Assembly (NCBI GenBank): GCA_036517795.1
Contig: DATDTF010000024.1
Location: forward strand, 1-54,712
Source of the DNA: Minisyncoccota bacterium
Lineage (GTDB): Bacteria > Patescibacteriota > Minisyncoccia > 2-02-FULL-40-12 > IGHO2-12-FULL-4
Direction: 5' to 3'
DNA: 54,712 nt
The notes beneath the pieces are model-generated. The model worked only from the letters and a program-made list of their open reading frames with translations, was not told where the DNA came from and ran no database searches. The position numbers were made by a program, and so were the translations under genes. Shown piece after piece: positions 1-54,712 of this stretch; within the stretch, counting starts at the first letter, position 1; every line of letters starts with the position of its first letter.

Positions 1-162
1 CAGCTTAATGTCAGAGCATTAGCGTCTACTTCAAGCGCTATTTTGGGAAAGTTGCCGGCAGGAAGTATTATAGAAAGCTTAAGTCAATCCGGTTTATGGC
101 ACAAGATAAAATATCAGACTAAAGATGGCTGGGTACACAGCGATTATTTGAAAGCAAACTGA
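1..162 (+). CDS. 3' end of a gene encoding a bacterial SH3 (SH3b) domain; 5' end lies outside the window
   Basis: Frame 1 reads QLNVRALASTSSAILGKLPAGSIIESLSQSGLWHKIKYQTKDGWVHSDYLKAN, stop TGA 160-162. The LNVR..S....G.L..G......GW.KI....GWV...YL pattern is typical of SH3b. Confidence 0.6.
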   Translation, partial: QLNVRALASTSSAILGKLPAGSIIESLSQSGLWHKIKYQTKDGWVHSDYLKAN

Positions 163-198
163 CGATTTATCAACTACGTAAATATAAAACATCTAAAC

Positions 199-230
199 AA
201 AAAGCCTTGTTTTTACAGGGCTTTTTGTTT
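199..230 (+). terminator. Rho-independent terminator after the SH3b gene
   Basis: AAAAAGCCTTG-tttta-CAGGGCTTTTT: 11-bp stem (1 G-U) followed by a T-rich tail, 37 nt after the stop. Confidence 0.6.
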
Positions 231-235
231 AGAAT
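207..235 (+). promoter_or_regulatory. Possible promoter for the 263 gene (TTGTTT-N17-TAGAAT)
   Basis: -35-like 207-212 and -10-like 230-235; overlaps the terminator hairpin. Weak match. Confidence 0.25.
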
Positions 236-262
236 GATTGTAATAAAAAGTTCAAATCAATA

Positions 263-1855
263 ATGATTTTGAAATATCAAAAGTTGTTTGTGATTGTTTT
301 GCTGGGAGTTGTCTTTTTTGTTCCCTTTTTTAGCGCCCAAAACTTCAGTCCTTCCAGCGACGAGGTCTCTCACTTGCCAAGCGGGTACTCTTACTGGAAA
401 ACAGGCCAAATAAATCTGAATCCTCAACATCCGCCTTTTGTGAAACTGGCGACGTCTTTTCCTTTACTTTTTATGGACTTGGATTTTAATTCTCAAGATC
501 CCAACTTGGCCGGGCCTTTTAGAAATGAGTGGTCATTTGGTGAGAACTTTCTGTTTTCCAACGACACCGACAGATTATTGATGTGGGGCCGATTGTCAGT
601 GATGCTTTTTTCCGTTTTGCTCGGGTTTTATATTTATAAATGGGCATCGGAGATGTTTGGCTCTACGGCCGGTTTTGCGTCGTTGTTTTTGTATGCTTTT
701 ATGCCAAACATAATGGCCCACTCCCAGTTTGTGACTACTGATGTGGCCCTAGCTTCTTTTTCATTCATAACCTTTTATTATTTGTGGAAATTTTCCAAAT
801 TAAAGTTGAAAAAATACCTGGTATTCTCGGGTCTGTTTCTTGGCTTGGCGTTAAGTTCCAAGTTCTCGGCAACTATTTTTCTGCCGGTAATTGTTTTCTT
901 TATTTTTGTTTGTGTTTGGCGTTTTAAAAACGAGATCAATATAACAATACGGCGTTTTGTTGGTACCGGGCTGATGATAGCTATCCCTGCTTTTTTAGTC
1001 TTATACCTGACATATTTTATGCCGACTGATTCCGGGTTCTATATTAAAGGCCTGCAAACGGTTTATGCCGATTGGAAACCGGGATATGAATTTTATCTGA
1101 ACGGAGCATTTTCCCAAAACGGCTGGTGGTACTATTTTCTGGAAGCGTTTCTAATAAAAACACCCATCCCTTTCCTAATGGCTTTTACGGCTTCACTTTT
1201 GTTTTACGGTAAATTAAACATCAGCAAGTTAGACAAAGCTTTTATTTTTTTGCCGATGCTTTTCTTTGCTCTGATTACGAGCATGAAAGCGCAAAATGTG
1301 AGCGTCAGATATCTTATCCCGTCTATTCCGTTTATGATTTTGTATACCGGCGGGGGACTTTCTAAGATATTTCAATCCTTTAATTTTTTGAAATTTGAAA
1401 ACGTCAAAACCAGTATCAAAGTTGTTTCAATTTTGATACTGGTTTTGGCTGGTTGGTATGTCTTCTCTGCTATGAAGACCTATCCCGACTATTTGGCCTA
1501 CTTCAACGAGTTTGTCGGCGGGCCTAAAAAAGGACATAAATATCTTGACGACTCAAATGTTGAGTGGGGGCAGGACTTAAAAAGGATGAAGGACTATCAA
1601 ACAAAAAACCCTGACATTAAGGTGGTCTCGTCTTGGAACAGGTTAAAACCCGAGTATTATGGAATAGAAAATGTTATTCCTCTCAATGACACCAAGTGGT
1701 GGCAAAAACCGGAAGGTCTTTACGCCGTTAATACAACCTTGCTTATTCGTATGCAGCGCTTAAGCGAAACTAGAAATGACCCTACCTTGAATTGGCTGGC
1801 CTTATATAAACCAATTGATAGAATGGGTTATGCGTTTTATATTTTTAAATTCTAA
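263..1855 (+). CDS. GT-C fold membrane glycosyltransferase (family 39/ArnT/PMT-like)
   Basis: 530 aa, polytopic hydrophobic profile. N-proximal DEVSHLPSGYSYW loop matches the DE motif of lipid-phosphate-sugar-dependent GT-C enzymes. Confidence 0.7.
   Translation: MILKYQKLFVIVLLGVVFFVPFFSAQNFSPSSDEVSHLPSGYSYWKTGQINLNPQHPPFVKLATSFPLLFMDLDFNSQDPNLAGPFRNEWSFGENFLFSNDTDRLLMWGRLSVMLFSVLLGFYIYKWASEMFGSTAGFASLFLYAFMPNIMAHSQFVTTDVALASFSFITFYYLWKFSKLKLKKYLVFSGLFLGLALSSKFSATIFLPVIVFFIFVCVWRFKNEINITIRRFVGTGLMIAIPAFLVLYLTYFMPTDSGFYIKGLQTVYADWKPGYEFYLNGAFSQNGWWYYFLEAFLIKTPIPFLMAFTASLLFYGKLNISKLDKAFIFLPMLFFALITSMKAQNVSVRYLIPSIPFMILYTGGGLSKIFQSFNFLKFENVKTSIKVVSILILVLAGWYVFSAMKTYPDYLAYFNEFVGGPKKGHKYLDDSNVEWGQDLKRMKDYQTKNPDIKVVSSWNRLKPEYYGIENVIPLNDTKWWQKPEGLYAVNTTLLIRMQRLSETRNDPTLNWLALYKPIDRMGYAFYIFKF
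1403..1449. repeat. 47-nt near-perfect inverted repeat (hairpin) inside the GT-C coding sequence
   Basis: GTCAAAACCAGTATCAAAGTTG ttt CAATTTTGATACTGGTTTTGGC: 22 pairs (2 G-U), 3-nt loop. The perfect 15-nt arms are 1406-1420 and 1432-1446. Confidence 0.9.
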
Positions 1856-1877
1856 AGTTAAAAGCAATAATATTAAA

Positions 1878-3161
1878 ATGAAAAATTACGGTTTAAAATT
1901 TAAAGTCATTGTCGTCGTCGGTGTTTTTGTTCTGGTATATTTTTTTGTTACCAGTCTGGGTGTCTCATTGTTGAAATTGGACTGGCCTTGGATAGGTAGG
2001 AATCCAGACACGGGGGTATTTAAGATTCCGGAGGGGCTTGAAATTTCTGTTGTTGCCAAGAACTTAGACGGCCCTCGGGTTATTTTATTTGACTCAAGGG
2101 GCAGGATGCTGGTTAGCGAGACAAAGGCGGGGCGGGTAAGCATTTTGGAGGACAAAGACAAAAACGGTGATTTTGAAACCAAAAATTCTCTGATTGAAAA
2201 TTTGAAGTCACCGCACGGTTTGGATTTTTACAAAGATTCTAAAACGGGAATTACTTATCTTTATATTGCCGAAACGCACCAAGTGATAAGATATTCTTAC
2301 GATATTAATACCGGCAAATTGACTGAAGTTATCGGCGAGAATATCACCAAACTTCCGGCCGAAGGGCGGCATTTTACCAGAACTATCGCCTTTGGCCCTA
2401 ATTTCAGGACGGGTCAGATAGTAAGCGGTATCGGCGACATCAACACCCAGGTTGATACAAAACTTTATATTAGTGTCGGTTCATCTTGCGACACTTGCGA
2501 AGAAAATACTTGGAAGAGAGCGGCGATACTGGAGTCAGACCCCGAAGGAAGTTATACGGCTGAATTTGCCGGTGGGTTAAGAAATTCCGTATTTTTTACT
2601 TTTCATCCGGTAACAAAAGAAATTTGGGCAACGGAAATGGGTAGAGATAACTTGGGGGACAATCTGCCTCCGGACGAAGTGAATATTGTAAAAGTTGCCG
2701 GTCCGAAGCAAAAATTCGGCGCTCGCCGATACGGTTGGCCGTTTTGTTATGGCAGTCAAATTGAGGATAAGACATTTAAACCAAACAAATTTGAACGCAT
2801 AGATATTCCTAAAGATTGTGGCGAAACAGAAACACCGGTTATAGAAATTCCGGCTCATTCGGCGCCTTTAGGACTGTCTTTTGTTCCTTCCGGCATTGGT
2901 TGGCCCAAAGAGTGGGCAGGGGATCTTTTAGTGGCATTTCATGGGTCTTGGAACAGGAGTGAACCAGTGGGTTATAAAATTGTCAGATATGACCTTGATT
3001 TGAATGGCAATGTTTTGTCTCAAAAACCTTATGATTTTATATCGGGATGGTTGGGCGATGACGGTAAAATATCCGGTCGGCCGGTTGATCTGAAATTCGG
3101 GCCAGATAGTGCACTCTATATTTCCGATGATGCAGCCGGACTAATTTATCGGATAAAGTAA
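1878..3161 (+). CDS. Membrane-anchored PQQ-dependent sugar (glucose/sorbosone) dehydrogenase-like beta-propeller
   Basis: N-terminal TM anchor, then LEISVVAKNLDGPRVILFDSRGRMLVSETKAGRVSILEDKDKNGDFE and a C-terminal GRPVDLKFGPDSALYISDD motif, both typical of the SGDH family. Start moved from track 1815 to ATG 1878, just after the upstream stop. Confidence 0.6.
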   Translation: MKNYGLKFKVIVVVGVFVLVYFFVTSLGVSLLKLDWPWIGRNPDTGVFKIPEGLEISVVAKNLDGPRVILFDSRGRMLVSETKAGRVSILEDKDKNGDFETKNSLIENLKSPHGLDFYKDSKTGITYLYIAETHQVIRYSYDINTGKLTEVIGENITKLPAEGRHFTRTIAFGPNFRTGQIVSGIGDINTQVDTKLYISVGSSCDTCEENTWKRAAILESDPEGSYTAEFAGGLRNSVFFTFHPVTKEIWATEMGRDNLGDNLPPDEVNIVKVAGPKQKFGARRYGWPFCYGSQIEDKTFKPNKFERIDIPKDCGETETPVIEIPAHSAPLGLSFVPSGIGWPKEWAGDLLVAFHGSWNRSEPVGYKIVRYDLDLNGNVLSQKPYDFISGWLGDDGKISGRPVDLKFGPDSALYISDDAAGLIYRIK

Positions 3162-3167
3162 AATTAA

Positions 3168-3914
3168 ATGACACCTCCCTCTCTTTCTGTAATTGTTCCG
3201 GCTAGAAACGAAAAAAAGTATATTGAATTGGTTGTTAAAAGACTTCTCGCCGTTTCTTTGCCCGAGAATACGGAGGTTTTGTTTGTTGAGGGTCATTCAA
3301 CGGATGGCACCTTGGATGAAATAAAAAGAGTGGCCGAGAGTTACAAAGACAAGATTAATGTTCGCTATGCGGTACAGGATAACATCGGCAAAGCCGATGC
3401 GGTGTGGAAGGGATTTAGTCTGGTCCAAAACGACATCGTCATGATACTAGATGCCGATTTAACCGTTGAACCCGAAGTCTTACCCGAATTTTATGAAGTA
3501 GTGAAATTTAGTCCCGATATTTTTGTGAACGGTTCTCGTTTGGTTTACCCCATGGAAAAAGGAGCGATGAGACCGTTGAACTATCTGGGCAACAAATTTT
3601 TTGCTTTACTGCTAAGTTTCGTTGCCGGACAAAAAATGTCTGACACGCTTTGCGGTACGAAGGGGATTTATAAAAGCCGCTTTGAGGCCATAAAAACAGC
3701 AGGACTAATAGAAAAACTGGAGGATCCATTTTGTGACTTTACTTTGTTGTTGGGAGCGTCTTATTTGGGCCTTAATATAGTCGAGGTTCCGATAGAATAC
3801 AAAAAAAGAATATATGGTTTGACAAAGATAAGGCGTTTCAAAGACGGATGGAGGCTTTTAAAAATAGCGATAAAATACTTGTTTTTACCCAAGCATGCTT
3901 CTAGAAAAATATAA
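3168..3914 (+). CDS. GT2 (GT-A) glycosyltransferase, Dpm1/polyprenyl-phosphate-sugar synthase-like
   Basis: LSVIVPARNE ... EGHSTDGT ... ILDADL (DXD) motifs; 248 aa. Confidence 0.7.
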   Translation: MTPPSLSVIVPARNEKKYIELVVKRLLAVSLPENTEVLFVEGHSTDGTLDEIKRVAESYKDKINVRYAVQDNIGKADAVWKGFSLVQNDIVMILDADLTVEPEVLPEFYEVVKFSPDIFVNGSRLVYPMEKGAMRPLNYLGNKFFALLLSFVAGQKMSDTLCGTKGIYKSRFEAIKTAGLIEKLEDPFCDFTLLLGASYLGLNIVEVPIEYKKRIYGLTKIRRFKDGWRLLKIAIKYLFLPKHASRKI

Positions 3915-5577
3915 AGAACCTCTGTATGTTTTTTCTTTTGTTATTATTTTGTTTGTCTTTTTGTTTGGCGGTGTTCTGGGGGCCGGATATATTCTTGATG
4001 ACCACTCGGTTATTGAAAATAGAGAAGAGTTGAGAGGTGTCTCCGCTGTATATAAAGTTTTCACTTTACCGTGGCATCAAAACCAGCCTTGGGCCGGTAA
4101 CTACAGGCCTCTTACTCTATTTTCCTATGCCTTGTCATTGTCATTTTCAGAAAGTACGGCTATTTTGCGGTTTATAAACATAGTCATTCATGCGGCGAAT
4201 GCCGCACTCGTTTTTTATTTAGTTAGGATGTTTTACTCCGGTAAGTTCGCTTATTTCACAGCGATAGGGTTTGCCGTTTTGCCGATTAATACAGGCACCA
4301 TCTTGTCTCTCGTCGGCCGAAGTGACTTGTTTAGCGCATTCTTTATTCTTCTGTCAATTATTCTATTTTTTAAAGATAGATACGGCTACAGCGTTTTAAT
4401 TTTCTTTTTAGCTTTATTGGCAAAAGATTTTTCTATTTTTCTGTTGCCGGTTATTGTTCTTCTCTCTCTATTTTCAAAGGGACATGAACTCAAGAAGACA
4501 TTGAAAACAGCGCTTCGTTATTCTTTGGCACTGGTGCCTTATTTTGCTTTGCGGTATTTAGCCCTTGGAACACACGCATTTAACAGTCGCGGATCCATCG
4601 ATCCAATAATAGGACCTTTGGCGTTTGCCGGCTTTAAAGAAAGGATGTTGACCGGATTTGCATACTTTTATCTCTATTTAAGAAAAACATTTCTTCCCTT
4701 TGACTTGTCTCCGGACTATTCTTTTAATCAAATTCCCATCCCTAAAATTTTAAGCCCGAACCTGATTATTGGTCTAATTCTTTTGTTGGCGATTCTGGTT
4801 GTATTTTTTAAAAACCGCGATCGAAACATAAAAGTTCCAATTATTTTTTTCTTGGTTATCTTCGGAGCGATTTCAAATACGGTTCTTGTAACTACCGGTA
4901 CCTTTGCCGAAAGATGGTGGTATCTGCCGTCAGTGGGTCTATTTTGGTTTGCTTCTGCGTTTATGCGGGGATGGTTTAATGACAAGGGTCACTTTAAGTT
5001 TTTATTTTACCCGCTTATTTTAGCGGCGGGAATTTATTATTTATATGCTTCTTTTGAGCAAGCCGGAACTTGGACTAGTGAAAGAGAACTATTTGTCGTT
5101 GCGGCTCAAAGATCGCCAAATAGCGCTTGGGCAAGAACCAATTTAGCCGCCGTTTACTTTAAAGAAAAAAAATTTGATCTGGCGGAAACGGAGATAGGAC
5201 AATCCCTTAAGATAACAGAAAAATATCCTGCGGCTTTAAATATTTATGCCAAACTAAAGTGGCGGAATGGAGAATTTAAGGAAGCGAGGTCGGCGTTTGA
5301 GCGAGCGGTAGAGTATGACCTGAACAGGCGAAATAACAGGGACTTATACCGTTCTTTGGCTATTTTAATGCTGGAAACAAGAGAATATGGTGAAGCTGAA
5401 AGATATATTAAAAATGCTTTAAATAGTCTGGTTTTTAGAGATGCAAACAAGGCAATTTATTTGGACAATCTGCTCTTTGGTTATATTGATGCTTTGGTAA
5501 AAAACAAGTCTGGTGGTTTGCCTGATTCGGAAAAGAAAATAGTTGAAGCTCTCATTGCCCATATTAAGGGTTTTTGA
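3895..5577 (+). CDS. GT-C membrane protein with C-terminal TPR repeats (TMTC / protein O-mannosyltransferase-like)
   Basis: N-terminal YILDDHSVIENRE loop, about 10 TM helices, and a C-terminal TPR-like region (WARTNLAAVYFKEKKFDLAETEIGQSLKI...). Confidence 0.6.
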   Translation: MLLEKYKEPLYVFSFVIILFVFLFGGVLGAGYILDDHSVIENREELRGVSAVYKVFTLPWHQNQPWAGNYRPLTLFSYALSLSFSESTAILRFINIVIHAANAALVFYLVRMFYSGKFAYFTAIGFAVLPINTGTILSLVGRSDLFSAFFILLSIILFFKDRYGYSVLIFFLALLAKDFSIFLLPVIVLLSLFSKGHELKKTLKTALRYSLALVPYFALRYLALGTHAFNSRGSIDPIIGPLAFAGFKERMLTGFAYFYLYLRKTFLPFDLSPDYSFNQIPIPKILSPNLIIGLILLLAILVVFFKNRDRNIKVPIIFFLVIFGAISNTVLVTTGTFAERWWYLPSVGLFWFASAFMRGWFNDKGHFKFLFYPLILAAGIYYLYASFEQAGTWTSERELFVVAAQRSPNSAWARTNLAAVYFKEKKFDLAETEIGQSLKITEKYPAALNIYAKLKWRNGEFKEARSAFERAVEYDLNRRNNRDLYRSLAILMLETREYGEAERYIKNALNSLVFRDANKAIYLDNLLFGYIDALVKNKSGGLPDSEKKIVEALIAHIKGF

Positions 5578-5590
5578 TACCATATAACCT

Positions 5591-7852
5591 ATGTCTAGAC
5601 CCGTTATTAAAAAGTCTTCCGGTTTGGCAAAATTTCTTCGTTTCGGTATATACCTTACGGCTTTTGTGCCGCTTATTATATTTAGGGACTTTTTATCCCC
5701 ATTTCATTTCGGGAAAGTTGTTGTTTTCAGATCCCTGATTGAAATTATGGGGGTAGTTTATTTACTACTTGTCTTAAGGGACAGGTCTTACCTTCCGCGT
5801 CTGGATAAGATATTCTGGGCGTTTTTATTTTTTACTTTGGCTTTCACCTTTACTACGATTACCAGCGTTTTAAAATATCCAAGTTTTTGGGGGACCCTTG
5901 AAAGAATGGGCGGACTTTGGACTTTTTGGCACTATTTTTTATTTTACATCATCCTAACTTCCGTTTTAACAAAACGCGAACATTGGTATTGGCTTTTGGA
6001 TTTTACTATTTTTGCCGGGGTATTGTCGGCGTTTTACGGTTTCGGTCAGAAGACTAACATTGACTTTTTTCTTGGGTCAGGCAACAGGGCCAGAATTTTC
6101 GGCACCATTGGTAACGCGGCATTGTTTGCGGGAACACAGCTTCTAGCGGCGTTTTTGTCTCTTACGCTATGCGTAACCAACAACACCAAAAACAGAAAAA
6201 TATTTTACCTTTGCGCTTTTGTCATTATTTCTGTTGCGGCTTTAATGACCGCAGTGAGAGGGTCCTTGTTGGCTTATGCGGCGGGTATAATGGTTTTTAT
6301 GTTCTTATGGGGCTTGTACAGAAAGTCGTATTTCGGGAGGAAGTCCTTTGGCTATCTGATAGGACTGATGGTTGTTTTCATTATCTTCTCGCTTGTTTTT
6401 CACGATTCCTCATTTGTCAGAAAATCAAAATATTTAAGTAGGGTTACCGACTTGTCTTTGACTTCTCAAACTACCGAGACTCGCTTTTGGGCTTGGGAAG
6501 CTGGGTTAAAGGGGTGGGTTGATAGTCCAAAAACAATTGTTTTGGGCTGGGGGCCGGAGAATTTCAATATACCATTTTCAAAATATTTTAATCCTAAATT
6601 TTTTGCCGGTCCCGGCGCCGAAACTCTGTTTGATAGGGCACACAATATGTTTATTGAGGTCTTGGTGACAATGGGTGTTGTCGGTCTTTTGGCTTACGTC
6701 GGTGTTTTTGTTGCTCTTTTTGTATACTTACGGAAACTACTAAAGAACGAAAATTACGTTGTTTATGGTGTTGGTTTAATATCCGCGGCAGTTGCCTATA
6801 TTATTCACAATTCTTTTATATTTGATACTTCCGCTAACTTCATAATCTTCTTTTCTGTTTTAGGATTTGTGTCATTTCTTAACGCTAATATGAATAATGT
6901 TAATAAAGATTCTAATATCGCGAATAACTCAAGAAAGCGAAATGGCATTGTGACTAATTTGGTTGGAGCGGTTTTGTTTATTGCAGTTGGGGTTTCAATA
7001 TATAAGACGAATATTCTGCCGGCCAAGGCTAACTATGCTATTACTAGGGCTATCGTCAGAAGTTGGGCGGGCGATGCTATCGGTGCTATTGAAAAATATA
7101 AAGAGGTGCTTTCCTATAATGTATTCGGCAAGTATGAATACAGGCATCGTTTTGCGCAGTATTTAGTTGGGGCTGGTGCTCCCAGCGTTAAAGAAGAAAA
7201 AATTAGAGAGGCACACCTGTACGCCATAGAACAAGTTGACAAAAATATTGAAGAGAACTCTATTGATTACTTGCCATATCTTTACAATTCCCGGTTGAAT
7301 ATTATGCTTGGTAAAGATGATCCCGCATCACCTTACAATGACAAGGCCTTAGAATATTCTATGAAGGCTTTAGAGTTTTCTCCGACTTTTATTAGGACAT
7401 ATTATGAAATAGCCCAGGCCTACCTTAACAAAAAGGATTATCCCAAAGCGATTGAATATTTCCAAAAAGCTGCCGACCTGAACCCGGACACAGGGATATC
7501 ATATGCTTATCTCGGAGCGGCCAAGATAGAAAACGGCGATTTAAGCGGAGTCAAAGACTTGGAAAAATCTTTGACCAGTAAAAACCCATACTTCCTTCGT
7601 GAAGTTGATTTTCATAAGTTGGTCAATGCCTATGCTAAAACCAAGGATTTTGTCCGTGTTGCCTGGATTTATGAAAAATTAATTATTTTAAACCCAAAAA
7701 ATCCCCAGTATTACGCTTCGCTGGCTACTGCTTATGTTAATTTAGGGAAAATCGAGGAAGCGGTGGTAATGGCCAGAAAAGCGGTTCTGGTGGATCCTTC
7801 TTTTGAGTCGGACGCAAGGATATTTTTAAGAGGACTGGGCAGAGAACTCTAA
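5591..7852 (+). CDS. O-antigen ligase/polymerase-like (Wzy_C) membrane protein fused to C-terminal TPR domain
   Basis: RARIFGTIGNAALFAG and FDRAHNMFIEVLVTMGVVGLLAY resemble the Wzy_C/WaaL/PglL signature. The C-terminal ~300 aa is TPR-like (AQAYLNKKDYPKAIEYFQKAADLNP). Confidence 0.65.
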   Translation: MSRPVIKKSSGLAKFLRFGIYLTAFVPLIIFRDFLSPFHFGKVVVFRSLIEIMGVVYLLLVLRDRSYLPRLDKIFWAFLFFTLAFTFTTITSVLKYPSFWGTLERMGGLWTFWHYFLFYIILTSVLTKREHWYWLLDFTIFAGVLSAFYGFGQKTNIDFFLGSGNRARIFGTIGNAALFAGTQLLAAFLSLTLCVTNNTKNRKIFYLCAFVIISVAALMTAVRGSLLAYAAGIMVFMFLWGLYRKSYFGRKSFGYLIGLMVVFIIFSLVFHDSSFVRKSKYLSRVTDLSLTSQTTETRFWAWEAGLKGWVDSPKTIVLGWGPENFNIPFSKYFNPKFFAGPGAETLFDRAHNMFIEVLVTMGVVGLLAYVGVFVALFVYLRKLLKNENYVVYGVGLISAAVAYIIHNSFIFDTSANFIIFFSVLGFVSFLNANMNNVNKDSNIANNSRKRNGIVTNLVGAVLFIAVGVSIYKTNILPAKANYAITRAIVRSWAGDAIGAIEKYKEVLSYNVFGKYEYRHRFAQYLVGAGAPSVKEEKIREAHLYAIEQVDKNIEENSIDYLPYLYNSRLNIMLGKDDPASPYNDKALEYSMKALEFSPTFIRTYYEIAQAYLNKKDYPKAIEYFQKAADLNPDTGISYAYLGAAKIENGDLSGVKDLEKSLTSKNPYFLREVDFHKLVNAYAKTKDFVRVAWIYEKLIILNPKNPQYYASLATAYVNLGKIEEAVVMARKAVLVDPSFESDARIFLRGLGREL

Positions 7853-7867
7853 AGCCGACGGCTATTG

Positions 7868-9097
7868 TTAAAGAAGAGCCTCAATCTCTTTTACCACCTT
7901 CTCTAGTGGAAATTTGAAGAGAACGGTCTGGTGGGCTTGAATACCAAACTCTTGTCTAAGGCGGTTGTCGTTTATTAACTTCCGCAGTTTGGCGGCTATT
8001 TGTTCCGGTTTAGCCGGTTCTACCAACATTCCGTTTTTGTTGTCTTCAATAATTTCCGACACGGCTCCAACTCGGGTGGCTATAATCGGCAATTTGGCGT
8101 TCATTGCTTCTAAAATGCTCCAAGGGAAACCTTCTTTAACCGATGGCAAAACAAAGATGTCAAAAGCCGTTAAATATTGAAATGCTTTCGGCAAATACCC
8201 TATCAAAAAAACCTTGTTTTCTAATCCGTAATTTTTGATTTGCCATTCCAGATTTTCTCTTTGTACCCCGTCTCCAACAAGTATAAAGACCGTGTCTTTA
8301 TCGTCTTTGAATTCTCTTGCGGCTTTTATTAAATTTTCCAGGCCCTTGGCCGGATAAAAGTTAGCAATCGTGCCTATGACATTTTTTGTCTGAAATATTT
8401 TTCCGGAATATTTTGCAATTTTTTCAAACAGTTTTAATTTAGCTTCCGTCGGAGACAGGAAGTTTGTTTTATAAGCGTCTATGCCGTTGTAAACTAAAGC
8501 AATTTTTTCTTTTGGTCGGATTCCTAATTTATTTGCCTGTTCCATGTCGTGCAGGTTGTTGACTATGATTAAGTCTTTCCAATTCGCGCTGATTTTTTCC
8601 AGCAGGATCCACAATCCTTTTTTCCATCTTGGCCACGGGTCGTTAAATGTCCAGCCACCTATTCGGTACAGGACCGATAATTTAGGGTTAGGAACTAAAA
8701 ATTTGGAGGTGAAAGAACCTAAAAAACCAGCCTTAGAACTATTCAGGAAAAGTACGTCTGGGTGCCACGATTTTATTAGTTTTCTTATCTCAAAAACGGC
8801 CTTTATGTCTTTCCAAAGACTAACCTCTCTTGTCAGGTGTTTTAGTTGGAAGGTTGTGACGCTTTCTTTTTTCAAGGCCTCCAGCAAAGAATATTCCTCG
8901 TTTTTAAATTTTTGGTTCCTAATTTTATTCTGTGGTCCTGCTGCAACCATGACCTCATATTTGTCTTTGTTCAGACGGGGAATAAGGGTGTAAAAAAACC
9001 TTTGAGCTCCGCCCATTTCTGATTGGGTAACTACAAATAAAACCCTTTTTTTTGGGCTTTTTTCTAGTGAAGCTGGGTGATTGATTTTATCTTCCAT
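7868..9097 (-). CDS. GT4 glycosyltransferase
   Basis: 409 aa with C-terminal E-X7-E region EGFPWSILEAMNAKLPIIATRVGAVSEIIEDNKNGMLVEP. Confidence 0.8.
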   Translation of the reverse strand: MEDKINHPASLEKSPKKRVLFVVTQSEMGGAQRFFYTLIPRLNKDKYEVMVAAGPQNKIRNQKFKNEEYSLLEALKKESVTTFQLKHLTREVSLWKDIKAVFEIRKLIKSWHPDVLFLNSSKAGFLGSFTSKFLVPNPKLSVLYRIGGWTFNDPWPRWKKGLWILLEKISANWKDLIIVNNLHDMEQANKLGIRPKEKIALVYNGIDAYKTNFLSPTEAKLKLFEKIAKYSGKIFQTKNVIGTIANFYPAKGLENLIKAAREFKDDKDTVFILVGDGVQRENLEWQIKNYGLENKVFLIGYLPKAFQYLTAFDIFVLPSVKEGFPWSILEAMNAKLPIIATRVGAVSEIIEDNKNGMLVEPAKPEQIAAKLRKLINDNRLRQEFGIQAHQTVLFKFPLEKVVKEIEALL

Positions 9098-9119
9098 TTA
9101 TGACATTATTTTACCATAT

Positions 9120-10286
9120 ATGGGGGAAAAAACCAAGAAAATACTCATTTTAAGCACATCCTATTTGCCGATGGTCGGCGGTTCGGAAATCGCTATTAGA
9201 GAGATAACTTCAAGACTAATGGATTTTGAATTTGACCTGATAACCGCTTCAAATCCGGTTGCGAGTCCAAAAGAAGAAAAAATGGCCAACGTCAACGTGT
9301 TCAGGGTCGGTAGTCGCTTGAGTTTATCTAAGTTTTTGTTGCCTAAAAATTTTTTGCCCCTTGCCATATTTCTTAAGGCAGTGGAGTTGATTAAAGAAAA
9401 AGGGTCATATGATATGATTCATGTTTTTCAAGCTTCTCAAGCCGCCGGAGCCGCCTGGCTTTTGAAATGGCAATATCCGAAACTGCCAGTTTTACTAACG
9501 GTTCAGGAAGGACAAGATTTGAAACGGCAAAATTTTTTAAAAAAGTTTTTTCGTCGGTTGATTATCAGTAAAATTGACTTTGCTACCGCAATCAGTGTTT
9601 ATCTCAAAGATTACGTCTTAGGGTTAAGGAAGAACCTTTCTGTTTCCGTGATTCCAAACGGGGTGGATGTGGCTAAATTCACCAAGGATTTTAGCTATGG
9701 CGAACTTTCATCACTGGCTGACCAACTCGGCATTCTTCCAGACGAAAAAGTCATTGTCAGTACCGGTCGTCTGGTATTCAAGAATGGTTTAGATATTTTA
9801 ATTAAAGCTTTTGCAATTCTGGCCACAAAAGATAGAGAAAAACGATACAAACTTTTGATTGTAGGAGAAGGAAACCAAGAATGGGAACTCACTGGCTTAG
9901 CCGAGGCTTTGGGTGTTGCCGACAAGGTTATTTTTGTTAAGTCCGTCAGCCAAGATGAATTGCCCAGATATCTCAAAATCTCTCATATATTTGTCAGACC
10001 TTCGCGGTCCGAAGGTTTGGGTAACTCTTTCTTGGAAGCCATGGCAACCGGACTGCCGATAGTCGGAACAGCGGTGGGCGGTATTACCGATTTTTTATTT
10101 CATAATCAGACGGGTTTGATTTGCAATGCGTCTAAGCCGGAAGATATTTCTGAAAAAATAGGGGTACTTTTAGAAGATGATAACCTAAGGAGAAAAGTTA
10201 TTAAAAACGGCCAGGAACTAGTAAAAGAAAAATATGACTGGGACAAAATTGCTACAGAATATGCTAAAATTTACAATAACATATGA
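9120..10286 (+). CDS. GT4 glycosyltransferase
   Basis: [40 protein letters not shown] 9120 is preferred over the track TTG 9081, which would overlap the divergent gene. Confidence 0.8.
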
Positions 10287-10990
10287 CTAAGTTATCTATA
10301 ATTATTCCTGTCTATAACGAGTCCCAGACGGTAGAAGAACTCTTAAAAAGAGTAGCCGGTGTGCGGTTGGATGGTGTGGAAAAGGAAATTATTATTGTTG
10401 ACGACTGCTCCACTGATGGAACAAGGGAGGTAGTCAGGGGGGTTATGACTCCCGACCTAAAGATTTTTTTTCAGGAAAAGAACCAAGGCAAAGGGGCGGC
10501 TATTAAAAAAGGGTTTACAGAAGCGACCGGAGACATTCTTATCATTCAGGATGCAGATTTAGAGTATGATCCCAACGAGTATGGCGTTCTCATAAAGCCT
10601 ATTCTGGAAGGCAAAGCTGATGTTGTCTTTGGTTCTCGTTTTATAGGCAATCAGCCGCACAGAGTTTTTTACAACAGCCATTATCTGGCTAACAAATTTT
10701 TAACTTTTTTATCAAACCTGTTTACCGGAATTAATCTTACTGATATGGAGACCTGTTATAAAGTTTTTACAAAAAACGCTATGGAAAAGATTTTACCCGG
10801 ATTAAGCTCAAAACGTTTTGGCATTGAGCCGGAACTGGTGGCTAAGGTGGCTAAAAATAAGTTGAGAGTTTTTGAGGTCGGCATTTCTTATAGCGGGCGG
10901 ACTTATGAAGAGGGCAAACATATAAACTGGAAAGACGGTTTGGCGGCAATATGGCATATCATCAGATTTAACTTATTTTCAAGAAAATGA
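10283..10990 (+). CDS. GT2 glycosyltransferase (soluble Dpm1-like)
   Basis: [19 protein letters not shown] and QDADLEYDP motifs; ATGA overlap with the upstream gene. Confidence 0.8.
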
Positions 10991-12147
10991 AAAAAATACT
11001 GATTGTAACCGGAATTTTTCCGCCCGATATCGGCGGACCGGCTTCTTACGCCGAGACTGTCGGACAAAAGTTGTCTGATGATTTTAAGGTTTCAGTGGTC
11101 ACATATTCTTCTGTGAGAAAGTTTTCGGAAGATAAAAAATTTAATTTTAAGATAACCAGGGTTTGGAAAAAACTCCCTTGGTTTTTGAGACATTTGACTT
11201 ATTTTTGCAAGATATTTTTCAAATCAAAACACAATGATATCATTTTTTCTCTAAGCACCATTAACGGCGGCATCGCCGGCCTGATGTCGGCAAAGTTTTT
11301 CAAAAAGAAGTTTTTTATAAGAATAGTGGGGGATTACGCTTGGCAGTCAGCTGTTTTAAAAAGAAAAACTGACTTGCTGATAGATGATTTTCAAAAATCT
11401 AAAAAGAGCGGCTGGATTAGATTGTTGTTCTGGCTCCAGTCCTTTATTTGCCGAAAAGCCGATGTGATAATTGTGCCTTCCGAATATATTTCTGAATTAG
11501 TGCGGGGTTGGGGAGTGCCAAAAGAGAAAGTTGAAGTTGTTTACAATGGAAGTGACTTTAAGCCGGCAGAATTGAGCAAAGAAGATTCTAGGAAAAAAAT
11601 CGGCATTGCCGGCAACATCATCCTTTCTTATGGGCGGTTAGTGCCATGGAAGGGATTTAGGATGCTGATAAAAATAATGCCTAAACTTTTGGAGATAAAC
11701 CAATTTTTCAGGCTGGTTATTGTCGGCGAGGGGCCGGAGTTAAAGACCTTGCAAACAATGGTGAAAAATATGGGCCTGGAGAAGAAAGTTTATCTGATAG
11801 GCAAGCAAAGCAAAGAACAATTGGCGGTCTATTTGGCGGCGGCCGATGTCTTTGTTTTAAATACCGGTTACGAAGGTTTTTCTCACGAAATTCTTGAGGC
11901 AATGCTGGCTGGTGTGCCGGTGGTAACGACATGCGTCGGGGGCAACAAAGAGATTATCCATCAAGGCAAAAACGGTTTTATGGTCAAATATAATGACGAG
12001 TTTAATTTAATTGAGGCGATTAAAACAGTCTGTCAGAAGCCGGAACTACAGAAAATGTTTACCGAAAATGGCAAAGAAACGGCAAAGTATTTTAGCGTTG
12101 AAAAAATGCTGGAGAAGACTGTTAAGTTGTTAAGAACACAAATTTAA
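10987..12147 (+). CDS. GT4 glycosyltransferase
   Basis: [39 protein letters not shown]; ATGA overlap. Confidence 0.8.
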
Positions 12148-12150
12148 TTT

Positions 12151-13263
12151 ATGCCGAAATTATTAATGATAACCGGGTTGGGCAGTGCGAGAGACTTGGC
12201 TTCAGGCAAGAAGGGGGCGTTTTACAATACTCTGGAAGAGTTTCATAAATATTGGGACCGTGTGGACATTATATGCCCACGAGTGGACGAAAAGTTAAAA
12301 GTTCAAAGCTTATTCGGTAATGTTTACTTGCACATTTCGCCTTGGCCTCTTTTTTTTCAACCATTATTTTTTATCCGTAAAATATTGGAGCTTCATAAGA
12401 AAATTAACTTTGACTTGATGACGGTTCACGAGTTTCCGCCGTTTTATAACGGCATCGGTGCGAGGTTATTATGGCAAAAGATTAAAGTTCCCTATGTTCT
12501 TGAAGTAATGCATATACCGGGTTATCCCAAAGCAGGAAATTTGAAGGAATATGTCTATAGGATTTTAACGAAATATTTTATTAAAATTGATTCGTCAAAA
12601 GCAAAAGCGGTAAGAGTTATCAATAAAAAGGAAACTCCTGATTTTTTAGTTAAAGCAGGCGTGCCGAGACACAAGCTTGTTTACATTCCGGCTTTCTATG
12701 TTGATTTGGACATTTTCAAACCGACAGATGTTGTGAAAGAATACGACCTGATATTTGTCGGGCGCTTGGCTGAAAACAAAGGCATAAATTTGTTTTTGGA
12801 GGCGGTAAAATTACTTGTTAAAGATTACCAACTACCGGTTAGAGCTTTGATTGTCGGCGACGGGCCTCTCAAAAAAGATATAAAATTAAAAGTTGAAAAT
12901 TGGAAGTTGAAAATTGATGAATATGGCTGGGCGAAAGACCAGAAGGAAGTAGCCGGCTTGCTCAATAGATCAAAAATACTGGTCATGCCTTCTTACAATG
13001 AAGGCGGGCCAAGAGTGGTGATTGAAGCCATGGCCTGCGGTGTGCCGGTTTTGGCGACTTCAGTGGGTTTAGTTCCCGATTTGGGATCAGTTGTTGTCAA
13101 AATAGATTGGAATAGCGAAGACATAGCCAAGAAAGCAAAGTTTGTCCTGGGTGATCATTTAGAATATATGCGTCTAAAGCAAGAAGGATTGGATGTTGTC
13201 AGACAGTTTGAGAAAAAAGTGGCCATAAAAAATTATGCCGAGAAGTTAAAAAATTTATTATGA
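12151..13263 (+). CDS. GT4 glycosyltransferase
   Basis: NEGGPRVVIEAMACGVPVLATSVG. Confidence 0.75.
   Translation: MPKLLMITGLGSARDLASGKKGAFYNTLEEFHKYWDRVDIICPRVDEKLKVQSLFGNVYLHISPWPLFFQPLFFIRKILELHKKINFDLMTVHEFPPFYNGIGARLLWQKIKVPYVLEVMHIPGYPKAGNLKEYVYRILTKYFIKIDSSKAKAVRVINKKETPDFLVKAGVPRHKLVYIPAFYVDLDIFKPTDVVKEYDLIFVGRLAENKGINLFLEAVKLLVKDYQLPVRALIVGDGPLKKDIKLKVENWKLKIDEYGWAKDQKEVAGLLNRSKILVMPSYNEGGPRVVIEAMACGVPVLATSVGLVPDLGSVVVKIDWNSEDIAKKAKFVLGDHLEYMRLKQEGLDVVRQFEKKVAIKNYAEKLKNLL
12890..12916 (+). repeat. Tandem direct repeat AAGTTGAAAATTG x2 with a 14-bp period, inside a GT4 gene
   Basis: Copies at 12890-12902 and 12904-12916 are identical (13/13). The period is not a multiple of 3. Confidence 0.9.
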
Positions 13264-14312
13264 ATCTGTTGATTACTACCCAAAAAGTTGATAAAAATGA
13301 CCAACTTCTTGGATTTTTCATTGAATGGTTGAGGGAGTTTGCTCAAAAGTTTGAAAAAATAACCGTTCTTTGTCTTGAGAAAGGAGAGTTTGAATTGCCC
13401 GAAAATGTAAAGGTATTGAGTTTGGGCAAAGACAGGGGATCTGGTAAACTAAGACAACTTTCTGCTTTCTACTTCTTAATTTATACTCATCGGAACGATT
13501 ATGATGCTGTTTTTGTTCACATGAATCCAATTTGGATGGTTTTGGGCGGGATATGTTGGAAAATGTTGGGTAAAAAAAAGTTTCTTTGGTATACAAGCGG
13601 AGGAGTGACTTTGAAATTAAAAATTGCTGAAAAACTTGCCGATAAAGTTCTTACCGCGTCTCCGGAGAGCTTTCGCTTTAAATCAAAAAAAGTTGTTGTT
13701 ACCGGTCATGGGATAGATACGGGACTGTTTCAGCCAGATTTTTCGAGGTCGAACCTCAAAGACGGGGTCCCGAGGTTCGACCTCGGGGAGATCAAGATTC
13801 TAAGTGTGGGTCGGATTGCGCCGGTTAAAAACTATGAGACGCTTATAGAGGCGGCTAAGATATTGAAAGATGAAGGAGTCAACTTTGCCATAACAATGAT
13901 CGGCGAGGCGCCTCTTGAAAAAGACAAGGAATACGAAAAAAAAATAAAATTACTAATTACGGATTACCAGTTACAAAATTTTTTTAATTTTGTCGGGAAG
14001 GTCAGCCACAAAGAACTGTTGAAATATTACCAATTGCATGATTTATTTGTTCACTTGTCTAAAACAGGCAGTTTAGACAAAACACTTCTTGAGGCGATGG
14101 CCTGTGGTATGAGTGTTTTGAGCTCAAGCGATGCGGCAAGATATTTTTTACCGCCGGAATTAATATTTAACGAAAGTGACTTTACTGGATTAGCCGAAAA
14201 AATTAAGCTGGTGAATACCAAGTTTTACGGTCAGGAACTAAGAAAATATATTTTGGAAAACCACAATTTAGGCAACTTAATTAATAAAATCAGTGAGATT
14301 GTAAAATTATGA
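13260..14312 (+). CDS. GT4 glycosyltransferase
   Basis: ILSVGRIAPVKN and GSLDKTLLEAMACGMSVLSS; ATGA overlap. Confidence 0.75.
   Translation: MNLLITTQKVDKNDQLLGFFIEWLREFAQKFEKITVLCLEKGEFELPENVKVLSLGKDRGSGKLRQLSAFYFLIYTHRNDYDAVFVHMNPIWMVLGGICWKMLGKKKFLWYTSGGVTLKLKIAEKLADKVLTASPESFRFKSKKVVVTGHGIDTGLFQPDFSRSNLKDGVPRFDLGEIKILSVGRIAPVKNYETLIEAAKILKDEGVNFAITMIGEAPLEKDKEYEKKIKLLITDYQLQNFFNFVGKVSHKELLKYYQLHDLFVHLSKTGSLDKTLLEAMACGMSVLSSSDAARYFLPPELIFNESDFTGLAEKIKLVNTKFYGQELRKYILENHNLGNLINKISEIVKL
13744..13785. repeat. GC-rich perfect 14-bp inverted repeat within a GT4 linker region
   Basis: CGAGGTCGAACCTC (13744-13757) and GAGGTTCGACCTCG (13772-13785) are exact reverse complements. Each arm is itself a GAGGT-nnn-ACCTC mini-palindrome. 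Confidence 0.9.
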
Positions 14313-15364
14313 GAGTTTTATTTTTTGGAGTATACGACCCGAATTATGCCCGTAACTGGGTTTTGATAAATGGTCTAAGAAAAAACGGCGTTGAGGTTGT
14401 TGAACTAAGGCGGAAGCCGCAGCGTTTTAGTTTGTTTCGGCTATTTTTTGACTATTTAAAGTTTAAAAAAAACTTTGACATTATGATTGTCGGTTTTCCC
14501 GGCCAAGAAGCGATGTTTCTTGCAAGATGGCTTACATTAAAACCAATTATTTTTGACGTCTTTACCTCGCATTACGGCGGGTATATTCTGGATAGACAAA
14601 AGTTCTCAAAAAATAGTTTTCGAGCCAAGTATTATAGATTCCTGGACAGGTGGTCTTGTAAGCTAGCCGATATTGTTTTGCTTGATACGAATGCTCACAT
14701 TAATTTTTTTATGAAAGAGTTTAACCTTCCAAGAGATAAGTTCCGAAGAATTTGGATAGGAGCAAACGACCAAATTTTCCAACCCGGAGGCACCTTTCAG
14801 AAAATGGATAACTTGTTTAGGGTTATATTCTTTGGGACTTATGTTCCTTTGCAGGGGGCGGAATACATTGTAAGAGCGGCAAAAATATTAGAAGCCGATA
14901 AAGACATCGTTTTTTGTTTTATAGGCAAGGGACAGAACAAGCCTAAAAGCATTAACTTGGCCAATGAGCTGAAGTTGAAAAACATAGAATTTATAGATAT
15001 GATGAGGCCTGAAGATTTAAGGCTTAAAATATGCGAATCAGATGTTGTTTTGGGCTTATTTGGCGATACTCCCAAAACACCGCTCGTTATCCCCAATAAA
15101 GTTTACGAAGCCTTAGCAATGAAAAAACCGGTTATTACGGCCGACACAGAGGCGATTAGGGAGTTGTTTGACGCGAATGACATGTTCTTGGTCAAACCTG
15201 CTAATCCGGAAGAGCTTGCCGGAGCAATCATTAAACTAAAGAATAATCCCGAGCTAAGAAATAAATTAGCTGAAAACGGATATAACAAATTCAAGGAGAA
15301 TGCGTCGCATAAGGTGCTTGGAGAAAAACTTTTGAAAATAGTCAATGAAATCAAAAAAAACTAA
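14309..15364 (+). CDS. GT-B fold glycosyltransferase (GT4-like), paralog of 30569-31609
   Basis: FFGTYVPLQGAEYIVRAAKIL and VIPNKVYEALAMKKPVITADT, with matching motifs in the 30569 gene; ATGA overlap. Confidence 0.65.
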   Translation: MRVLFFGVYDPNYARNWVLINGLRKNGVEVVELRRKPQRFSLFRLFFDYLKFKKNFDIMIVGFPGQEAMFLARWLTLKPIIFDVFTSHYGGYILDRQKFSKNSFRAKYYRFLDRWSCKLADIVLLDTNAHINFFMKEFNLPRDKFRRIWIGANDQIFQPGGTFQKMDNLFRVIFFGTYVPLQGAEYIVRAAKILEADKDIVFCFIGKGQNKPKSINLANELKLKNIEFIDMMRPEDLRLKICESDVVLGLFGDTPKTPLVIPNKVYEALAMKKPVITADTEAIRELFDANDMFLVKPANPEELAGAIIKLKNNPELRNKLAENGYNKFKENASHKVLGEKLLKIVNEIKKN

Positions 15365-16382
15365 AATTTTAGTTACCGGTTCGGCCGGATTTATAGGCAG
15401 TCATATTTATGACATTCTTTTCGGTATGGGACACGAGGTGTACGGGATTGACGACTTGTCCGGAGGATTTTTGAGAAATGTTTCGCAGAAAAATTTTTTT
15501 ACAAAGCTTGACTTAAGAGACAGGGCCAAAGTGGCTGTTTACATAGAAAAACTTAAGCCGGAAATAATATTTCATTTAGCTGCCGATGCAACTGAAGGAA
15601 GGAGTCAATTCACCCCATTTAGCGCCATAGACAGGAATATAGTGGCTTATACTAATTTACTTGTGCCAGCCATTAAACATGGCTTAAAGAAGATGATTCT
15701 CACCAGTTCTATGAGCGTTTATGGTGCACAGCAAACGCCTTTTAATGAGGATATGATTCCCCAACCGGAAGATATATATGGAATAGCTAAAACAGCTATG
15801 GAGCAAAAAACAAGAGTTATGGGCAAGGTTTATGATTTTAAATACGTCATTATTAGACCTCATAACGTTTATGGCCCTCGGCAAAATTTATCCGATCCAT
15901 ACAGAAACGTAGTCGGTATTTTTATTAACAGACTTCTTCACGGGAAGAACTTTTACATTTACGGTGACGGCAAACAAAAAAGAGCTTTTTCTCACATTGA
16001 CGATGTTGCGCCGGCGATGGTCAGGGCTGGTTTTGATAAAAAGTGTGAGGGGAAAGTTCTTAATTTAGGTTCTGATATGCCAGTAACTTTAAATGAGTTG
16101 TCTAAAATTGTGTTGGAAGAATTTTTTGGCCGTGGAAAAATTCCTGCTAAGTTCCTGCCCAAAAAGTTTCCAGCTCGGCCCCAGGAGGTTAAATATGCTT
16201 ATTGCAGTCACGAAATTGCAAAAAAACTCATTGGCTTTCAGGATAAGGTATCTCTTCGGTCGGGCGTTAGGGATATGATAGTCTGGGCTAGTTCTCTTGG
16301 TCGTCAACCTTTCGTTTACCTGGCATCAATGGATCTGGAGCATGACTCTTCTCCCGCCACTTGGAAAGCAAAACTCATTTGA
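15345..16382 (+). CDS. NAD-dependent nucleotide-sugar epimerase/dehydratase (extended SDR)
   Basis: ILVTGSAGFIGSH, SSMSVYG, YGIAKTAME (YxxxK) and RPHNVYGP. Confidence 0.8.
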   Translation: MKSKKTKILVTGSAGFIGSHIYDILFGMGHEVYGIDDLSGGFLRNVSQKNFFTKLDLRDRAKVAVYIEKLKPEIIFHLAADATEGRSQFTPFSAIDRNIVAYTNLLVPAIKHGLKKMILTSSMSVYGAQQTPFNEDMIPQPEDIYGIAKTAMEQKTRVMGKVYDFKYVIIRPHNVYGPRQNLSDPYRNVVGIFINRLLHGKNFYIYGDGKQKRAFSHIDDVAPAMVRAGFDKKCEGKVLNLGSDMPVTLNELSKIVLEEFFGRGKIPAKFLPKKFPARPQEVKYAYCSHEIAKKLIGFQDKVSLRSGVRDMIVWASSLGRQPFVYLASMDLEHDSSPATWKAKLI

Positions 16383-16387
16383 AAAAT

Positions 16388-17539
16388 ATGGATATTTTGA
16401 CGGTTGGTTATGCCTACATAAAAAAAGGTTATCTTGACACTTTCAACCACTATCCCGAAAAGGATAGAATATCTTTTTTATTGCCGAAAATCTGGAAAGC
16501 AAAAGGCGGGAAATTAAAATTTTATCCGCCCAAGGAAAGAAATATTTTAAGGACCAATTTTTTTTTCCACCACTCGCATTATCCTTTGATTGGGGGATTG
16601 CTCAAAGGCTGGGCGCCTCTTTTTCCCCTGTTCTTGCTTAAGAGAAAATATCAGTTGGTTTACAGTTGCAGTGAGCCCTCCTTGTTAAGCACTCTTTATC
16701 AAGGGCTCTGGGCCAAGTTGTTTGGTCTTAAACACATAATTTTTACTTGGGAAAATATTCCTTATGAAAACAAATTTAAGGGGGTCAATCTTTTATTAAA
16801 AAAAATAATAATAAAGTTGAATCTATTGCTGTCCGATGGTGTCGTTTGCGGCAACCAAAAAGCCAAAGTAATTTTTAGTAAAATAACTTCAAAACCTATT
16901 GCGGTAATTCCCTTGAGCGGGGTGGATACGGATTTTTTCAGGCGGGAGGACGGTTTCAAAGAAATAGAAAACTACAATTTGACGGGAAAAATTGTTTTTA
17001 ACTTTAGCGGAGCAATCGGATACCGCAAGGGCCTTCAGGTAATTTTACGAGCTTTTAAAAAGGTTTTGGCTGAAATACCCAATGCGCATTTAGTTATAAT
17101 GGGGAGCGGAGAGTATGAGGACAAGGTAAGGGAGTTGGTTCGCGAATTGGGATTAAATGAAAATTTAACGCTGACCAGCTGGCAGGACAGAGAGGGGCTA
17201 AAGAGAGGACTGAACGCATCAGATGTTTTCTTGTATCCCAGTTTGTCTTATGGAGGATGGGAGGAACAGTTTGGTTATTCCATGGCCGAGGCATCTCTTA
17301 TGGAGTTGCCCGTTATTTCTACGAGGTCGGGTTCTATTGGCGAGGTCGTTTTGGATGGAGAAACGGGATTGTTGGTGGAGCCGGATGACATTGACGGTTT
17401 GAAGGAAGCTATGGTCAGGCTTGGTAAAGATTCTGAACTTAGAAAAAAAATGGGTCAGGCGGGCAGGAAGTATATAATAGAAAATTACAGTTATCAGATT
17501 ATAGCAAATAAATTCTATATTTTTTTTAAGTCTCTATGA
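16388..17539 (+). CDS. GT4 glycosyltransferase
   Basis: EEQFGYSMAEASLMELPVISTRSGSIGEVVLDGETGLLVEP. ATG 16388 is preferred over the track TTG 16361. Confidence 0.75.
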   Translation: MDILTVGYAYIKKGYLDTFNHYPEKDRISFLLPKIWKAKGGKLKFYPPKERNILRTNFFFHHSHYPLIGGLLKGWAPLFPLFLLKRKYQLVYSCSEPSLLSTLYQGLWAKLFGLKHIIFTWENIPYENKFKGVNLLLKKIIIKLNLLLSDGVVCGNQKAKVIFSKITSKPIAVIPLSGVDTDFFRREDGFKEIENYNLTGKIVFNFSGAIGYRKGLQVILRAFKKVLAEIPNAHLVIMGSGEYEDKVRELVRELGLNENLTLTSWQDREGLKRGLNASDVFLYPSLSYGGWEEQFGYSMAEASLMELPVISTRSGSIGEVVLDGETGLLVEPDDIDGLKEAMVRLGKDSELRKKMGQAGRKYIIENYSYQIIANKFYIFFKSL

Positions 17540-18732
17540 AGATACTGTATTTAGCCAACTTAAGACTGCCTACGGAAAAAGCCTATGGCATCCAGATCGC
17601 TAAAATGTGCGAAGCGTTTTCTGACAGCGTACAAGAAGTAAAGTTATTCTATCCTCGTCGTGAAAATCCAGCCGTAAACCAGGATATATTTTCCTATTAT
17701 TCAGTAAAAAATAACTTTACGGTTCAAGTAGTTGAATCTAAAGATTTTTATCTTCCCGGTTTTTTAGACAAAATATCTTTTCTTATTAAAAACTATTTTT
17801 CAGCCAAAGTGTTGGTGGGCGAAGCGTTAAAAGAAGAAAACGTAGATGTTTATTATACTCGCGATGAACGGGTGGCTAAACTTTTGAGCAAGAAAAATAA
17901 AAAAGTTATTTTTGAATGTCACAGATTCTCAAATAAGAGAAAAAGATTTTATTCTTACTTCAAAAAGAAAAATTTAAAAATAGTCGCTATTTCCGGGGGT
18001 TTAAGGGAGGATTTGGTAAAATTCGGTATCAAAGATTCTAATATTAGGGTTGCACACGATGGCGTTGATTTGAAAGAATTTGATTTTCAGGAAACTGAAG
18101 ACGAGGCAAGATTAAGATTATTTAAAAACTTACACCACAATTCTTTTCTTCAAAAAAAGATAGCCGTTTATGTGGGCCAACTTTATCCATGGAAAGTGGG
18201 AGATATTTTTCGGAAAATGGCTAAGCATCTTTGTGAAAAAAATGTAAATTATCTCATATTTATTTTTGGTGGTACGGGCAAGAAAGACCCAGTTACGCTA
18301 AAAAAAGATATAGAAAATATCCTAGAAAAAACACATCCAAACATGGTACCTGTTATATCTTTGGGCTTATTTCCTCATCAGGACGTCCCTCATATTTTGA
18401 GGGCTGCTAACTGCGCGATCTTGATAGGCAATGAGTCAGATGCGACTTCAAAAAAATACACATCACCTCTGAAAATGTTTGAATATATGGCTTCCGGTTG
18501 TCCGATTGTGGCTCAAAACTTACCTTCTTTCAGAGAAGTTCTAAATGATAAAAACTCTTTTTTGGTGGAGCCTGGCAATGCAAAGGCCTTAGCTGACCAA
18601 ATAGCTCTGGTCTTTGATGAGAAGAACGAGCAGATCGCTAAAGACAAAGCCAGCCAAGCCCTAAAGGATGTTCAAGAATATACTTGGCAAAAGAGAGCCG
18701 AAAAAATAATAAGCTTTATAAATGAAGAATAA
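17536..18732 (+). CDS. GT-B glycosyltransferase (GT4/GT1-like)
   Basis: TSPLKMFEYMASGCPIVAQNLPSFREVLNDKNSFLVEP; ATGA overlap. Confidence 0.7.
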   Translation: MKILYLANLRLPTEKAYGIQIAKMCEAFSDSVQEVKLFYPRRENPAVNQDIFSYYSVKNNFTVQVVESKDFYLPGFLDKISFLIKNYFSAKVLVGEALKEENVDVYYTRDERVAKLLSKKNKKVIFECHRFSNKRKRFYSYFKKKNLKIVAISGGLREDLVKFGIKDSNIRVAHDGVDLKEFDFQETEDEARLRLFKNLHHNSFLQKKIAVYVGQLYPWKVGDIFRKMAKHLCEKNVNYLIFIFGGTGKKDPVTLKKDIENILEKTHPNMVPVISLGLFPHQDVPHILRAANCAILIGNESDATSKKYTSPLKMFEYMASGCPIVAQNLPSFREVLNDKNSFLVEPGNAKALADQIALVFDEKNEQIAKDKASQALKDVQEYTWQKRAEKIISFINEE

Positions 18733-19183
18733 AAGGCCGTTTTCAACGGAAGAGTTTAAAAAGATATACTCAAAGACACCTCGTTTATGTGTGGACCTGA
18801 TTATAAATACACCAAAGGGCATAGTCCTTTCTTTAAGGAGCATTGAGCCGTATAAGGGAGAGTGGCACTTCCCCGGAGGAACTGTTTTTTATAAGGAAAA
18901 GATTGTTGACGCGATAGACCGAGTGGCTTTGGAAGAGGTGGGCATAACCGTCAGAGTGGAAAAATTGCTCGGCTATATTGAGTATCCCAGTGAAGACAGA
19001 AAAGGAAGAGGATTTGGATATACAGTTTCTATGGCCTTTTTATGTTCTGCCGGCAGTATGGACTTTATTCCCAGCGAAGAGTCTTCAGAAATTAGAGTTT
19101 TTAGAAATCTGCCGGCCAAACTCATTAAAGAACAAAATGATTTTCTGAAGAAAGTCGGTCTAAAATTAAACCCCCTGATTTAG
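18722..19183 (+). CDS. Nudix hydrolase (nucleotide-sugar hydrolase-like, GDP-mannose mannosyl hydrolase type)
   Basis: Nudix box GEWHFPGGTVFYKEKIVDAIDRVALEEVGI; 153 aa. Confidence 0.7.
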   Translation: MKNKRPFSTEEFKKIYSKTPRLCVDLIINTPKGIVLSLRSIEPYKGEWHFPGGTVFYKEKIVDAIDRVALEEVGITVRVEKLLGYIEYPSEDRKGRGFGYTVSMAFLCSAGSMDFIPSEESSEIRVFRNLPAKLIKEQNDFLKKVGLKLNPLI

Positions 19184-19197
19184 GGGGTTTGTTTTTT
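19168..19197. terminator. Bidirectional intrinsic terminator shared by convergent, 4-bp-overlapping genes
   Basis: AAACCCCCT-gattt-AGGGGGTTT followed by GTTTTTT; the reverse direction is also T-rich. Both stop codons (TAG 19181-19183, TAA complement of 19180-19182) sit in the loop/stem. Confidence 0.75.
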
Positions 19198-20232
19198 ATG
19201 CCACTCAATAAGACGTTTTAGGCCAGACTCAAGAAGTACTTTGTTTTCATGTCCCAGTTCTTTAATTTTTTGAATATCGGGAGTTGCGCTGGTTGGAGTA
19301 GTGGCTGAATAGGGAATATTTACATTTGGAGTAATTTTTATCTCACTACGGCTTCCGGTTATTCTAACGATAAGTTTTGCTAAATTTTCTATACTTATTT
19401 CTTCTTCCGAACCGACATTATATGCCTGGCCCGGTTTTCCGAAAAGTAATACTCGCCACATGGCTTCTATGGAGTCAGATATGTAGGCAAAAGTTCTTGT
19501 TGATGGTGTGTTGGTTACTTCTATATTTTCTTCCAGTATGGCTCGCCGTATGAATTCAGAGATAACTCGACCGTCAGCAAGCGATAGGCGAGGTCCAAAG
19601 GTGTGGAACAAACGAGCAATGGACACATTGATTCCGCGCGCTTTGCAGTAAAGTGAGCATAAGGTCTCGGCAAACCTTTTTGCTTCTTCATAGGCGGCTC
19701 TCGGTCCGATGGGGTCAACCCTGCCTATATATGTTTCTGGGACCGGAGAAACGTCTGGGTTGCCGTATATCTCGCTGGAGCTGATAAATAAAAATCTTAC
19801 AACCCCTCTTTGAAGACAATACTCAAGCAGCTTTTTTGTTCCGAGAACGTTTGCGTCTGCTGTTTCAACCAACTTATTAAGATAATCTTTGGGAGACGCT
19901 TTTGAGGCGCCGTGAACTATGATGTCAATCTGATCGGGCAAGGATGTTTCAGCGACGTCACCGACCAGAAACTCCAATCCGGGTGTATTTAGGCAATGGC
20001 TAAGCCGGCTGTTCTCGGAGATGTCATGATGGGTGAGCACAATTAACTTGGCAGGATTTTTCTTGAGCAGCGTTTCGTTTAAAACTAGAACCGTGTCAAC
20101 AAAGTAAGAAGGAATAAATCCGTTAGCGCCGGTTACAAGTATCGTTTTTCCGGATAAATGTTTAAACCATGACCCCACAGACTTAATGATAGAACAGACG
20201 TCTTCTTGAATGGTTATATCTGTCAGAGTCAT
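19180..20232 (-). CDS. NAD-dependent nucleotide-sugar epimerase/dehydratase/reductase (extended SDR)
   Basis: ILVTGANGFIPSY, ISSSEIYG, YEEAKRFAE (YxxxK) and ARLFHTFGP. GAGGAG lies 8 nt upstream, and the start overlaps the upstream stop as TGATG. Confidence 0.75.
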   Translation of the reverse strand: MTLTDITIQEDVCSIIKSVGSWFKHLSGKTILVTGANGFIPSYFVDTVLVLNETLLKKNPAKLIVLTHHDISENSRLSHCLNTPGLEFLVGDVAETSLPDQIDIIVHGASKASPKDYLNKLVETADANVLGTKKLLEYCLQRGVVRFLFISSSEIYGNPDVSPVPETYIGRVDPIGPRAAYEEAKRFAETLCSLYCKARGINVSIARLFHTFGPRLSLADGRVISEFIRRAILEENIEVTNTPSTRTFAYISDSIEAMWRVLLFGKPGQAYNVGSEEEISIENLAKLIVRITGSRSEIKITPNVNIPYSATTPTSATPDIQKIKELGHENKVLLESGLKRLIEWHKKQTP

Positions 20233-22064
20233 CAGTTGATCTCCTCTGGTTTCTCACTGCCATCTTCTTCAGAAAGCGGGCGGATAATCATATTAGAGAG
20301 GAATTCATCTCTTGGCAGTAAAGGAGTCATATCTTCAATTGGTTTGCTTATGTATTTACCATCCTGTGTTCTGATGGCTATGAGCTTTGGTATCAGCTTT
20401 TGGGCTTCGTTTAACTTTACATTGCAAATGAAAGGTCCTTTTGCGCTCAAAATTTTATCAAGTTTCTCGTCAATTTCTTCATGACTTGCGATTTCTTCAG
20501 TGGCAATGCCGTAGGCCCAGGCCACCTTCTTAAAATCGGGGGCAGTATATCCGGTTTGACTGACCGTTGCCTCATACCGAGCGCCAAAATATATTTCCTG
20601 GAATTGTTTGATGATGCCGTAGGCATTGTTGTTAAACACAAATACTTTAATGGGCAATCCATAATTTTTTAACGTTTGAAGTTCTTGGATAGTTAACTGG
20701 AATCCGCCATCGCCGACCAGGCAGATAACATTTGTTTTCGGGTTAGCAGATGCTGCGCCAATTGCCGCTGGTAGAGCATAACCCATTGGCGCATGACCAA
20801 AGGAAGTAACTACGCGCTGTCCGCTTTCAACTTTTAGGCTTTGAATTGCCCATGCTGAAATTCCGCCGTTATCAATGGTAATAATCGAATTTTTTGAAAG
20901 CTTTTTTGAGAGTTTTTCTGTGAAGACGTAGGGATTAACTGAATCCATTTGATTATTGTATTCCGGAAGAACGGCCGGATATCTTTCTTTCCATTTCAGA
21001 CACGTTGAGTGCCAATCCGAGAAATCAGGTAAAGCCACGCTTGTGCTTATGACTGAATTCAGTTCAGTCAAGAAATATTTAACATCGGCGTGGACGGGAA
21101 TATCGGCTACAACCCAATTCTTTTTCAATTCAGCTTCGCTTATGTCCACCACTATTTTAAAAGCTTCTCTGGCGAATGTTTGAGGCTGTCCGCCTGTTTG
21201 TCGGGTGTCTAGGCGCGAGCCCAAGGACAGCAAAAGGTCGGAGTTCTGGACGGTGAAGTTGGCCGCTCTGTTTCCATAAACACCGATTTGGCCGATGTAT
21301 AGGGGAAAATCATAGGGAAGAATGTCGATTCCGCTCCACGAAGAAACGACGGGAATTTTTAGTGCACCCAGGAGTCGGAGAAGCTCGTTCTCGGCTTGGC
21401 CTAATTTTATACCCGCACCGGCAATAATTACCGGCCGTTTTGCCTTGTGAATCCTGTCTAAGATTTGTGTCGTCAAATAGGTTGGAAAAGGCGTGACTTC
21501 GGGTTCCAATTCTGTGGGATCAAAATCTTCAAGTTCTTCAGGATTGATTTCCGCATGTTGTACGTTCATTGGTATATCAAGCCAAACAGGACCTTGCCGT
21601 CCGGATTTTGCGATATGGATGGCTTTATCAAGATAGTATTTAATTTTGCCAGGATCTTTTACAAGAACCGCAAATTTAGTGATTGGACGGATAATGTCAA
21701 TGATGTCGGTTTCCTGAAATCCCAGCTGACGTATTTTTTTATCACCCTTAGTTTCCCACAGATTAACCTGGCCGGTGATCATAAGGGTGGGGATTGAGTC
21801 AAAGTAAGAACAGCAGACTCCAGTTATGAGATTTGTTGCTCCGGGACCGGAAGTTGCGACAGCAACTCCTATGTTTTTGGTTATCCTGGCGTAAGCATCG
21901 GCTGCCATAGCTGCCGCCTGTTCATGTTGCATACAGACATATTTGATGTCAGGATTTTTACCAAGTGAATCTACGATGTGAGCGCAGGCCCCGCCGGTTA
22001 AAAGAAAAACTTTTTTGATCCCTCTATCAACTAAGTACTGAACTAAGTAGTCAGAAAGTTTCAT
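20232..22064 (-). CDS. Thiamine-diphosphate-dependent enzyme of the acetolactate synthase large-subunit family, YerE-like by context
   Basis: ThDP motif GDGGFQLTIQELQTLKNYGLPIKVFVFNNN and N-terminal ATSGPGATNL. ATG 22064 (MKLSDYL, preceded by GAGGTG) is preferred over track 22097, which lies upstream of the predicted transcription start. Confidence 0.75.
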   Translation of the reverse strand: MKLSDYLVQYLVDRGIKKVFLLTGGACAHIVDSLGKNPDIKYVCMQHEQAAAMAADAYARITKNIGVAVATSGPGATNLITGVCCSYFDSIPTLMITGQVNLWETKGDKKIRQLGFQETDIIDIIRPITKFAVLVKDPGKIKYYLDKAIHIAKSGRQGPVWLDIPMNVQHAEINPEELEDFDPTELEPEVTPFPTYLTTQILDRIHKAKRPVIIAGAGIKLGQAENELLRLLGALKIPVVSSWSGIDILPYDFPLYIGQIGVYGNRAANFTVQNSDLLLSLGSRLDTRQTGGQPQTFAREAFKIVVDISEAELKKNWVVADIPVHADVKYFLTELNSVISTSVALPDFSDWHSTCLKWKERYPAVLPEYNNQMDSVNPYVFTEKLSKKLSKNSIITIDNGGISAWAIQSLKVESGQRVVTSFGHAPMGYALPAAIGAASANPKTNVICLVGDGGFQLTIQELQTLKNYGLPIKVFVFNNNAYGIIKQFQEIYFGARYEATVSQTGYTAPDFKKVAWAYGIATEEIASHEEIDEKLDKILSAKGPFICNVKLNEAQKLIPKLIAIRTQDGKYISKPIEDMTPLLPRDEFLSNMIIRPLSEEDGSEKPEEIN

Positions 22065-22099
22065 TTTCACCTCTTTCCTTATTGTCAAAGAATACATTG

Positions 22100-22128
22100 T
22101 TTATAATAAAGTTTTTACTGTGTGTCAA
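22100..22128 (-). promoter_or_regulatory. Sigma70-type promoter for the ThDP-enzyme/SDR operon (TTGACA-N17-TATAAA)
   Basis: Minus-strand TTGACA = 22128-22123; TATAAA = 22105-22100. Confidence 0.55.
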
Positions 22129-22130
22129 TA

Positions 22131-22159
22131 TTGTATTTTGATAAAAATGTAGCTATGTT
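22131..22159 (+). promoter_or_regulatory. Possible divergent promoter for the 3-dehydratase gene (TTGTAT-N17-TATGTT)
   Basis: Only a moderate match. GGAG at 22181-22184 precedes the TTG start at 22191. Confidence 0.3.
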
Positions 22160-22190
22160 GTGCCCAGCATGTTGACAAAAGGAGTGTTAA

Positions 22191-23408
22191 TTGGAAAACC
22201 AGCCCTTTGTTCCAGGCAAAGATTGGGTTTTTTACAGTCGTGCCGTTTATGGCAAGGAGGAGACAGAATCGGTTCTTGAGTCGCTAAACAGCGATTGGCT
22301 TGGTATCGGCAAGTACAGCCGTGCTTTTGAGGAAAAAGTTACTGATTTGTTTGGCCAAAAGTTTGGCAGGTTTGTCAACTCTGGTTCATCGGCCAACTGG
22401 ATTGGTTTGAAAGCTTTAAATCTGCCGATAGGCGGAGAAGTTATTACTCCGGCCTGTACATTCTCAACCACCGTTAATCCGATTATAGAATTCGGATTGG
22501 TCCCGGTTTTTGTTGATGTAGAACAGGATACTTATAATGTAGATCTTGACCTGGTTGAACAAGCCGTCGGTCCTAAAACGGTGGCCCTAATGATACCCCA
22601 CCTTTTGGGCAATTTGAATGATATGAAGCGGTTGCGTGAGATTGCCGATAAACATGGTCTGAAATTGATTGAAGACAGTTGCGATACCATAGGCGGCAGG
22701 ATAAGGGGCGAACCAACCGGTAAATATGCCGATGTCAGCACTACCAGTTTCTATGCCTCTCACATCATTACGGCGATGGGTGGTGGAGGGATGGTAATGT
22801 TCAAAGAACGGTCCCGTGCGGAACTAGCCCAGATACTAAGGGACTGGGGTAGGGCGTCAATGGAATATTATGACGAACGTCCGGATGTCCGATTTGATTT
22901 TTATTTGGACGATGTCCGATACGACAAAAAGTTTGTTTTTCGTGAAAGAGGCTTTAATTTTAAGGCATTAGATGCGCAGGCGGCTTTTGGAATGGTACAA
23001 CTTTCCCGTCTTGAAGAATTTCATCAGGTTCGCCGAAAAAATTTTACGACACTGTACGAATTTTTTGAAAGATTTCCTGAACACTTTATGTTGCCGCGGC
23101 AAGCGACGGCCGATACTGATGTCCGTTGGCTAGCTTTCCCGATAACTGTCCATGAAGCGTCGCCTATTTACCGCACCGACCTCATGCTTCATCTGGAAAA
23201 GCATAAGATACAAACAAGAGTTCTTTTCGCCGGAAATATTCTGCGCCACCCACCTTATCGGAACATTTCTCATCGTGTTGTCGGGGAACTGACAAACTCC
23301 AATAAGATATTGGCCCAGAGTTTGCTCATTGGTTGCCATCACGGGTTGCGTCAGGAGCATCTGGATTATGTAATGCGGATCATTGAAGAGTATCTGGAAA
23401 AAGTTTAA
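22191..23408 (+). CDS. PLP/PMP-dependent nucleotide-sugar 3-dehydratase of the DegT family (RfbH/DdhC/E1-ColD type)
   Basis: Strong resemblance to RfbH as recalled: TFSTTVNPIIEFGLVPVFVDV, YRNISHRVVGELTNSNKI, LIGCHHGLRQEHLDYV. The usual Schiff-base Lys is His (SFYASHIIT). The E1 iron-sulfur cysteine motif after DWGR is absent. TTG start with SD. Confidence 0.75.
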   Translation: MENQPFVPGKDWVFYSRAVYGKEETESVLESLNSDWLGIGKYSRAFEEKVTDLFGQKFGRFVNSGSSANWIGLKALNLPIGGEVITPACTFSTTVNPIIEFGLVPVFVDVEQDTYNVDLDLVEQAVGPKTVALMIPHLLGNLNDMKRLREIADKHGLKLIEDSCDTIGGRIRGEPTGKYADVSTTSFYASHIITAMGGGGMVMFKERSRAELAQILRDWGRASMEYYDERPDVRFDFYLDDVRYDKKFVFRERGFNFKALDAQAAFGMVQLSRLEEFHQVRRKNFTTLYEFFERFPEHFMLPRQATADTDVRWLAFPITVHEASPIYRTDLMLHLEKHKIQTRVLFAGNILRHPPYRNISHRVVGELTNSNKILAQSLLIGCHHGLRQEHLDYVMRIIEEYLEKV

Positions 23409-23423
23409 TATAGGAAGACAATC

Positions 23424-23452
23424 AACAGGATTATTGAATAATCCTGTTTTTA
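23424..23452 (+). terminator. Hairpin plus T-run after the 3-dehydratase gene
   Basis: AACAGGATTATT g AATAATCCTGTT (12-nt complementary arms) followed by TTTT; ends 5 nt before the next ATG. Confidence 0.6.
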
Positions 23453-23456
23453 TATA

Positions 23457-24404
23457 ATGGGAATCCAAAAAAATATAAATAGTCTTAAGCTTGAACTATT
23501 TCTTATCTTCAGGCTTTTTCAGGAGGGTTATGGTCCAAAGTATTGGTGGCCGTATGCTAAAAATAAGTTCCTTGGAAATTATCTGTTCCGCTACCTTCCA
23601 CGCTACGAATATATTGCCGATCCGGATTTGGAATTGCACATCGTCTGTTCTTCTAAGCATCTTTGGATGCTGGCCTGGATGCTGCACTCGTTTTTTGCTC
23701 AATCAGGGTTGAAGCCGAATATCGTCATACATGAAGATGGTACTATGGATAAGGCCACAGCCAAACTGATTCAAAGTAAGTTTGCCAATGTTATGGTTAT
23801 GTTTAGAGATGAAACGACTAAGCGGATTCTGGCAATGCCTGACATTCCGGAAATTATTAAAAAAGCCAGAGTCAGCTCACATTTTTTTCTAGATAGATTG
23901 AGTAATTTGGCAATTTTCAGCAAGGCCAAGAGAATTCTTCTTAGTGATGTGGACATTTTGTATTTCAAGCCGCCCATAGAGGTAATTGATTTTATGACTG
24001 GAAAAACTGATTTAGACGCTTTGGGGCAGCAATCGTTGGAATCAAGTGAGCCATATGACCTGAAGATGGATGATTACTACGTTAAGAAGTATAAGCTTGA
24101 TGAGAAGAGGCTTTACCTGATGAATGGCGGCTACCTTATGTTGGACAGGCAAAAGTTAAATGTAAGCCAGATCGTTGAATATCTGGAGCATGTACAAATG
24201 CCATTCACGGATTATTTTATTGAGATGAGTGGGTGGGCATGCGTATTGGCCCAGCTCAATTTTAAATATTTGTCCCCGCACAAATATGCGATTAAAGGTC
24301 GGCTCAATGACACCATGATAATGAAACATTTTACCAGTCCGCGCAGATATGAAATGTTTGCCTATGGCATAGATAAAGCCCGGGAAAATATTGATAAAAT
24401 TTGA
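23457..24404 (+). CDS. Hypothetical protein, possible GT-A-like nucleotide-sugar transferase
   Basis: 315 aa. The only recognisable motif is ILLSDVDILYFKPP (DXD-like); no confident family assignment. Confidence 0.35.
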   Translation: MGIQKNINSLKLELFLIFRLFQEGYGPKYWWPYAKNKFLGNYLFRYLPRYEYIADPDLELHIVCSSKHLWMLAWMLHSFFAQSGLKPNIVIHEDGTMDKATAKLIQSKFANVMVMFRDETTKRILAMPDIPEIIKKARVSSHFFLDRLSNLAIFSKAKRILLSDVDILYFKPPIEVIDFMTGKTDLDALGQQSLESSEPYDLKMDDYYVKKYKLDEKRLYLMNGGYLMLDRQKLNVSQIVEYLEHVQMPFTDYFIEMSGWACVLAQLNFKYLSPHKYAIKGRLNDTMIMKHFTSPRRYEMFAYGIDKARENIDKI

Positions 24405-24418
24405 ATTTACAAAAGACC

Positions 24419-24447
24419 TTGCAACGATCTAATAAATGTTGTATTGT
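24419..24447 (+). promoter_or_regulatory. Possible promoter (TTGCAA-N17-TATTGT) upstream of the CapE-like gene
   Basis: Lies in the 66-bp intergenic gap. Confidence 0.4.
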
Positions 24448-24470
24448 AATGCTAACTAACTTTTTAATTT

Positions 24471-25529
24471 ATGGCGCTAGATTTAAAGCGAGTTTTTAAA
24501 AATAAGACAGTTTTGGTCACTGGTGGAACCGGTTCTTTTGGTGGAGAAGTTGTCAAGAGACTGCTAAGCTATAATCCCAAAAAGGTGGTGGTTTTTAGCC
24601 GTGATGAGAAAAAACAGTTTGACATGAATAATAAGTTCAATGACCACCGTTTAAAGTTTGTTCTTGGAGATGTTCGTGACAGACAATCGGTTGAGCATGC
24701 CATGCACGGAGTAGATATGGTTTTTCATGCAGCTGCATTGAAGCAAGTTCCCAACTGTGAATTTTTTCCAATTCAGGCAATACAAACCAATATTCACGGT
24801 TCGTTTAATGTCATCAACGCTGCCATCGATGGTGGTGTGAAAAACTTGGTTTTATTAAGTACCGATAAAGCCGTCTATCCAGTAAACGTGATGGGTATGT
24901 CAAAGGCGTTGGCTGAAAGAATCATGATTGCTTCCTTTCGTCAAGACAGGGGCAGTACGACTTTGTCAGGCACTCGTTATGGGAATGTAATATATACCCG
25001 CGGATCGGTAATCCCATTTTTTATTAGTCAAATGAAAGCGAAACAACCCCTCTCGGTGACCAACAAAGACATGACCCGATTCATGATGTCTCTTAATGAT
25101 TCGGTGAATTTGGTTCTCTACGCTCTTGTCAATGGCAAAAATGGGGAAATTTATGTGCGCAAATCTCCTGCAGCTACGGTAGGCGATACCGCCCAAGCTT
25201 TAGTGGAGTTGTTCAAATATAAAAATAAAATCGTGGATATAGGAATTAGACCGGGAGAGAAGATGCATGAAACACTCATCTCGTTAGAAGAATTTAGGCG
25301 GACTAGGGATATGGGTGACTACTATAAGATTTCACCTGAACTACCAAAAATTGATTCAAGAGAGTACTTTTTTAAAGGCGAAAATAGATCAACCAACATG
25401 CCGGTCGAAGGATATACTTCTGCCAATACCACCAGGTTAACGGTTAAAGGGGTTAAGAAACTTTTATTGTCTCTGCCAGAAATCAAAAAGGAGCTTAGTC
25501 TTCTTCGGGAGGGTAATTTTTATAAATAA
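24471..25529 (+). CDS. UDP-N-acetylglucosamine 4,6-dehydratase/5-epimerase, CapE/FnlA/WbjB/WbvB type
   Basis: VTGGTGSFG, SRDEKKQ, AAALKQVPNCEF, STDKAVYPVNVMGMSKAL (the Met-x3-Lys variant typical of CapE), RYGNV..RGSVIP, MTRFMM and MGDYYKI. Confidence 0.8.
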   Translation: MALDLKRVFKNKTVLVTGGTGSFGGEVVKRLLSYNPKKVVVFSRDEKKQFDMNNKFNDHRLKFVLGDVRDRQSVEHAMHGVDMVFHAAALKQVPNCEFFPIQAIQTNIHGSFNVINAAIDGGVKNLVLLSTDKAVYPVNVMGMSKALAERIMIASFRQDRGSTTLSGTRYGNVIYTRGSVIPFFISQMKAKQPLSVTNKDMTRFMMSLNDSVNLVLYALVNGKNGEIYVRKSPAATVGDTAQALVELFKYKNKIVDIGIRPGEKMHETLISLEEFRRTRDMGDYYKISPELPKIDSREYFFKGENRSTNMPVEGYTSANTTRLTVKGVKKLLLSLPEIKKELSLLREGNFYK

Positions 25530-25531
25530 TC

Positions 25532-26431
25532 ATGGAGGCTCAGGTAATAATTACAGGTGCAAGTGGGCTTTTAGGCTCCCAACTTGTGCAAACGTTTAAA
25601 AATCAAGGCCACGAAGTGTTGGCTGTTTTTAATCGAAAACCAGGGTCGATTGTTTCAGGCACAAATAAGATCCGATGTGACGTTTCCATTAAAAAGGACA
25701 CCTTCTCTTTAAAAGAGCATATTAAATGTCCATCTTTGATTGTGCATTGCGCGGCTATCACCAATGTTGATCTATGCGAAAAAGATAAAGAATTATGCAA
25801 GGCGACAAATATTGAGGGTACAAAGAACATTTGCGAACTTGCTCGTCAAACAAAGTCAAGGCTTATCTATGTTTCCACTTCTTCTGTTTTTGATGGCAAA
25901 AAGGGAAATTATAAAGAGTTAGACAAAACAAATCCCATAAATTACTATAATTTTTCTAAAGTTCAAGGGGAAAATCATGTACTTGAATATGAAAAAGGGC
26001 TAGTTGTCAGAACAATTCCTCTCGGCTTGCATTCTGCGGGACGAAAACCTACAAGTTTCTTGGAATGGCTTGTCGATTCTTTTAAAAAGAACCTAAATGT
26101 CAACCTTTTTACTGATGTTAGGATAAATCCGCTAACGACAACTACTCTATCTGCGATAATCGCTAATATTTCGCCTTTACTTGACGTGGGAATAATTCAC
26201 CTAGGCAGTCGGGATGTAGTTTCGAAAGCCAGCATAGGCTTAGAGGTTAAAAAACTTTTTCCTTTATATTCGGGCAATCTCAACCTAACCAGTATAGACG
26301 ATAATAACCAAGTAGCTGAACGGCCTAAAGAAATGTGGCTAAATGTAGATAGGGCGCTGTTGTTGGGTCTTGATCTTCCCGAAGCCCTATCAGATATAGG
26401 CGCATACTTAAATGGAAAAAAGTTACTATAA
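25532..26431 (+). CDS. RmlD-like NAD(P)H-dependent 4-ketoreductase (WbvR-like by context)
   Basis: ITGASGLLGSQL and INYYNFSKVQGE (YxxxK); 299 aa with no cupin domain, so not CapF-type. Confidence 0.6.
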   Translation: MEAQVIITGASGLLGSQLVQTFKNQGHEVLAVFNRKPGSIVSGTNKIRCDVSIKKDTFSLKEHIKCPSLIVHCAAITNVDLCEKDKELCKATNIEGTKNICELARQTKSRLIYVSTSSVFDGKKGNYKELDKTNPINYYNFSKVQGENHVLEYEKGLVVRTIPLGLHSAGRKPTSFLEWLVDSFKKNLNVNLFTDVRINPLTTTTLSAIIANISPLLDVGIIHLGSRDVVSKASIGLEVKKLFPLYSGNLNLTSIDDNNQVAERPKEMWLNVDRALLLGLDLPEALSDIGAYLNGKKLL

Positions 26432-27155
26432 AAACTATTTTGTTCTGGAAAAAACCCATTGGCTGTTTAAAATAAGAAGAAAGATATTTTTTTATTTTAT
26501 ACAAAAATATTCTAAACCCGGCTCCAAGATATTTGATTTTGGCTGTGGGTCGGGGTATTTGGTGGGAGAGCTTCAGAAGATGGGCCATGATGCTCATGGC
26601 ATGGATTTTGAAAAGGAGGCAATAGATTATGGTACTAATTCCGGAATTAAAAACTTAACTCTGGGGAAGGGAGATAAGCTTGAGTATGCCAATAAAAACT
26701 TTGACTTACTGACGGCATTTGACGTTCTGGAACACATTGAAAATGAAAAGCCGGTTATTGAGGAGCTTGTCAGAATTTTGAAACCGGGCGGCAAAATGAT
26801 AATTTCTGTTCCGGCATACCAATGGCTTTGGGGAGTGCAGGATGAAGTTTCTCACCACTTTAGACGATATACGGCAGGGTCGCTGTTGAAAATTTTTAAA
26901 GAATTTCTGGAATTAAGACCTGTTAGGATAACCTATTTTAACAGCTTGCTTTTTTTGCCCATTGCTGTTGTCCGGTTGTTCAGCAGATTGTTTAAGGTTA
27001 AGAACAGGAAGTCCGATTTTGATGTTAAGACCGGTTTTTTGGATGTATTTTTTTATCATATCTTTAACCTGGAATCATATTTTTTAAAATTTATTAACTT
27101 TCCATTTGGAGTTTCTATTCTTCTAATTCTAGAAAAAAATGCGGACAATTCTTAA
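26412..27155 (+). CDS. Class I SAM-dependent methyltransferase
   Basis: Motif I IFDFGCGSGYL, then LKPGGKMIISVP. Confidence 0.75.
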   Translation: MEKSYYKNYFVLEKTHWLFKIRRKIFFYFIQKYSKPGSKIFDFGCGSGYLVGELQKMGHDAHGMDFEKEAIDYGTNSGIKNLTLGKGDKLEYANKNFDLLTAFDVLEHIENEKPVIEELVRILKPGGKMIISVPAYQWLWGVQDEVSHHFRRYTAGSLLKIFKEFLELRPVRITYFNSLLFLPIAVVRLFSRLFKVKNRKSDFDVKTGFLDVFFYHIFNLESYFLKFINFPFGVSILLILEKNADNS

Positions 27156-28803
27156 AGACAACGTGTTGCTCTTTGTTCTGATTGGATCTTTTATTTTAAT
27201 TAGATTTCTCGGTTTAGATCAGTTTTATCACCAAGATGAATATCGGTGGGTAGATATTGCTGATAGTATCGCTAACTCAAGTTTGGGGTTGGCGTCTCCG
27301 CATCCGCCATTGATGCAGGGTTTGTTTTATGTTTTTTCTGTATTTGAGAAAATATTTAACTATAACAATCTAAGACTTATCCCGCTTTTGTTTAGTGTTT
27401 TATGTTTTGTTTTGGTTTACCGGATCTCACTAAGATATGACAAAAATCGCAAGATGGCCTATGTTGCAATCGGCCTTTTTACATTAAATGTTTATAGTTC
27501 AATAGCCAGCCTCCAGCTTGATATTGATGGCGCAATATTGCCTTTTTTTGTTCTGTTGTCTTATTACTTCTATCTGCGATCGGTGATTGACGGGGACAAA
27601 AGATTTATTTTACCTTTTCTTGTGGCAATCGCCGGCGGGTTTCTGGCCAAATTAAGTTTTACCCTGTTTGTAGGAGCCTTAGCGGCTGATTATTTTTGGA
27701 CAGTGTATGAGAGAGGGGAGTTTAAGGCCGGTATCAAAAAGTTTTTTTATTTATTCGGAGGCCTAGTTTTATCCGCCGGTGCTTTTTATGTCTTCTACGG
27801 TTCCGGTCACCCGTGGTTTGTTGAATACACGTTAAACCATCTGCAGACAGCCAGGAGTTTTGGGTCAAGGTCTTATTTTGACCTCTTTCTCCGTCTTTTC
27901 AAATTTTTTATCTGGTTGTCGCCACTTTTAACCTTACCGGTTGTATATGGGATATTCAAAAAGGAGATATTTAGTAAGTATAGGATTTGGTATGTTTATA
28001 TATTTTTTAATCTCCTTTTCTATCTTGTTGTTTTTAATTTTTCCACGCTTCCGATTGAGAGGTATCTGATGAGTCTTATAATTCCAGCAGTCTTTATCAG
28101 TTCCGATGTTATTTGTTCGTTCATAAAAAAACTTAAAATAAACAGAAGTTTTTTGTTTTTAAGTATTGCCGGCTTTGTTCTGCTCGCGACGATTACAGTT
28201 CTGATGAACAGTGAGGTTATGCCTCTTAATCCCAAAGAAGCGTATGTAGACAAACTAAAATCTTTAGATTTTAATTTCCTAATTCCTTTGACCGGCGGTT
28301 CGGGGCCGATAGGATTTTATGTTTCTGCCCAATTTATACTCTGGGCGTGGGTAATTTGTGCGATTGGACTAACCTTGAATAAAAAATCTTGGGCTGTGTA
28401 TTTGTTTGTTATATTCGGTTTCGGATATAACACCCTTCTTTCAAATGAATTTTTGTTCGGCAATTTATACGGCAGTGTAGATAAAATAACAAAAAAATCA
28501 GTTGAGTACGTGATTAATAATCAGGAAATTGACGGAGTGATAACTTATTATGATGCGGGGGTTTATTATCTGAAGAAAGCGGATAAATACGATTCAAGAT
28601 TTTATACCGCTCCTAAGCGCGACTACACTCCCAAGATGACCAGTTACCGCGGCCATTATATGATTGTTGACTTTCCGGCAATAGACAAAGAAAGCCGGTA
28701 CTGGAAATTAATATCAAGATGCGAGTTAGACAAAAAGTTCACAGATAAATATCTAGATTCTTATATTTTTGACTGCCGAGGCTTACCTCAAAACCAATTG
28801 TAG
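27139..28803 (+). CDS. GT-C membrane glycosyltransferase (ArnT/FlmK/LgmB-like)
   Basis: 554 aa, polytopic, with N-proximal YHQDEYRWVDIA DE motif. Confidence 0.65.
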   Translation: MRTILKDNVLLFVLIGSFILIRFLGLDQFYHQDEYRWVDIADSIANSSLGLASPHPPLMQGLFYVFSVFEKIFNYNNLRLIPLLFSVLCFVLVYRISLRYDKNRKMAYVAIGLFTLNVYSSIASLQLDIDGAILPFFVLLSYYFYLRSVIDGDKRFILPFLVAIAGGFLAKLSFTLFVGALAADYFWTVYERGEFKAGIKKFFYLFGGLVLSAGAFYVFYGSGHPWFVEYTLNHLQTARSFGSRSYFDLFLRLFKFFIWLSPLLTLPVVYGIFKKEIFSKYRIWYVYIFFNLLFYLVVFNFSTLPIERYLMSLIIPAVFISSDVICSFIKKLKINRSFLFLSIAGFVLLATITVLMNSEVMPLNPKEAYVDKLKSLDFNFLIPLTGGSGPIGFYVSAQFILWAWVICAIGLTLNKKSWAVYLFVIFGFGYNTLLSNEFLFGNLYGSVDKITKKSVEYVINNQEIDGVITYYDAGVYYLKKADKYDSRFYTAPKRDYTPKMTSYRGHYMIVDFPAIDKESRYWKLISRCELDKKFTDKYLDSYIFDCRGLPQNQL

Positions 28804-28821
28804 TTAAAGGCTTGGTTCAGA

Positions 28822-28850
28822 TGGACAGATCATTTAAACTTTGATATAAT
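28822..28850 (+). promoter_or_regulatory. Near-consensus promoter TGGACA-N17-(TG)a-TATAAT, only 6 nt upstream of ATG 28857
   Basis: -35 at 28822-28827, extended-10 TG at 28842-28843, TATAAT at 28845-28850. No SD between the -10 and the ATG. Confidence 0.65.
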
Positions 28851-28856
28851 TTTGCA

Positions 28857-29801
28857 ATGCAAAATAGTCAAAAACCTCTTTTTTTGTCGGTAGTTTTACC
28901 TATTTTTAATGAAGAGGAGTCCCTTGCTGAATTAATGGGGGAGCTTTATTCGGTCTGTAACTCTTTGAATAAAGAGTATGAAATAATTTTTGTTGATGAT
29001 AATTCTAGCGACAGAACACCCGAAATCCTCAAGCAGTATGCGGACAAGGATCCAAGGGTCAAAGTTATACGTTTTTCCAGAAATTTCAGACACCAGGCGG
29101 CTATAAGCGCCGGTCTGGATGCCTCAAGCGGGGAAATGGTTGTGACCATGGACAGCGATCTTCAGCATCCTCCGAAAGTAATTCTTGAATTCATAAAACA
29201 GGCTGAAAGCGGATATGACATAGTGATTGCGGAAAGAACGGCCAACGAGCACAATTCTTTTTTAAGGGAAGCAATAGGTAAAGCTATATATAAATTCCTA
29301 AGCCTTTCCACTGGTCTTGAATTTAAAAATGCAGGAGATTTCGTATTATACAAAAGAAAGGTTGTAGAGGTCATTAAAAATTTACCCGAGAGAGAAAAGT
29401 TCTTCAGGGGACTTGTTCAATGGATAGGTTTTAATAAAAAATACGTTTCTTATTCGGTAAGAGCCCGTAAGCATGGCAAGCCGACTTCCGTTAGAGGTTT
29501 GGCTCGTTTTATTTTGAACGGAATAACTTCTTTTTCCGCCTTTCCTCTGCGCCTTTCGTTTTGGCTTGGTGCAATAATCTTTGTGTTTAGTGTCGGCTAC
29601 GGCTTAGAAGTTGTGGTGGAGCATTTTTTGTACCCCAACTCTTTTATTAACGGCTTTACAGCGTTGGTTATCGTTGTTCTTGCTTTGGGCAGTATCCAGC
29701 TGATGGTAATCGGTGTTATTGGGGAATATCTTTATAAAATGTTTAATGAGATAAAGGGTCGTCCGGTGTATATTATAGCTGAAAAAAAGAATTTGGATTA
29801 A
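28857..29801 (+). CDS. GT2 polyprenyl-phosphate glycosyltransferase (ArnC/GtrB/FlmF2/LgmA-like)
   Basis: LSVVLPIFNEE, VDDNSSDRT, RFSRNFRHQAAISAGLD and DSDLQHPP, plus two C-terminal TM helices. Confidence 0.8.
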   Translation: MQNSQKPLFLSVVLPIFNEEESLAELMGELYSVCNSLNKEYEIIFVDDNSSDRTPEILKQYADKDPRVKVIRFSRNFRHQAAISAGLDASSGEMVVTMDSDLQHPPKVILEFIKQAESGYDIVIAERTANEHNSFLREAIGKAIYKFLSLSTGLEFKNAGDFVLYKRKVVEVIKNLPEREKFFRGLVQWIGFNKKYVSYSVRARKHGKPTSVRGLARFILNGITSFSAFPLRLSFWLGAIIFVFSVGYGLEVVVEHFLYPNSFINGFTALVIVVLALGSIQLMVIGVIGEYLYKMFNEIKGRPVYIIAEKKNLD

Positions 29802-29813
29802 GTTTATATTCTA

Positions 29814-30572
29814 ATGTTGAGAACTATTGCTGATGATCTTGGTCTCCATAAATCCGTTAATAGCGGTATTGTTTTTTTGTTGAGAGAGGGCAAGATAGAC
29901 GGGGCATCGTTAATGGCTAACGGAGAAGAGTTTGAAGATGCGGTCCGGCAATGTTTGGAAAATAAACTTTCAAATGTCGGTGTTCATTTAAATTTGGTTG
30001 AACAGCAGTCAGTTTTATCGGGTAAACCGATGTTAAAAAATCATCGAGTTTTTTTTATAAAATATATTCTAGGTTTAGTAAAAAAGGAAATTCTCCGGAA
30101 AGAACTGGAAGCGCAAGTTAAAAAAATTGTTCAGGCCGGGATAAAGCCTATTTTTTTGAACGGAAACCAACACCTCCATCTTTTGCCGGGAATTATGGAT
30201 ATTACTATAAGACTGGCGAAAGAATATCAAATACCTTATATAAGAATAATAAACGAACCGGCATCTCTTAAAAAAGGAAGTTTGTTCAGGGAACTACAGT
30301 TGGTTTTTTTGAATTTTCTGTCAAAATCGGCTAAAAGAAAAATTAAAAAAGCCGGTCTTGAGTGCAATGACTATTTTGTAGGATTTATTGACGCCGGTGT
30401 TATGAGCTTTAAAACTAAACAAGAAGCCGAGGTGTTGGCTGAAAAATATCCCGACAAGGTCATTGAGCTCGGCTGTCATCCTGGGTATGAAAGCGAGAGC
30501 CTAAGAAAAAAATTCAAACACTGGGGGAATTACAATTGGGAGGAAGAGCTAAACTTACTAAGACAACAATGA
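29814..30572 (+). CDS. YdjC/ChbG-family carbohydrate deacetylase (NaxD/LgmC-like by context)
   Basis: N-terminal DDLGLHKSVNSGI and NGNQHLHLLPG, typical of the YdjC family. Confidence 0.7.
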   Translation: MLRTIADDLGLHKSVNSGIVFLLREGKIDGASLMANGEEFEDAVRQCLENKLSNVGVHLNLVEQQSVLSGKPMLKNHRVFFIKYILGLVKKEILRKELEAQVKKIVQAGIKPIFLNGNQHLHLLPGIMDITIRLAKEYQIPYIRIINEPASLKKGSLFRELQLVFLNFLSKSAKRKIKKAGLECNDYFVGFIDAGVMSFKTKQEAEVLAEKYPDKVIELGCHPGYESESLRKKFKHWGNYNWEEELNLLRQQ

Positions 30573-31609
30573 GAATTTTATATTTGAGCAGATCAAAAAT
30601 GAACCACTCGGTTAACGCAGTCTATATCAAGGGATTAAGACTGAACGGGGCTGATGTTAAAGAGGTTTTTGTCCGCCATGATGAATTTTTTGAGCTTATT
30701 AAATATTTGGTCAGCAACCGAAAGACCTTTGATTCCGTTTTTGTCGGCTACGATAGCCCACAGCTTGTAATTTTATCAAAGCTTTTTTCAAGAAAAAAAG
30801 TTACCTACAATGCCCTCTGTTCTGTTTATGAAAGGTTGATTGTTTCAAGAGCGTTTGCGCCGCCCTACTCAGTAAAGGCGCTTTATTACTGGTTTTTGGA
30901 TTTTCTTTCTTTTAACTTGGCTGATTTGACAATGGTTGAGACCGACAGCCAAGCTGACTATTGCGCGAAATTTTTTCTAGCCCCAAGGAAAAAATTTTTC
31001 AGAGCTTGGACGGGAGTTGATGAGGAAAAATTTTATTTCAATCCGGACATAGATAAGTTTTCCAGATTCACGGTCATTTTCAGGGGGCAGTTTCTGCCCG
31101 AGTCGGGGGTTGAGTATGCGATTAAAGCGGCTAAAATTTTAGAAAATGAGGATATAAATTTTATTATTCATGGCGGCGGTTTTAATGCCGATAAAATCAA
31201 AAAGTTGGTGGAAGATTTAAAACCAAAAAATCTTAGGATGATAACGGACTTTTTGCCGGCAGAAGAATTAAGAACGCTTATGCAGAAGTGCCACTTAAGC
31301 TTGGGACAGTTGTCAGACCACCCGCGTCTTGAAAGAACGGTTCCCCATAAGGCATTCGAGTCACTGGCGATGAAACTGCCCTATCTGACCGTTTCCAACA
31401 AAGGTGTTCTTGAATTGTTAAAGACGGGAGAAGTTTGTGTTTCTTGCGAGTTGGCCAGTGCTGAATCTTTGGCTAAAAAAATACTGTGGTCAAAAGGTCA
31501 TCCCCAAGAGTTGGAACGGACAGCCGAGAATGGTTACTTGCTATATAAGGACAAGCTTAATTCCCTTGTTTTGGCCAAAAAACTGCTTGCCCACATAAAT
31601 TTATTATGA
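30569..31609 (+). CDS. GT-B fold glycosyltransferase, paralog of 14309-15364
   Basis: VIFRGQFLPESGVEYAIKAAKIL and TVPHKAFESLAMKLPYLT. ATG 30569 forms an ATGA overlap with the upstream stop and is preferred over track TTG 30536. Confidence 0.6.
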   Translation: MRILYLSRSKMNHSVNAVYIKGLRLNGADVKEVFVRHDEFFELIKYLVSNRKTFDSVFVGYDSPQLVILSKLFSRKKVTYNALCSVYERLIVSRAFAPPYSVKALYYWFLDFLSFNLADLTMVETDSQADYCAKFFLAPRKKFFRAWTGVDEEKFYFNPDIDKFSRFTVIFRGQFLPESGVEYAIKAAKILENEDINFIIHGGGFNADKIKKLVEDLKPKNLRMITDFLPAEELRTLMQKCHLSLGQLSDHPRLERTVPHKAFESLAMKLPYLTVSNKGVLELLKTGEVCVSCELASAESLAKKILWSKGHPQELERTAENGYLLYKDKLNSLVLAKKLLAHINLL

Positions 31610-31625
31610 TAAATTGAGGTCAATT

Positions 31626-31829
31626 ATGGTAATCGCTGTTTTGTTATTTCTTATTCCTATTAATGCTTATGCTTACCTTGATCCCGGTACCGGGAGCTTT
31701 ATAGTTCAGCTTATAATAGCGGCAATAGCAGGAGTTTCCTTCTCATTAAAAATTTACTGGCACAAAATTAAGACAAAATTTTTGCCTTTTTTAAGTAAAT
31801 TTTTTAAACGCGAAAAAAATGGAAAATGA
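31626..31829 (+). CDS. Small (67 aa) membrane protein with a YLDPGTGS motif
   Basis: GAGGT lies 5 nt upstream of ATG 31626. Hydrophobic leader, then AYAYLDPGTGSFIVQLIIAAIAGV (TM), then a basic tail. Confidence 0.5.
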   Translation: MVIAVLLFLIPINAYAYLDPGTGSFIVQLIIAAIAGVSFSLKIYWHKIKTKFLPFLSKFFKREKNGK

Positions 31830-33210
31830 TAAAGTTGGCAGCGATAAGTTATCCAGCTCTTTTAGAGATCCCAGCGGATTCCTTTTTTATAATAAGGGGG
31901 TGCTTTTGCGCCAAATAAATCTTTTCTACAAAGATAACTTTGACTCCTTGTTGTCTTCTGGTCTGCATCAGGCGCTTTTAAATGACGGTTTTATTATCGG
32001 TCACGAAGAGGTTGTTGAGGGAGTTGCAACGAGTGAGGGGGGATACAAAATAATAAAACCGGAGCTAGTGCCTTTTATTTCTTATCCCTGCGAGTGGAGC
32101 TTTAGCCAGCTGAAAGACGCGGCTTTACTGACCCTTAAAATTCAGAAAAAAGCGCTTGGCTTTGGCATGTCCTTGAAGGATGCCAGTGCTTATAATATCC
32201 AATTCAAGAACGGCAAGCCGGTTTTGATTGACACGCTTTCTTTTGAAAAATATGTGGAAGGAGAACCTTGGGTTGCCTATAAACAATTCTGCCAACATTT
32301 TCTTGCTCCGCTTGCGCTTATGAGCTATCGGGATGTCAGATTGAGTCAGCTGTTCAGAGTTTATATAGATGGTATTCCCCTAGATCTGGCAAGTTCGTTA
32401 CTGCCGTTAAAAACCCGCTTCTTTTTTCCTATTTTATCTCATATCCATCTACACGCTAAGACCCAGAAATATTTTTCGGATAAAGTTGTAAGAAATAAAA
32501 AAATTTATTTAAGTCGTCACGGGATGTTGGCGCTGGTTGACAGTATGGAGCATGCTATCAGGAGCTTGAAGTGGAAAGCGAAAGACACGGAATGGGCTGA
32601 TTACTATGACAAGACTAATTATTCTGTCAGGGGATTTGAAAATAAAAAAGAAATCATATCTGAATTTCTTGATATCATAAAACCCAAAACAGTTTGGGAC
32701 CTTGGAGCCAACAATGGTCTGTTCAGTCGAATTGCTTCCGAAAAGAAAATCTTCACCATATCATCTGACGTGGATCCTGCGGCGGTTGAACAAAACTATT
32801 TATTTTCTGTGGACAAAGGTGACAAGTTAACTCTGCCTCTCGTGATTGATTTGTGTAATCCGACTCCGGGTATGGGATGGGGACACAAAGAAAGGATGTC
32901 TTTGGTTGAAAGGGGTCCGGCGGATGTTCTTTTTGCGCTGGCGCTGGTACACCATTTGGCCATTTCAAACAATTTACCCTTTTCTGTTATTGCAGAATTC
33001 TTCAGCCGGATAGGCAATTCGCTTATTATTGAGTTTGTGCCGAAAGCCGATTCCCAAGTTCAGAAGTTGCTTTCTACACGAAAAGATGTATTTTTGAACT
33101 ATAACAAAGAATCGTTTGAAAAAGAATTTTGTCAATATTTTAAAATACAAAAAATACACCAGATCGAAGACTCCAACAGAGTTCTTTATTTGATGGATAA
33201 GATCCGATGA
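31819..33210 (+). CDS. Two-domain protein: N-terminal kinase-like region fused to a C-terminal class I SAM methyltransferase
   Basis: C-terminal VWDLGANNGLFS motif I and LALVHHL. The N-terminal half has LKDASAYNIQF (DxxxxN) and PVLIDTLSF, resembling the catalytic and Mg loops of small-molecule/protein kinase-like folds. Confidence 0.5.
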   Translation: MENDKVGSDKLSSSFRDPSGFLFYNKGVLLRQINLFYKDNFDSLLSSGLHQALLNDGFIIGHEEVVEGVATSEGGYKIIKPELVPFISYPCEWSFSQLKDAALLTLKIQKKALGFGMSLKDASAYNIQFKNGKPVLIDTLSFEKYVEGEPWVAYKQFCQHFLAPLALMSYRDVRLSQLFRVYIDGIPLDLASSLLPLKTRFFFPILSHIHLHAKTQKYFSDKVVRNKKIYLSRHGMLALVDSMEHAIRSLKWKAKDTEWADYYDKTNYSVRGFENKKEIISEFLDIIKPKTVWDLGANNGLFSRIASEKKIFTISSDVDPAAVEQNYLFSVDKGDKLTLPLVIDLCNPTPGMGWGHKERMSLVERGPADVLFALALVHHLAISNNLPFSVIAEFFSRIGNSLIIEFVPKADSQVQKLLSTRKDVFLNYNKESFEKEFCQYFKIQKIHQIEDSNRVLYLMDKIR

Positions 33211-34772
33211 GAATGCTAAAAATTAAAGATTTTATTAAGAATATTTCATATCTGCCGTTTCTGTATGGAACTTTTCCCATACTTTTTCTTTTTGCTCACA
33301 ATATAAGCGAACTGAAATACGAAATGCTGTGGGCGCCTCTTTTAACTGTTATTTTTGTAATTTTAGTTTTTACTGTTGTCTTGAGAATTTTTATTAAGGA
33401 CTACCGTAAATCAGGACTGATTCTTTCCTTGTTTTTTCTGCTCTTTCTGTCGTATGGTAATTTTAAAGAGCTGGTTTCCGGTGGATGGCTGGAGGGCATA
33501 GGTGTTATCAGGGACACATACCTATATCCTTTTGGGGTTTTGTTATTCGGATTAGCCAGTTATTTTATTATGAAATCCGGCGACTCAAAGATTGTGTATG
33601 GTTTTTTTAAAACCACGGGCTGTGTACTAATTGTCGTTTCTCTTGTGAGTATTGGTTCTAGCGCTTATTCAAACAGGCGCAACAATTCCGTTTTTCTAGA
33701 TGACGCGAGTCGGTCGGAGTCAAGCCAAAACCAAAATTTGCCTGATATTTATTATATTATTCCCGACACATACGCCCGGGCAGATGTGCTTAAAGAGCTC
33801 TATGATTACGACAACAGCGAATTCATTAACTTTTTAAAGGGAAAAGGCTTTTCAGTCCTTTCAGACAGTAAATCAAATTATCAAAATACCATGATATCCA
33901 TACCCTCAACGCTGAATATGGATTATTTGGACAACTTGCTCCCGGAAACTATAAGAGAGGATGACTTTAAGAACATGGTCCAAAACAGCCGGGTTCAGCA
34001 ATTTCTAAAGGAAAGAGGATATAAAATTATATATTTTGACTCAGGCTATGGAATAACAAGCTACAATAAATATGCTGATATTAAATTTAACTCCAGTTAC
34101 ATTAACGATTTTTCCCGTCAGATAATTGAAACTTCGGTACTCAAATATTTTTTAGTCAAAAGAAAACTTTTTGGATTTAGCATAAAAAACGAGGAAAGAA
34201 AAAGAATTTTATACAGTATTGATAAGTTAAAAGAAATTCCGGAAATGGAAGTTGGCGGGCCCAAATTTGTTTTTCTTCATATTAACTCTCCCCACACTCC
34301 ATTCTTGTTTGATCGAAATGGCAAAGATGTAGATGTGGATTGGTACTCTGTAACATCACCGGAAGAGTACAACAGTCTTTGGCTCGATCAACTCATTTTT
34401 ATAAGCGGACAATTACGTTCGGCTGTTGAAGAGATTTTGGCTAGGTCTAAAACAGAACCTATTATTGTAATTCAGTCAGATCACGGTCTTGAGGTTATGG
34501 CACAAGGATCGCCTGAAGAATTCTTTCAATCGGACACATTTACCGAAGCAAGGATTAAGAACTTTAGCGCGTTTTATCTGCCGGGTAACAAAAAAAAGAC
34601 TTTGCCGAATAACCTGACGAACGTTAATACTTTCCGCTTTATTTTTAAAAACTATTTTAATGCCGACTTCAACCTTTTAGAAAATAAGATTTATAGGTAT
34701 TTTGACTATTCACTTTTAAAGCGCCATTCGGATCTGAAGAATATGAAGCAAGTTCCTAAGAGCCTGCTTTGA
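33207..34772 (+). CDS. Membrane-anchored sulfatase/alkaline-phosphatase superfamily transferase (LtaS/phosphotransferase-like)
   Basis: About 5 N-terminal TM helices, then IYYIIPDTYARAD, HINSPHTPF and IVIQSDHG. Confidence 0.65.
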   Translation: MRMLKIKDFIKNISYLPFLYGTFPILFLFAHNISELKYEMLWAPLLTVIFVILVFTVVLRIFIKDYRKSGLILSLFFLLFLSYGNFKELVSGGWLEGIGVIRDTYLYPFGVLLFGLASYFIMKSGDSKIVYGFFKTTGCVLIVVSLVSIGSSAYSNRRNNSVFLDDASRSESSQNQNLPDIYYIIPDTYARADVLKELYDYDNSEFINFLKGKGFSVLSDSKSNYQNTMISIPSTLNMDYLDNLLPETIREDDFKNMVQNSRVQQFLKERGYKIIYFDSGYGITSYNKYADIKFNSSYINDFSRQIIETSVLKYFLVKRKLFGFSIKNEERKRILYSIDKLKEIPEMEVGGPKFVFLHINSPHTPFLFDRNGKDVDVDWYSVTSPEEYNSLWLDQLIFISGQLRSAVEEILARSKTEPIIVIQSDHGLEVMAQGSPEEFFQSDTFTEARIKNFSAFYLPGNKKKTLPNNLTNVNTFRFIFKNYFNADFNLLENKIYRYFDYSLLKRHSDLKNMKQVPKSLL

Positions 34773-35967
34773 TCTTTTCGTAAAGACGCATATACTGTTC
34801 CGTCATCTTTTCAACCGTAAAGCCAGTTTTTATTTTTTCTATAGAGTATCGTCTCATTTTTTCTGTTTCTTGAGGCGGCAGGTTTAATAAGTAGTCTAAA
34901 CCTATTTTAAGGTCATCAGCATTTTTATATTCGGCTATGTATCCGTTTATTTTATGTTCCACCAGTTCCGGTATGCCGCCGGTGTTGAAAGAAACAACCG
35001 GTAGTCCGCAAGCCATGGCTTCAAGGACGACTAGGGGACAGTTGTCGGCTATTGAGGGGTAGAGGAGTATGTCAGCGGCGGAGTAGTATTTAGCCAAAAT
35101 GTTTTGGTCGGCCACGTAACTGACCACCTTGCCTTGGTTTGTGCTATTGTTGGCGTCACCGCCTAAATCAACGAAAAAGGCCCTAGAATTGCCGGTAAAG
35201 GCCTTTATGGTGTCTTGGACATAGTCACCACCCTTCCAGGGGTTTGACTGGCCTCTTTTCGCCACAATTAGAATAATCTGCTTGTTTTGGGGCAGGTTCA
35301 ACAGATGTCGTGCCTCTTGTTTGTCGTAGGGTTTAAATATTGAGGCGTTGATGCCATTATAGATGACTGATAGTGGTCTGTCTCCAAGAATACTCTGCTT
35401 AACTTTGTCTGCCAGCCATCTGGAAGGTGTCACTATGCAAAAGTTAGCGTTTCTATAAATTTCCCCTTTTCTTTTTTCAAGATATCTTTCATTGTGCCAG
35501 GCGATAGGAGGGTATATGTCTAAACTGGGGCAGGTAAAAAACCCGTTTTCTTTTAAGGCTCCGCCAAAAGAATGGGCGCAGTGGGCGGTTATCGGCCACA
35601 TGTCATGAAATGTCCAAATAATCGGCTTGACGGCTGAAATTTTTTTCAGAGTGCTAAGGTTGAAGTAGTTTGTGTGAAGATTGTGGCAGTGAATAATGTC
35701 GGCTTTTTTGAATTCCGGCATTTTTAAAATATGCTCTGATGGAAAAAAGTTCAGGTCGTTGGCGAGGTAATAAGTTACTTTTTTTAATATCCTTCGGCGG
35801 AGGTTGTTGTCTGGCCGTATCAGCATTACATTGCTGTCTTGAGAATATTTTCGGGACACCAAAAGAGTTGATTTGTGACCCCGTTTCTCCAGTTCGCCTT
35901 GGAGACAGTAAGCAACTTTTCCGGCTCCGCCTTTTGTATCCGAAGTATTTATTTGCAGGATGTTCAT
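34756..35967 (-). CDS. GT4 glycosyltransferase
   Basis: DNCPLVVLEAMACGLPVVSFNTGGIPELVEHKINGY. Overlaps the convergent 33207 gene by 17 bp. Confidence 0.8.
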   Translation of the reverse strand: MNILQINTSDTKGGAGKVAYCLQGELEKRGHKSTLLVSRKYSQDSNVMLIRPDNNLRRRILKKVTYYLANDLNFFPSEHILKMPEFKKADIIHCHNLHTNYFNLSTLKKISAVKPIIWTFHDMWPITAHCAHSFGGALKENGFFTCPSLDIYPPIAWHNERYLEKRKGEIYRNANFCIVTPSRWLADKVKQSILGDRPLSVIYNGINASIFKPYDKQEARHLLNLPQNKQIILIVAKRGQSNPWKGGDYVQDTIKAFTGNSRAFFVDLGGDANNSTNQGKVVSYVADQNILAKYYSAADILLYPSIADNCPLVVLEAMACGLPVVSFNTGGIPELVEHKINGYIAEYKNADDLKIGLDYLLNLPPQETEKMRRYSIEKIKTGFTVEKMTEQYMRLYEKIKAGS

Positions 35968-35979
35968 AAAAGTTAATTA

Positions 35980-36855
35980 CTAGAGCCATTTTTCCATTTG
36001 TTGTTTCAACTCTTTTACGCTCCAGTTTCTCACTACGAAACGGGGCAGAGTGTGAAGTGGGGTATTTCTGCCCACTCTCCTATGTATATTTGAGCAGGCA
36101 TATTGAAAGCCGTTTTTTTTGACCAGGTTTACTGTGTTTTTGTCAAAAGTTCCTTTTCCTCCGAAAGGATAAGCAAAAGAGTTTATGGGCATGCCCAAAA
36201 GTTTGTTTAGGGTTTGTCTGCTTCCGGCTATTTCTTCGGCTTGTTCACTAATGTTGATTTTTGAAAGCTTGGGATGGTTGATTGTGTGCGCTCCTATCTC
36301 AATAAATTTACTGGATGAAAGCTTTTTGAGTTCTTCCCGATTGACACATCGTCCTCTATCTTTTTCTGGGCTGCCTTCTTCCCAGAAGAACGGAGCACCG
36401 TTATCGATGTTGCTGGTAGTGATAAAAATTGTTGCGGGGATTCCGTATTTTTCCAGTATCGGCAGGGCATTGTGTAGGTTGTCGGCGTAACCGTCGTCAA
36501 ATGTTATAACAAGACGACCTTTGCCAAGCTTCCTTGACTTCAAGCTGTTTGCCAGTTCGTTTAAGCTTATTATTTTGAATTTATTTGACAGATAAATAAG
36601 TTGGTTTTCAAAATTTTCTGAACTGACGCTTAACTGGTAAATGTCGTTTTCCGGTTCTGCTATCCGATGATAAAGAAGTATGATTGCGGTGGGAAATAGT
36701 GCATTATAAAATTTTAAGGTTACTCCACGTATGAAGCAATACAGTTTTTTGGCCGGAATAAAAAAGGGTGTTTTGCGGAGTATGTTCTTGCATTTTTTAT
36801 AAATTAATTTTGCCATTTTGCGGTAGTAGAAGGTAGTCGCCAACAATAAGAGCAT
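35980..36855 (-). CDS. Polysaccharide deacetylase (CE4/NodB family)
   Basis: LLYHRI, ITFDDGYADN and GAHTINHP motifs. The true start may be ATG 36816 (MAKLIY), which reduces overlap with the upstream gene to 20 nt. Confidence 0.75.
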   Translation of the reverse strand: MLLLLATTFYYRKMAKLIYKKCKNILRKTPFFIPAKKLYCFIRGVTLKFYNALFPTAIILLYHRIAEPENDIYQLSVSSENFENQLIYLSNKFKIISLNELANSLKSRKLGKGRLVITFDDGYADNLHNALPILEKYGIPATIFITTSNIDNGAPFFWEEGSPEKDRGRCVNREELKKLSSSKFIEIGAHTINHPKLSKINISEQAEEIAGSRQTLNKLLGMPINSFAYPFGGKGTFDKNTVNLVKKNGFQYACSNIHRRVGRNTPLHTLPRFVVRNWSVKELKQQMEKWL

Positions 36856-38584
36856 CTAGGTTGATGGATTTGAAAGTTCGCACCGCGTCTTCCGGAGTTT
36901 CAACGATTGGTTCGCCTGAATCGTTGAATGATGTATTTAGTACGACCGGCACGCCGGTTATTTTTTGGAATTCTTTTATAAGTGAATAAAACTTTGGATT
37001 CTGGTCCGCATTAACCGTCTGTACGCGAGCCGTGCGGTCTATGTGGGTTATTGCCGGTATGTTGTCTTTTTTTACCTTGGCAATAAGGAGCATAAATGGA
37101 CTGGGGCAATCAAGATTAAAATACTCACTGACAAGTTCTTCAAGACAGGCTGGAGCGAAAGGACGAAATGACTCCCGGTGTTTTACTTGCATGTTTAGCC
37201 TGTCTTTCATTCCCGGAGGAACGGGGGAGCATAGAATACTTCTGTTGCCCAAGGCTCTGGGGCCATATTCGCTTTTTCCCTGAAACCAGCCGATAATTTT
37301 TTCATCTGCCAATAGTTTTGCCGCCGTCGCTTGGGGGTTATCAAGCTTTTTATAATTGCATCCCGAGTGGGACACAGCGTCAAAAATTTCTTTTTCTCCA
37401 TATTCTCTGCCGAGATAGGCGTTATCCATCCGCCATTTAATCGGGTTTTTATTTAGCTGATGGCTTGCCCACAAAGCTGCGCCGAGAGCTAAACCGGAGT
37501 CGCCGGAAGCGGGCTGGATGAAGATATTTTCAAACGGAGTGTTGTCTAAAATCTTTTTATTCGCGACACTGTTCAGGCCAACACCGCCGGCAATACATAG
37601 ATTTTTTGATTTTGTTACATTGTGCAGATGTGTCGCATATTCAATCATAACTTTTTCCAGGTAAAACTGCGCCCAGTAGGCCAGCTCTGTGTATAAGCCG
37701 TCAGGAAATTTTATTTTTTTATTTGCACGCGGATTTTCAAAGAAAATTTCGGGGGTCTTGGGGAAATGTTGAGGTTTTTCATAGGCCAAACCTTTTTTGG
37801 AAAAATAATGGACAACCGACTTCAACTGTCTCAACAAAGCTGACCTTCGTGAGATGGATGTCTTTCTGAAAAGGTACTTTAAGCCCATGTCAGGATGCGG
37901 TTCCAGACGGGAAGGAAAAATATAACGGGACTGGGCTGTTCTTTTGAGGAATTGTTCCTCGGGAATATTTGAAATAAATCCGCCCTTGCCGTAGGGTGCC
38001 AAACCCATTGTTTTACCCTCTTCGTGATTACCGAATCCCAGGAAATACGTAACTTGGGAATAAAAGTTGCCGATACCCGAAAAATTTAAAAGCCATCCGG
38101 TGAACTGGTTAACCGGAGCATAATTGCGGGTGATTTGATGTAAACCGTCATTATTACCGCGATAAAATGTTTCTGTTTCTACGCCGATTAGTCCCGTTGC
38201 CAACTTGGTTTTCTGGCCCGCGCTGTCAACCACCAGAACCGCTGCATCATCAAAGGGGGAACAAAAAAAGGCGCTGGCTGCGTGAGCGTCGTGGTGGTTA
38301 ACGAAGATAGCTTTATGGGCTATTTTGTCCCACCAGCCGTGCTGTTTAAGCAGGTCTATCAACGGCGCAGTTGTCATGGTTATTTGTTCAATGGCAACAA
38401 CATCCACATCATCTATGCTTTTTAGGCCTGCTGTAGACAGGCAGTAGTTGATTGACTCCTTTGGAAATGTTCTGGAATATTTTTTCCGGTCCAGCCGTTC
38501 TTGAGATATCGCCACCACTTTGTCATCTATCAACAAAGCGGCGCCCGTGTCGTGTTCCAAAATTTTTAGTCCAAGTATTGTCAT
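36797..38584 (-). CDS. Carbamoyltransferase (NodU/CmcH/NovN family)
   Basis: MTILGLKILEHDTGAALLIDDKVVAISQERLDRKKY N-terminus, HHDAHAASAF, and a C-terminal LNTSFN motif; 595 aa. Confidence 0.8.
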   Translation of the reverse strand: MTILGLKILEHDTGAALLIDDKVVAISQERLDRKKYSRTFPKESINYCLSTAGLKSIDDVDVVAIEQITMTTAPLIDLLKQHGWWDKIAHKAIFVNHHDAHAASAFFCSPFDDAAVLVVDSAGQKTKLATGLIGVETETFYRGNNDGLHQITRNYAPVNQFTGWLLNFSGIGNFYSQVTYFLGFGNHEEGKTMGLAPYGKGGFISNIPEEQFLKRTAQSRYIFPSRLEPHPDMGLKYLFRKTSISRRSALLRQLKSVVHYFSKKGLAYEKPQHFPKTPEIFFENPRANKKIKFPDGLYTELAYWAQFYLEKVMIEYATHLHNVTKSKNLCIAGGVGLNSVANKKILDNTPFENIFIQPASGDSGLALGAALWASHQLNKNPIKWRMDNAYLGREYGEKEIFDAVSHSGCNYKKLDNPQATAAKLLADEKIIGWFQGKSEYGPRALGNRSILCSPVPPGMKDRLNMQVKHRESFRPFAPACLEELVSEYFNLDCPSPFMLLIAKVKKDNIPAITHIDRTARVQTVNADQNPKFYSLIKEFQKITGVPVVLNTSFNDSGEPIVETPEDAVRTFKSINLDALIVGDYLLLPQNGKINL

Positions 38585-38588
38585 GGTG

Positions 38589-39302
38589 TTATGCTAATTT
38601 GCACCAGATAAAATAATAATTTCTGGGTTTGGTCGGCCATATTCTTCTTTTTACAGCCCTGTAAATTCTGAACGGATCAGACACTTTTCGGATAAAACTG
38701 AAAACAGTTTTTGGTTCTGCGGTCGCGACCGGTGGTTTAAAACTGAAAACTTCCACAACTCTCAATCCGTTCTTCTCTATCATTTCTTTAAAATCATTTA
38801 TGTTGGTTGACTCCGAATGTTCCTGCAGCAGTATTGAACCGTCCGGTTTTAAAAACTTATGAATATCCTGATAAAATTTTCTGTGGATATTAAAGTTGGG
38901 ATCAAACAGGATGATGTCTTTTTTGTATTCATCTTCGGTCGCGCAAAAAACGTGGGGCGGATTGCCGACGACCAAATCCCATTTTTCTGTTTCCGGAACG
39001 TTGTCCAGGCAGTCGGACAAGTGGGCGGTGACTGTTTTTTCCAGATTATTTTTTTTGATAGTTTTATTGCAGGCCTCAACTGCTTCAGGATTAACATCGG
39101 CTAGGGTTAATTTGTCGCAAAGGTTATTAGCCAGCAATGAAAACCCGATAAATCCTGGTCCGGCGCAGAATTCAAATATGTGGCCGACGTGTCCGAACTT
39201 TTCTTTCACAACAGAAACATACTGTTGCCCGAATCGCATTCCTCCGCCGTGTAGGCTCTTTTTGTATGCGACTTCTATGTTGTTGTATCGGATGTGTTTC
39301 AT
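38589..39302 (-). CDS. SAM-dependent methyltransferase with a (D/N)PP(Y/F/H)-type motif (amino-group methylase class)
   Basis: Motif I FEFCAGPGFIG; motif IV VVGNPPHVF. Confidence 0.65.
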   Translation of the reverse strand: MKHIRYNNIEVAYKKSLHGGGMRFGQQYVSVVKEKFGHVGHIFEFCAGPGFIGFSLLANNLCDKLTLADVNPEAVEACNKTIKKNNLEKTVTAHLSDCLDNVPETEKWDLVVGNPPHVFCATEDEYKKDIILFDPNFNIHRKFYQDIHKFLKPDGSILLQEHSESTNINDFKEMIEKNGLRVVEVFSFKPPVATAEPKTVFSFIRKVSDPFRIYRAVKRRIWPTKPRNYYFIWCKLA

Positions 39303-39346
39303 AAATTAAAAATTTTAGTTTAAACTTTACATTTTCTATTCTAAAC

Positions 39347-40231
39347 TTATAATTTTATTTCTTCAAAATTTACCATAGGAAAAACATCCAAAAAACTATC
39401 GGGGGTGGCATTGAATATTTTTAGGTCGGGATGGGTTTTGAATGCCTTGGCGTAAAACAACCGGTAATTGCGAAATAATTGCAGTATGTTGGCTATCGTC
39501 ATTTCATAATTAAGTTTTAAATCCTTCGGATCAACATATTTTTTTAGAACTTCGTCGTTTGTACTGTCAAGTTTAGCAATTTCGTCCTCATAGCTGTGGC
39601 TGAATGTTAACGATTTACCATAGCCCATGTTGTGTGATAGAAAGTTGTGCTCACAGCCGAGGAGGTATATTTCGTTGAAACCCATCCATGCTGCAGCCAT
39701 CATGCACATCAAAACCGAATTTTTGGGGTAGGGAACATAGCGGTCAATATCTATGTTGAATGGCAGGTTCTCGGTAAAGATTCCCTGTGTGCCCACATAA
39801 TAAACACGGTGCTGTTTAAACAGGTTATATTTCTCCACAAACGACTTTGCCGCTAGGTTAATAATCACGGTTGTGTCTGTTGATATCTTTCCGTCTTTTT
39901 CTCGTAGACTGCGGGGCCAGTATTCCGTTAAGTCCTCGGTAAAATAAACCGAGTCTGTGATGATGTGGAATTTCGGCCTTAACTTTTTTGCTTGCGTATT
40001 TTTTTCAAATTCAGCCATCACAAAAGTATATTCATTGCTAAGCTTTTCTAAATCAAGGTTACTGACAGACGGACCGTTGCCGATAATAAAGCATCTTTTG
40101 CCGGAATGTATATTCTTAATTTCTAAATTTTTTTTAAGAATATTTCCGTCCCGATAGTTATATAAGCGGGGGGCAAAAAAGTTTCTGTAAAGATAGCTGT
40201 TAATAGATTTTAGTTTGTTTAGAACTTTCAT
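39347..40231 (-). CDS. DUF115 (MptE/Maf-like) protein, candidate nonulosonic-acid transferase
   Basis: CFIIGNGPSVSNLDLEKL ... KFHIITDS ... NSVLMCMMAAAWMGFNEIYLLGCEHNF matches the DUF115 layout. It also resembles my recollection of the GT42 (CstII) VIIAGNGPSL ... GVYMCAVAIALGYKEIYLSGIDFY. Confidence 0.55.
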   Translation of the reverse strand: MKVLNKLKSINSYLYRNFFAPRLYNYRDGNILKKNLEIKNIHSGKRCFIIGNGPSVSNLDLEKLSNEYTFVMAEFEKNTQAKKLRPKFHIITDSVYFTEDLTEYWPRSLREKDGKISTDTTVIINLAAKSFVEKYNLFKQHRVYYVGTQGIFTENLPFNIDIDRYVPYPKNSVLMCMMAAAWMGFNEIYLLGCEHNFLSHNMGYGKSLTFSHSYEDEIAKLDSTNDEVLKKYVDPKDLKLNYEMTIANILQLFRNYRLFYAKAFKTHPDLKIFNATPDSFLDVFPMVNFEEIKL

Positions 40232-40233
40232 TT

Positions 40234-41160
40234 TTAGTTTCTTATTTTTAAATAGGTTCCAAGGTGTTTGACCTGTTCTTCTGTGGTTAGCAGTTGTTTC
40301 TGGTTGTTTAAAAATGCTTTGACCTGTTTGAAGAGACCGGGTTTAAAATTTGTATCCAGCTCATCTTCCAGGGGGTAGTCTTCTACCACCATACTTCCAT
40401 ATTTTTGTATCTGAAGCTTTTCTAACGGCCGGAACATAAGTTTTGTTTTAGAGGTTATTATCTCTATGCCCCATTTGCCGGCCGACTCCCAATTGGCGTG
40501 ATATGAAAACAAAGCTCCTGTTTCTGATATACCGGCTCCGGAAAACACTGACCCGCCAGGATGCCATTTTAACCCACTCTTTTTATAGGTTGAAAGTTTT
40601 TTTGGCCATCCACCCATAAAAAATGCCATATCAATAACGTGTGAGGAGTTTTGAATAAACCACTCCCGTTTTATCCTGTCTGATTGGGCGAGTTTTTCCA
40701 CTATATAACTCCTTTCGGTAAAATCAAAATAAAAAGATTTAACCCCGCCGTCTTTTTTTATTAAATTCAAAGCGGCCAGAGTAGAGGCGTAAAATCTTCT
40801 GTTGTAGCCAACGGATACTTTTGCTTTTTTGTTTTTTGCTAACTGGGCTACTTTTTTTATATCATCCGTATTCAATCCCCCCGGCTTTTCAACCAATATA
40901 TTTTTACAGCCAGAATTTAGCAACTCTGCAGTGGCTGTTCCAAGCTGGTCTTCGGTTACAGCAATGATGGCTTTGTCGGTAACTTCGTTTTTTTTGAGCC
41001 AACTGCTCAAACCGCCGCTTTCCGCTTTTACACCAATTTCAGCCGTGAAAGTATCAGACGAAACTTGAGATCTGCCGACAACAACAAACGGCAATTTCAT
41101 TGCTTTCAAAACCTTGGCGTATTCTTTGGCCATGTATCCTGCTCCGACAAGTAAAATCAT
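40234..41160 (-). CDS. Gfo/Idh/MocA-family NAD(P) oxidoreductase
   Basis: MILLVGAGYMAKEY Rossmann N-terminus, ILVEKP motif. Confidence 0.7.
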   Translation of the reverse strand: MILLVGAGYMAKEYAKVLKAMKLPFVVVGRSQVSSDTFTAEIGVKAESGGLSSWLKKNEVTDKAIIAVTEDQLGTATAELLNSGCKNILVEKPGGLNTDDIKKVAQLAKNKKAKVSVGYNRRFYASTLAALNLIKKDGGVKSFYFDFTERSYIVEKLAQSDRIKREWFIQNSSHVIDMAFFMGGWPKKLSTYKKSGLKWHPGGSVFSGAGISETGALFSYHANWESAGKWGIEIITSKTKLMFRPLEKLQIQKYGSMVVEDYPLEDELDTNFKPGLFKQVKAFLNNQKQLLTTEEQVKHLGTYLKIRN

Positions 41161-42110
41161 GTGAATGGGTAATGCTTTAATTTAAAATATTTTCTTATGG
41201 GTTCAAATGTCTGAAGATGAAGTCTCGCGGACTCTTTGTAGGTCGGTAAAGAGATTTTGCCGCTATCAAGCAAATTCTCTACAACTGTCGTGGTTAGACG
41301 GCTTTGGTAGGGGAGGTTAAGTTTAACTTCTTCTGTTTTCCAGTCAGGCGCCTTAAAAAGGAGAGCCTTGTTTTGGTTTTCAAATATAGTATATCTTTTT
41401 TCTTCATCAAAAATTTCTAAAATCTTGGGGCTTTGACCACTACTGTCGCATCTGACTATCAGCTGGCTGCCATTTTTGAAGAAGACAGACAGGGAGCCGG
41501 TTGTTTCCAGATAGCCGTTGCGTTTGCTGTTCTTAAGTTTTTTATCAAGCAATCGGGTATCAACATCAAAATCGGTTGAACCGGTCAGAAAAGAAACAAA
41601 GTCAACGTGGTGGATTAAGTCCGTAGCCATTCCCGACTCGTTGCCGTACAGGACGTAGGTAATATTTTTTCCGTCAAACTCTTTCTTTAAATCGGCGTAA
41701 AAAGGCATCATTCTCATTGGACAGTTGACCCATGTTCTGACTTTTTTTATCTCCAGAAGCCGGTCTATTTGAGAGTAATCACTTTTTTTCTGAAAAAGTA
41801 TTTTTTCCAGAATCAGAGACTTAACCTCATTGGTCTTTAATAGTTCTTTGGTGATAGCCGCCCGGGGCCCAGACGAGGTCGCAATTATTGCAACTTCAAA
41901 AGTTAAGTCCCTGGGCATCTTGTTTGAGTATTTCAAAACATGGTTTCCGCCAACCGTGTCCATGGAGTTGTACCTTTCTTTGGCTGTGTTGAGAGAGTCT
42001 GTGGAGTTGTCTACAACCAAGACGTCCAGCGACTCCTTAACGGCTTTTAGGGCTTGAAGGTGTCTGGATCCGATTTGGCCTGCGCCAATAATGCAAACTT
42101 TTTTTGTCAT
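41157..42110 (-). CDS. Gfo/Idh/MocA-family NAD(P) oxidoreductase
   Basis: VCIIGAGQIGSRHLQAL, ILEKI motif; ATGA overlap with the downstream gene. Confidence 0.7.
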   Translation of the reverse strand: MTKKVCIIGAGQIGSRHLQALKAVKESLDVLVVDNSTDSLNTAKERYNSMDTVGGNHVLKYSNKMPRDLTFEVAIIATSSGPRAAITKELLKTNEVKSLILEKILFQKKSDYSQIDRLLEIKKVRTWVNCPMRMMPFYADLKKEFDGKNITYVLYGNESGMATDLIHHVDFVSFLTGSTDFDVDTRLLDKKLKNSKRNGYLETTGSLSVFFKNGSQLIVRCDSSGQSPKILEIFDEEKRYTIFENQNKALLFKAPDWKTEEVKLNLPYQSRLTTTVVENLLDSGKISLPTYKESARLHLQTFEPIRKYFKLKHYPFT

Positions 42111-42112
42111 AT

Positions 42113-42823
42113 TTAGATTGTTATCTTTCTTTTATTGATTAACTCTCGAACCCGTTCCAGGTCCGCCACAGTGTCAAGGTCAATATTTGAGTCGCTGTCC
42201 ACGTGATATGGAATGGTTTTTGTGGAATAAAGGCGCTCGTCCTTTAAGAAAGTTTTCCTGTCTATGATATAAATTGATCCGCTAGATAAATAAATTTCTG
42301 GTAGAGACTGGCGATTTGCAAAAGGGTATCGGTTGTTGACAGTACCAACTAAGTAGCCCTGCCCGGTTAATTTAAAAGATTTAAGAAGTTTTTTGTCCAG
42401 TTTATATACGCTGATAAGAGCCGTGGCCTTACTGTTCAAAAATTTTTCCAAGGCCCCGTCAATGTCACTTACGGTTCTTAGTGGTGAGGTTGGTTCAAGG
42501 TATATGATAATGTCAGGGGTGTATTTTTTTGTGGACAGTATTTTTAAAGCGTGAGTGAGAGATGGTTCAGGAGATACATTGTCAGTAGCTAGTTCCTTGG
42601 GTCTTTTAATCGTTTCAGCGCCATATAGCTTGGCGGCGGCTAAAATTTTTTTGTCTTGGGAAGACACAACGATTTTGTCAATATATTTTGATTTCTTAGC
42701 CTCATCAATCGTCCAGGCTATAAGCGGTTTTCCATTAAGATCAACAATGTTTTTGTTGGGTATGCCTTTTGATCCGCCACGGGCAGGAATGAAGGCTAAA
42801 ATTTTTTTGGGTTTTATGCTCAT
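42113..42823 (-). CDS. Acylneuraminate (CMP-nonulosonate) cytidylyltransferase, paralog 1
   Basis: AFIPARGGSKGIPNKNI and LEPTSPLR signatures of the CMP-NeuAc/CMP-Kdo synthetase family. Confidence 0.8.
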   Translation of the reverse strand: MSIKPKKILAFIPARGGSKGIPNKNIVDLNGKPLIAWTIDEAKKSKYIDKIVVSSQDKKILAAAKLYGAETIKRPKELATDNVSPEPSLTHALKILSTKKYTPDIIIYLEPTSPLRTVSDIDGALEKFLNSKATALISVYKLDKKLLKSFKLTGQGYLVGTVNNRYPFANRQSLPEIYLSSGSIYIIDRKTFLKDERLYSTKTIPYHVDSDSNIDLDTVADLERVRELINKRKITI

Positions 42824-42845
42824 AAGATAGTAAACCTTCCCTAAA

Positions 42846-42873
42846 ATTTTACATGTTTTTTGAAATATATCAA
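42846..42873 (-). promoter_or_regulatory. Promoter for the 42823-34756 operon (TTGATA-N16-TAAAAT)
   Basis: Minus-strand TTGATA = 42873-42868; TAAAAT = 42851-42846; GGAAGG lies downstream. Confidence 0.5.
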
Positions 42874-42875
42874 TA

Positions 42876-42904
42876 TTGACTCTTGGTGTTATTAATGTTA
42901 TATA
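42876..42904 (+). promoter_or_regulatory. Promoter for the 42939 gene (TTGACT-N17-TATATA)
   Basis: Its -35 overlaps the divergent promoter's -35 through the palindrome TCAATATTGA (42870-42879). Confidence 0.5.
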
Positions 42905-42938
42905 ACTGACTATTCTTTGAAAATGAAAGGTTGGGTAT

Positions 42939-44000
42939 ATGATTCTTGCAACTTGCAGAAATCTAGGTGGATTGAATCAAGTTCTTCCAGCTACTAAAGA
43001 GTTAAGGAGGCGAGGCTATGGAGTTGTTATTGCTACTAATGGAAGAGTTGTCGCAGAATCCCTTTCTGCCCAAATGGAACCATTTATCTTTGCCGATTCT
43101 CCTTTATTTATACTGGATGCTGTCCGTAACGTTAACTTGTTTTTTACCAGTACGTGTTTTGGGGGAATCGGTAGAAAGTTAATCACCGATGCTTCTCTAG
43201 GTTGTCCGAAGATCGTCTTGCAGGATTTCTGGGGAGCGGGAGTTTTTACAGATTGGAGAGAAGTCCGATATAGGCCTGATTACATATGCGTGAACGATCA
43301 GGTTGATTCCGAGATTACCCAAAAGGCGTGGCCCGAATTTGATAAAAGCAAGATAAAGGTTACCGGTTATTCAGCGTTTGATAAATATATCTTGGTTGAT
43401 GTGAAATCTCAACAGGAACTGGTTTTTTCAAAGCTGGGCTTAGACTCGCGCAAGAAAATGGTTCTGTTTGCGGGTCATGCTTATGGAACTGTTGGCGCAC
43501 TCTTTGAATTGGTCAAAGTTTTAAATGACGTCCAAGCTGGTATTTATCTGGTTGTCAGATTTCATCCAAGGATGACAGAACATGAAGGCGGGGATAAAGA
43601 AAAGTTAGATTGTCTGGACATCCTTACTGATTTTAGGGGAGGGGATTTGGTCAAGGATACGACAATGTTTGATAGTCCTACAGTTCTGAGTGCGGCTGAT
43701 GTGGTTATTAGTATGTATAGTACAATGCTTGTTGAGGCGGCGGTTTTGCGGAAGCCAAATATTTCTATCTTGTACCCGGACAAAGGTATGCGGCAATTTT
43801 TCTCCGAGTGTCCCGGATTAGATGAGTCTCCTTTGGTTTCTTTGGGCTGTAGCCTAAAAGCAACAAATCGGGAGGAGTTGGAGTTGGCTGTAAGGGACGC
43901 TCTAAAAAGAAATTCTCTGTTAAGAATACAGGAAAACAGTTTTAAACTAGACGGTATGAATACCAATCGGATTGTAAACTTTTTAGAGAGCTTAATATAA
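42939..44000 (+). CDS. Hypothetical GT-B-fold-like protein (MurG/LpxB/2-epimerase-like C-terminal motif), family unassigned
   Basis: 353 aa. C-terminal SAADVVISMYSTMLVEAAVLRKPNISILY resembles the donor-binding helix region of GT-B enzymes. It is a single-gene unit with its own promoter and terminator. Confidence 0.35.
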   Translation: MILATCRNLGGLNQVLPATKELRRRGYGVVIATNGRVVAESLSAQMEPFIFADSPLFILDAVRNVNLFFTSTCFGGIGRKLITDASLGCPKIVLQDFWGAGVFTDWREVRYRPDYICVNDQVDSEITQKAWPEFDKSKIKVTGYSAFDKYILVDVKSQQELVFSKLGLDSRKKMVLFAGHAYGTVGALFELVKVLNDVQAGIYLVVRFHPRMTEHEGGDKEKLDCLDILTDFRGGDLVKDTTMFDSPTVLSAADVVISMYSTMLVEAAVLRKPNISILYPDKGMRQFFSECPGLDESPLVSLGCSLKATNREELELAVRDALKRNSLLRIQENSFKLDGMNTNRIVNFLESLI

Positions 44001-44013
44001 GCTCTCTTTTTTT
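43985..44013 (+). terminator. Intrinsic terminator of the 42939 gene
   Basis: AGAGAGCTTA-ata-TAAGCTCTCT: perfect 10-bp stem containing the TAA stop, followed by TTTTTTT. Confidence 0.8.
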
Positions 44014-45175
44014 AAATGAGCTTTATGTCCCGAAACTGTTTTTGGACTATTCCTCCCCAGACTTTATTTTGGGTCAAAATCTTTAAAAAGTTTTTTTGGC
44101 TTTTTCCATAGCCAAACATTTTTACCGGTTTAAAACGATTTGTCGTTGATAAACTTTTTGCTAACTCCAAGATTTTTGTTTTGCTAAAGTTACAATTAAA
44201 TATACTTTCTACTCCGGTAATTCTTTTGTACTGCCTTGTCCCCAAGTTGATTGTCGGGACTCCATAGTAAGGAGCTTCTCTTATGCCGGCGCTTGAGTTA
44301 CCGATTATGAAACTCGCATTTTTTAACAGGGTAAGAAAGTGTTCAAAGCGAATTGACGGAAATATCTTAAATTTTGAGTTATTTGTCAGCTTTTTTGCAT
44401 AAACACTTCTTATCGTGTCAGTACCGGGATCATTGCTGGGATGAATTACTATATAGTTAAGATTAGATTCAAGCAGGGCCTGTACCAAGGTGTCAGTTTG
44501 ACTATTAAGAGTATCAAGTTCGGTTGTGACTGCGTGATGTGCCAAGATAGAGTATTTATTGTAAGAAATCCCATACCGTTTTTTTGTCTCTTTTAAGGTG
44601 GGCAGATTTTTTGAGAGCATTATATCAATATCTGGAGAGCCGATTGTAAATATGCTCTTGGGATATTCGCCCATTTGTATCAACCTTTTGCGCGCTTCTC
44701 CATTGGCTACAAAATGCAAGTGCGACACCTTGCTTATCGCGTGGCGTATATGTTCGTCTATGGTGCCGGATATTTCCCCGCCTTCAATGTGGGCTACGGT
44801 AATATTTTGAAAACTACCCGCTAAAGCCCCGGCAAGGGCTTCCACCCTGTCACCATGAACAATAATCAGGTCGGGTTTGAATTCCTTAACATAGTTGCCG
44901 AACCCAATGAGCGTGCTTGCCATTACGGACTCCATTGAGGAATTGCCGGAGTGATTAATGTATTTATAAATGTTGGGGAACCCTTCTTTTTCTATTTCAT
45001 CTACCGTGTAACCATATTTAGATAACATGTGCATTCCTGTGGCAAAAACATGAACGTCAAATTTGTGGTTTTTTGACAGCCCTCTTATGAGTGATTTTAT
45101 TTTACCGAAATCCGCCCGTGTGCCGGTCAGAAAAACAACCCTTTTTTTCTTTGTATCTTTTATATATTTTTCCAT
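44012..45175 (-). CDS. neuC: UDP-N-acetylglucosamine 2-epimerase, hydrolysing (NeuC/LegG type)
   Basis: VVFLTGTRADFGKIKSLI, IVHGDRVEALAGA and HIEGGE motifs. Confidence 0.85.
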   Translation of the reverse strand: MEKYIKDTKKKRVVFLTGTRADFGKIKSLIRGLSKNHKFDVHVFATGMHMLSKYGYTVDEIEKEGFPNIYKYINHSGNSSMESVMASTLIGFGNYVKEFKPDLIIVHGDRVEALAGALAGSFQNITVAHIEGGEISGTIDEHIRHAISKVSHLHFVANGEARKRLIQMGEYPKSIFTIGSPDIDIMLSKNLPTLKETKKRYGISYNKYSILAHHAVTTELDTLNSQTDTLVQALLESNLNYIVIHPSNDPGTDTIRSVYAKKLTNNSKFKIFPSIRFEHFLTLLKNASFIIGNSSAGIREAPYYGVPTINLGTRQYKRITGVESIFNCNFSKTKILELAKSLSTTNRFKPVKMFGYGKSQKNFLKILTQNKVWGGIVQKQFRDIKLI

Positions 45176-46200
45176 TTTAGTTGGTCGTCTTTTTTAATTT
45201 GTATTTTTGCTGTTCGGCCGATCAGTTTTTTGTAGTCAACAGCTTTTATTTCTCCTGTGCCGGGTCTTTTGACCCAAATGTTGGCTCGGGTTAATTTTTC
45301 GCCTTTTTGAATGTCTTGAATTGCGACCACGCAGGCATAAGCAAAGTTAATGGTGGGTTGTTCTTCCGGTAGTTTTGTTTTGGTGCCGTTGCGGGCGGCA
45401 AATATCGCTCGGGAACCAAGTATCAGTTCACTCAACTCATGCGGGTCAATTGATATCGGAACATCCGGTCCCGGCCAGCTTTTGTCAGATGTAAAATGTT
45501 TTTCCAGAATAGAAGCCTCTAACGCAACGGCACCGAAACAAGTGTAGTTGCCTAAGGAATGGTCGCTTAATCCGATGACAGCATCTGGAAATGTTCTGGC
45601 CATTTGTCTAATTGAACCTAGTCGTACCTTTTCATATGGCGTGGGATACATAGATGTACAGTGCAGGAGTGCGTAAGGTATTTTATGTCGGCGTAGAATA
45701 GCTACGCTTTTTTTAATGCTTGGGATATCATTCATTCCGGTACTTAAGATGACGGGCTTGTCAAATTTAGCGATATGTTCAATGAGCGGATAGTTATTAC
45801 ATTCGCCCGAACCAATCTTGAATGACAACACCCCCATTTTGTTTAAACGATCTGCGGCTGCCCGTGAGAATGGAGTTGATAGGAATATCATGCCCAGTTT
45901 CTCCGTATATTTTTTAAGTTCAATTTCTTGTTTCTCCGTTAAAGCGCAACGCCGCATAATGTGCCAGATTGATTCTTTGGCGTTGCCGGGAATGACATTC
46001 TTGGCTTGCGGAATCATCTCATCTTCAATAACATGGCTCTGGAACTTTACACATTCAGCTCCGGCTTTTTGGGCGTCAAAAACCATTTGTTTGGCTTTGA
46101 CCATGTCACCCTCATGGTTGATGCCGATTTCGGCGATTACAAGCGGGGGATGGGCTGGCCCAATTTTTCTTCTCCCAATTTGTATAAAATTATTTGCCAT
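45160..46200 (-). CDS. neuB: Nonulosonic acid synthase (N-acetylneuraminate synthase NeuB/LegI/PseI family) with C-terminal SAF domain
   Basis: PLVIAEIGINHEGD, KFQSH and GLSDHS, plus C-terminal VVAIQDIQKGEKLT. ATG 46200 (TAATG overlap with the upstream stop) is preferred over track GTG 46206. Confidence 0.85.
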   Translation of the reverse strand: MANNFIQIGRRKIGPAHPPLVIAEIGINHEGDMVKAKQMVFDAQKAGAECVKFQSHVIEDEMIPQAKNVIPGNAKESIWHIMRRCALTEKQEIELKKYTEKLGMIFLSTPFSRAAADRLNKMGVLSFKIGSGECNNYPLIEHIAKFDKPVILSTGMNDIPSIKKSVAILRRHKIPYALLHCTSMYPTPYEKVRLGSIRQMARTFPDAVIGLSDHSLGNYTCFGAVALEASILEKHFTSDKSWPGPDVPISIDPHELSELILGSRAIFAARNGTKTKLPEEQPTINFAYACVVAIQDIQKGEKLTRANIWVKRPGTGEIKAVDYKKLIGRTAKIQIKKDDQLKWKNI

Positions 46201-46991
46201 TACCACGCCGTCCAGCCGCCATCTTGCATGAATATCCCTCCGGTGCAGTATGACGAGCTGTCGGAAATTAAATATATGATAAGTCCTACATATTCTTCGG
46301 GTCTCGCCATCCTTCCTAGTGGGGTTCGATACGAATAATTTTTAATAAAATCTTTTGACTGTTTTTCTTGAACGCCTCCCGGAACAACGCAATTTACCCT
46401 GATCTGCTTTGGTCCCCAGGCAGTTGCCAAATATTTGGTCAGGGAAATAACGGCTCCCTTGCTTACGCTGTAACTGACTGGTTTGAAAATTCCTTTCGGA
46501 TAGATTCTTTGGTCGGGGCCGACGACGCCGTAAGTAGAGGAAATATTGATGATAGATGACCCCTTTTTCATTTTACTGCCAAAGACCTGACAGCAAAGCA
46601 TTGTTCCGGTTACGTTTACCTCCATATCCTTGTTCCAGCGTGAGAGTTCAAAATCTTCAAAGCGGTCGGTTTTCTTAAGGTTTTCGGCTCGGGCTGTAAT
46701 GGCCGCGTTGTTGATAAGGCCATCAACTTTACCAAACTTTTTCAAAATCTTGTTTTTCGCACTGACAAGCTCTTGTTTTTGGGAAATATCAACTTTGTAG
46801 TAGTGGATATTTCGACCGTATTTTCCAATAGATTTAATATAATCCAAGGCTTGTTGTTCCGGGGTTATGTCCAATAAAATGACCTGCGCTTCATGGGAGG
46901 CCATGGCCTTGGCATAGACCTTGCCCAGCATTCCCATGCCGCCGGTTAAAATAATGACCTTGCCCGATATGTCAAAATGTTTTTTGTCCAT
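46200..46991 (-). CDS. Classical short-chain dehydrogenase/reductase
   Basis: LTGGMGMLG, NNAA and YSVSKGAV (YxxxK). Confidence 0.75.
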   Translation of the reverse strand: MDKKHFDISGKVIILTGGMGMLGKVYAKAMASHEAQVILLDITPEQQALDYIKSIGKYGRNIHYYKVDISQKQELVSAKNKILKKFGKVDGLINNAAITARAENLKKTDRFEDFELSRWNKDMEVNVTGTMLCCQVFGSKMKKGSSIINISSTYGVVGPDQRIYPKGIFKPVSYSVSKGAVISLTKYLATAWGPKQIRVNCVVPGGVQEKQSKDFIKNYSYRTPLGRMARPEEYVGLIIYLISDSSSYCTGGIFMQDGGWTAW

Positions 46992-47000
46992 TTGTTTAAT

Positions 47001-47903
47001 TTATATTTTCTTTATTTTTTCTATTATACCCAAGTCTCTTATGGCTTGGTCTAGGCTTAAGATTGAAGGTATTTTTTCTTTTCTTGCAGAAACAAGCGTG
47101 GCAAATTTAAGTTCATTGATAAAAGTGTCGTTTCGTTCAAATTCAAACTTTTTATTGTAAGTTGGTTTGTTGTTTTCATCGAATATTTTCAGGTCCTTAT
47201 TGATAAGATCACAGAAAATCGTTCCTTTCTCGGCGTGAATTTTTATATAGCGTTCCGGTAATCTCTGAAAATAATTTAAAGTTATAACGATGTTTTTGTT
47301 TTTTTGAATAAAAACCAGCAGGCCCATATCTTCGCTTCTTATTTTTAGGTGGCTAATCTTGGCCCAATATCCCGAGATTTTTTTAATTGGATCTGGAAAA
47401 AGAAATTGGGCATAATTGGTTTCATGTATTAATTCTCTAAGAACTCCACCGCCTAATTTTTTATTGGCCGAATAATTTTTGGTATAATCGCTGGTTCTCC
47501 AGCTGGGCAAATAGCTGCCGCAATGTATCTGAACTAGGTGGATATCACCAAATTTATTTGTTGTCAGGATTTTTTTTAATTCATTTATCATCGGGTGGAA
47601 AATCATGGTGTAGCCGACAAACGCTGATTTGTTTTTTAACATTTTTTTAATCTTTTTGGCCTCGGCTGAATTCATTGCCAGTGGCTTCTCAAACATAAAA
47701 GTATCGCTGTAATCTCTGAACCGCAACGCATCTTTATAGTGGTCTTTTGTTTTTGACGCAATGATAATCAGGTCATATTTTTTTTGTTGAAACTTGCTTT
47801 TTTTGTGCAAAGATTGAACTTCAGCCGAGTGTCCTAAAGTCAGGCAATTCTCGTAGTGCCTTTTGCCGGCCGACCCGAAACCGATTATGCCTACATTTAT
47901 CAT
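47001..47903 (-). CDS. Gfo/Idh/MocA-family oxidoreductase
   Basis: VGIIGFGSAGKRH, FEKP. Confidence 0.65.
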   Translation of the reverse strand: MINVGIIGFGSAGKRHYENCLTLGHSAEVQSLHKKSKFQQKKYDLIIIASKTKDHYKDALRFRDYSDTFMFEKPLAMNSAEAKKIKKMLKNKSAFVGYTMIFHPMINELKKILTTNKFGDIHLVQIHCGSYLPSWRTSDYTKNYSANKKLGGGVLRELIHETNYAQFLFPDPIKKISGYWAKISHLKIRSEDMGLLVFIQKNKNIVITLNYFQRLPERYIKIHAEKGTIFCDLINKDLKIFDENNKPTYNKKFEFERNDTFINELKFATLVSARKEKIPSILSLDQAIRDLGIIEKIKKI

Positions 47904-48622
47904 TTAAATAATTTAAATTTTTGTTTAATTTTACTTCTATGCTTGTAGAGCGTCTCCGCCAGTATCCAATCCTCTACGTGGTCTAAATCTATTGATCTCC
48001 AGCGCGGCATAATAACACCAACGGTGTCCTTGGTCACAAATTTTTTATGTTTAAGGAAAAAATCAGTTTTTAACATGTAAACCATCGCTCCATTTTCAAT
48101 ATAGCCCTTTGGCCAGGCTTGTCTGTTGGTGCTATTACTATTCTGCTTATTGACTAAATAAATTTTGCCTTTCGAGTCTCGGTTATACAGTCTGGGGTGA
48201 GTTTCGCATATTGTGCATAACAATTTTACGTTCGGCTTTATTATTTCTTTGTAGCACGTTTTTATGTCATCAACCTCTCTTAATGGCGAAGTGGTTTGTA
48301 AGAGACAGAATATTTCAGGTTTATAATTAAATTTTTTGTCCAGCCTGTGTAATAAGAGTTCAACTGAATCAGCAATTTTTGCCGTATCAGTGGCCAGATG
48401 AGCCGGTCTCAAGAATGGAACTTCAGCGCCACCTTTGATTGCTATCTCGGCTATTTCTCGGTCATTTGTATCAACTATTACCTTGTCAAATAAGTTGCTT
48501 TTATGGGCTTGATAGATAGCATGCCAAATCAAAGGCTTGCCGGCGAATATGCGGATATTTTTGTTTGGGATTCCCTTTGAACCAGAGCGGGCCGGTATTA
48601 TTGCAAGGTTTTTTTTCTTCAT
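47900..48622 (-). CDS. neuA: Acylneuraminate (CMP-nonulosonate) cytidylyltransferase, paralog 2
   Basis: AIIPARSGSKGIPNKNI, LQTTSPLR. ATG 48622 (MKKKNL) lies directly after the upstream stop and is preferred over track 48652. Confidence 0.8.
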   Translation of the reverse strand: MKKKNLAIIPARSGSKGIPNKNIRIFAGKPLIWHAIYQAHKSNLFDKVIVDTNDREIAEIAIKGGAEVPFLRPAHLATDTAKIADSVELLLHRLDKKFNYKPEIFCLLQTTSPLREVDDIKTCYKEIIKPNVKLLCTICETHPRLYNRDSKGKIYLVNKQNSNSTNRQAWPKGYIENGAMVYMLKTDFFLKHKKFVTKDTVGVIMPRWRSIDLDHVEDWILAETLYKHRSKIKQKFKLFK

Positions 48623-48624
48623 TC

Positions 48625-49839
48625 TTAGGTAACCTGGTGGCGCAACTGCCACTCTTTATTATTATTTTTTTTCCATAGATGCGGAGAACGGCCGGCGTCT
48701 ATAAGTTTCCAAAATTTATCTTTACTGATGCCGGTATAATTCAGAAATTCCTGAAAGTATTTATCCGGGAATTCGGTGTCAAACCTTTTTACAAGAGCTA
48801 CCCCTTCTTCGCGTGTGATTTTTTTATTTCTTATTTCTTGAGCCGCGTCATAGGATGCTCGGCCAATTCCGAATTTAATTAATGTGGTGTAATAGTGAAA
48901 AGCATCAACCTTGTCGTCAATACTGCTATATTTTGAGTAACTTCCCTCGGTTCTTTCGGTGTTTGCCTGAAAGCCGGTGTTTTCTGAGGCGTAGTAGTAA
49001 CACTCTTGCGGGTCCCATTTCAAGTAATAGCCTAGGCAGTGCACCTGGATATCTAGTTTTTTAGCCTCCTTTACTTTTATCGGTAGATAGGGATTCAAGT
49101 CGTTTAAAGAGATTTTTTTATTAGCCAGCAGACTTTTAGCGGAAACTCCTCCCAGAAAGAGGTTGTCGAGGGTGACATCTTCGGTATAAAATTTAGAATT
49201 CATAGTGGGTACATCGTTTTCTTTGAATTTGTTGCCGTATTCGGCTCCATACTCGCCATAAAAGATGAGGGGAATCTTGTAGAGGACGGCAAATTTTGGC
49301 CCCGAATTTTTTTGGCCAATGATGAACGGCTGAAAAGGGTGCAACAAGTTTTCAAATGCCAATTTTGTAAGCAGGCGGTGAACGATGCCGTTTGGTGTAA
49401 ACAAAATATTGTCTAAGCCGCCTATATGCATCCAATTTGTAAAATTTTTCCAGCCGATATCGGTATAAAGATGTGGAGCCCATGTAACGGTCAGGGGATT
49501 CATCCCGTATTTATATTTCAAGATGTGTGCGGTGTAGGCGCTGTCTTTTCCGCCACTACCGGGAACAATGCAGTCATAGTAGCCATTTTTGCTCCTGTAC
49601 TTATCACATAATTTTATTAATTCTTTTTCTCTTGTTTTCCAATTTATCCCTCGATCTTTATACTCGGTGTATCTGCAAGCGTCGCAAACCCCACCTTCTC
49701 CAAAAGCAATCGTTTCCTTTTTCTCGTTTTTTGTGTGTTTAAATTCTACGGTTGAACTGGGCCGCTGATTAGATATGACGCATTTCTTACAGAAAATAAC
49801 CTCTTTCGGTAAACCATATTTTGTGTTTGTTTTTGGCAT
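48625..49839 (-). CDS. N-acetyl sugar amidotransferase (PP-loop ATPase; WbuX/PseA/LfnA family)
   Basis: N-terminal Cys-rich CKKCVISNQRPS...CDAC and PP-loop VPGSGGKDS. Confidence 0.8.
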   Translation of the reverse strand: MPKTNTKYGLPKEVIFCKKCVISNQRPSSTVEFKHTKNEKKETIAFGEGGVCDACRYTEYKDRGINWKTREKELIKLCDKYRSKNGYYDCIVPGSGGKDSAYTAHILKYKYGMNPLTVTWAPHLYTDIGWKNFTNWMHIGGLDNILFTPNGIVHRLLTKLAFENLLHPFQPFIIGQKNSGPKFAVLYKIPLIFYGEYGAEYGNKFKENDVPTMNSKFYTEDVTLDNLFLGGVSAKSLLANKKISLNDLNPYLPIKVKEAKKLDIQVHCLGYYLKWDPQECYYYASENTGFQANTERTEGSYSKYSSIDDKVDAFHYYTTLIKFGIGRASYDAAQEIRNKKITREEGVALVKRFDTEFPDKYFQEFLNYTGISKDKFWKLIDAGRSPHLWKKNNNKEWQLRHQVT

Positions 49840-49856
49840 AATTTAGAAAATGGTTC

Positions 49857-50492
49857 TTAGATAAGTTTGATAAAGTTTTTTATTATTTTCAAGCCTACAT
49901 CTCCGCTTTTTTCCGGATGGAACTGGCAACCGTATATGTTACCATTGCGGAGTGCAGACGGAAAGATATGGCCGCCATATTCGCTGAAAGCCAAAATATC
50001 ATTCTTGTCCTTAGGCTGAAATATGAAAGAATGCACAAAGTAAACTGTAGAATTTTTGCTGATGCCCTCCAGCACCGTTTTCACCCAGTTTTTATTTGTC
50101 GGCTTCATAAGATTATTCCAGCCAAAATGGGGGGTCTTGAAGTTTGCGTTCATTGCCGGAAAGGGCACAACTTTGCCGGGTATCAAGCCAAGTCCCTTGA
50201 ATGTTCCAAATTCGCGACCCTCCTGAAGCATTAACTGTGCGCCCAGACAGATTCCTAGCATGGGCTTGCCGGAACTGGCGAATACTTGCAGGGGTTGAAT
50301 CAGACCACGCCGTCGGAGGCCATCCATGCCGGCCTGAAATGCTCCTGTTCCCGGCAGTACTACTGCGTCGGCTTTGGCTAGTATTGCCGGGTCTTCTGTG
50401 ATAATGGCGGGTGTTTTGAGTTTAGCGAAAGCCTTGGCTATGCTATGCAGGTTATTTACGCCGCAATCAATTATGGCAATTTTCTTCTTCAT
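49857..50492 (-). CDS. hisH: HisH-like glutamine amidotransferase subunit (WbuY-type, glycan amidation)
   Basis: IAIIDCGVNNL, GICLGAQ (catalytic Cys) and FHPEKS. Confidence 0.8.
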   Translation of the reverse strand: MKKKIAIIDCGVNNLHSIAKAFAKLKTPAIITEDPAILAKADAVVLPGTGAFQAGMDGLRRRGLIQPLQVFASSGKPMLGICLGAQLMLQEGREFGTFKGLGLIPGKVVPFPAMNANFKTPHFGWNNLMKPTNKNWVKTVLEGISKNSTVYFVHSFIFQPKDKNDILAFSEYGGHIFPSALRNGNIYGCQFHPEKSGDVGLKIIKNFIKLI

Positions 50493-51253
50493 TCAGTTCT
50501 TATTTTTATTTTTTTACTGGACAAATAATTTTTAAGATTTTTTATTGACAAATCACCGTAGTGAAATACTGTTGAGGCGGAAATAGCGTCCGGGTTGCAT
50601 GTCATATACGCATCGCTGAAAGATTTAAATGTTCCTCCTCCCCCATGGATAACTACCGGAACTTTTGAGAATGAGGTGACGGCTTTGCAGAGGTCGGTGT
50701 CGTAGCCTTTTCTGGTGCCGTCAGCATCAATCGAAGTTAAGAGTATTTCCCCAATGCCTTGCTGAATTGCTTGTTTTATCCATTTAATGGCATCAAGGCC
50801 GGTCTTCTCTCGTCCGCCGTCTGTATAGGCCTCCCAAGAGTTGGGGCTAACCTTCTTAGCTTCAACCGAAAGAACGATGCATTGAGCGCCAAAGGTCCGC
50901 ACAGCTTCACGCAAGAACTGGGGGTGCCTAATGGCATAGGTATTTATGGCAACTTTGTCAGCGCCGGCTCGCAAGACGTTGTTTATGTCATGAATTGAGC
51001 GAATACCGCCACCTACCGTCAGTGGGATAAACACTTCCGAAGCAACCGACCTCAACAACTCTAGATCAAGGTTGCGTTGATAAAGACTGGCCACTATATC
51101 CATGTAAAAAATTTCATCTGCTCCGTCTCTGTAATACTTTTTAGCTAATTTTATTGGTTCACCGACGACTCGAAGTCCTTCGGTGTGTATACCTTTGACC
51201 ACGTTGGGACCCTTGATGTCTAATCGGGGAATTATGCGTATGTTTTTAGGCAT
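50489..51253 (-). CDS. hisF: HisF-like cyclase/synthase subunit (WbuZ-type, glycan amidation)
   Basis: IIPRLDIKG, LTVGGGIR and HGGGG motifs; ATGA overlap with hisH-like. Confidence 0.8.
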   Translation of the reverse strand: MPKNIRIIPRLDIKGPNVVKGIHTEGLRVVGEPIKLAKKYYRDGADEIFYMDIVASLYQRNLDLELLRSVASEVFIPLTVGGGIRSIHDINNVLRAGADKVAINTYAIRHPQFLREAVRTFGAQCIVLSVEAKKVSPNSWEAYTDGGREKTGLDAIKWIKQAIQQGIGEILLTSIDADGTRKGYDTDLCKAVTSFSKVPVVIHGGGGTFKSFSDAYMTCNPDAISASTVFHYGDLSIKNLKNYLSSKKIKIRTE

Positions 51254-51260
51254 ATTCGGT

Positions 51261-51288
51261 ATATTAACTCAATACCCAATAGTATCAA
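51261..51288 (-). promoter_or_regulatory. Promoter of the hisF-like operon (TTGATA-N16-TAATAT), with ATG 7 nt after the -10
   Basis: Minus-strand TTGATA = 51288-51283; TAATAT = 51266-51261. No SD. Confidence 0.5.
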
Positions 51289-51310
51289 TAAGTGTCAAAA
51301 GGTGTCAACT
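51281..51310. repeat. Three 10-bp-phased direct repeats aGTaTCAAta / aGTgTCAAaa / gGTgTCAAct (TTGAYAC on the minus strand)
   Basis: Exact 10-bp period. The promoter-proximal copy doubles as the -35. Confidence 0.85.
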
Positions 51311-51311
51311 C

Positions 51312-51339
51312 TAGACTTATTTATATTAAAAGATATACT
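51312..51339 (+). promoter_or_regulatory. Possible promoter for the 51356 gene (TAGACT-N16-TATACT)
   Basis: Moderate match, 16 nt upstream of the ATG; no SD. Confidence 0.3.
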
Positions 51340-51355
51340 TTAACTAATAAATTAT

Positions 51356-52402
51356 ATGCAAAAAGTCGCCATTATAATTCCAACAATGAACCGTCCTGAT
51401 TTCATCTTCAGGCATTTTGAATTTTATGAATTAATGAATAGTCCCCACCCCATCTATGTTTCAGACAGTAGTAACGAAGAAAATGCGCAAAGAATAAGGG
51501 ACGGGATTAAACGATTTAAAAATCTAAACATAACTTATCAATGGGTTCCACCCGGTAAAGACTGTTTGTACCAGCTGATGCCCTTGATAAAGGAAAAATA
51601 TTGTATGCAAATCGGAGACGACGATTTGGTTATACCGAAAACTGTTTCAGAATGTGCAGATTTTTTGGAAGATCATCCTGACTATGCAACTTGTTCTGGC
51701 AAGCAGATCAACGTTCGTTTCCGGCAAGAAGATTATAATAAGTTCCGAGGCCTTCTTGGTCGGGCAACGCTTCCCATGGGCAGGTCAATGGAAGATGAAG
51801 ATATGCTGGCGCGGGTCAAAAATTTTTGGTCCGACCCGAATTTTATATGTTTTGCCGTAACAAGAACCGAGATAGAGACAAAAATACGCAATGTTACCAA
51901 ACATTTTTTACTTATGGAGACAATTACAGAGGTTATACTGTGGTCTATGCTGATTGTTTATGGAAAAGCGAAAATTATTGATAAGCTGGGGTACATTATG
52001 CAAATAAGCAACAATCGCAGCTTTTCAACTGATCTTGCGATTGATGTTTTGCTGGCGCCGTCAATCAAAGAGAAATGGGGAGCTTGCCAGAATGGGTTAT
52101 CTGAACTTTTGCTGGGACTGGGTGTCTCCAGCGAAGAGAGCAGGAACATATCCAAATGGATTTTCATTCTTTACTTGGCAAACAAATTTACCTATGAGAC
52201 CAGCTGGCGGTCATATGGTTTTCCCAAGAATGCCTCTGCAAAACAAGAATCATCCAAAAAAATAAGGTATTTTGTTGCGCATTTGCCTTTGCTTAAAAAA
52301 ATGTATTACAAATTTAAACCCCCGCAGGATGCCACCAGACCGGAGTCCAAATATTTCAGCGATTTTAAAATTGTTAAAGATTTTTTGGAAGAGAATCGGT
52401 AA
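51356..52402 (+). CDS. GT-A-like glycosyltransferase-domain protein, paralog A
   Basis: VAIIIPTMNRPDF, YVSDSS, QIGDDDLVIP (DXD). About 30 percent identical by eye to the convergent neighbour. Confidence 0.55.
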   Translation: MQKVAIIIPTMNRPDFIFRHFEFYELMNSPHPIYVSDSSNEENAQRIRDGIKRFKNLNITYQWVPPGKDCLYQLMPLIKEKYCMQIGDDDLVIPKTVSECADFLEDHPDYATCSGKQINVRFRQEDYNKFRGLLGRATLPMGRSMEDEDMLARVKNFWSDPNFICFAVTRTEIETKIRNVTKHFLLMETITEVILWSMLIVYGKAKIIDKLGYIMQISNNRSFSTDLAIDVLLAPSIKEKWGACQNGLSELLLGLGVSSEESRNISKWIFILYLANKFTYETSWRSYGFPKNASAKQESSKKIRYFVAHLPLLKKMYYKFKPPQDATRPESKYFSDFKIVKDFLEENR

Positions 52403-53483
52403 AGGAGTCCATCACCGGCTTGAAGTCTTTGTAATACTGGGACCCGGTTCTTAGCACTTCATAGTGCATTTCTTTCGTGTGTTTTATTTGCGGTTTTATA
52501 TGGGCCCGGTAAAGGTTTTTCAAAAAAGGGAGCACACTGACGACATAAGGTTTGATAAAACAAAGAAGATGCCAATAAAAAGGCAGTTCTTTTTTTAAGG
52601 GATAGTGGCCTCTATATTCTTTCACAAGCCGAGGTCCAAGATATCCTAAAAAAGATTGTCGTATAATTTTTGTCGCTTCTTCAAGGGGTATTTTGTCTTT
52701 TTCAGCTAGACTTTTGGATAATGTTTGTTCAAAAATAGTGTAGGATTCACGCCAATCCAATTGTGTGACCCAGTCAAATTCGCCGGGTAATAAAAAATGG
52801 CTGTCATGAATCTGTCTCACAAAACCAAGGCAATCAAGTATTTTTGATTTTCCGGATATTAGCGGTAGGGAGGTGGGTATTATTTCTCCTCGGAACGAAC
52901 GGTCACGGACACTTAAGCCATTTTGCCAATAATTTGCCAGGCCGGCCGTCCTGTTAACTGAAAAATGGGTTACAAAATATGTATTAAAAAAATGCCTTAT
53001 CCTTTCTGCTCCCGTGTTTTCTTCAATCTGTTGTCTCGGATAGTCTGCCAAGCGCTTAAGTTGTCCATATGGTCCGCTTTGCTTCAGACGAAAACTAACC
53101 GCATACCCGCTGGCTGACGAGTAATCATCGTTGGCTTCCAGAAATTCTATGCACTTGGTTATAGAGTCGGGAATTTGGTAGTCGTCGTCGCCACTATAGC
53201 AAATATACCTTTCCCGCACCTCTTTGATTAGGTGGTAGTGTGCTTGTAAATTGTCAAATTCCGGAAGGTAATAATATTTTGCTTTTATGGCGTTGCCAAG
53301 TTTTTTTATCTCATTCTCTATCTTTTCCGATTCTTCTTTTGGGCTGGAGTCGCCGATATAAATAGTGTGCTGGCATTGGACCGAGGCATAATAGCGAAGT
53401 TGTCGGATAACAAAATCAACCCGATTCATGGTAGGTATGAATATTCCGGCTTTTAAGTTTTCGTTTGGTAATGTTTTGTTCAT
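52374..53483 (-). CDS. GT-A-like glycosyltransferase-domain protein, paralog B
   Basis: GIFIPTMNRVDF, YIGDSS, YSGDDDYQIP. ATG 53483 (MNKTLP) is preferred over track TTG 53522, which lies inside the repeat array. Confidence 0.55.
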   Translation of the reverse strand: MNKTLPNENLKAGIFIPTMNRVDFVIRQLRYYASVQCQHTIYIGDSSPKEESEKIENEIKKLGNAIKAKYYYLPEFDNLQAHYHLIKEVRERYICYSGDDDYQIPDSITKCIEFLEANDDYSSASGYAVSFRLKQSGPYGQLKRLADYPRQQIEENTGAERIRHFFNTYFVTHFSVNRTAGLANYWQNGLSVRDRSFRGEIIPTSLPLISGKSKILDCLGFVRQIHDSHFLLPGEFDWVTQLDWRESYTIFEQTLSKSLAEKDKIPLEEATKIIRQSFLGYLGPRLVKEYRGHYPLKKELPFYWHLLCFIKPYVVSVLPFLKNLYRAHIKPQIKHTKEMHYEVLRTGSQYYKDFKPVMDSFTDSLPKNL

Positions 53484-53493
53484 TCCTAATTCT

Positions 53494-53522
53494 ATGTTAT
53501 GCAAAGTATCAAAAAGTATCAA
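53494..53522 (-). promoter_or_regulatory. Promoter for paralog B (TTGATA-N17-TAACAT), with ATG 10 nt after the -10
   Basis: Minus-strand TTGATA = 53522-53517; TAACAT = 53499-53494. Confidence 0.4.
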
Positions 53523-53545
53523 CTGGTGTCAATCTGGCATATCAA
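53506..53545. repeat. Four phased copies of GT(A/G)TCAA (TTGAYAC on the minus strand): 53506, 53516, 53526 (10-bp period) and 53539
   Basis: aaGTATCAAaaaGTATCAActgGTGTCAAtctggcATATCAAca. Confidence 0.85.
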
Positions 53546-53553
53546 CAAATTAA

Positions 53554-53586
53554 CAAAAAAACACCGCTTTTAAATTTAAACGGTGT
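53554..53586 (-). terminator. Intrinsic terminator of the 53576-54592 gene
   Basis: Minus-strand ACACCGTTT-aaattta-AAA(G)CGGTGT followed by TTTTTTT; the stop codon is inside the stem. Confidence 0.7.
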
Positions 53587-54592
53587 CAAATGGATCGTAT
53601 CGTTTGCTTGTCTCGTTTTTGTTCTTCAAATACCAATTTATCGTATCTTTAATTCCTTCCTCTAAACTTATTTGCTGTACAAAACCGATAGAGCGGATAC
53701 GGTAAGTGTTCATCAGTCGTATATTGTCGCCTAGTGGCGCATCTGTATCCCATTGAACTTGGACTGGTTGGGGCAGATTATTTACAATAATATCTGTAAG
53801 CTGTTTAATGCTTGTGCCCACGCCGGACCCGATGTTGTAATTATGTCCGGGAGCATTTTTTACGGCAACCATCATTCCTAGGGCAACATCTTTGGCATGA
53901 ATAAAATCTCTTATGGGAGAACCATTGCTCCACGCAACCAGAGGTTGGCCTGATTCCGAAGCGGCTATCGCTCTTTTGATAAGCGATGGAACAACCATCG
54001 CGTTCTCGGAATCAAAATTATCAAATGGGCCATAAACATTAGCAGGATAAACCGTAGTAATGTCATCCCAGCCATATTCAATCTTGTAGGCCTCGGCCTG
54101 AAGTTCGCCCATGCGCTTGGCCCAACCGGCAAATCTATCATTTGGCGAAGGGGGACCGCTCCAGACACTTTCTTCCTTGAATACTTCAGCAGGCGGATAA
54201 GCGCCGATACTGCTGGTGTAGAGATAACCCTCAACACCGGAAATGCGGGCCGCTTCCATTAAAAGCGTATTGACGGTTATTGTCGGTACGAAAAACGTTG
54301 CCGGCCGCTTAGCGGTCATTTTAGGCGAACCTTTAACGCCAAACAAACTGAAGACAAACTCCATGTCCGCACAAGCCTCAAGACAGTTTCTGGGTTCGCG
54401 CAAATCCAGCTGTCTGAATTCTGCTTTTGGGTTAGCGCGGGACGGGTGGTCTAGTGAGACAATCTTTACTTTAGCATTTTCCTCAATCAGCAAATCAACA
54501 AGAGGCGAACCTATCAGACCGGTACCGCCCACTACGAGTACTTTTTTATTTTTGAAAGAACGAGGGACACACCGGGCAGATATTTCAGTCAT
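53576..54592 (-). CDS. Extended-SDR nucleotide-sugar epimerase/reductase-like protein (GDP-fucose-synthase-like layout) with an atypical active-site motif
   Basis: VVGGTGLIGSPL, YTSSIGAY, ANVYGPFDNF. The expected YxxxK position reads AGWAK. Confidence 0.65.
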   Translation of the reverse strand: MTEISARCVPRSFKNKKVLVVGGTGLIGSPLVDLLIEENAKVKIVSLDHPSRANPKAEFRQLDLREPRNCLEACADMEFVFSLFGVKGSPKMTAKRPATFFVPTITVNTLLMEAARISGVEGYLYTSSIGAYPPAEVFKEESVWSGPPSPNDRFAGWAKRMGELQAEAYKIEYGWDDITTVYPANVYGPFDNFDSENAMVVPSLIKRAIAASESGQPLVAWSNGSPIRDFIHAKDVALGMMVAVKNAPGHNYNIGSGVGTSIKQLTDIIVNNLPQPVQVQWDTDAPLGDNIRLMNTYRIRSIGFVQQISLEEGIKDTINWYLKNKNETSKRYDPFDTV

Positions 54593-54619
54593 ATTTTCTC
54601 CCTGTAAATAACTTTGCCA

Positions 54620-54647
54620 AATATACCTTTTACGTCAGATTTGTCAA
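54620..54647 (-). promoter_or_regulatory. Near-consensus promoter TTGACA-N16-TATATT for the 54592 gene
   Basis: Minus-strand TTGACA = 54647-54642; TATATT = 54625-54620. AGGGAG SD lies 5 nt before the ATG. Confidence 0.65.
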
Positions 54648-54648
54648 T

Positions 54649-54673
54649 ATAAAAACCCTTTTACGGGTTTTTT
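54649..54673 (-). terminator. Intrinsic terminator of the partial upstream gene
   Basis: Minus-strand AAAAACCC-gtaaaa-GGGTTTTT; the stop codon TAA is inside the loop. It abuts the -35 of the next promoter. Confidence 0.6.
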
Positions 54674-54711
54674 AAAATATTTTGACGATACCAATCAATG
54701 GTTTTGGCAAT
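54661..54711 (-). CDS. 3' end of an SDR epimerase/dehydratase-like gene; 5' end lies outside the window
   Basis: The minus strand reads IAKTIDWYRQNILKNP stop. The (K)T..WY..N ending is typical of nucleotide-sugar epimerases/dehydratases. Confidence 0.45.
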   Translation of the reverse strand: MAKTIDWYRQNILKNP

Positions 54712-54712
54712 G

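Follow-up and report, generated by a model that had tools for sequence, protein, structure and literature searches.

An uncultivated, ultra-small CPR/Patescibacteria bacterium appears to carry a known set of genes for a rare cell-surface sugar, 3-deoxygenated and carbon-branched. On balance we lean towards a scheme in which an E1-type dehydratase, a YerE-like ThDP enzyme and an SDR together make a yersiniose-like branched sugar. The key dehydratase is a member of a large, unstudied branch of its family that lacks the iron-sulfur centre needed by the textbook relative. The genes lie in a window of 54,712 nucleotides (the whole stretch analysed) from an assembly of 574 kb that is 76.7% complete, and we propose that they are part of a cell-surface glycan locus of at least 45 kb. 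The ORFs for the Nudix protein, the SDR, the ThDP enzyme and the DegT protein lie where a sequence-only reading of this DNA had placed them, and every peptide that it quoted was found in the translations; its observation as a whole was confirmed, and its interpretation as a whole supported. The features are as follows.

18722-19183, + strand: Nudix hydrolase, the conserved neighbour of the dehydratase gene (PF00293, 41.5 bits)
19180-20232, - strand: extended SDR, UDP-glucuronate-decarboxylase (UXS)-like (human UXS1, 185 bits)
20232-22097, - strand: YerE-like ThDP-dependent carboligase, 621 aa, with a GDG motif (three TPP_enzyme domains, Pfam)
22191-23408, + strand: predicted Cys-less, E1/RfbH-like, PMP-dependent NDP-4-keto-6-deoxyhexose 3-dehydratase, 405 aa, TTG start (Pfam DegT, 302 bits)
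23457-24404, + strand: conserved partner of 315 aa outside any Pfam family, DVD motif, probable GT-A (GT8-like) glycosyltransferase (synteny, fold matches)
24471-25529, + strand: FnlA/PseB-like UDP-GlcNAc 4,6-dehydratase (FnlA model 395 bits, PseB 334 bits, both below cut-off)
25532-26431, + strand: RmlD-like 4-ketoreductase (RmlD_sub_bind, 151 bits)
26412-31609, + strand: conserved downstream block of a class I methyltransferase, a 554-aa membrane protein, an ArnC/PgfS-like polyprenyl-phosphate glycosyltransferase, a YdjC-like deacetylase and a GT4
53576-54592, in the window: Fcl-like gene

An E1-like dehydratase without the iron-sulfur ligands

The assignment of the DegT protein to the RfbH/E1-like enzymes stands, since it matches Yersinia E1 (3bcx) over its full length with 313 bits and ColD with 150 bits; the RfbH model scores 395.5 bits on it, below the cut-off of 423. 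In the HMMER alignment, SFYASHIIT of the query pairs with SFYPAHHIT of E1, which puts the query His on E1 His220, the residue that is Lys in entry 3bb8 (H220K). The His had thus been correctly located at the position of the Schiff-base Lys. The loss of the Fe-S cysteine cluster after DWGR was likewise real: this segment contains no cysteine, and the four E1 Cys positions correspond to Ser, a gap, Tyr and Pro.

The 120 homologues nearest to it, the most distant at 49% identity, are all Cys-less and carry the His. Of the 150 best-ranking cluster representatives (50% identity), 97 were classifiable, and about half of these (45) have fewer than three cysteines in the Fe-S segment. Judged by these alignments, the cysteine loss is not a one-off event. 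Some Cys-less members are naturally fused to RmlC, to RmlD-like or to extended SDR domains (GDP_Man_Dehyd/Epimerase type; 4,6-dehydratase-like), which suggests that this clade acts on NDP-4-keto-6-deoxyhexoses; a reductase or ferredoxin domain was present in none of the 10 fusions examined.

The DVRFD/DVRYD repeat reported in this segment does exist at the DNA level, as the direct repeat GATGTCCGAT at 22884-22893 (the start had been given as 22883) and 22911-22920, the two copies being in frame with an offset of 27 bases. The idea that it is a module replacing the cluster did not survive the homologue and E1 alignments: most homologues have D[IV]RF...[IV]QYD at these positions, and in the E1 alignment the RF and YD residues fall on KRF and GYDHKY. 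By a rough estimate, chance alone would give about 0.5 in-frame 10-mer repeats of this kind, spaced within 30 bases, per 55 kb window, and the repeat is probably not a meaningful duplication.

The absence of an E3 reductase gene, noted before for this DNA, was borne out for the window and for the 574 kb assembly, searched with PF00175, PF00111 and tblastn using E3 from L141; FNR and Fer2 homologues were not found in the 76.7% complete genome either. A nearby E3 is, however, missing from most canonical loci too, so that its absence does not discriminate, and two CPR genomes with a Cys-bearing E1 (G300 and G224) likewise have none nearby, so the missing gene proves little. Because the protein clusters with E1 and not with ColD, ColD-type turnover has to be argued from the missing cluster ligands together with the missing reductase, and we infer it on that basis.

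The ThDP enzyme is YerE-like and travels with the SDR gene

The ThDP enzyme had been read as YerE-like, and three lines of evidence agree. Its best structure matches are JanthE (8rph, 396 bits) and PpYerE (5ahk, 371 bits), with AHAS enzymes at 276 bits or less. It falls below every NCBIfam ALS cut-off, the top model by score being the ALS large subunit (453.7 bits against a cut-off of 538). In the tree, it lies apart from a clade of 16 rows without any E1 neighbour, the probable AHAS clade, and on a side rich in loci with an E1 neighbour gene. No grouping with IlvB/IlvG was seen, and neither ilvC nor ilvN was found in the genome. Going by these comparisons, the protein is a YerE-like enzyme and not an acetolactate synthase.

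In a set of 300 genomes from this class, an E1-like gene occurs in 25 and a YerE-like gene in 11; 6 CPR genomes, each from a different family, have both within a distance of 4 kb. About 34 loci across bacterial phyla have the pair within 10 kb; outside CPR, nearly all of these use a Cys-bearing E1. The order ThDP then SDR recurs in G028, G198, L051 and many non-CPR loci, and here the SDR start overlaps the ThDP stop. The closest relative, L049, has a dehydratase that is 73% identical and no ThDP enzyme or SDR cassette, so the two functions are separable; with L049 as reference, the ThDP-SDR pair is a two-gene insertion in inverted orientation, flanked by the Nudix and dehydratase genes. Another relative has a split transketolase in their place. 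The ThDP and SDR genes are an accessory two-gene cassette.

Neighbouring genes

The Nudix gene directly adjoins the E1-like gene in L049 (62% identity) and L051 (55%). The Nudix domain is present as claimed, whereas its description as the nucleotide-sugar type is weakly based: the GDP-mannose mannosyl hydrolase model, whose cut-off is 146 bits, gave 38, and the solved enzyme about 30 bits. The 315-aa partner lies 3' of the E1-like gene in L048-L051 (52-80% identity) and upstream in L053 (39%). Its AF2 model is poor (pLDDT 52), the best folds are glycogenin and LgtC (E 4e-3), and a weak Atlas lead points to GT8; it is probably a GT-A (GT8-like) glycosyltransferase on these models. Synteny between the E1-like gene and the block at 26412-31609, whose membrane protein has a weak LA_3751-like match, extends to L049, L050 and L051.

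Proposed pathway and alternatives

The comparisons above establish the protein families, the active-site residues, the cysteine loss and the conserved gene context, and from these we infer the chemistry, donor, nucleotide carrier and product. The DegT protein would be a pyridoxamine-phosphate-dependent sugar 3-dehydratase: an NDP-4-keto-6-deoxyhexose would be bound as a Schiff base through its C4 keto group, and the active-site His would drive out the C3 hydroxyl. Most likely the reaction would finish as in ColD, by hydrolysis of the enamine to a 3,6-dideoxy-4-keto sugar and ammonia, and an amino acid donor would recharge the cofactor. The YerE-like enzyme would decarboxylate a 2-keto acid, most simply pyruvate, and attach the resulting acyl anion at the C4 ketone; C4 would then be a tertiary alcohol bearing an acetyl branch, and the carbonyl of that branch would be reduced by the translationally coupled SDR. 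The product would most likely be a yersiniose-like 3,6-dideoxy-4-C-branched sugar, with a 1-hydroxyethyl branch, passed to the adjoining putative glycosyltransferase. The RmlD-like enzyme, which shares 30% identity (E 3e-30) with the RmlD domain of P0192, a fusion with a Cys-less E1-like protein, may also reduce the 4-keto intermediate directly to an unbranched dideoxy sugar.

The SDR is proposed to be the branch ketoreductase, the role of YerF. An SDR does stand beside the ThDP gene, as had been pointed out, but it is not the type usual at the YerF position. It matches human UXS1 with 185 bits (next-best structure, 86 bits) and keeps every UXS catalytic hallmark (SSSE, YxxxK and DGRV, the Ser/Glu, YxxxK and Arg of the decarboxylases), whereas SDRs abutting YerE genes elsewhere are of the SSGAVYG type. 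This, and the CDP-glucose genes not found in the assembly, speak against the branched-hexose scheme.

Two separate pathways could instead be present, an unlikely arrangement in our estimate. The SDR would decarboxylate an NDP-glucuronate to an NDP-4-keto-pentose that the ThDP enzyme acetylates at C4, giving a eurekanate-type branched pentose, while the dehydratase and the RmlD-like reductase would make an unbranched 3,6-dideoxyhexose. Besides the UXS1 match, this would fit the published proposal that the decarboxylase EvdS6 supplies a TPP-dependent branching enzyme, the eurekanate route passing through a 4-keto-pentose (PMC10338323). It would also fit G198, where a UXS-like SDR follows the ThDP gene and there is no E1-like gene, the L049 dehydratase without a ThDP enzyme, and the fusions of Cys-less E1-like proteins to RmlD and RmlC domains, with an RmlD-like gene nearby here. 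However, the only NDP-sugar dehydrogenase match in the genome is partial (model positions 73-277) and below cut-off (121 against 189.8 bits), which makes a glucuronate supply doubtful on sequence grounds. Among the loci examined, moreover, the nearest kin of the SDR (GANG..SY type) are in the YerE loci L113, L115, L106 and G198, the first three being canonical ddhA/ddhB/E1/YerE loci where glucuronate is not expected, and many lineages keep the E1-type and YerE-like genes in tight linkage.

The genome does contain sources of 4-keto-6-deoxy sugars, among them the nucleotidyltransferase and 4,6-dehydratase genes that the sequence-only reading had suggested looking for: an RmlA-like gene and RmlB on contig C11, Gmd (above its cut-off) on contig C38, and the FnlA-like gene in the window. 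No gene of the canonical CDP-glucose route (ddhA, ddhB) was found in the assembly. Rather improbably, then, the branched-sugar pathway might start from UDP-GlcNAc, the FnlA/PseB-like dehydratase giving a UDP-2-acetamido-4-keto-2,6-dideoxyhexose that the 3-dehydratase and the ThDP enzyme would turn into a branched trideoxy sugar with an N-acetyl group. The window has no 4-keto-6-deoxy generator other than the FnlA-like gene, which shares the strand of the dehydratase gene and is two genes away from it; the only nucleotide sugar that a wall-bearing minimal bacterium has to produce is UDP-GlcNAc, and a GlmU-like gene is present in the genome. Yet FnlA-like and RmlD-like enzymes are by themselves a known pair for UDP-L-RhaNAc-type sugars, the pair is missing from the corresponding position in L049-L051, where the dehydratase is kept, and related CPR loci place ddhA-like genes and CDP-type (SDK-motif) 4,6-dehydratases beside the E1-type/YerE-like pair.

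That the DegT protein is an aminotransferase-like or inactive relative, beside a biosynthetic acetolactate synthase lying in a sugar locus by chance, is highly improbable: SpnQ can transaminate when its reductase is absent (PMC8987622), and an ALS model does score highest on the ThDP enzyme, but the His is conserved clade-wide, and the sub-cut-off ALS score, the missing ilvC and ilvN and the tree position all point the other way.

Comparison with known systems

The preferred pathway to a branched hexose resembles the yersiniose A scheme, in which a YerE-type enzyme has a 3-dehydratase linked to it and an SDR after it (PMC9306805), as the ThDP gene has here. Among the YerE-like enzymes ErwE, PpYerE and JanthE, ours is closest to the last two. 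YerE/YerF and ErwE/ErwF act on CDP-4-keto-3,6-dideoxyglucose (PMC9306805, PMC12247030); the present system differs from YerE/YerF in its CPR host, its Fe-S-less partner dehydratase, its UXS-like SDR and in that ddhA and ddhB were not found in the assembly. When compared with the UDP-glucuronate decarboxylases (human UXS1, the ArnA C-terminal domain and EvdS6), the SDR best matches UXS1 and retains its catalytic residues; unlike these enzymes, it has Pro for the third glycine of the NAD motif (GANGFIP), and its ArnA match is only 49 bits.

With E1 (AscC/DdhC/RfbH), the CDP-6-deoxy-L-threo-D-glycero-4-hexulose 3-dehydrase of Yersinia pseudotuberculosis and its best structural-sequence match, the DegT protein shares the fold, the catalytic His, the DWGR motif and the C-terminal VVGELTN motif. 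It differs in lacking the [2Fe-2S] Cys ligands, in the shorter length of that segment, in its sub-cut-off RfbH score and in the E3 that was not found, and a well-supported branch (SH-aLRT 99) separates it from the Cys-bearing E1 group. ColD, the GDP-4-keto-6-deoxy-D-mannose 3-dehydratase of E. coli O55 (2gms), whose mechanism has been set against those of E1 and SpnQ (PMC8987622), and the Campylobacter C3-dehydratase orthologues have, as here, His for Lys, no Fe-S centre and no reductase. The ColD turnover mode is the one proposed for the DegT protein, and the host has Gmd in its genome and an Fcl-like gene in the window. Similarity to ColD is nevertheless about that to ordinary sugar aminotransferases, so the Fe-S-free state found here would belong to a different lineage of the family.

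An E1-related dehydratase without Fe-S ligands

The assembly comprises 574 kb in 46 contigs and is 76.7% complete, and the window is the entire contig C24. Around the dehydratase gene the window carries a long series of glycosyltransferase and sugar-modifying genes, those of interest here being the following:

18722-19183, forward strand: Nudix hydrolase
19180-20232, reverse strand: short-chain dehydrogenase/reductase-type protein (SDR)
20232-22097, reverse strand: ThDP enzyme, 621 aa
22191-23408, forward strand: DegT-family dehydratase, 405 aa
23457-24404, forward strand: ORF315, 315 aa, without a Pfam family, with a DVD motif and fold matches that are GT8-like but weak
24471-26431: FnlA/PseB-like and RmlD-like genes
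26412-31609: conserved block 3' of the dehydratase, with a methyltransferase, a 554-aa membrane protein (ORF554), an ArnC/PgfS-like polyprenyl-phosphate glycosyltransferase, a YdjC-like deacetylase and a GT4

Comparisons with E1, ColD and YerE-like enzymes were made from PDB search scores and printed alignments. In a profile search the dehydratase shows the DegT fold (302 bits to PF01041), and it scores 395.5 bits against the RfbH model NF011936, just below the cut-off of 423. Among solved structures it reaches 313 bits with Yersinia E1, and only 150 bits with ColD. The sequence-only reading had placed a His at the Schiff-base Lys position, and the alignment agrees: the His falls on E1 His220, which entry 3bb8 (H220K) replaces by Lys. 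The proposed loss of the E1 Fe-S Cys cluster after DWGR also held, as the segment contains no Cys and the four E1 Cys positions pair with Ser, a gap, Tyr and Pro. Of the internal DVRFD/DVRYD duplication described in this segment, the 10-base direct repeat is real; as a family feature the duplication was rejected, since the second copy differs in most relatives and the RF and YD residues are also found in E1.

According to a 2022 review, the only characterised 3-dehydratases are E1 and SpnQ, both Fe-S enzymes, and ColD, which has no Fe-S center (PMC8987622). E1 and SpnQ depend on a reductase, while ColD works without cluster or reductase (PMC8987622, PMC10440746), and the Campylobacter 3-dehydratases described later are ColD orthologues (PMC10440746). 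By analogy, we propose that the window dehydratase would turn over as ColD does, regenerating PMP from L-glutamate and releasing ammonia. No E3 (AscD) homologue and no PF00175 or PF00111 (FNR-type, plant-type ferredoxin) domain was found in the 76.7%-complete genome, which is consistent with ColD-like turnover. On its own this is weak evidence, because CPR genomes with a Cys-bearing E1 and most canonical loci also have no nearby E3, E3-like genes being close to E1 in only 4 canonical loci. A control comparing FNR/Fer2 genes between CPR genomes with Cys-bearing E1 and those with Cys-less proteins gave no clean pattern (none in G300; one each in G224 and G023, elsewhere in the genome). An ORF of 212-221 aa adjoins the Cys-bearing E1 in two CPR loci (L042:12225-12863, L045:10878-11543), that of L042 having no family match; these ORFs might encode an electron-transfer partner that has gone unrecognised.

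The Cys-less dehydratases form a large E1-side group

The His is kept and the Cys are missing in all 120 nearest homologues of the dehydratase, down to 49% identity, the closest of them carrying the source names Yanofskybacteria, Taylorbacteria and Komeilibacteria. A search of 1.84 billion representatives returned a family of 1154 members at E 1e-30 or better. Within the best 150 of these, 97 could be classified (52 with at least 3 Cys, 45 with fewer), and the top scorers were nearly all Cys-less. In an unrooted tree the Cys-bearing proteins make up one group, and well-supported branches separate it from the clade of the window protein. Rooting with two DegT aminotransferases was discarded, as it gave long branches and put one outgroup inside the tree, and the Cys-less state is thus called neither ancestral nor derived. 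We found no description of this Cys-less E1-side group in the literature searched.

Of the Cys-less members, ten fusion proteins were examined. In three the added domain is an extended SDR (GDP_Man_Dehyd/Epimerase type), and further fusions are to an RmlC-type epimerase or an RmlD-type reductase, one protein combining RmlC, RmlD and dehydratase; one extension proved to be an intein, and another matches no Pfam family. A redox-partner reductase or ferredoxin domain occurs in none of the ten. The fusions to SDR, RmlC and RmlD place the clade, by prediction, in NDP-4-keto-6-deoxyhexose pathways, where its members would act ahead of epimerisation and 4-reduction. Separately, inteins (Hint plus a LAGLIDADG homing endonuclease) were noted in P0169, P0216 (also P0238 and P0246) and P0124, with Pfam confirmation for P0169, P0216 and P0124; in Cys-bearing E1 homologues they sit exactly at the DWGRDC Fe-S motif, and one further intein lies within a Cys-less homologue.

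The ThDP enzyme resembles YerE

The ThDP enzyme has the three ThDP-enzyme domains and the GDG motif, and falls below every acetolactate-synthase cut-off (453.7 bits to TIGR00118, cut-off 538). Its best structures are JanthE (8rph, 396 bits), a characterised YerE-like enzyme (PMC12188165), and PpYerE (5ahk, 371 bits), with AHAS structures at 276 bits or less. In a tree of 97 relatives, a clade of 16 entries without any nearby E1 gene, which includes Veillonella, Virgibacillus and Neisseria, probably represents true AHAS; the window protein stands across the split from it (local support 100), on a side where 38 of 74 entries have an E1-type gene within 10 kb. Neither ilvC nor the ALS small subunit gene ilvN had a match in the 76.7%-complete genome. 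The earlier assignment to YerE rather than to IlvB/IlvG is thereby upheld, and the enzyme is predicted to be a YerE-like carboligase, which would transfer a 2-keto acid-derived unit onto a sugar ketone.

The ThDP gene is divergent from the dehydratase gene, 93 bases away. In a set of 300 genomes from the same class, the dehydratase occurs in 25 and a YerE-like gene in 11; in 6, from six families, the two genes are no more than 4 kb apart. A neighbourhood survey of 80 loci across bacterial phyla showed the usual set to be ddhA-like and ddhB-like genes, an E1 with 3-4 Cys, a YerE-like gene and an abutting SDR, as in the scheme published for yersiniose and erwiniose (PMC9306805, PMC12247030). Unambiguous pairs of a Cys-less dehydratase with a YerE-like gene are all from CPR: the window, four other genomes (G028, G023, G005, G226) and loci L051 and L078. 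Three entries leave this undecided, among them L131, with an unreadable motif, and L082, a partial match whose Cys appear in the locus survey yet which was scored as Cys-less in the ThDP tree table. In the CPR genomes G300 and G224 the E1 keeps its Cys and is accompanied by ddhA- and ddhB-like genes.

In several loci the YerE-like gene directly adjoins that of a class I (aspartate-type) aminotransferase, whether or not a dehydratase is nearby; this aminotransferase may provide the 2-keto acid donor or serve in glutamate recycling:

L041, 10575-11837: class I aminotransferase beside YerE-like gene
L078, 4602-5861: the same
L073, 10780-11961: the same
L074, 11492-12637: the same
L079, 7861-9033: the same

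The SDR has two possible roles

At 20232 the start of the SDR gene overlaps the stop of the ThDP gene, and on the basis of this gene position we favour a role as a YerF-like ketoreductase acting on the branch, as a prediction. The rival is a decarboxylase whose 4-keto-pentose product would be passed to the ThDP enzyme, a scheme put forward for eurekanate (PMC10338323). The best structure for the SDR is human UDP-xylose synthase (185 bits, the next structure scoring 86), and in the alignment to 2b69 and the motif table it keeps the full set of UXS catalytic residues (Ser-x-Glu, YxxxK and the gate Arg), all of which speaks for the decarboxylase. However, the source of NDP-glucuronate that such an enzyme would need is doubtful in this genome, where the only candidate is a partial nucleotide-sugar dehydrogenase match (121 bits, cut-off 189.8). 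The nearest SDR kin among the loci examined share the GANG..SY nucleotide motif and belong to the YerE loci L113, L115 and L106 and to genome G198. We also considered whether SDRs at the YerF position are UXS-like in general; those of L086 and L133, compared with solved structures, are not.

The branching genes look exchangeable

Locus L049, whose dehydratase is 73% identical, contains, in this order, Nudix, dehydratase, ORF315, methyltransferase, ORF554, ArnC-like GT2 and YdjC genes, and lacks the ThDP enzyme and the SDR; relative to it, these two genes of the window are inserted in inverted orientation, exactly between the Nudix and dehydratase genes. At this site L050 (70% identical) carries a split transketolase together with an SDR and a PanB-like gene. 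In L051 (67% identical) the SDR that comes after the YerE-like gene is a different one, and G028 combines YerE-like, SDR and split transketolase genes. The branch-forming unit thus looks exchangeable, whereas the dehydratase and ORF315 remain neighbours in 4 of 4 loci (the window, L049, L050 and L051), and methyltransferase and ORF554 follow 3' of them in L049, L050 and L051.

Split transketolases (N and C halves) lie beside a Cys-less dehydratase in two CPR loci (L050:8143-9868, L040:13736-15561); split transketolases proposed for sugar branching have been reported only from Streptomycetes (PMC12247030). Compared with L049-L051, the window has another insertion of two genes, FnlA/PseB-like and RmlD-like, which separates ORF315 from the methyltransferase. 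The block at 26412-31609 resembles Arn- or Gtr-type lipid-linked glycosylation systems that work outside the membrane.

Substrate and neighbouring genes

The 76.7%-complete assembly yielded no CDP-glucose genes. It contains Gmd, just above its cut-off, RmlA-like and RmlB genes, and an Fcl-like gene at the end of the window. The FnlA/PseB-like dehydratase and the RmlD-like reductase are encoded directly 3' of ORF315, the latter sharing 30% identity with an RmlD domain that elsewhere is fused to a Cys-less dehydratase. Several nucleotide carriers would be compatible with this content, and sequence alone does not choose among them. In contig C11 of this genome, the RmlA-like and RmlB genes flank an HNH endonuclease-like ORF of 164 aa (L001:2598-3092).

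The adjacent Nudix hydrolase had been described as of the nucleotide-sugar type. The adjacency is sound, the gene being a conserved neighbour of the dehydratase; the match to the GDP-mannose mannosyl hydrolase family is weak (38 bits, cut-off 146; about 30 bits to 1rya and 2i8t). ORF315 falls in clusters of hypothetical proteins that occur widely among bacterial phyla (Atlas scores 0.97-0.99). Its probable identity is a GT-A glycosyltransferase, a tentative call because the structure model is poor (pLDDT 52) and the GT8 fold matches are weak (E 4e-3).

Implications and comparison with known systems

The observation made from the sequence is confirmed, and the pathway suggested with it, for a 3,6-dideoxy, possibly C-branched hexose, is supported as the best available explanation of these genes. 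The pathway type is already known; what is new is the E1-side Fe-S-free dehydratase lineage, the CPR host, the modular, swappable branching unit and the unusual SDR partner. A wider reading would join these points, and we consider it improbable as a whole: the Cys-less E1-side clade would be a third, independent solution to C3 deoxygenation without Fe-S or reductase, the dehydratase would act on the FnlA-like product, and the window would be a self-contained route from UDP-GlcNAc to a new 2-acetamido-2,3,6-trideoxy-4-C-branched hexose on the CPR cell surface, with a branch module (YerE-like, split transketolase or none) swappable between relatives.

The results point to a large, diverse E1-side group without cluster ligands, predominant among the CPR homologues seen here and with some members joined to the enzymes of the following steps in dideoxy-L-hexose pathways, and raise the question of whether Fe-S-free turnover has arisen twice in the family. 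They also widen the range of the YerE-type branched-sugar cassette to the surfaces of ultra-small bacteria, and perhaps that of branching by split transketolases as well. Ultra-small CPR bacteria live attached to host cells, and to our knowledge almost nothing is known about their glycans. The enzymes may interest users of YerE-like catalysts for tertiary alcohols.

With E1/RfbH the dehydratase shares the DegT/aspartate-aminotransferase fold and the His replacing the Schiff-base Lys, but it differs in having no [2Fe-2S] Cys ligands, a score below the RfbH cut-off and no E3 partner found in the 76.7%-complete genome. With ColD, in contrast, it has in common the Fe-S-free, His-bearing state and not the sequence kinship, which lies with E1. 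The ThDP enzyme scores well above any AHAS to both JanthE and PpYerE. The SDRs at the YerF position of canonical loci, used as a stand-in for YerF, have SSGAVYG and no DGR, whereas that of the window has SSSEIYG and DGRV.

Follow-up and report, generated by a model that had tools for sequence, protein, structure and literature searches.

An eight-gene operon with a predicted role in late tailoring and transfer of a sialic-acid-like sugar in a CPR bacterium

What would be made by eight tightly packed genes that place a cytidylyltransferase and two oxidoreductases ahead of a DUF115 protein, a methyltransferase, a carbamoyltransferase, a deacetylase and a glycosyltransferase? The genes lie in a contig of 54,712 nucleotides from an uncultivated Parcubacteria-type CPR bacterium of Rifle aquifer groundwater (DATDTF010000024.1), which as a whole is called the window here. 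The favoured reading, with a probability of about 0.55, is that they are the late-stage half of a nonulosonic acid (NulO) surface-glycan locus and comprise four modules. CT2 would make or handle, in CMP-activated form, the NulO that NeuC and NeuB from the neighbouring operon provide. One secondary hydroxyl of this sugar would be oxidised to a ketone by GfoA (NAD-type), and reduction from the opposite face by GfoB (NADP-type) would give an epimer. The DUF115 protein would transfer the sugar from CMP-NulO to an acceptor glycan. GT4 would attach a HexNAc, probably GlcNAc, and the CE4 enzyme would remove its N-acetyl group in the cytoplasm. MT would N-methylate, and CbmT O-carbamoylate, either this residue or the neighbouring NulO, resembling the logic of NodB, NodS and NodU. 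The operon is built from known enzyme types; the widespread GfoA-GfoB pair is the part for which no description was found.

Gene content and surroundings

34756-42823, minus strand: eight-gene operon, tightly packed, predicted to tailor and transfer a sialic-acid-like sugar
42113-42823, minus strand: CT2, CMP-NulO synthetase paralogue, 236 aa (PF02348, 83.9 bits)
41157-42110, minus strand: GfoA, divergent Gfo/Idh/MocA oxidoreductase, 317 aa (PF01408, 30.4 bits)
40234-41160, minus strand: GfoB, second divergent Gfo/Idh/MocA oxidoreductase, 308 aa (PF01408, 40.3 bits)
39347-40231, minus strand: short DUF115/MptE-like protein, 294 aa (PF01973, 28.5 bits, below the cut-off of 34.6)
38589-39302, minus strand: MT, HemK/MTS-type SAM methyltransferase, 237 aa (PF05175, 49.9 bits; NPPH at residue 114)
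36797-38584, minus strand: CbmT, NodU/CmcH/TobZ-family O-carbamoyltransferase, 595 aa (PF02543 and PF16861)
35980-36855, minus strand: CE4 (NodB-fold) de-N-acetylase, 291 aa (PF01522, Polysacc_deac_1, 96 bits)
34756-35967, minus strand: GT4 retaining glycosyltransferase, 403 aa (PF00534 and PF13439)
42846-42873, minus strand: sigma-70-like promoter match TTGATA-16-TAAAAT, consensus match only (10/12)
42939-44000, plus strand: TagB/TagF-like GT-B protein, 353 aa, divergently transcribed (PF04464, 31.9 bits, cut-off 22.1)
43985-44007, no strand assigned: hairpin with T-run where the TagB-like gene and neuC converge
44012-51253, minus strand: supply operon with NeuC, NeuB, ElaC/PtmA-like SDR, ElaA/PtmF-like Gfo1, CT1 and WbuX-HisH-HisF

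All eight ORFs of the preliminary description were present on the minus strand, and profile searches found the domains named there. On sequence grounds the eight genes are an operon. Each has hundreds of homologues, and blocks of them are syntenic across independent genomes, so the genes are real. None of the proteins has a TM-like segment; all are soluble, and all of the proposed steps would thus take place at the cytoplasmic face, ahead of export.

NeuC (TIGR03568, 401 bits) and WbuX (372 bits) of the supply operon were clear matches, while NeuB reached 373 bits against TIGR03569, below the cut-off of 399.65. WbuX-HisH-HisF correspond to acetamidino formation. The best PDB matches of Gfo1 were RgNanOx and YjhC. 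The window holds this one NeuB, and its sole aminotransferase is RfbH-like; neither a PglD-type acetyltransferase nor PtmE was found in it. Legionaminic acid itself, which the preliminary description mentioned, was not established as the sugar. Genes for the 7-amino group were likewise absent from the window, which counts against the favoured reading.

A comparison of about 100 related loci showed the operon to be a mosaic of modules. In five loci DUF115, MT, CbmT, in some cases CE4, and GT4 occur without the Gfo pair. In seven others GfoA, GfoB and DUF115 precede GT4, with MT11 and CE4 as optional members, and CbmT is missing. One locus (L038) combines the Gfo pair with MT and CbmT as the window does. 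All 22 genome loci recovered belonged to CPR bacteria (Patescibacteria) in a scan by two peptide patterns specific to close relatives, and the nearest named homologues were from Candidatus Yanofskybacteria. The identical eight-gene block was present in Rifle aquifer metagenomes. This combination was seen only in the organism's own population and, as the preliminary description had supposed, is not described as a pathway.

The cytidylyltransferase and the oxidoreductase pair

CT2 is 37% identical to CT1 of the supply operon and carries the PARGGSKG motif. It scored 148.8 bits against PseF (TIGR03584, cut-off 205.7), and its full-length PDB matches were the CMP-Neu5Ac synthetase 6ifd (140 bits) and entry 1eyr (100 bits). 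A CMP-Kdo synthetase (KdsB), which the preliminary description had set beforehand against its own reading, was ruled out: the KdsB match was confined to the N-terminal 65 to 110 residues or so (24-33 bits), whereas CT2 resembled NeuA, LegF and PseF over its full length.

For both GfoA and GfoB only the N-terminal domain was detected by PF01408 (cut-off 24 bits). The AF2 model of GfoA (pLDDT 93) matched sugar dehydrogenases in Foldseek with TM-scores of about 0.7 (GnnA, inositol dehydrogenases, YjhC, RgNanOx), matches that do not discriminate the substrate of the pair. GxGxxGSRH, E102, K103, H167 and D170 are invariant in the GfoA family; GfoB has EKP at residue 91 and an invariant N-S-[ST]-H-x-x-D. 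The catalytic Lys and His/Asp are invariant in both families. Behind beta-2, GfoA has the NAD-type signature Asp34 (D34 in 65 of 68 sequences), and GfoB the NADP-type signature Gly29-Arg30-Ser31 (G29 in 47/47, R30 in 38/47). The cofactors are assigned from these signatures by a general Rossmann-fold rule, a point that counts against the favoured reading. GfoA is proposed to be the oxidising and GfoB the reducing partner.

The Gfo genes belong together and are paired with NulO genes. Among 55 metagenome loci, 44 had GfoB no more than two ORFs behind GfoA on its downstream side, and about 75% of the loci with the pair were NeuB/NeuC/cytidylyltransferase clusters. Where at least 6 kb of upstream sequence was available (n = 32), NeuB was present in 24 loci, NeuC in 22, a cytidylyltransferase in 22 and WbuX in 17. 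In Flavobacterium, in locus L034 and on a Sphingomonadaceae plasmid the pair stands last in classical Leg-type clusters, and in another locus it lies directly 5' of a GT38-like polysialyltransferase. About a quarter of the loci with the pair had no NeuB within 10 kb, which speaks against the favoured reading, as does the lack of detectable sequence similarity between GfoA or GfoB and the ElaA-like Gfo1.

The preliminary description had regarded a cytidylyltransferase next to two oxidoreductases as compatible with epimerisation. This view has published precedents (PMC13656337, PMC12053666), and the complementary NAD and NADP signatures are consistent with it. By analogy, the pair fits a two-enzyme oxidise/reduce epimerase that would be analogous, not homologous, to ElaABC and EpaAB, acting at C4 or C8.

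Alternatively, the pair could catalyse an earlier step on a nucleotide-linked hexosamine precursor, for example an oxidoreduction at C3 or C4 by which the stereochemistry of the precursor would be set, or a non-epimerising redox reaction, or form a complex with one catalytic subunit. We consider this group of explanations doubtful but worth weighing. Within the CPR the pair frequently comes after a 4,6-dehydratase instead of a cytidylyltransferase (directly behind a Polysacc_synt_2 dehydratase in seven loci), so action on a nucleotide-hexose is also compatible, a point against the favoured reading. The UDP-GlcNAc 3-dehydrogenase GnnA was among the top Foldseek matches, and the lack of an aminotransferase in window-type clusters makes additional chemistry on the precursor plausible. 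Outside the CPR, however, the pair ends the NulO block, where the cytidylyltransferase or WbuX precedes it and Wzx, Wzy or a NulO transferase follows, and in the window and two further loci (L015, L035) it stands right behind a dedicated cytidylyltransferase. The retention of the catalytic residues in both families also speaks against these explanations.

Decoration, transfer and transcription

For MT the lengths of homologues (238-243 aa) favour the long start. The protein scored only 63.6 bits against PrmC (TIGR03534, cut-off 199) and 153 bits against PDB entry 9l4q, an unnamed 'MTS domain protein'. It is probably an N-methyltransferase whose target is the nitrogen of an amine, amide or amidine. 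Eight DUF115 loci have the close CbmT type (76-86% identical), and in 6 of them MT adjoins CbmT; of the exceptions, L013 has no MT ORF and L024 has MT11, on the other strand, in between. CbmT gave 157 bits for Carbam_trans_N, 233 bits for Carbam_trans_C and 267 bits for TobZ (3ven), and the HHDAH metal motif was found.

The CE4 enzyme has the motifs DDG and HTINH and is assigned to the cytoplasm because it has neither a signal peptide nor a TM segment. Its nearest NCBIfam models, each below cut-off, were PgaB, IcaB and HfsH, whose substrates are oligo- or polysaccharides. Its gene adjoins that of GT4 in six loci. The best NCBIfam match of GT4 was BshA (94 bits, below cut-off), and BshA, a UDP-GlcNAc enzyme, was also its nearest solved relative (5d00, 2jjm, 3mbo); the PDB matches covered only the C-terminal half (51 bits), which counts against the favoured reading. 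GT4 homologues (41-76% identical) terminate the operon in most complete CPR DUF115 loci and are missing from four.

According to the preliminary description, all eight genes would serve one activated NulO that is epimerised, N-methylated (e.g. N-methyl-acetimidoyl), carbamoylated and de-N-acetylated at the level of the CMP-sugar or free sugar. The tight gene packing and the cytoplasmic nature of all eight products agree with this, and WbuX, HisH and HisF in the adjacent operon would make an amidine nitrogen available to an NPPH-type methyltransferase. The idea nevertheless appears unlikely and is not supported by the independent assortment of the modules: MT and CbmT occur with DUF115 and GT4 where the Gfo pair is missing, and CE4-GT4 occurs without MT and CbmT. 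The substrates of the CE4 relatives also speak against it, as does the occurrence of the MT family outside NulO loci; its two non-glycan contexts count against the favoured reading as well. It is more likely that MT, CbmT, CE4 and GT4 decorate a glycan residue, in the manner of Nod factors, than that they act on the activated NulO.

The DUF115 protein has GNGPS at residue 51; across its family Gly53 and Ser55 are invariant, and Pro54 nearly so. The best Foldseek match of its AF2 model (pLDDT 88) was Maf (5mu5; E 2.9e-5, probability 1.0, TMq 0.46), followed by ST8SiaIII and ST6GalNAc2. In fold and motif the protein thus looks like a NulO transferase, in agreement with the earlier suggestion of a transferase. 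It is a candidate CMP-NulO glycosyltransferase that consists of a Maf/GT42-like catalytic domain alone. The modest TM-scores to Maf (0.46) and the sialyltransferases (0.37) and the sub-cut-off Pfam score count against this.

The TagB-like GT-B protein, encoded outside the operon, is a second candidate NulO transferase of the same system. That it is the real one, and the DUF115 protein an MptE-like kinase or a scaffold, for instance, is quite improbable. The DUF115 family is named for the MptE pterin kinase, the TagB-like gene is found again next to Gfo and/or DUF115 genes in ten loci (L009 and L010 taken as one), and TagB-type enzymes are proposed transferases of Pse/Leg derivatives in Tannerella forsythia (PMC5420450). 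Set against this are the conserved GNGPS motif and the structural matches to Maf and eukaryotic sialyltransferases. Furthermore, DUF115 was present in every recovered locus (by construction in the genome scan) and the TagB-like gene only in some, and in B. subtilis Leg transfer does not require the TagB-type protein SpsB (PMC7439481). The DUF115 and TagB-like proteins may both be transferases.

The single promoter of the preliminary description was recovered as a site in the 115-nt divergent intergenic region, and GGGAAGG was found upstream of the ATG. The AT-rich region contained 31 promoter-like matches compared with 18.5 +/- 4.6 in shuffles, so the site is weak evidence of a promoter. The hairpin and T-run between the convergent genes are a likely terminator that would part the eight-gene unit from the upstream NulO operon. 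Separate transcription of eight genes from unrelated pathways that are mere neighbours within a large polysaccharide locus is hardly credible: a 44-nt gap ahead of MT with a weak promoter-like match (39366-39338) and the mosaic origin of the operon point that way, but the remaining spacings from 5' to 3' are only 2, -4 and 2 nt before this gap and 4, -59 and 12 nt after it, the sole minus-strand terminator-like site is a weak hairpin of three GC pairs inside CbmT (37830-37811), and the order from DUF115 to GT4 is kept in most complete CPR loci.

Comparison with known systems

PtmB/PtmF/PtmA of C. jejuni are a comparable arrangement. ElaB/ElaA/ElaC form a CMP-Leg5,7Ac2 8-epimerase cassette in A. 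baumannii KL49 and V. vulnificus (PMC13656337). Both sets share with the operon a CMP-NulO synthetase beside two NAD(P)-dependent oxidoreductases in a NulO cluster, together with the proposed course of oxidation to a keto intermediate and face-selective reduction. In contrast to these sets, the putative reductase of the operon is a second Gfo/Idh/MocA protein and not an SDR. An ElaABC-like trio (SDR-Gfo-CT) is present in the upstream operon, outside the eight genes; such a trio and the Gfo pair co-occur in five other loci, so the two sets are not redundant.

The phage-encoded EpaA and EpaB convert Pse to 8-epi-Pse (PMC12053666). Like the module proposed here, they join a cytidylyltransferase domain to two redox enzymes as a portable add-on that turns a NulO into its epimer. 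EpaA is a fusion of cytidylyltransferase and aldo-keto reductase and EpaB an SDR, and neither is a Gfo/Idh/MocA enzyme, unlike those of the operon.

The TagB-like protein at 42939-44000 resembles Tanf_01245/BFO_1060 of T. forsythia (PMC5420450) as a GT-B protein in a NulO locus. The family match is partial (NF046086, 48.9 bits, cut-off 200), and the protein has 353 aa compared with about 445. The DUF115 protein shares the GNGPS-type nucleotide-sugar motif, a similar fold and the linkage to NulO biosynthesis genes with Maf (PF01973) and the GT42 enzyme CstII, but lacks the flanking domains of Maf (about 630 aa). CPR bacteria usually have no flagella, and the probable acceptor is a glycan and not flagellin.

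Nod factors are tailored by NodB (CE4), NodS (N-methyltransferase) and NodU (carbamoyltransferase), and HfsH is a cytoplasmic holdfast deacetylase. The operon similarly joins a cytoplasmic CE4 enzyme, a probable N-methyltransferase and a NodU-family carbamoyltransferase beside a glycosyltransferase predicted to add HexNAc. It differs from the Nod set in that MT is of the HemK/MTS type (NPPH) and not of the NodS type, the glycosyltransferase is a GT4 and not NodC (GT2), and the context is a surface-glycan locus instead of a lipo-chitooligosaccharide pathway.

Structure and setting of the operon

Eight minus-strand open reading frames were recovered with the boundaries proposed in the preliminary description. 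From the first gene to the last they are separated by 2, -4, 2, 44, 4, -59 and 12 nt. The genes and the neighbouring features are as follows.

46200-48652, minus strand: SDR-Gfo1-CT1 trio, in the upstream operon (44012-51253)
43985-44007: hairpin with T-run, between the convergent neuC and TagB-like genes
42939-44000, plus strand: TagB/TagF-like GT-B protein
42873-42846, minus strand: promoter-like site
42113-42823, minus strand: cytidylyltransferase CT2
41157-42110, minus strand: Gfo/Idh/MocA oxidoreductase GfoA
40234-41160, minus strand: Gfo/Idh/MocA oxidoreductase GfoB
39347-40231, minus strand: DUF115 protein
38589-39302, minus strand: HemK/MTS-type methyltransferase MT
36797-38584, minus strand: carbamoyltransferase CbmT
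35980-36855, minus strand: deacetylase CE4
34756-35967, minus strand: glycosyltransferase GT4

The domain assignments made on first reading were all reproduced with Pfam and NCBIfam, the DUF115/MptE-like one at a score below the Pfam cut-off. The motifs PARGGSKG, GNGPS, NPPH, HHDAH, DDG plus HTINH, and EKI/EKP were intact across the operon proteins, and a TM-like segment was present in none of the eight products (0/8). The promoter from which all eight genes were suggested to be transcribed was found again, but the DNA here is AT-rich and contains many similar matches. The predicted hairpin with its T-run sets the eight-gene unit apart from the upstream operon. The first 59 nt of CE4 lie within the end of the carbamoyltransferase gene, so CE4 may in fact begin at the internal Met14.

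The 54.7-kb window is a polysaccharide locus throughout. The upstream minus-strand operon at 44012-51253 encodes NeuC and NeuB, followed by the SDR, Gfo1, CT1 and WbuX-HisH-HisF. The eight-gene block was present in identical form in Rifle aquifer metagenomes, and the closest named relatives were Candidatus Yanofskybacteria. All 22 loci recovered in a scan of species-representative genomes (22/22) belonged to the Patescibacteria (CPR); the two peptide patterns searched for are specific to close relatives, and the count therefore does not demonstrate a restriction of the DUF115 family to CPR.

CT2 and the GfoA-GfoB pair

CT2 matched CTP_transf_3 (PF02348) with 83.9 bits (Pfam cut-off 22.6) and contained the P-loop PxRxxSKxxxxKN as PARGGSKGIPNKN at residues 13-25. 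Alignments with 6ifd (140 bits) and 1eyr (100 bits) spanned residues 6-233, whereas KdsB structures aligned to the first ~65-110 residues only, with 24-33 bits. CT2 was rejected as a CMP-Kdo synthetase, since KdsB models and structures cover only its N-terminal nucleotide-binding part, and the earlier assignment as an enzyme of the CMP-nonulosonic acid (NulO) type stood on full-length similarity to NulO synthetases. No sugar specificity was assigned at the equivalog level; the best NCBIfam model, PseF TIGR03584, scored 148.8 bits, below its cut-off of 205.7. CT2 was 37% identical to CT1 of the upstream operon.

The N-terminal Rossmann domain PF01408 was detected in GfoA with 30.4 bits and in GfoB with 40.3 bits (cut-off 24). 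The C-terminal substrate domain was not picked up by Pfam in either protein. The AF2 model of GfoA (pLDDT 93) has the canonical two-domain fold, C-terminal alpha/beta substrate domain included, and in Foldseek both domains aligned to many sugar dehydrogenases with a TM of ~0.7, which upheld the fold and did not discriminate the substrate. A PDB sequence search with GfoA, GfoB and the DUF115 protein gave no useful match. The catalytic Lys motif is EKI at residues 102-104 of GfoA and EKP at residues 91-93 of GfoB; its E and K were invariant in 68 of 68 sequences, counted for the GfoA family. A C-terminal His and Asp were likewise invariant in the family alignments (H167 and D170 in GfoA, H174 and D177 in GfoB). 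Both proteins are highly divergent; they share 27% identity, confined to the N-terminal 135 residues. An NAD-type signature, Asp after beta-2, occurred in 65 of 68 GfoA sequences, while GfoB has the NADP-type Gly-Arg-(Gly/Ser) at this position (Gly in 47/47 and Arg in 38/47).

A metagenome scan returned 79 loci. GfoB was no more than two ORFs away from GfoA in 44 of the 55 loci having room for it, and the DUF115 gene was found in only 7 of these 44. Among the 32 loci whose upstream sequence reached 6 kb or more, NeuB was present in 24, NeuC in 22, a cytidylyltransferase in 22, WbuX in 17 and PtmE in 16. Homologues of GfoA also occurred outside CPR, in a Flavobacterium sp. and on a Sphingomonadaceae plasmid; in both, and on many unassigned environmental contigs, the pair lies in NulO clusters. 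The gene order in the Flavobacterium sp. is LegB-LegC-PglD-NeuB-NeuC-PtmE-CT-HisF-HisH-WbuX-GfoA-GfoB-Wzx, and that on the plasmid is LegB-LegC-NeuC-NeuB-AT-NTase-hyp-CT-oxidoreductase-GfoA-like-hyp (323 aa). The plasmid was the only informative match of the pair in annotated collections; NCBI annotation calls the two proteins only 'Gfo/Idh/MocA oxidoreductase' and 'hypothetical protein'. One related locus, L034, carries the pair plus a divergent SDR-CT-Gfo1 trio, and in L079 a GT38-like polysialyltransferase directly follows GfoB. In the non-CPR loci L039, L058, L041, L081 and L085 an ORF of ~240-267 aa lies between GfoA and GfoB (11083-11805 in L039, 7213-8016 in L058); Pfam gave no match to it.

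The preliminary description had considered epimerization by oxidation and reduction, and the best reading is that GfoA and GfoB would form a two-enzyme oxidize/reduce epimerase acting late on the NulO. This reading is based on the general Rossmann-fold rule and on analogy with ElaA/ElaC, EpaA/EpaB and the inositol pair IolG/IolW. To our knowledge, the genetics of 4-epi-legionaminic acid are still open. The enzyme pair is not confined to CPR, and its assignment, if true, would account for a step so far unassigned in many NulO pathways and help to predict the NulO isomer made by a cluster.

Candidate transferases and tailoring enzymes

The DUF115 protein scored 28.5 bits with PF01973 (gathering cut-off 34.6), and many members of its family carry a precomputed PF01973 match. 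The family gave more than 1200 matches, of which the best 120 had 47-88% identity and a length of about 295 aa. GNGPS stands at residues 51-55; G53 and S55 were invariant in the family alignment and P54 was conserved in at least 90%. We take this motif to resemble that of CstII (GT42). With the AF2 model (pLDDT 88) the closest Foldseek match was the Maf glycosyltransferase 5mu5 (E 2.9e-5, probability 1.0, TMq 0.46), followed by ST8SiaIII and ST6GalNAc2 (5bo9, probability 0.99; 6apl, 0.90). Unlike Maf, the protein lacks large flanking domains, its 294 aa corresponding to the catalytic domain only. Flagellar genes, to which Maf is linked, were found neither in the window nor in the related loci. 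We read the DUF115 protein as a candidate minimal CMP-NulO transferase. Few Pse/Leg transferases are known to us, and a Maf-like domain of this size, if it is a minimal NulO transferase, could be used as a tool and for testing the working of Maf-type enzymes.

The divergently encoded TagB-like protein at 42939-44000 is a second candidate for NulO transfer, by analogy with Tannerella forsythia; it partially matches the BFO_1060 family of T. forsythia Pse/Leg-derivative transferases. A gene for CDP-glycerol synthesis was not seen in the window. The T. forsythia NulO transferases have a TagB/GT-B domain and not a Maf/DUF115 domain (PMC5420450). In Bacillus subtilis the TagB-type protein SpsB is dispensable for Leg transfer (PMC7439481).

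MT matched PF05175 with 49.9 bits and has NPPH at residue 114, as expected for the MTS fold (NPPY/H). Scores with the PrmC and PrmB equivalogs were below cut-off (63.6 vs 199 and 46.5 vs 230 bits), so far short that a release-factor methylase was rejected. The nearest structure, 9l4q, is a strong homologue and an unnamed MTS protein. Gene calls of two metagenome assemblies start 21 codons later (216 aa); the longer ORF of 237 aa was preferred because homologues have 238-243 aa and the 9l4q alignment begins at residue 7. Three loci with MT homologues outside CPR were examined; the contexts of two were unrelated and that of the third was a sugar cluster, and the tie between MT and the carbamoyltransferase was seen in CPR loci only. 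CbmT contains Carbam_trans_N (157 bits) and Carbam_trans_C (233.5 bits) with HHDAH (HHxAH metal site) at residue 97; it scored 267 bits with TobZ and only 178 of the 1000 bits required for the NodU equivalog. CE4 contains Polysacc_deac_1 (96.3 bits), with TFDDG at residues 118-122 and HTINH at 190-194, and its closest profile models were PgaB, IcaB and HfsH. GT4 has Glyco_transf_4 and Glycos_transf_1 domains (62.9 and 78.5 bits), and its closest solved relatives, BshA enzymes, match the C-terminal half only.

In the proposed pathway GT4 would add a HexNAc, from which CE4 would remove the N-acetyl group in the cytoplasm; MT would N-methylate and CbmT would carbamoylate this residue or the NulO. 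Alternatively, MT may methylate an acetamidino group or the carbamate nitrogen.

Related loci, the nonulosonic acid and comparison with known systems

The window proteins were mapped onto about 100 related loci, in which two recurrent architectures were distinguished. Type I has the order ...CT-NeuB-NeuC-(AT-aminotransferase-dehydratase)-GfoA-GfoB-DUF115-(Methyltransf_11-type MT)-(CE4)-GT4 (L007, L008, L009, L015, L017-L019, L021-L023, L035, L043, L048 and L056). Type II, without the Gfo pair, has NeuB-HisH-HisF-WbuX-(divergent SDR)-DUF115-HemK-like MT-CbmT-(CE4)-GT4 (L011, L012, L014, L020 and L024). The window combines a Type I 5' half with a Type II 3' half. The order CT2-GfoA-GfoB-DUF115 is common to the window, L015 and L035; identities to L014 were 71% for MT, 79% for CbmT, 51% for CE4 and 60% for GT4, and the two loci also share the convergent downstream neighbours Sulf (68%) and u463 (79%). 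The junction itself recurs in L038 as GfoA-GfoB-DUF115 (88%)-MT (72%)-CbmT (80%). From this comparison, DUF115 and the terminal GT4 are the usual core, with DUF115 lacking the terminal GT4 in L023, L026, L027 and L030. MT and CbmT make up a single accessory unit, and CE4 is paired with GT4. About ten related loci also have the TagB-like gene next to Gfo and DUF115 genes. In L012, L014 and L028 a protein that measures ~604-619 aa and includes a partial NeuB-like region lies beside a NeuB of normal length, upstream of the Type II DUF115.

The window encodes a single NeuB and neither a PglD-type acetyltransferase nor PtmE, and its sole aminotransferase is RfbH-like, so that legionaminic acid is not established as its NulO. 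An aminotransferase or acetyltransferase for the 7-amino group was also absent from the window. Its NeuB was ~70% identical to those of L015, L019, L035, L038, L053 and L076, which likewise lack 7-amino genes, but only 31-42% identical to those of CPR clusters having them. Together these results suggest that the product may be a mono-amino NulO of the Neu or 9-deoxy type. The window has two sets of a cytidylyltransferase with two oxidoreductases versus a single NeuB. The best solved relatives of Gfo1 were the sialic-acid-acting RgNanOx and YjhC.

Further gene sets were observed in the window.

263-1855, plus strand: PMT_2-type GT-C protein, 530 aa
5591-7852, plus strand: Wzy_C protein (O-antigen ligase/O-oligosaccharyltransferase-type), 753 aa, ~11 TM, C-terminal TPR repeats
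19180-23408: SDR-family NDP-hexose dehydratase-like gene (PF01370/GDP_Man_Dehyd), 621-aa three-domain TPP enzyme and RfbH-like PLP/PMP enzyme (395 bits, just under the RfbH cut-off)
27139-30572, plus strand: 554-aa protein (at least 9 TM, no Pfam match), GT2 (314 aa) and YdjC-family protein (252 aa), accompanied by a GT4 at 30536-31609

The GT-C and Wzy_C proteins are candidates for the step in which the completed glycan is joined to its final acceptor. The genes at 19180-23408 may belong to a branched-chain 3,6-dideoxyhexose (yersiniose-type) pathway. The set at 27139-30572 resembles in its logic LgmA/LgmC/LgmB or FlmF2/NaxD/FlmK, which produce a polyprenyl-P-HexNAc, deacetylate it and carry out its transfer outside the cell; sets of this type are convergent to DUF115-GT4 operons in L009, L012, L031, L043 and L111.

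A wider reading, to which we give a probability of about one in five, takes the Gfo pair as a new, widespread NulO epimerase that would oxidize with NAD and then reduce with NADPH at a site other than that of ElaA/ElaC, e.g. C4. The window would then hold two complete cassettes of a cytidylyltransferase and an oxidoreductase pair, CT1/Gfo1/SDR and CT2/GfoA/GfoB, with two NulO-transferase candidates (the TagB-like and DUF115 proteins), and in this episymbiont-type CPR bacterium one NeuB product would yield two NulO epimers displayed beside an N-methylated, carbamoylated glucosamine. No description of these sugars together on one glycan was found. The open literature on Gfo-Gfo pairs in NulO clusters yielded nothing beyond ElaA and NanOx, and a search for open-access papers about NulO glycans of CPR/Patescibacteria found none. 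If made, a surface glycan that is sialic-acid-like, cationic or carbamoylated could affect the host attachment of these ultra-small bacteria.

Every enzyme class in the operon is known, and the logic of epimerization by a cytidylyltransferase and two oxidoreductases has been published (PMC13656337; EpaA/EpaB, PMC12053666). New are the elaborate NulO loci in CPR bacteria, the short DUF115 family of candidate transferases, and the Gfo-Gfo pair, which is widespread, unnamed in curated annotation and apparently unrelated to ElaA, as judged via the ElaA-like Gfo1. The GT4, CE4, MT and CbmT steps would be alike in logic to NodB/NodS/NodU. An ElaABC-like trio is present at 46200-48652, where the composition SDR-Gfo1-CT1 corresponds to ElaC-ElaA-ElaB, the proposed CMP-Leg5,7Ac2 8-epimerase cassette (PMC13656337). 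The Gfo pair co-occurs with ElaA/ElaC-like pairs in L034, L053, L076, L098, L099 and the window, which speaks for different functions of the two sets. A cassette of the ElaABC type was not found in the eight-gene operon, which has no SDR and whose GfoA and GfoB showed no similarity in BLAST to the ElaA-like Gfo1. Thus, the operon would be analogous to ElaABC in its working logic and is not a member of that cassette type.

Follow-up and report, generated by a model that had tools for sequence, protein, structure and literature searches.

An eight-gene operon of a Minisyncoccota bacterium, probably an ultra-small member of the Patescibacteria, combines genes for the synthesis of a nonulosonic acid with a trio for the conversion of N-acetyl groups into charged acetamidino groups. 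Judging from sequence, the chances are about even that the operon yields a CMP-activated nonulosonate of the neuraminic type (mono-amino, 7-hydroxy) carrying a 5-acetamidino group, that is, 'CMP-Neu5Am' or a close derivative. The operon occupies positions 44012-51253 on the minus strand of contig DATDTF010000024.1, the whole of which was analysed (54,712 nt; hereafter, the window). The interpretation offered by the first-pass annotation is, taken as a whole, partly supported.

Organization of the operon

All eight ORFs are intact, lie where the first-pass annotation had placed them and match family models that agree with the identities it assigned. The genes are closely packed, with junctions that either overlap by 4-28 nt or leave gaps of 9-17 nt. 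The first two encode a HisF-like, WbuZ-type partner of the amidotransferase (50489-51253) and a HisH-like glutaminase, the predicted ammonia donor (49857-50492), and overlap by 4 nt; they are followed by the gene for the PP-loop N-acetyl-sugar amidotransferase (NASAT/WbuX; 48625-49839), of a subfamily denoted here as 'window-type'. Further downstream are genes for a LegF/PtmB-like CMP-nonulosonate synthetase (paralog 1; 47900-48652), a Gfo/Idh/MocA oxidoreductase homologous to PtmF (47001-47903), a PtmA-like classical SDR (46200-46991), a nonulosonic acid synthase of the Neisseria type (NeuB; 45160-46206) and a hydrolysing UDP-HexNAc 2-epimerase of the 'type A' clade (NeuC; 44012-45175). A promoter-like site (51279-51308, minus strand; TTGACA-16/18-GATACT/TACTAT), which is a consensus match only, is located 5' of the first gene within a 102-nt divergent intergenic region. 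At the opposite end, a hairpin with a 10-bp stem followed by a T-run (43985-44007), situated where NeuC and plus-strand glycosyltransferase genes converge, likely marks the end of the operon.

Two paralogous glycosyltransferases of the TIGR04440 family (51356-52402, plus strand, and 52374-53522, minus strand; 134 and 157 bits, cut-off 70) are encoded beyond the HisF-like gene, and a homologue is found immediately 5' of HisF in loci L008, L012 and L014. On the other flank lies a candidate nonulosonate transferase (42939-44000, plus strand) with weak matches to the BFO_1060 family (49 bits, cut-off 200) and to Glyphos_transf. It is followed by a minus-strand block encoding a second CMP-transferase (paralog 2; 42113-42823; PF02348, 84 bits), two more oxidoreductases assigned to the Gfo/Idh/MocA family (40234-42110) and an MptE/Maf-like protein, possibly a nonulosonate transferase (39347-40231; a PF01973 match at 28.5 bits that falls short of the gathering score). 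This block is conserved at 53-66% identity in the Patescibacteria locus L008, where the MptE/Maf-like homologue holds the equivalent position.

The amidotransferase trio

WbuX matches TIGR03573 with 372 bits (cut-off 203), and its sequence displays the PP-loop as SGGKDS along with the tetracysteine motif CxxC...GxCxxC. The HisH-like protein matches TIGR01855 (200 bits, cut-off 105) and contains GICLGAQ and FHPEKS, the motifs of the Cys/His/Glu triad, whereas the HisF-like protein scores slightly below the cut-offs of both the hisF (287 bits) and the WbuZ (257 bits) models. By sequence, the nearest characterised relative of WbuX is the Legionella pneumophila amidotransferase (PDB 8WEX; 58% identity over 419 residues by BLASTP, 544 bits by phmmer), and the HisF-like and HisH-like proteins are, respectively, 48% and 45% identical to their counterparts from the L. 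pneumophila LPS operon. The FucNAm-forming WbuX of E. coli O145 aligns at ~29% identity over ~120 residues only. WbuX/Y/Z, taken as the model in the first-pass annotation, is only a distant relation, and the Legionella enzyme is the closer guide.

NeuB, NeuC and the auxiliary enzymes

NeuB consists of the PF03102 domain and a PF08666 SAF domain and is 57% identical (425 bits) to the Neu5Ac synthase of Neisseria meningitidis and 52% identical to the Neu-pathway enzyme of Moritella viscosa. Identity falls to 32% with LegI of L. pneumophila, a legionaminic synthase verified biochemically, 32-34% with Leg-type enzymes of the Vibrio/Aliivibrio/SpsE group (34% for V. vulnificus) and 30% with a pseudaminic-type synthase. 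The loop described as setting C4-C6 specificity (PMC7371886) is near-identical to that of the Neisseria enzyme, with the VIPGN motif and Asn74 retained. NeuC matches TIGR03568 (401 bits, cut-off 236), although the NCBIfam models do not separate Neu from Leg. In clustering, it joins the NeuCs from plain NeuA-B-C triads and from the six-gene cassettes described below and stands apart from the group of Acinetobacter baumannii 5XVS and Legionella; its identity to the NeuC proteins of E. coli O145, A. baumannii (5XVS) and Legionella and to human GNE is only 32-35%, and the type A clade as compared contains no verified UDP-GlcNAc-specific enzyme. The placement suggested as a check in the first-pass annotation therefore puts NeuB and NeuC outside the Leg and Pse groups defined by verified enzymes, and its view that NeuC, NeuB and NeuA make up a complete Neu5Ac-type route holds, as do the gene identities. 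A three-enzyme route from UDP-GlcNAc is also that of N. meningitidis (SiaA/SiaC/SiaB) and M. viscosa, but these pathways lack the amidotransferase trio, and SiaA of N. meningitidis is an epimerase only remotely related to the window NeuC (46 bits).

CMP-transferase paralog 1 (PF02348, 86 bits; PseF model, 168 bits, under the cut-off of 206) is 33-36% identical to NeuA of Legionella and E. coli O145. The Gfo/Idh/MocA protein of the operon, recognized by Pfam GFO domains, is 35-38% identical to Campylobacter and Aliarcobacter proteins, and one of its Campylobacterales matches is named 'Glucosamine-6-P synthase, isomerase subunit PtmF'; its best PDB matches (6Z3B/6Z3C and E. coli YjhC, 6O15) are weak (<=35 bits). 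The SDR matches adh_short_C2 with 169 bits and the FlagModPtmA model weakly (116 bits, cut-off 350).

Absence of diamino-sugar genes

HMM searches across the window and ~19 kb past its right end (~74 kb of contiguous sequence in total) recovered no dehydratase/aminotransferase/acetyltransferase set, in agreement with the first-pass annotation, and the early genes are not found just beyond the window either. Specifically, this sequence contains no sugar aminotransferase, no PglD/LegH-type (hexapeptide) acetyltransferase, no PtmE-like nucleotidyltransferase and no homologues of FnlB or FnlC. Only two DegT-family genes are present, both with His replacing the catalytic Schiff-base Lys, and they are therefore of the 3-dehydratase type.

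A widespread six-gene cassette

We surveyed the 80 closest WbuX loci in species-level reference genomes from more than 10 phyla. In 60 of these, with WbuX 63-79% identical to that of the window, NeuA, NeuB, NeuC, HisF, HisH and WbuX are encoded on the same strand; given such neighbours of its nearest WbuX relatives, the eight-gene arrangement is not due to chance. The pairing of Neu genes with the trio is thus a widespread six-gene cassette, not a peculiarity of the window organism. NeuB of the cassette loci is nearly always of the Neisseria type (72 of the 83 NeuB-like ORFs in loci L005-L087), and NeuA in most of them is closer to CMP-transferase paralog 2 than to paralog 1. Of the 46 loci that share the NeuC type of the window, about half lack aminotransferase, dehydratase and acetyltransferase genes within 10 kb, and a DegT gene is directly adjacent in only three. 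In a few loci, such as L073, a Neisseria-type NeuB adjoins dehydratase and aminotransferase genes, so that members of this clade are not necessarily specific for ManNAc.

A sister NASAT subfamily of ~440 aa, whose members from two loci that were compared share ~76% identity with the Legionella enzyme, is found in complete legionaminic clusters, together with a dehydratase, Lys-type DegT, PglD-like and PtmE-like proteins, Leg-type NeuB and 5XVS-type NeuC. One Saccharibacteria genome carries the window-type and Legionella-type sets side by side.

Alternative products

There is a small but appreciable likelihood that the operon is an ordinary Leg5Am7Ac locus, in which the dehydratase, aminotransferase and acetyltransferase for UDP- or GDP-diNAc-bacillosamine are encoded elsewhere and NeuC and NeuB have the roles of LegG and LegI. 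The LPS operon of L. pneumophila for Leg5Am7Ac (ORF28-22), the source of the nearest characterised amidotransferase, has the same core genes on one strand (a NASAT/PtmG homologue, HisF, HisH, NeuA, NeuB and NeuC, with a PglD-like gene), and its amidine has been assigned to N5 of the CMP-nonulosonate (PMC3766260). The Legionella dehydratase gene is far from the LPS locus (PMC3766260), so distant early genes have precedent, and the PtmF/PtmA/LegF-like triad is characteristic of legionaminic clusters (PMC4481668); both points count against Neu5Am, as do the few loci with Neisseria-type NeuB beside dehydratase and aminotransferase genes. However, NeuB and NeuC of the window share no more than 32% identity with the verified, Leg-type proteins of Legionella and group, respectively, with the Neisseria type and with plain NeuABC triads. 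Legionella also has acetyltransferase and aminotransferase genes directly after NeuC and lacks PtmF/PtmA-like genes in the operon, and its NASAT belongs to the distinct subfamily (~440-460 aa, with a C-terminal insertion) that accompanies full Leg clusters, in which, unlike here, a PtmE-like nucleotidyltransferase is present.

The resemblance to Campylobacter pointed out in the first-pass annotation is real. The ptm-leg flagellin glycosylation region of C. jejuni/coli, which comprises PtmA, PtmB/LegF, PtmF, LegI, LegG and PtmG along with PseA and HisH/HisF, contains the same kinds of genes, including homologues of the window PtmF and SDR, and a Maf-like gene is nearby in the window as well. 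Campylobacter reportedly also has LegB/C/H and PtmE, with GDP-linked intermediates; by contrast, the window lacks these genes and its NeuB is Neisseria-type.

Another mono-amino nonulosonate amidinated at N5, either of the 9-deoxy fusaminic kind, fed by an FnlA-like/RmlD-like pair (24471-26431, on the strand opposite to the operon), or a Neu5Ac epimer made by the PtmF-like protein and the SDR, is an unlikely product. Fusaminic acid (Fus5Am) of Fusobacterium nucleatum is a 5-acetimidoylamino-3,5,9-trideoxy-nonulosonic acid, a mono-amino nonulosonate with a 5-acetimidoyl group like the product predicted here, which shows that the modification is not confined to 5,7-diamino sugars. In addition, one SDR and three Gfo/Idh/MocA genes of the region have no assigned step. 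However, fusaminic acid is 9-deoxy and requires a 4,6-dehydratase, and sister Patescibacteria loci, in which NeuC and the CMP-transferase are separated by a PseB-like dehydratase and an SDR and which lack an aminotransferase, would be the better match. These loci have NeuC of another clade and, in all cases, His at NeuB position 74 (N74H), whereas the window combines the Neisseria-like Asn with triad-type NeuC, and its dehydratase is outside the operon.

Still less probable is that plain Neu5Ac is made while the trio, as is the case for E. coli O145 and Pseudomonas aeruginosa O12, amidinates some other N-acetyl sugar that belongs to the same glycan. The O145 O-antigen cluster (nnaDBCA, wbuXYZ, fnlABC) is the only chemically characterised one among those examined to contain both Neu5Ac genes and the amidotransferase/HisH/HisF trio, and its O antigen includes Neu5Ac and L-FucNAm. 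A 6-deoxy-L-HexNAc substrate could come from the FnlA-like (52% identical to O145 FnlA) and RmlD-like proteins. However, O145 WbuX is of a remote subfamily, WbuZ is AglZ/HisF2-type (29%) and NeuB is from another Neu clade (36%). The O145 trio abuts fnlABC, with wzx, wzy and a hypothetical-protein gene before neuBAC, and L-FucNAc is the sugar that receives the amidine, whereas the window trio is translationally coupled to the CMP-transferase, NeuB and NeuC genes, with the FnlA-like gene 20 kb away. Furthermore, most cassette loci have no FnlA-like genes, and FnlB and FnlC are missing here.

That HisF and HisH are plain histidine-biosynthesis genes located upstream of the sugar operon by accident, as the higher score with the true hisF model and the hisH equivalog match might suggest, is hardly credible, given that the 74 kb contain no other his genes, that the pair accompanies WbuX in the cassettes and in Legionella, and that E. 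coli O145 retains its own hisH and hisF beside the cluster copies.

Predicted pathway and product

Neu5Am is thus suggested by the proximity of NeuB to Neisseria and Moritella enzymes and its Asn74 loop, the lack of a Lys-type aminotransferase or acetyltransferase, the distribution of the cassette, the association of Legionella-type NASATs with full Leg clusters, and the distance of O145 WbuX, which stands beside fnlABC rather than neuBAC. By homology, NeuC would hydrolyse and 2-epimerise UDP-GlcNAc to ManNAc, NeuB would condense ManNAc with PEP into Neu5Ac, as its Neisseria relative does, and the CMP-transferase would activate Neu5Ac with CTP. The family chemistry, for which we found no in vitro demonstration with any member in the literature, predicts that the PP-loop enzyme first activates the acetamido carbonyl by adenylation; ammonia, which HisH frees from glutamine and the HisF-like partner helps to deliver, would then displace the oxygen. 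The PtmF-like and PtmA-like proteins may either supply GlcN-6-P, the role reported from C. jejuni, or modify one of the hydroxyls of the sugar, and the TIGR04440 pair, the BFO_1060-like and the Maf-like proteins might transfer the zwitterionic sugar to a surface glycan or protein.

The first-pass annotation had left open whether an amidinated neuraminic-type sugar is made or the early steps are encoded elsewhere. Because NeuB and NeuC fall outside the Leg/Pse groups and the early genes are not beside the window, the former is favoured, though not proven. Such a sugar, of which that annotation knew no description, is no longer wholly undescribed: a 2026 preprint provides a hint in the form of a putative CMP-Neu5Am pool detected by mass spectrometry in C. 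jejuni, which turns back to Neu5Ac under acid/DMB work-up (10.64898/2026.04.20.719630). No glycan structure with Neu5Am is reported in the literature searched, and this reversion would account for the sugar being overlooked. The product of the cassette is most likely an 'amidino-sialic acid' of unestablished structure rather than the known legionaminic version, and a self-contained mobile cassette is consistent with a route that begins at the universal precursor UDP-GlcNAc.

Operon organization and gene families

Eight minus-strand ORFs at positions 44012-51253 lie exactly where the first-pass annotation had placed them and show operon-like packing; HMM scans upheld the family assignment of each. 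Neighbouring ORFs mostly overlap (HisF/HisH by 4 nt, WbuX/CMP-transferase by up to 28 nt, CMP-transferase/oxidoreductase by 4 nt, SDR/NeuB by 7 nt and NeuB/NeuC by 16 nt), and the remaining two intergenic gaps measure 17 and 9 nt. Upstream of HisF, the 102-nt divergent gap contains a promoter-like site, and a hairpin separates NeuC from the plus-strand glycosyltransferase gene that converges on it. Both are consensus matches and no more than suggestive, the promoter and terminator scans as a whole being near shuffle expectation (48 sites versus 36 ± 5.5).

The WbuX amidotransferase scores 372 bits with TIGR03573 (cut-off, 203) and gives a phmmer match of 544 bits to PDB entry 8WEX; its translation shows the SGGKDS PP-loop together with the CKKC and GVCDAC tetracysteine zinc motif. 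The HisH-like protein (200 bits) exceeds its model cut-off and has readable glutaminase catalytic triad motifs, and the HisF-like protein narrowly misses both the hisF and the WbuZ cut-off but shares 48% identity with the copy in the Legionella operon. Two PF02348 cytidylyltransferases are encoded, one within the operon and one in the block downstream; these predicted CMP-transferases, whose sugar specificity is unreadable from sequence, are 33-36% identical to the NeuA proteins of Legionella and E. coli O145. Apart from NeuB and NeuC, the remaining enzymes of the operon are a Gfo/Idh/MocA oxidoreductase and a classical SDR.

Affinities of NeuB and NeuC

The NCBIfam equivalogs were rejected as a means of separating neuraminic (Neu) from legionaminic (Leg) enzymes. 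The TIGR03569 'N-acetylneuraminate synthase' equivalog ranks a Leg-context synthase (445 bits) ahead of N. meningitidis NeuB, itself a Neu5Ac synthase, which reaches 399.4 bits against a cut-off of 399.65 (sequence without its termini), and with TIGR03568 all epimerase types score alike (360-458 bits). Automatic names in these two families are therefore silent on Neu versus Leg and, for this reason, the proteins were compared with enzymes of known product.

Among these enzymes, the window NeuB, which carries PF03102 and SAF (PF08666) domains, is closest to verified Neu5Ac synthases: it is 57% identical to N. meningitidis NeuB (425 bits) and 52% identical to the Neu-pathway enzyme of Moritella viscosa, the latter sequence being taken from the machine-read, imperfect supplement of PMC7371886. 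It does not resemble LegI-type synthases to the same degree, with 32% identity to L. pneumophila NeuB, which groups with Vibrio and Aliivibrio Leg-type enzymes, and 32-34% to Vibrionaceae Leg-type enzymes and SpsE; identity to the V. vulnificus, A. salmonicida and B. subtilis (SpsE) proteins and to one pseudaminic (Pse)-type enzyme spans 30-34%. Recognition of C4-C6 has been tied to one NeuB loop (PMC7371886), which in the window protein is near-identical to the Neisseria loop and keeps the 'VIPGN' motif. Position 184, at which Ser is the Pse state (PMC7371886), is Ser in the window protein, yet the protein is clearly Neisseria-like, and this marker was treated as uninformative. Neu5Ac synthases are not one clade, because E. 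coli O145 NeuB is a Neu5Ac synthase of another type (36% identical to the window NeuB), and a large NeuB phylogeny paper describes Neu and Leg synthases as intermixed.

The window NeuC scores 401 bits with TIGR03568 (cut-off, 236), a model that scores Leg-context epimerases equally high, and is 32% identical to Legionella NeuC. In a neighbour-joining tree (other class calls are best-hit assignments), it belongs to a coherent clade together with NeuCs that a Yanofskybacteria genome and Geomonas encode in plain NeuA-NeuB-NeuC triads, apart from the 5XVS-like group of Leg-type synthase loci. None of the compared sequences within its sub-clade is a verified UDP-GlcNAc epimerase, and the substrate is not fixed by sequence. 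Matches to PDB entries were not decisive as a discriminator (5XVS, 197 bits; human GNE, 190 bits); two sister-type epimerases show opposite preferences between 5XVS and human GNE, by only 30-47 bits.

Missing diamino-sugar steps and the legionaminic alternative

The early steps of diamino-sugar synthesis were sought across ~74 kb, comprising the window, which is a complete contig, and ~19 kb past its right end, the latter read from a JGI contig that overlaps the right end of the window by 2,087 bases at 100% identity. No protein in this region reached the LegB or LegC model cut-offs, and family HMMs built for this analysis detected no hexapeptide (PglD/NeuD/LegH-like) acetyltransferase and two DegT-family genes. 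When aligned with the Legionella and Cohnella aminotransferases, both DegT homologues have His at the Schiff-base Lys position (SFYASH and STYFGH versus SFNGNK), a substitution that rules them out as a hidden LegC or PseC and marks them as predicted 3-dehydratases of the RfbH/ColD kind. Given the HMM searches and this alignment, the claim that the operon lacks the diamino-sugar steps holds for ~74 kb, and the contig past the window is ruled out as their hiding place for ~19 kb. The circumstance that would have made this an ordinary Leg or Pse locus, namely NeuB and NeuC in the corresponding clades with early genes nearby, was thus not encountered: NeuB is of the Neisseria type and no early genes lie in the ~19 kb beyond.

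Both DegT genes belong to other deoxysugar routes, beside thiamine enzymes that are acetolactate-synthase-like or PDH-E1-like. Two such modules, each around a His-type 3-dehydratase-like DegT, were seen at window positions 19180-23408 and at 337-3730 and 6713-8860 of the fetched locus L001. One includes the acetolactate-synthase-like enzyme and the other PDH-E1 alpha/beta-like subunits with a B12-radical-SAM C-methyltransferase, which suggests branched-chain or C-methylated dideoxy sugars.

The operon oxidoreductase (47001-47903) shares 35-38% identity with proteins of Campylobacter and Aliarcobacter, one of them annotated at source as 'Glucosamine-6-P synthase, isomerase subunit PtmF'. Its best PDB matches (6Z3B/6Z3C and E. 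coli YjhC, 6O15) are sialic-acid (2,7-anhydro-Neu5Ac) oxidoreductases, which at ≤35 bits is only a hint. The operon SDR weakly resembles PtmA (116 bits versus a model cut-off of 350), and a PtmE-like CBS-nucleotidyltransferase was not found in the window region. In Plesiomonas, V. fischeri and E. coli, Leg clusters include such a PtmA-LegF-PtmF trio (PMC4481668). The PtmF- and PtmA-like genes are the best argument for the possibility that legionaminic acid is made from early genes located remotely in the genome, which we consider unlikely given the low similarity of NeuB to Leg-type synthases and the lack of a dehydratase/aminotransferase/acetyltransferase set in ~74 kb. PtmF and PtmA are said to have been assigned by Schoenhofen and colleagues in 2009 to the formation of GlcN-6-P from fructose-6-P; if so, these genes would not indicate which sugar is finally made.

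Two amidotransferase subfamilies

For a verified legionaminic reference, the Legionella amidotransferase sequence was rebuilt from the 8WEX PDB alignment and matched to a database entry, after which the L. pneumophila locus was fetched; its gene order is NASAT-HisF-HisH-NeuA-NeuB-NeuC-PglD-like-aminotransferase. Legionella NeuB and NeuC have been shown to convert UDP-diNAc-bacillosamine into legionaminic acid (Glaze et al. 2008, cited in PMC3766260). L. pneumophila ORF28 is taken to be the PtmG homologue that turns CMP-Leg5Ac7Ac into CMP-Leg5Am7Ac, the dehydratase gene lying outside this locus (PMC3766260), and the paper on the 8WEX enzyme gives no substrate (PMC10607449). Members of this Legionella-type subfamily are ~434-474 residues long and carry a C-terminal insertion, those listed being 77-88% identical to the Legionella enzyme. 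All three examined outside Legionella (Geotalea, Vampirovibrio and Cohnella) reside in legionaminic-type clusters with an aminotransferase, hexapeptide acetyltransferase, PtmE-like nucleotidyltransferase, Leg-type NeuB and 5XVS-type NeuC; the Geotalea and Cohnella clusters show a dehydratase gene as well. The Saccharibacteria locus L014 (8617-19800) contains both arrangements within 12 kb, each with its own amidotransferase type. From gene linkage and similarity, the acceptor in the window operon is more probably a nonulosonate than a hexosamine; they also suggest that the subfamily of the window WbuX serves a sugar other than legionaminic acid.

The window-type set of L014 has a Neisseria-type NeuB, and its Legionella-type set comprises a 76% NASAT, Leg-type NeuB, hexapeptide acetyltransferase, Lys-type DegT and dehydratase. 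Tandem amidotransferase trios are present in a Vicinamibacterales locus (L073:1-16700); one accompanies a Leg-type NeuB, the other a Neisseria-type NeuB with genes for a GMD-like dehydratase and a DegT protein after it. Neisseria-type NeuB is therefore not always free of diamino-type neighbours, although loci in which it lies beside dehydratase and aminotransferase genes are few.

Distribution of the cassette

Among the 80 closest loci in a scan of one genome per species (WbuX 63-79% identical to that of the window), 60 encode WbuX, HisF, HisH, NeuB, NeuC and a CMP-transferase on one strand within 9 kb; the other 20 are mostly on short contigs. These loci come from Patescibacteria, Desulfobacterota, Bacteroidota, Planctomycetota, Pseudomonadota, Bacillota, Verrucomicrobiota, Acidobacteriota, Gemmatimonadota, Chlorobiota, Fibrobacterota and others. 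The fetched loci (L005-L087) contain 83 NeuB-like ORFs, 72 of them of the Neisseria type. The NeuC type of the window occurs in 46 loci; in about half of these, the flanking 10 kb lack any aminotransferase, dehydratase or acetyltransferase gene, and a DegT gene is directly adjacent in only three of the 46. The pairing of NeuA, NeuB and NeuC genes with the amidotransferase trio is a widespread cassette. Its cultivable carriers include Geomonas paludis Red736, Roseivirga echinicomitans KMM 6058, Vibrio brasiliensis LMG 20546, Methylophilus sp. Leaf416 and Sporomusa sp. KB1. The closest WbuX loci (79% and 76%) are from Patescibacteria genomes, and synteny over ten genes was seen only with loci of this group. 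The named NeuB relatives, 72-74% identical, are from Yanofsky-, Sung- and Giovannonibacteria and Paceibacterota, and contigs near-identical to the window occur in four metagenomes. With no marker gene on the sequence, the host is probably a member of Patescibacteria. The literature searched yielded no paper on the cassette or on nonulosonates in Patescibacteria.

Four sister loci from Patescibacteria/Saccharibacteria (L008:7815-17900, L009:8597-16100, L012:8455-15000 and L014:8617-14900) combine HisF-HisH-WbuX-NeuB with a NeuC of a different clade, an SDR and a PseB-like 4,6-dehydratase, and have no aminotransferase. Their NeuB has His for Asn74 (Neisseria numbering), and 'VIPGH' or a near variant is present in NeuB of every sister locus with a 4,6-dehydratase. 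Such gene content suggests synthesis of a nonulosonate resembling fusaminic acid (9-deoxy, mono-amino, 5-acetamidino). For the window operon, with its 'VIPGN', amidination of another mono-amino backbone is improbable; fusaminic acid is an example of a mono-amino nonulosonate bearing a 5-acetimidoyl group.

Comparison with E. coli O145

The O145 cluster was reached by walking the chromosome of E. coli RM13514; E. coli genomes gave no blastn match to DNA of the window, of Vibrio or of Legionella. Its order is galF-nnaD-neuB-neuA-neuC-wzx-wzy-hypothetical gene-wbuX-hisH-hisF2-fnlA-fnlB-fnlC. O145 WbuX is ~29% identical to the window protein and alignable over only ~120 residues, and the O145 HisF partner is of the AglZ/HisF2 type. 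The NASAT family motifs and HMM scores bear out the earlier assignment of the trio to the acetamidino-forming module, and the FucNAm-forming WbuX/Y/Z system cited for it is much more distant than the Legionella one. An L-FucNAm route was not recovered: an FnlA-like protein scores 395 bits (cut-off, 730) and lies 20 kb from the trio, and no FnlB or FnlC homologues were found in the window or ~19 kb beyond. Amidination of a hexosamine instead of a nonulosonate, as in O145, is improbable here, given the distance of the FnlA-like gene, the lack of FnlB/FnlC and the remoteness of O145 WbuX.

At 24471-26431, the window encodes a protein 52% identical to O145 FnlA, followed by an RmlD-like reductase and a methyltransferase, without FnlB/FnlC; this is probably a 6-deoxy-L-HexNAc (RhaNAc/PneNAc-type) route.

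Neighbouring glycan genes

Directly upstream of the operon (51356-53522) are two divergent paralogues of TIGR04440-family glycosyltransferases. Three Patescibacteria-type loci have a homologue likewise placed upstream of HisF, and this enzyme may transfer the amidinated sugar. A second block, with the second CMP-transferase, two Gfo/Idh/MocA genes and an MptE/Maf-like gene, directly follows the operon downstream. Adjoining the latter gene, at 35980-39302, are genes for a NodU-like carbamoyltransferase, a polysaccharide deacetylase and a HemK-like methyltransferase, possibly for further glycan tailoring. Glycan machinery extends nearly throughout the window (1-54712) and at least 19 kb beyond: it includes some dozen GT4/GT2 genes, membrane proteins of GT39-like and O-antigen-ligase-like kinds, heptose genes and an ABC exporter. 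For a host with a reduced genome, if it is one, this is a very large glycan investment.

Predicted product and implications

The best-supported reading, to which we give about an even chance, is that the operon would produce a CMP-activated 5-acetamidino Neu-type sugar (Neu5Am). Somewhat more tentatively, the window-type amidotransferase subfamily may be dedicated to neuraminic acid, with the cassette making CMP-5-acetimidoylamino-neuraminic acid across more than ten phyla. In C. jejuni, a 2026 preprint has reported peaks consistent with CMP-Neu5Am and notes reversion of the amidine to acetyl during acid/DMB work-up (10.64898/2026.04.20.719630).

The operon is a variation on known systems, not a separate kind, and the variant is widespread; being small and self-contained, its product is directly testable, and this combination is what raises its interest. 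If legionaminic acid were made after all, the operon would be one more Leg5Am7Ac locus. Surface charge, recognition by phages and lectins, and immune evasion are all shaped by sialic acids and related bacterial sugars, and an acetamidino group cancels the negative charge of the sugar. If Neu5Am is made, it would be a net-neutral (zwitterionic) sialic acid with a structure never established, part of the 'Neu5Ac' in acid/DMB surveys could be the amidine, and the two amidotransferase subfamilies would provide a simple genomic marker of Neu-type versus Leg-type amidination. A distinct sialic acid would then be common in environmental bacteria, including the host-attached, reduced-genome Patescibacteria.
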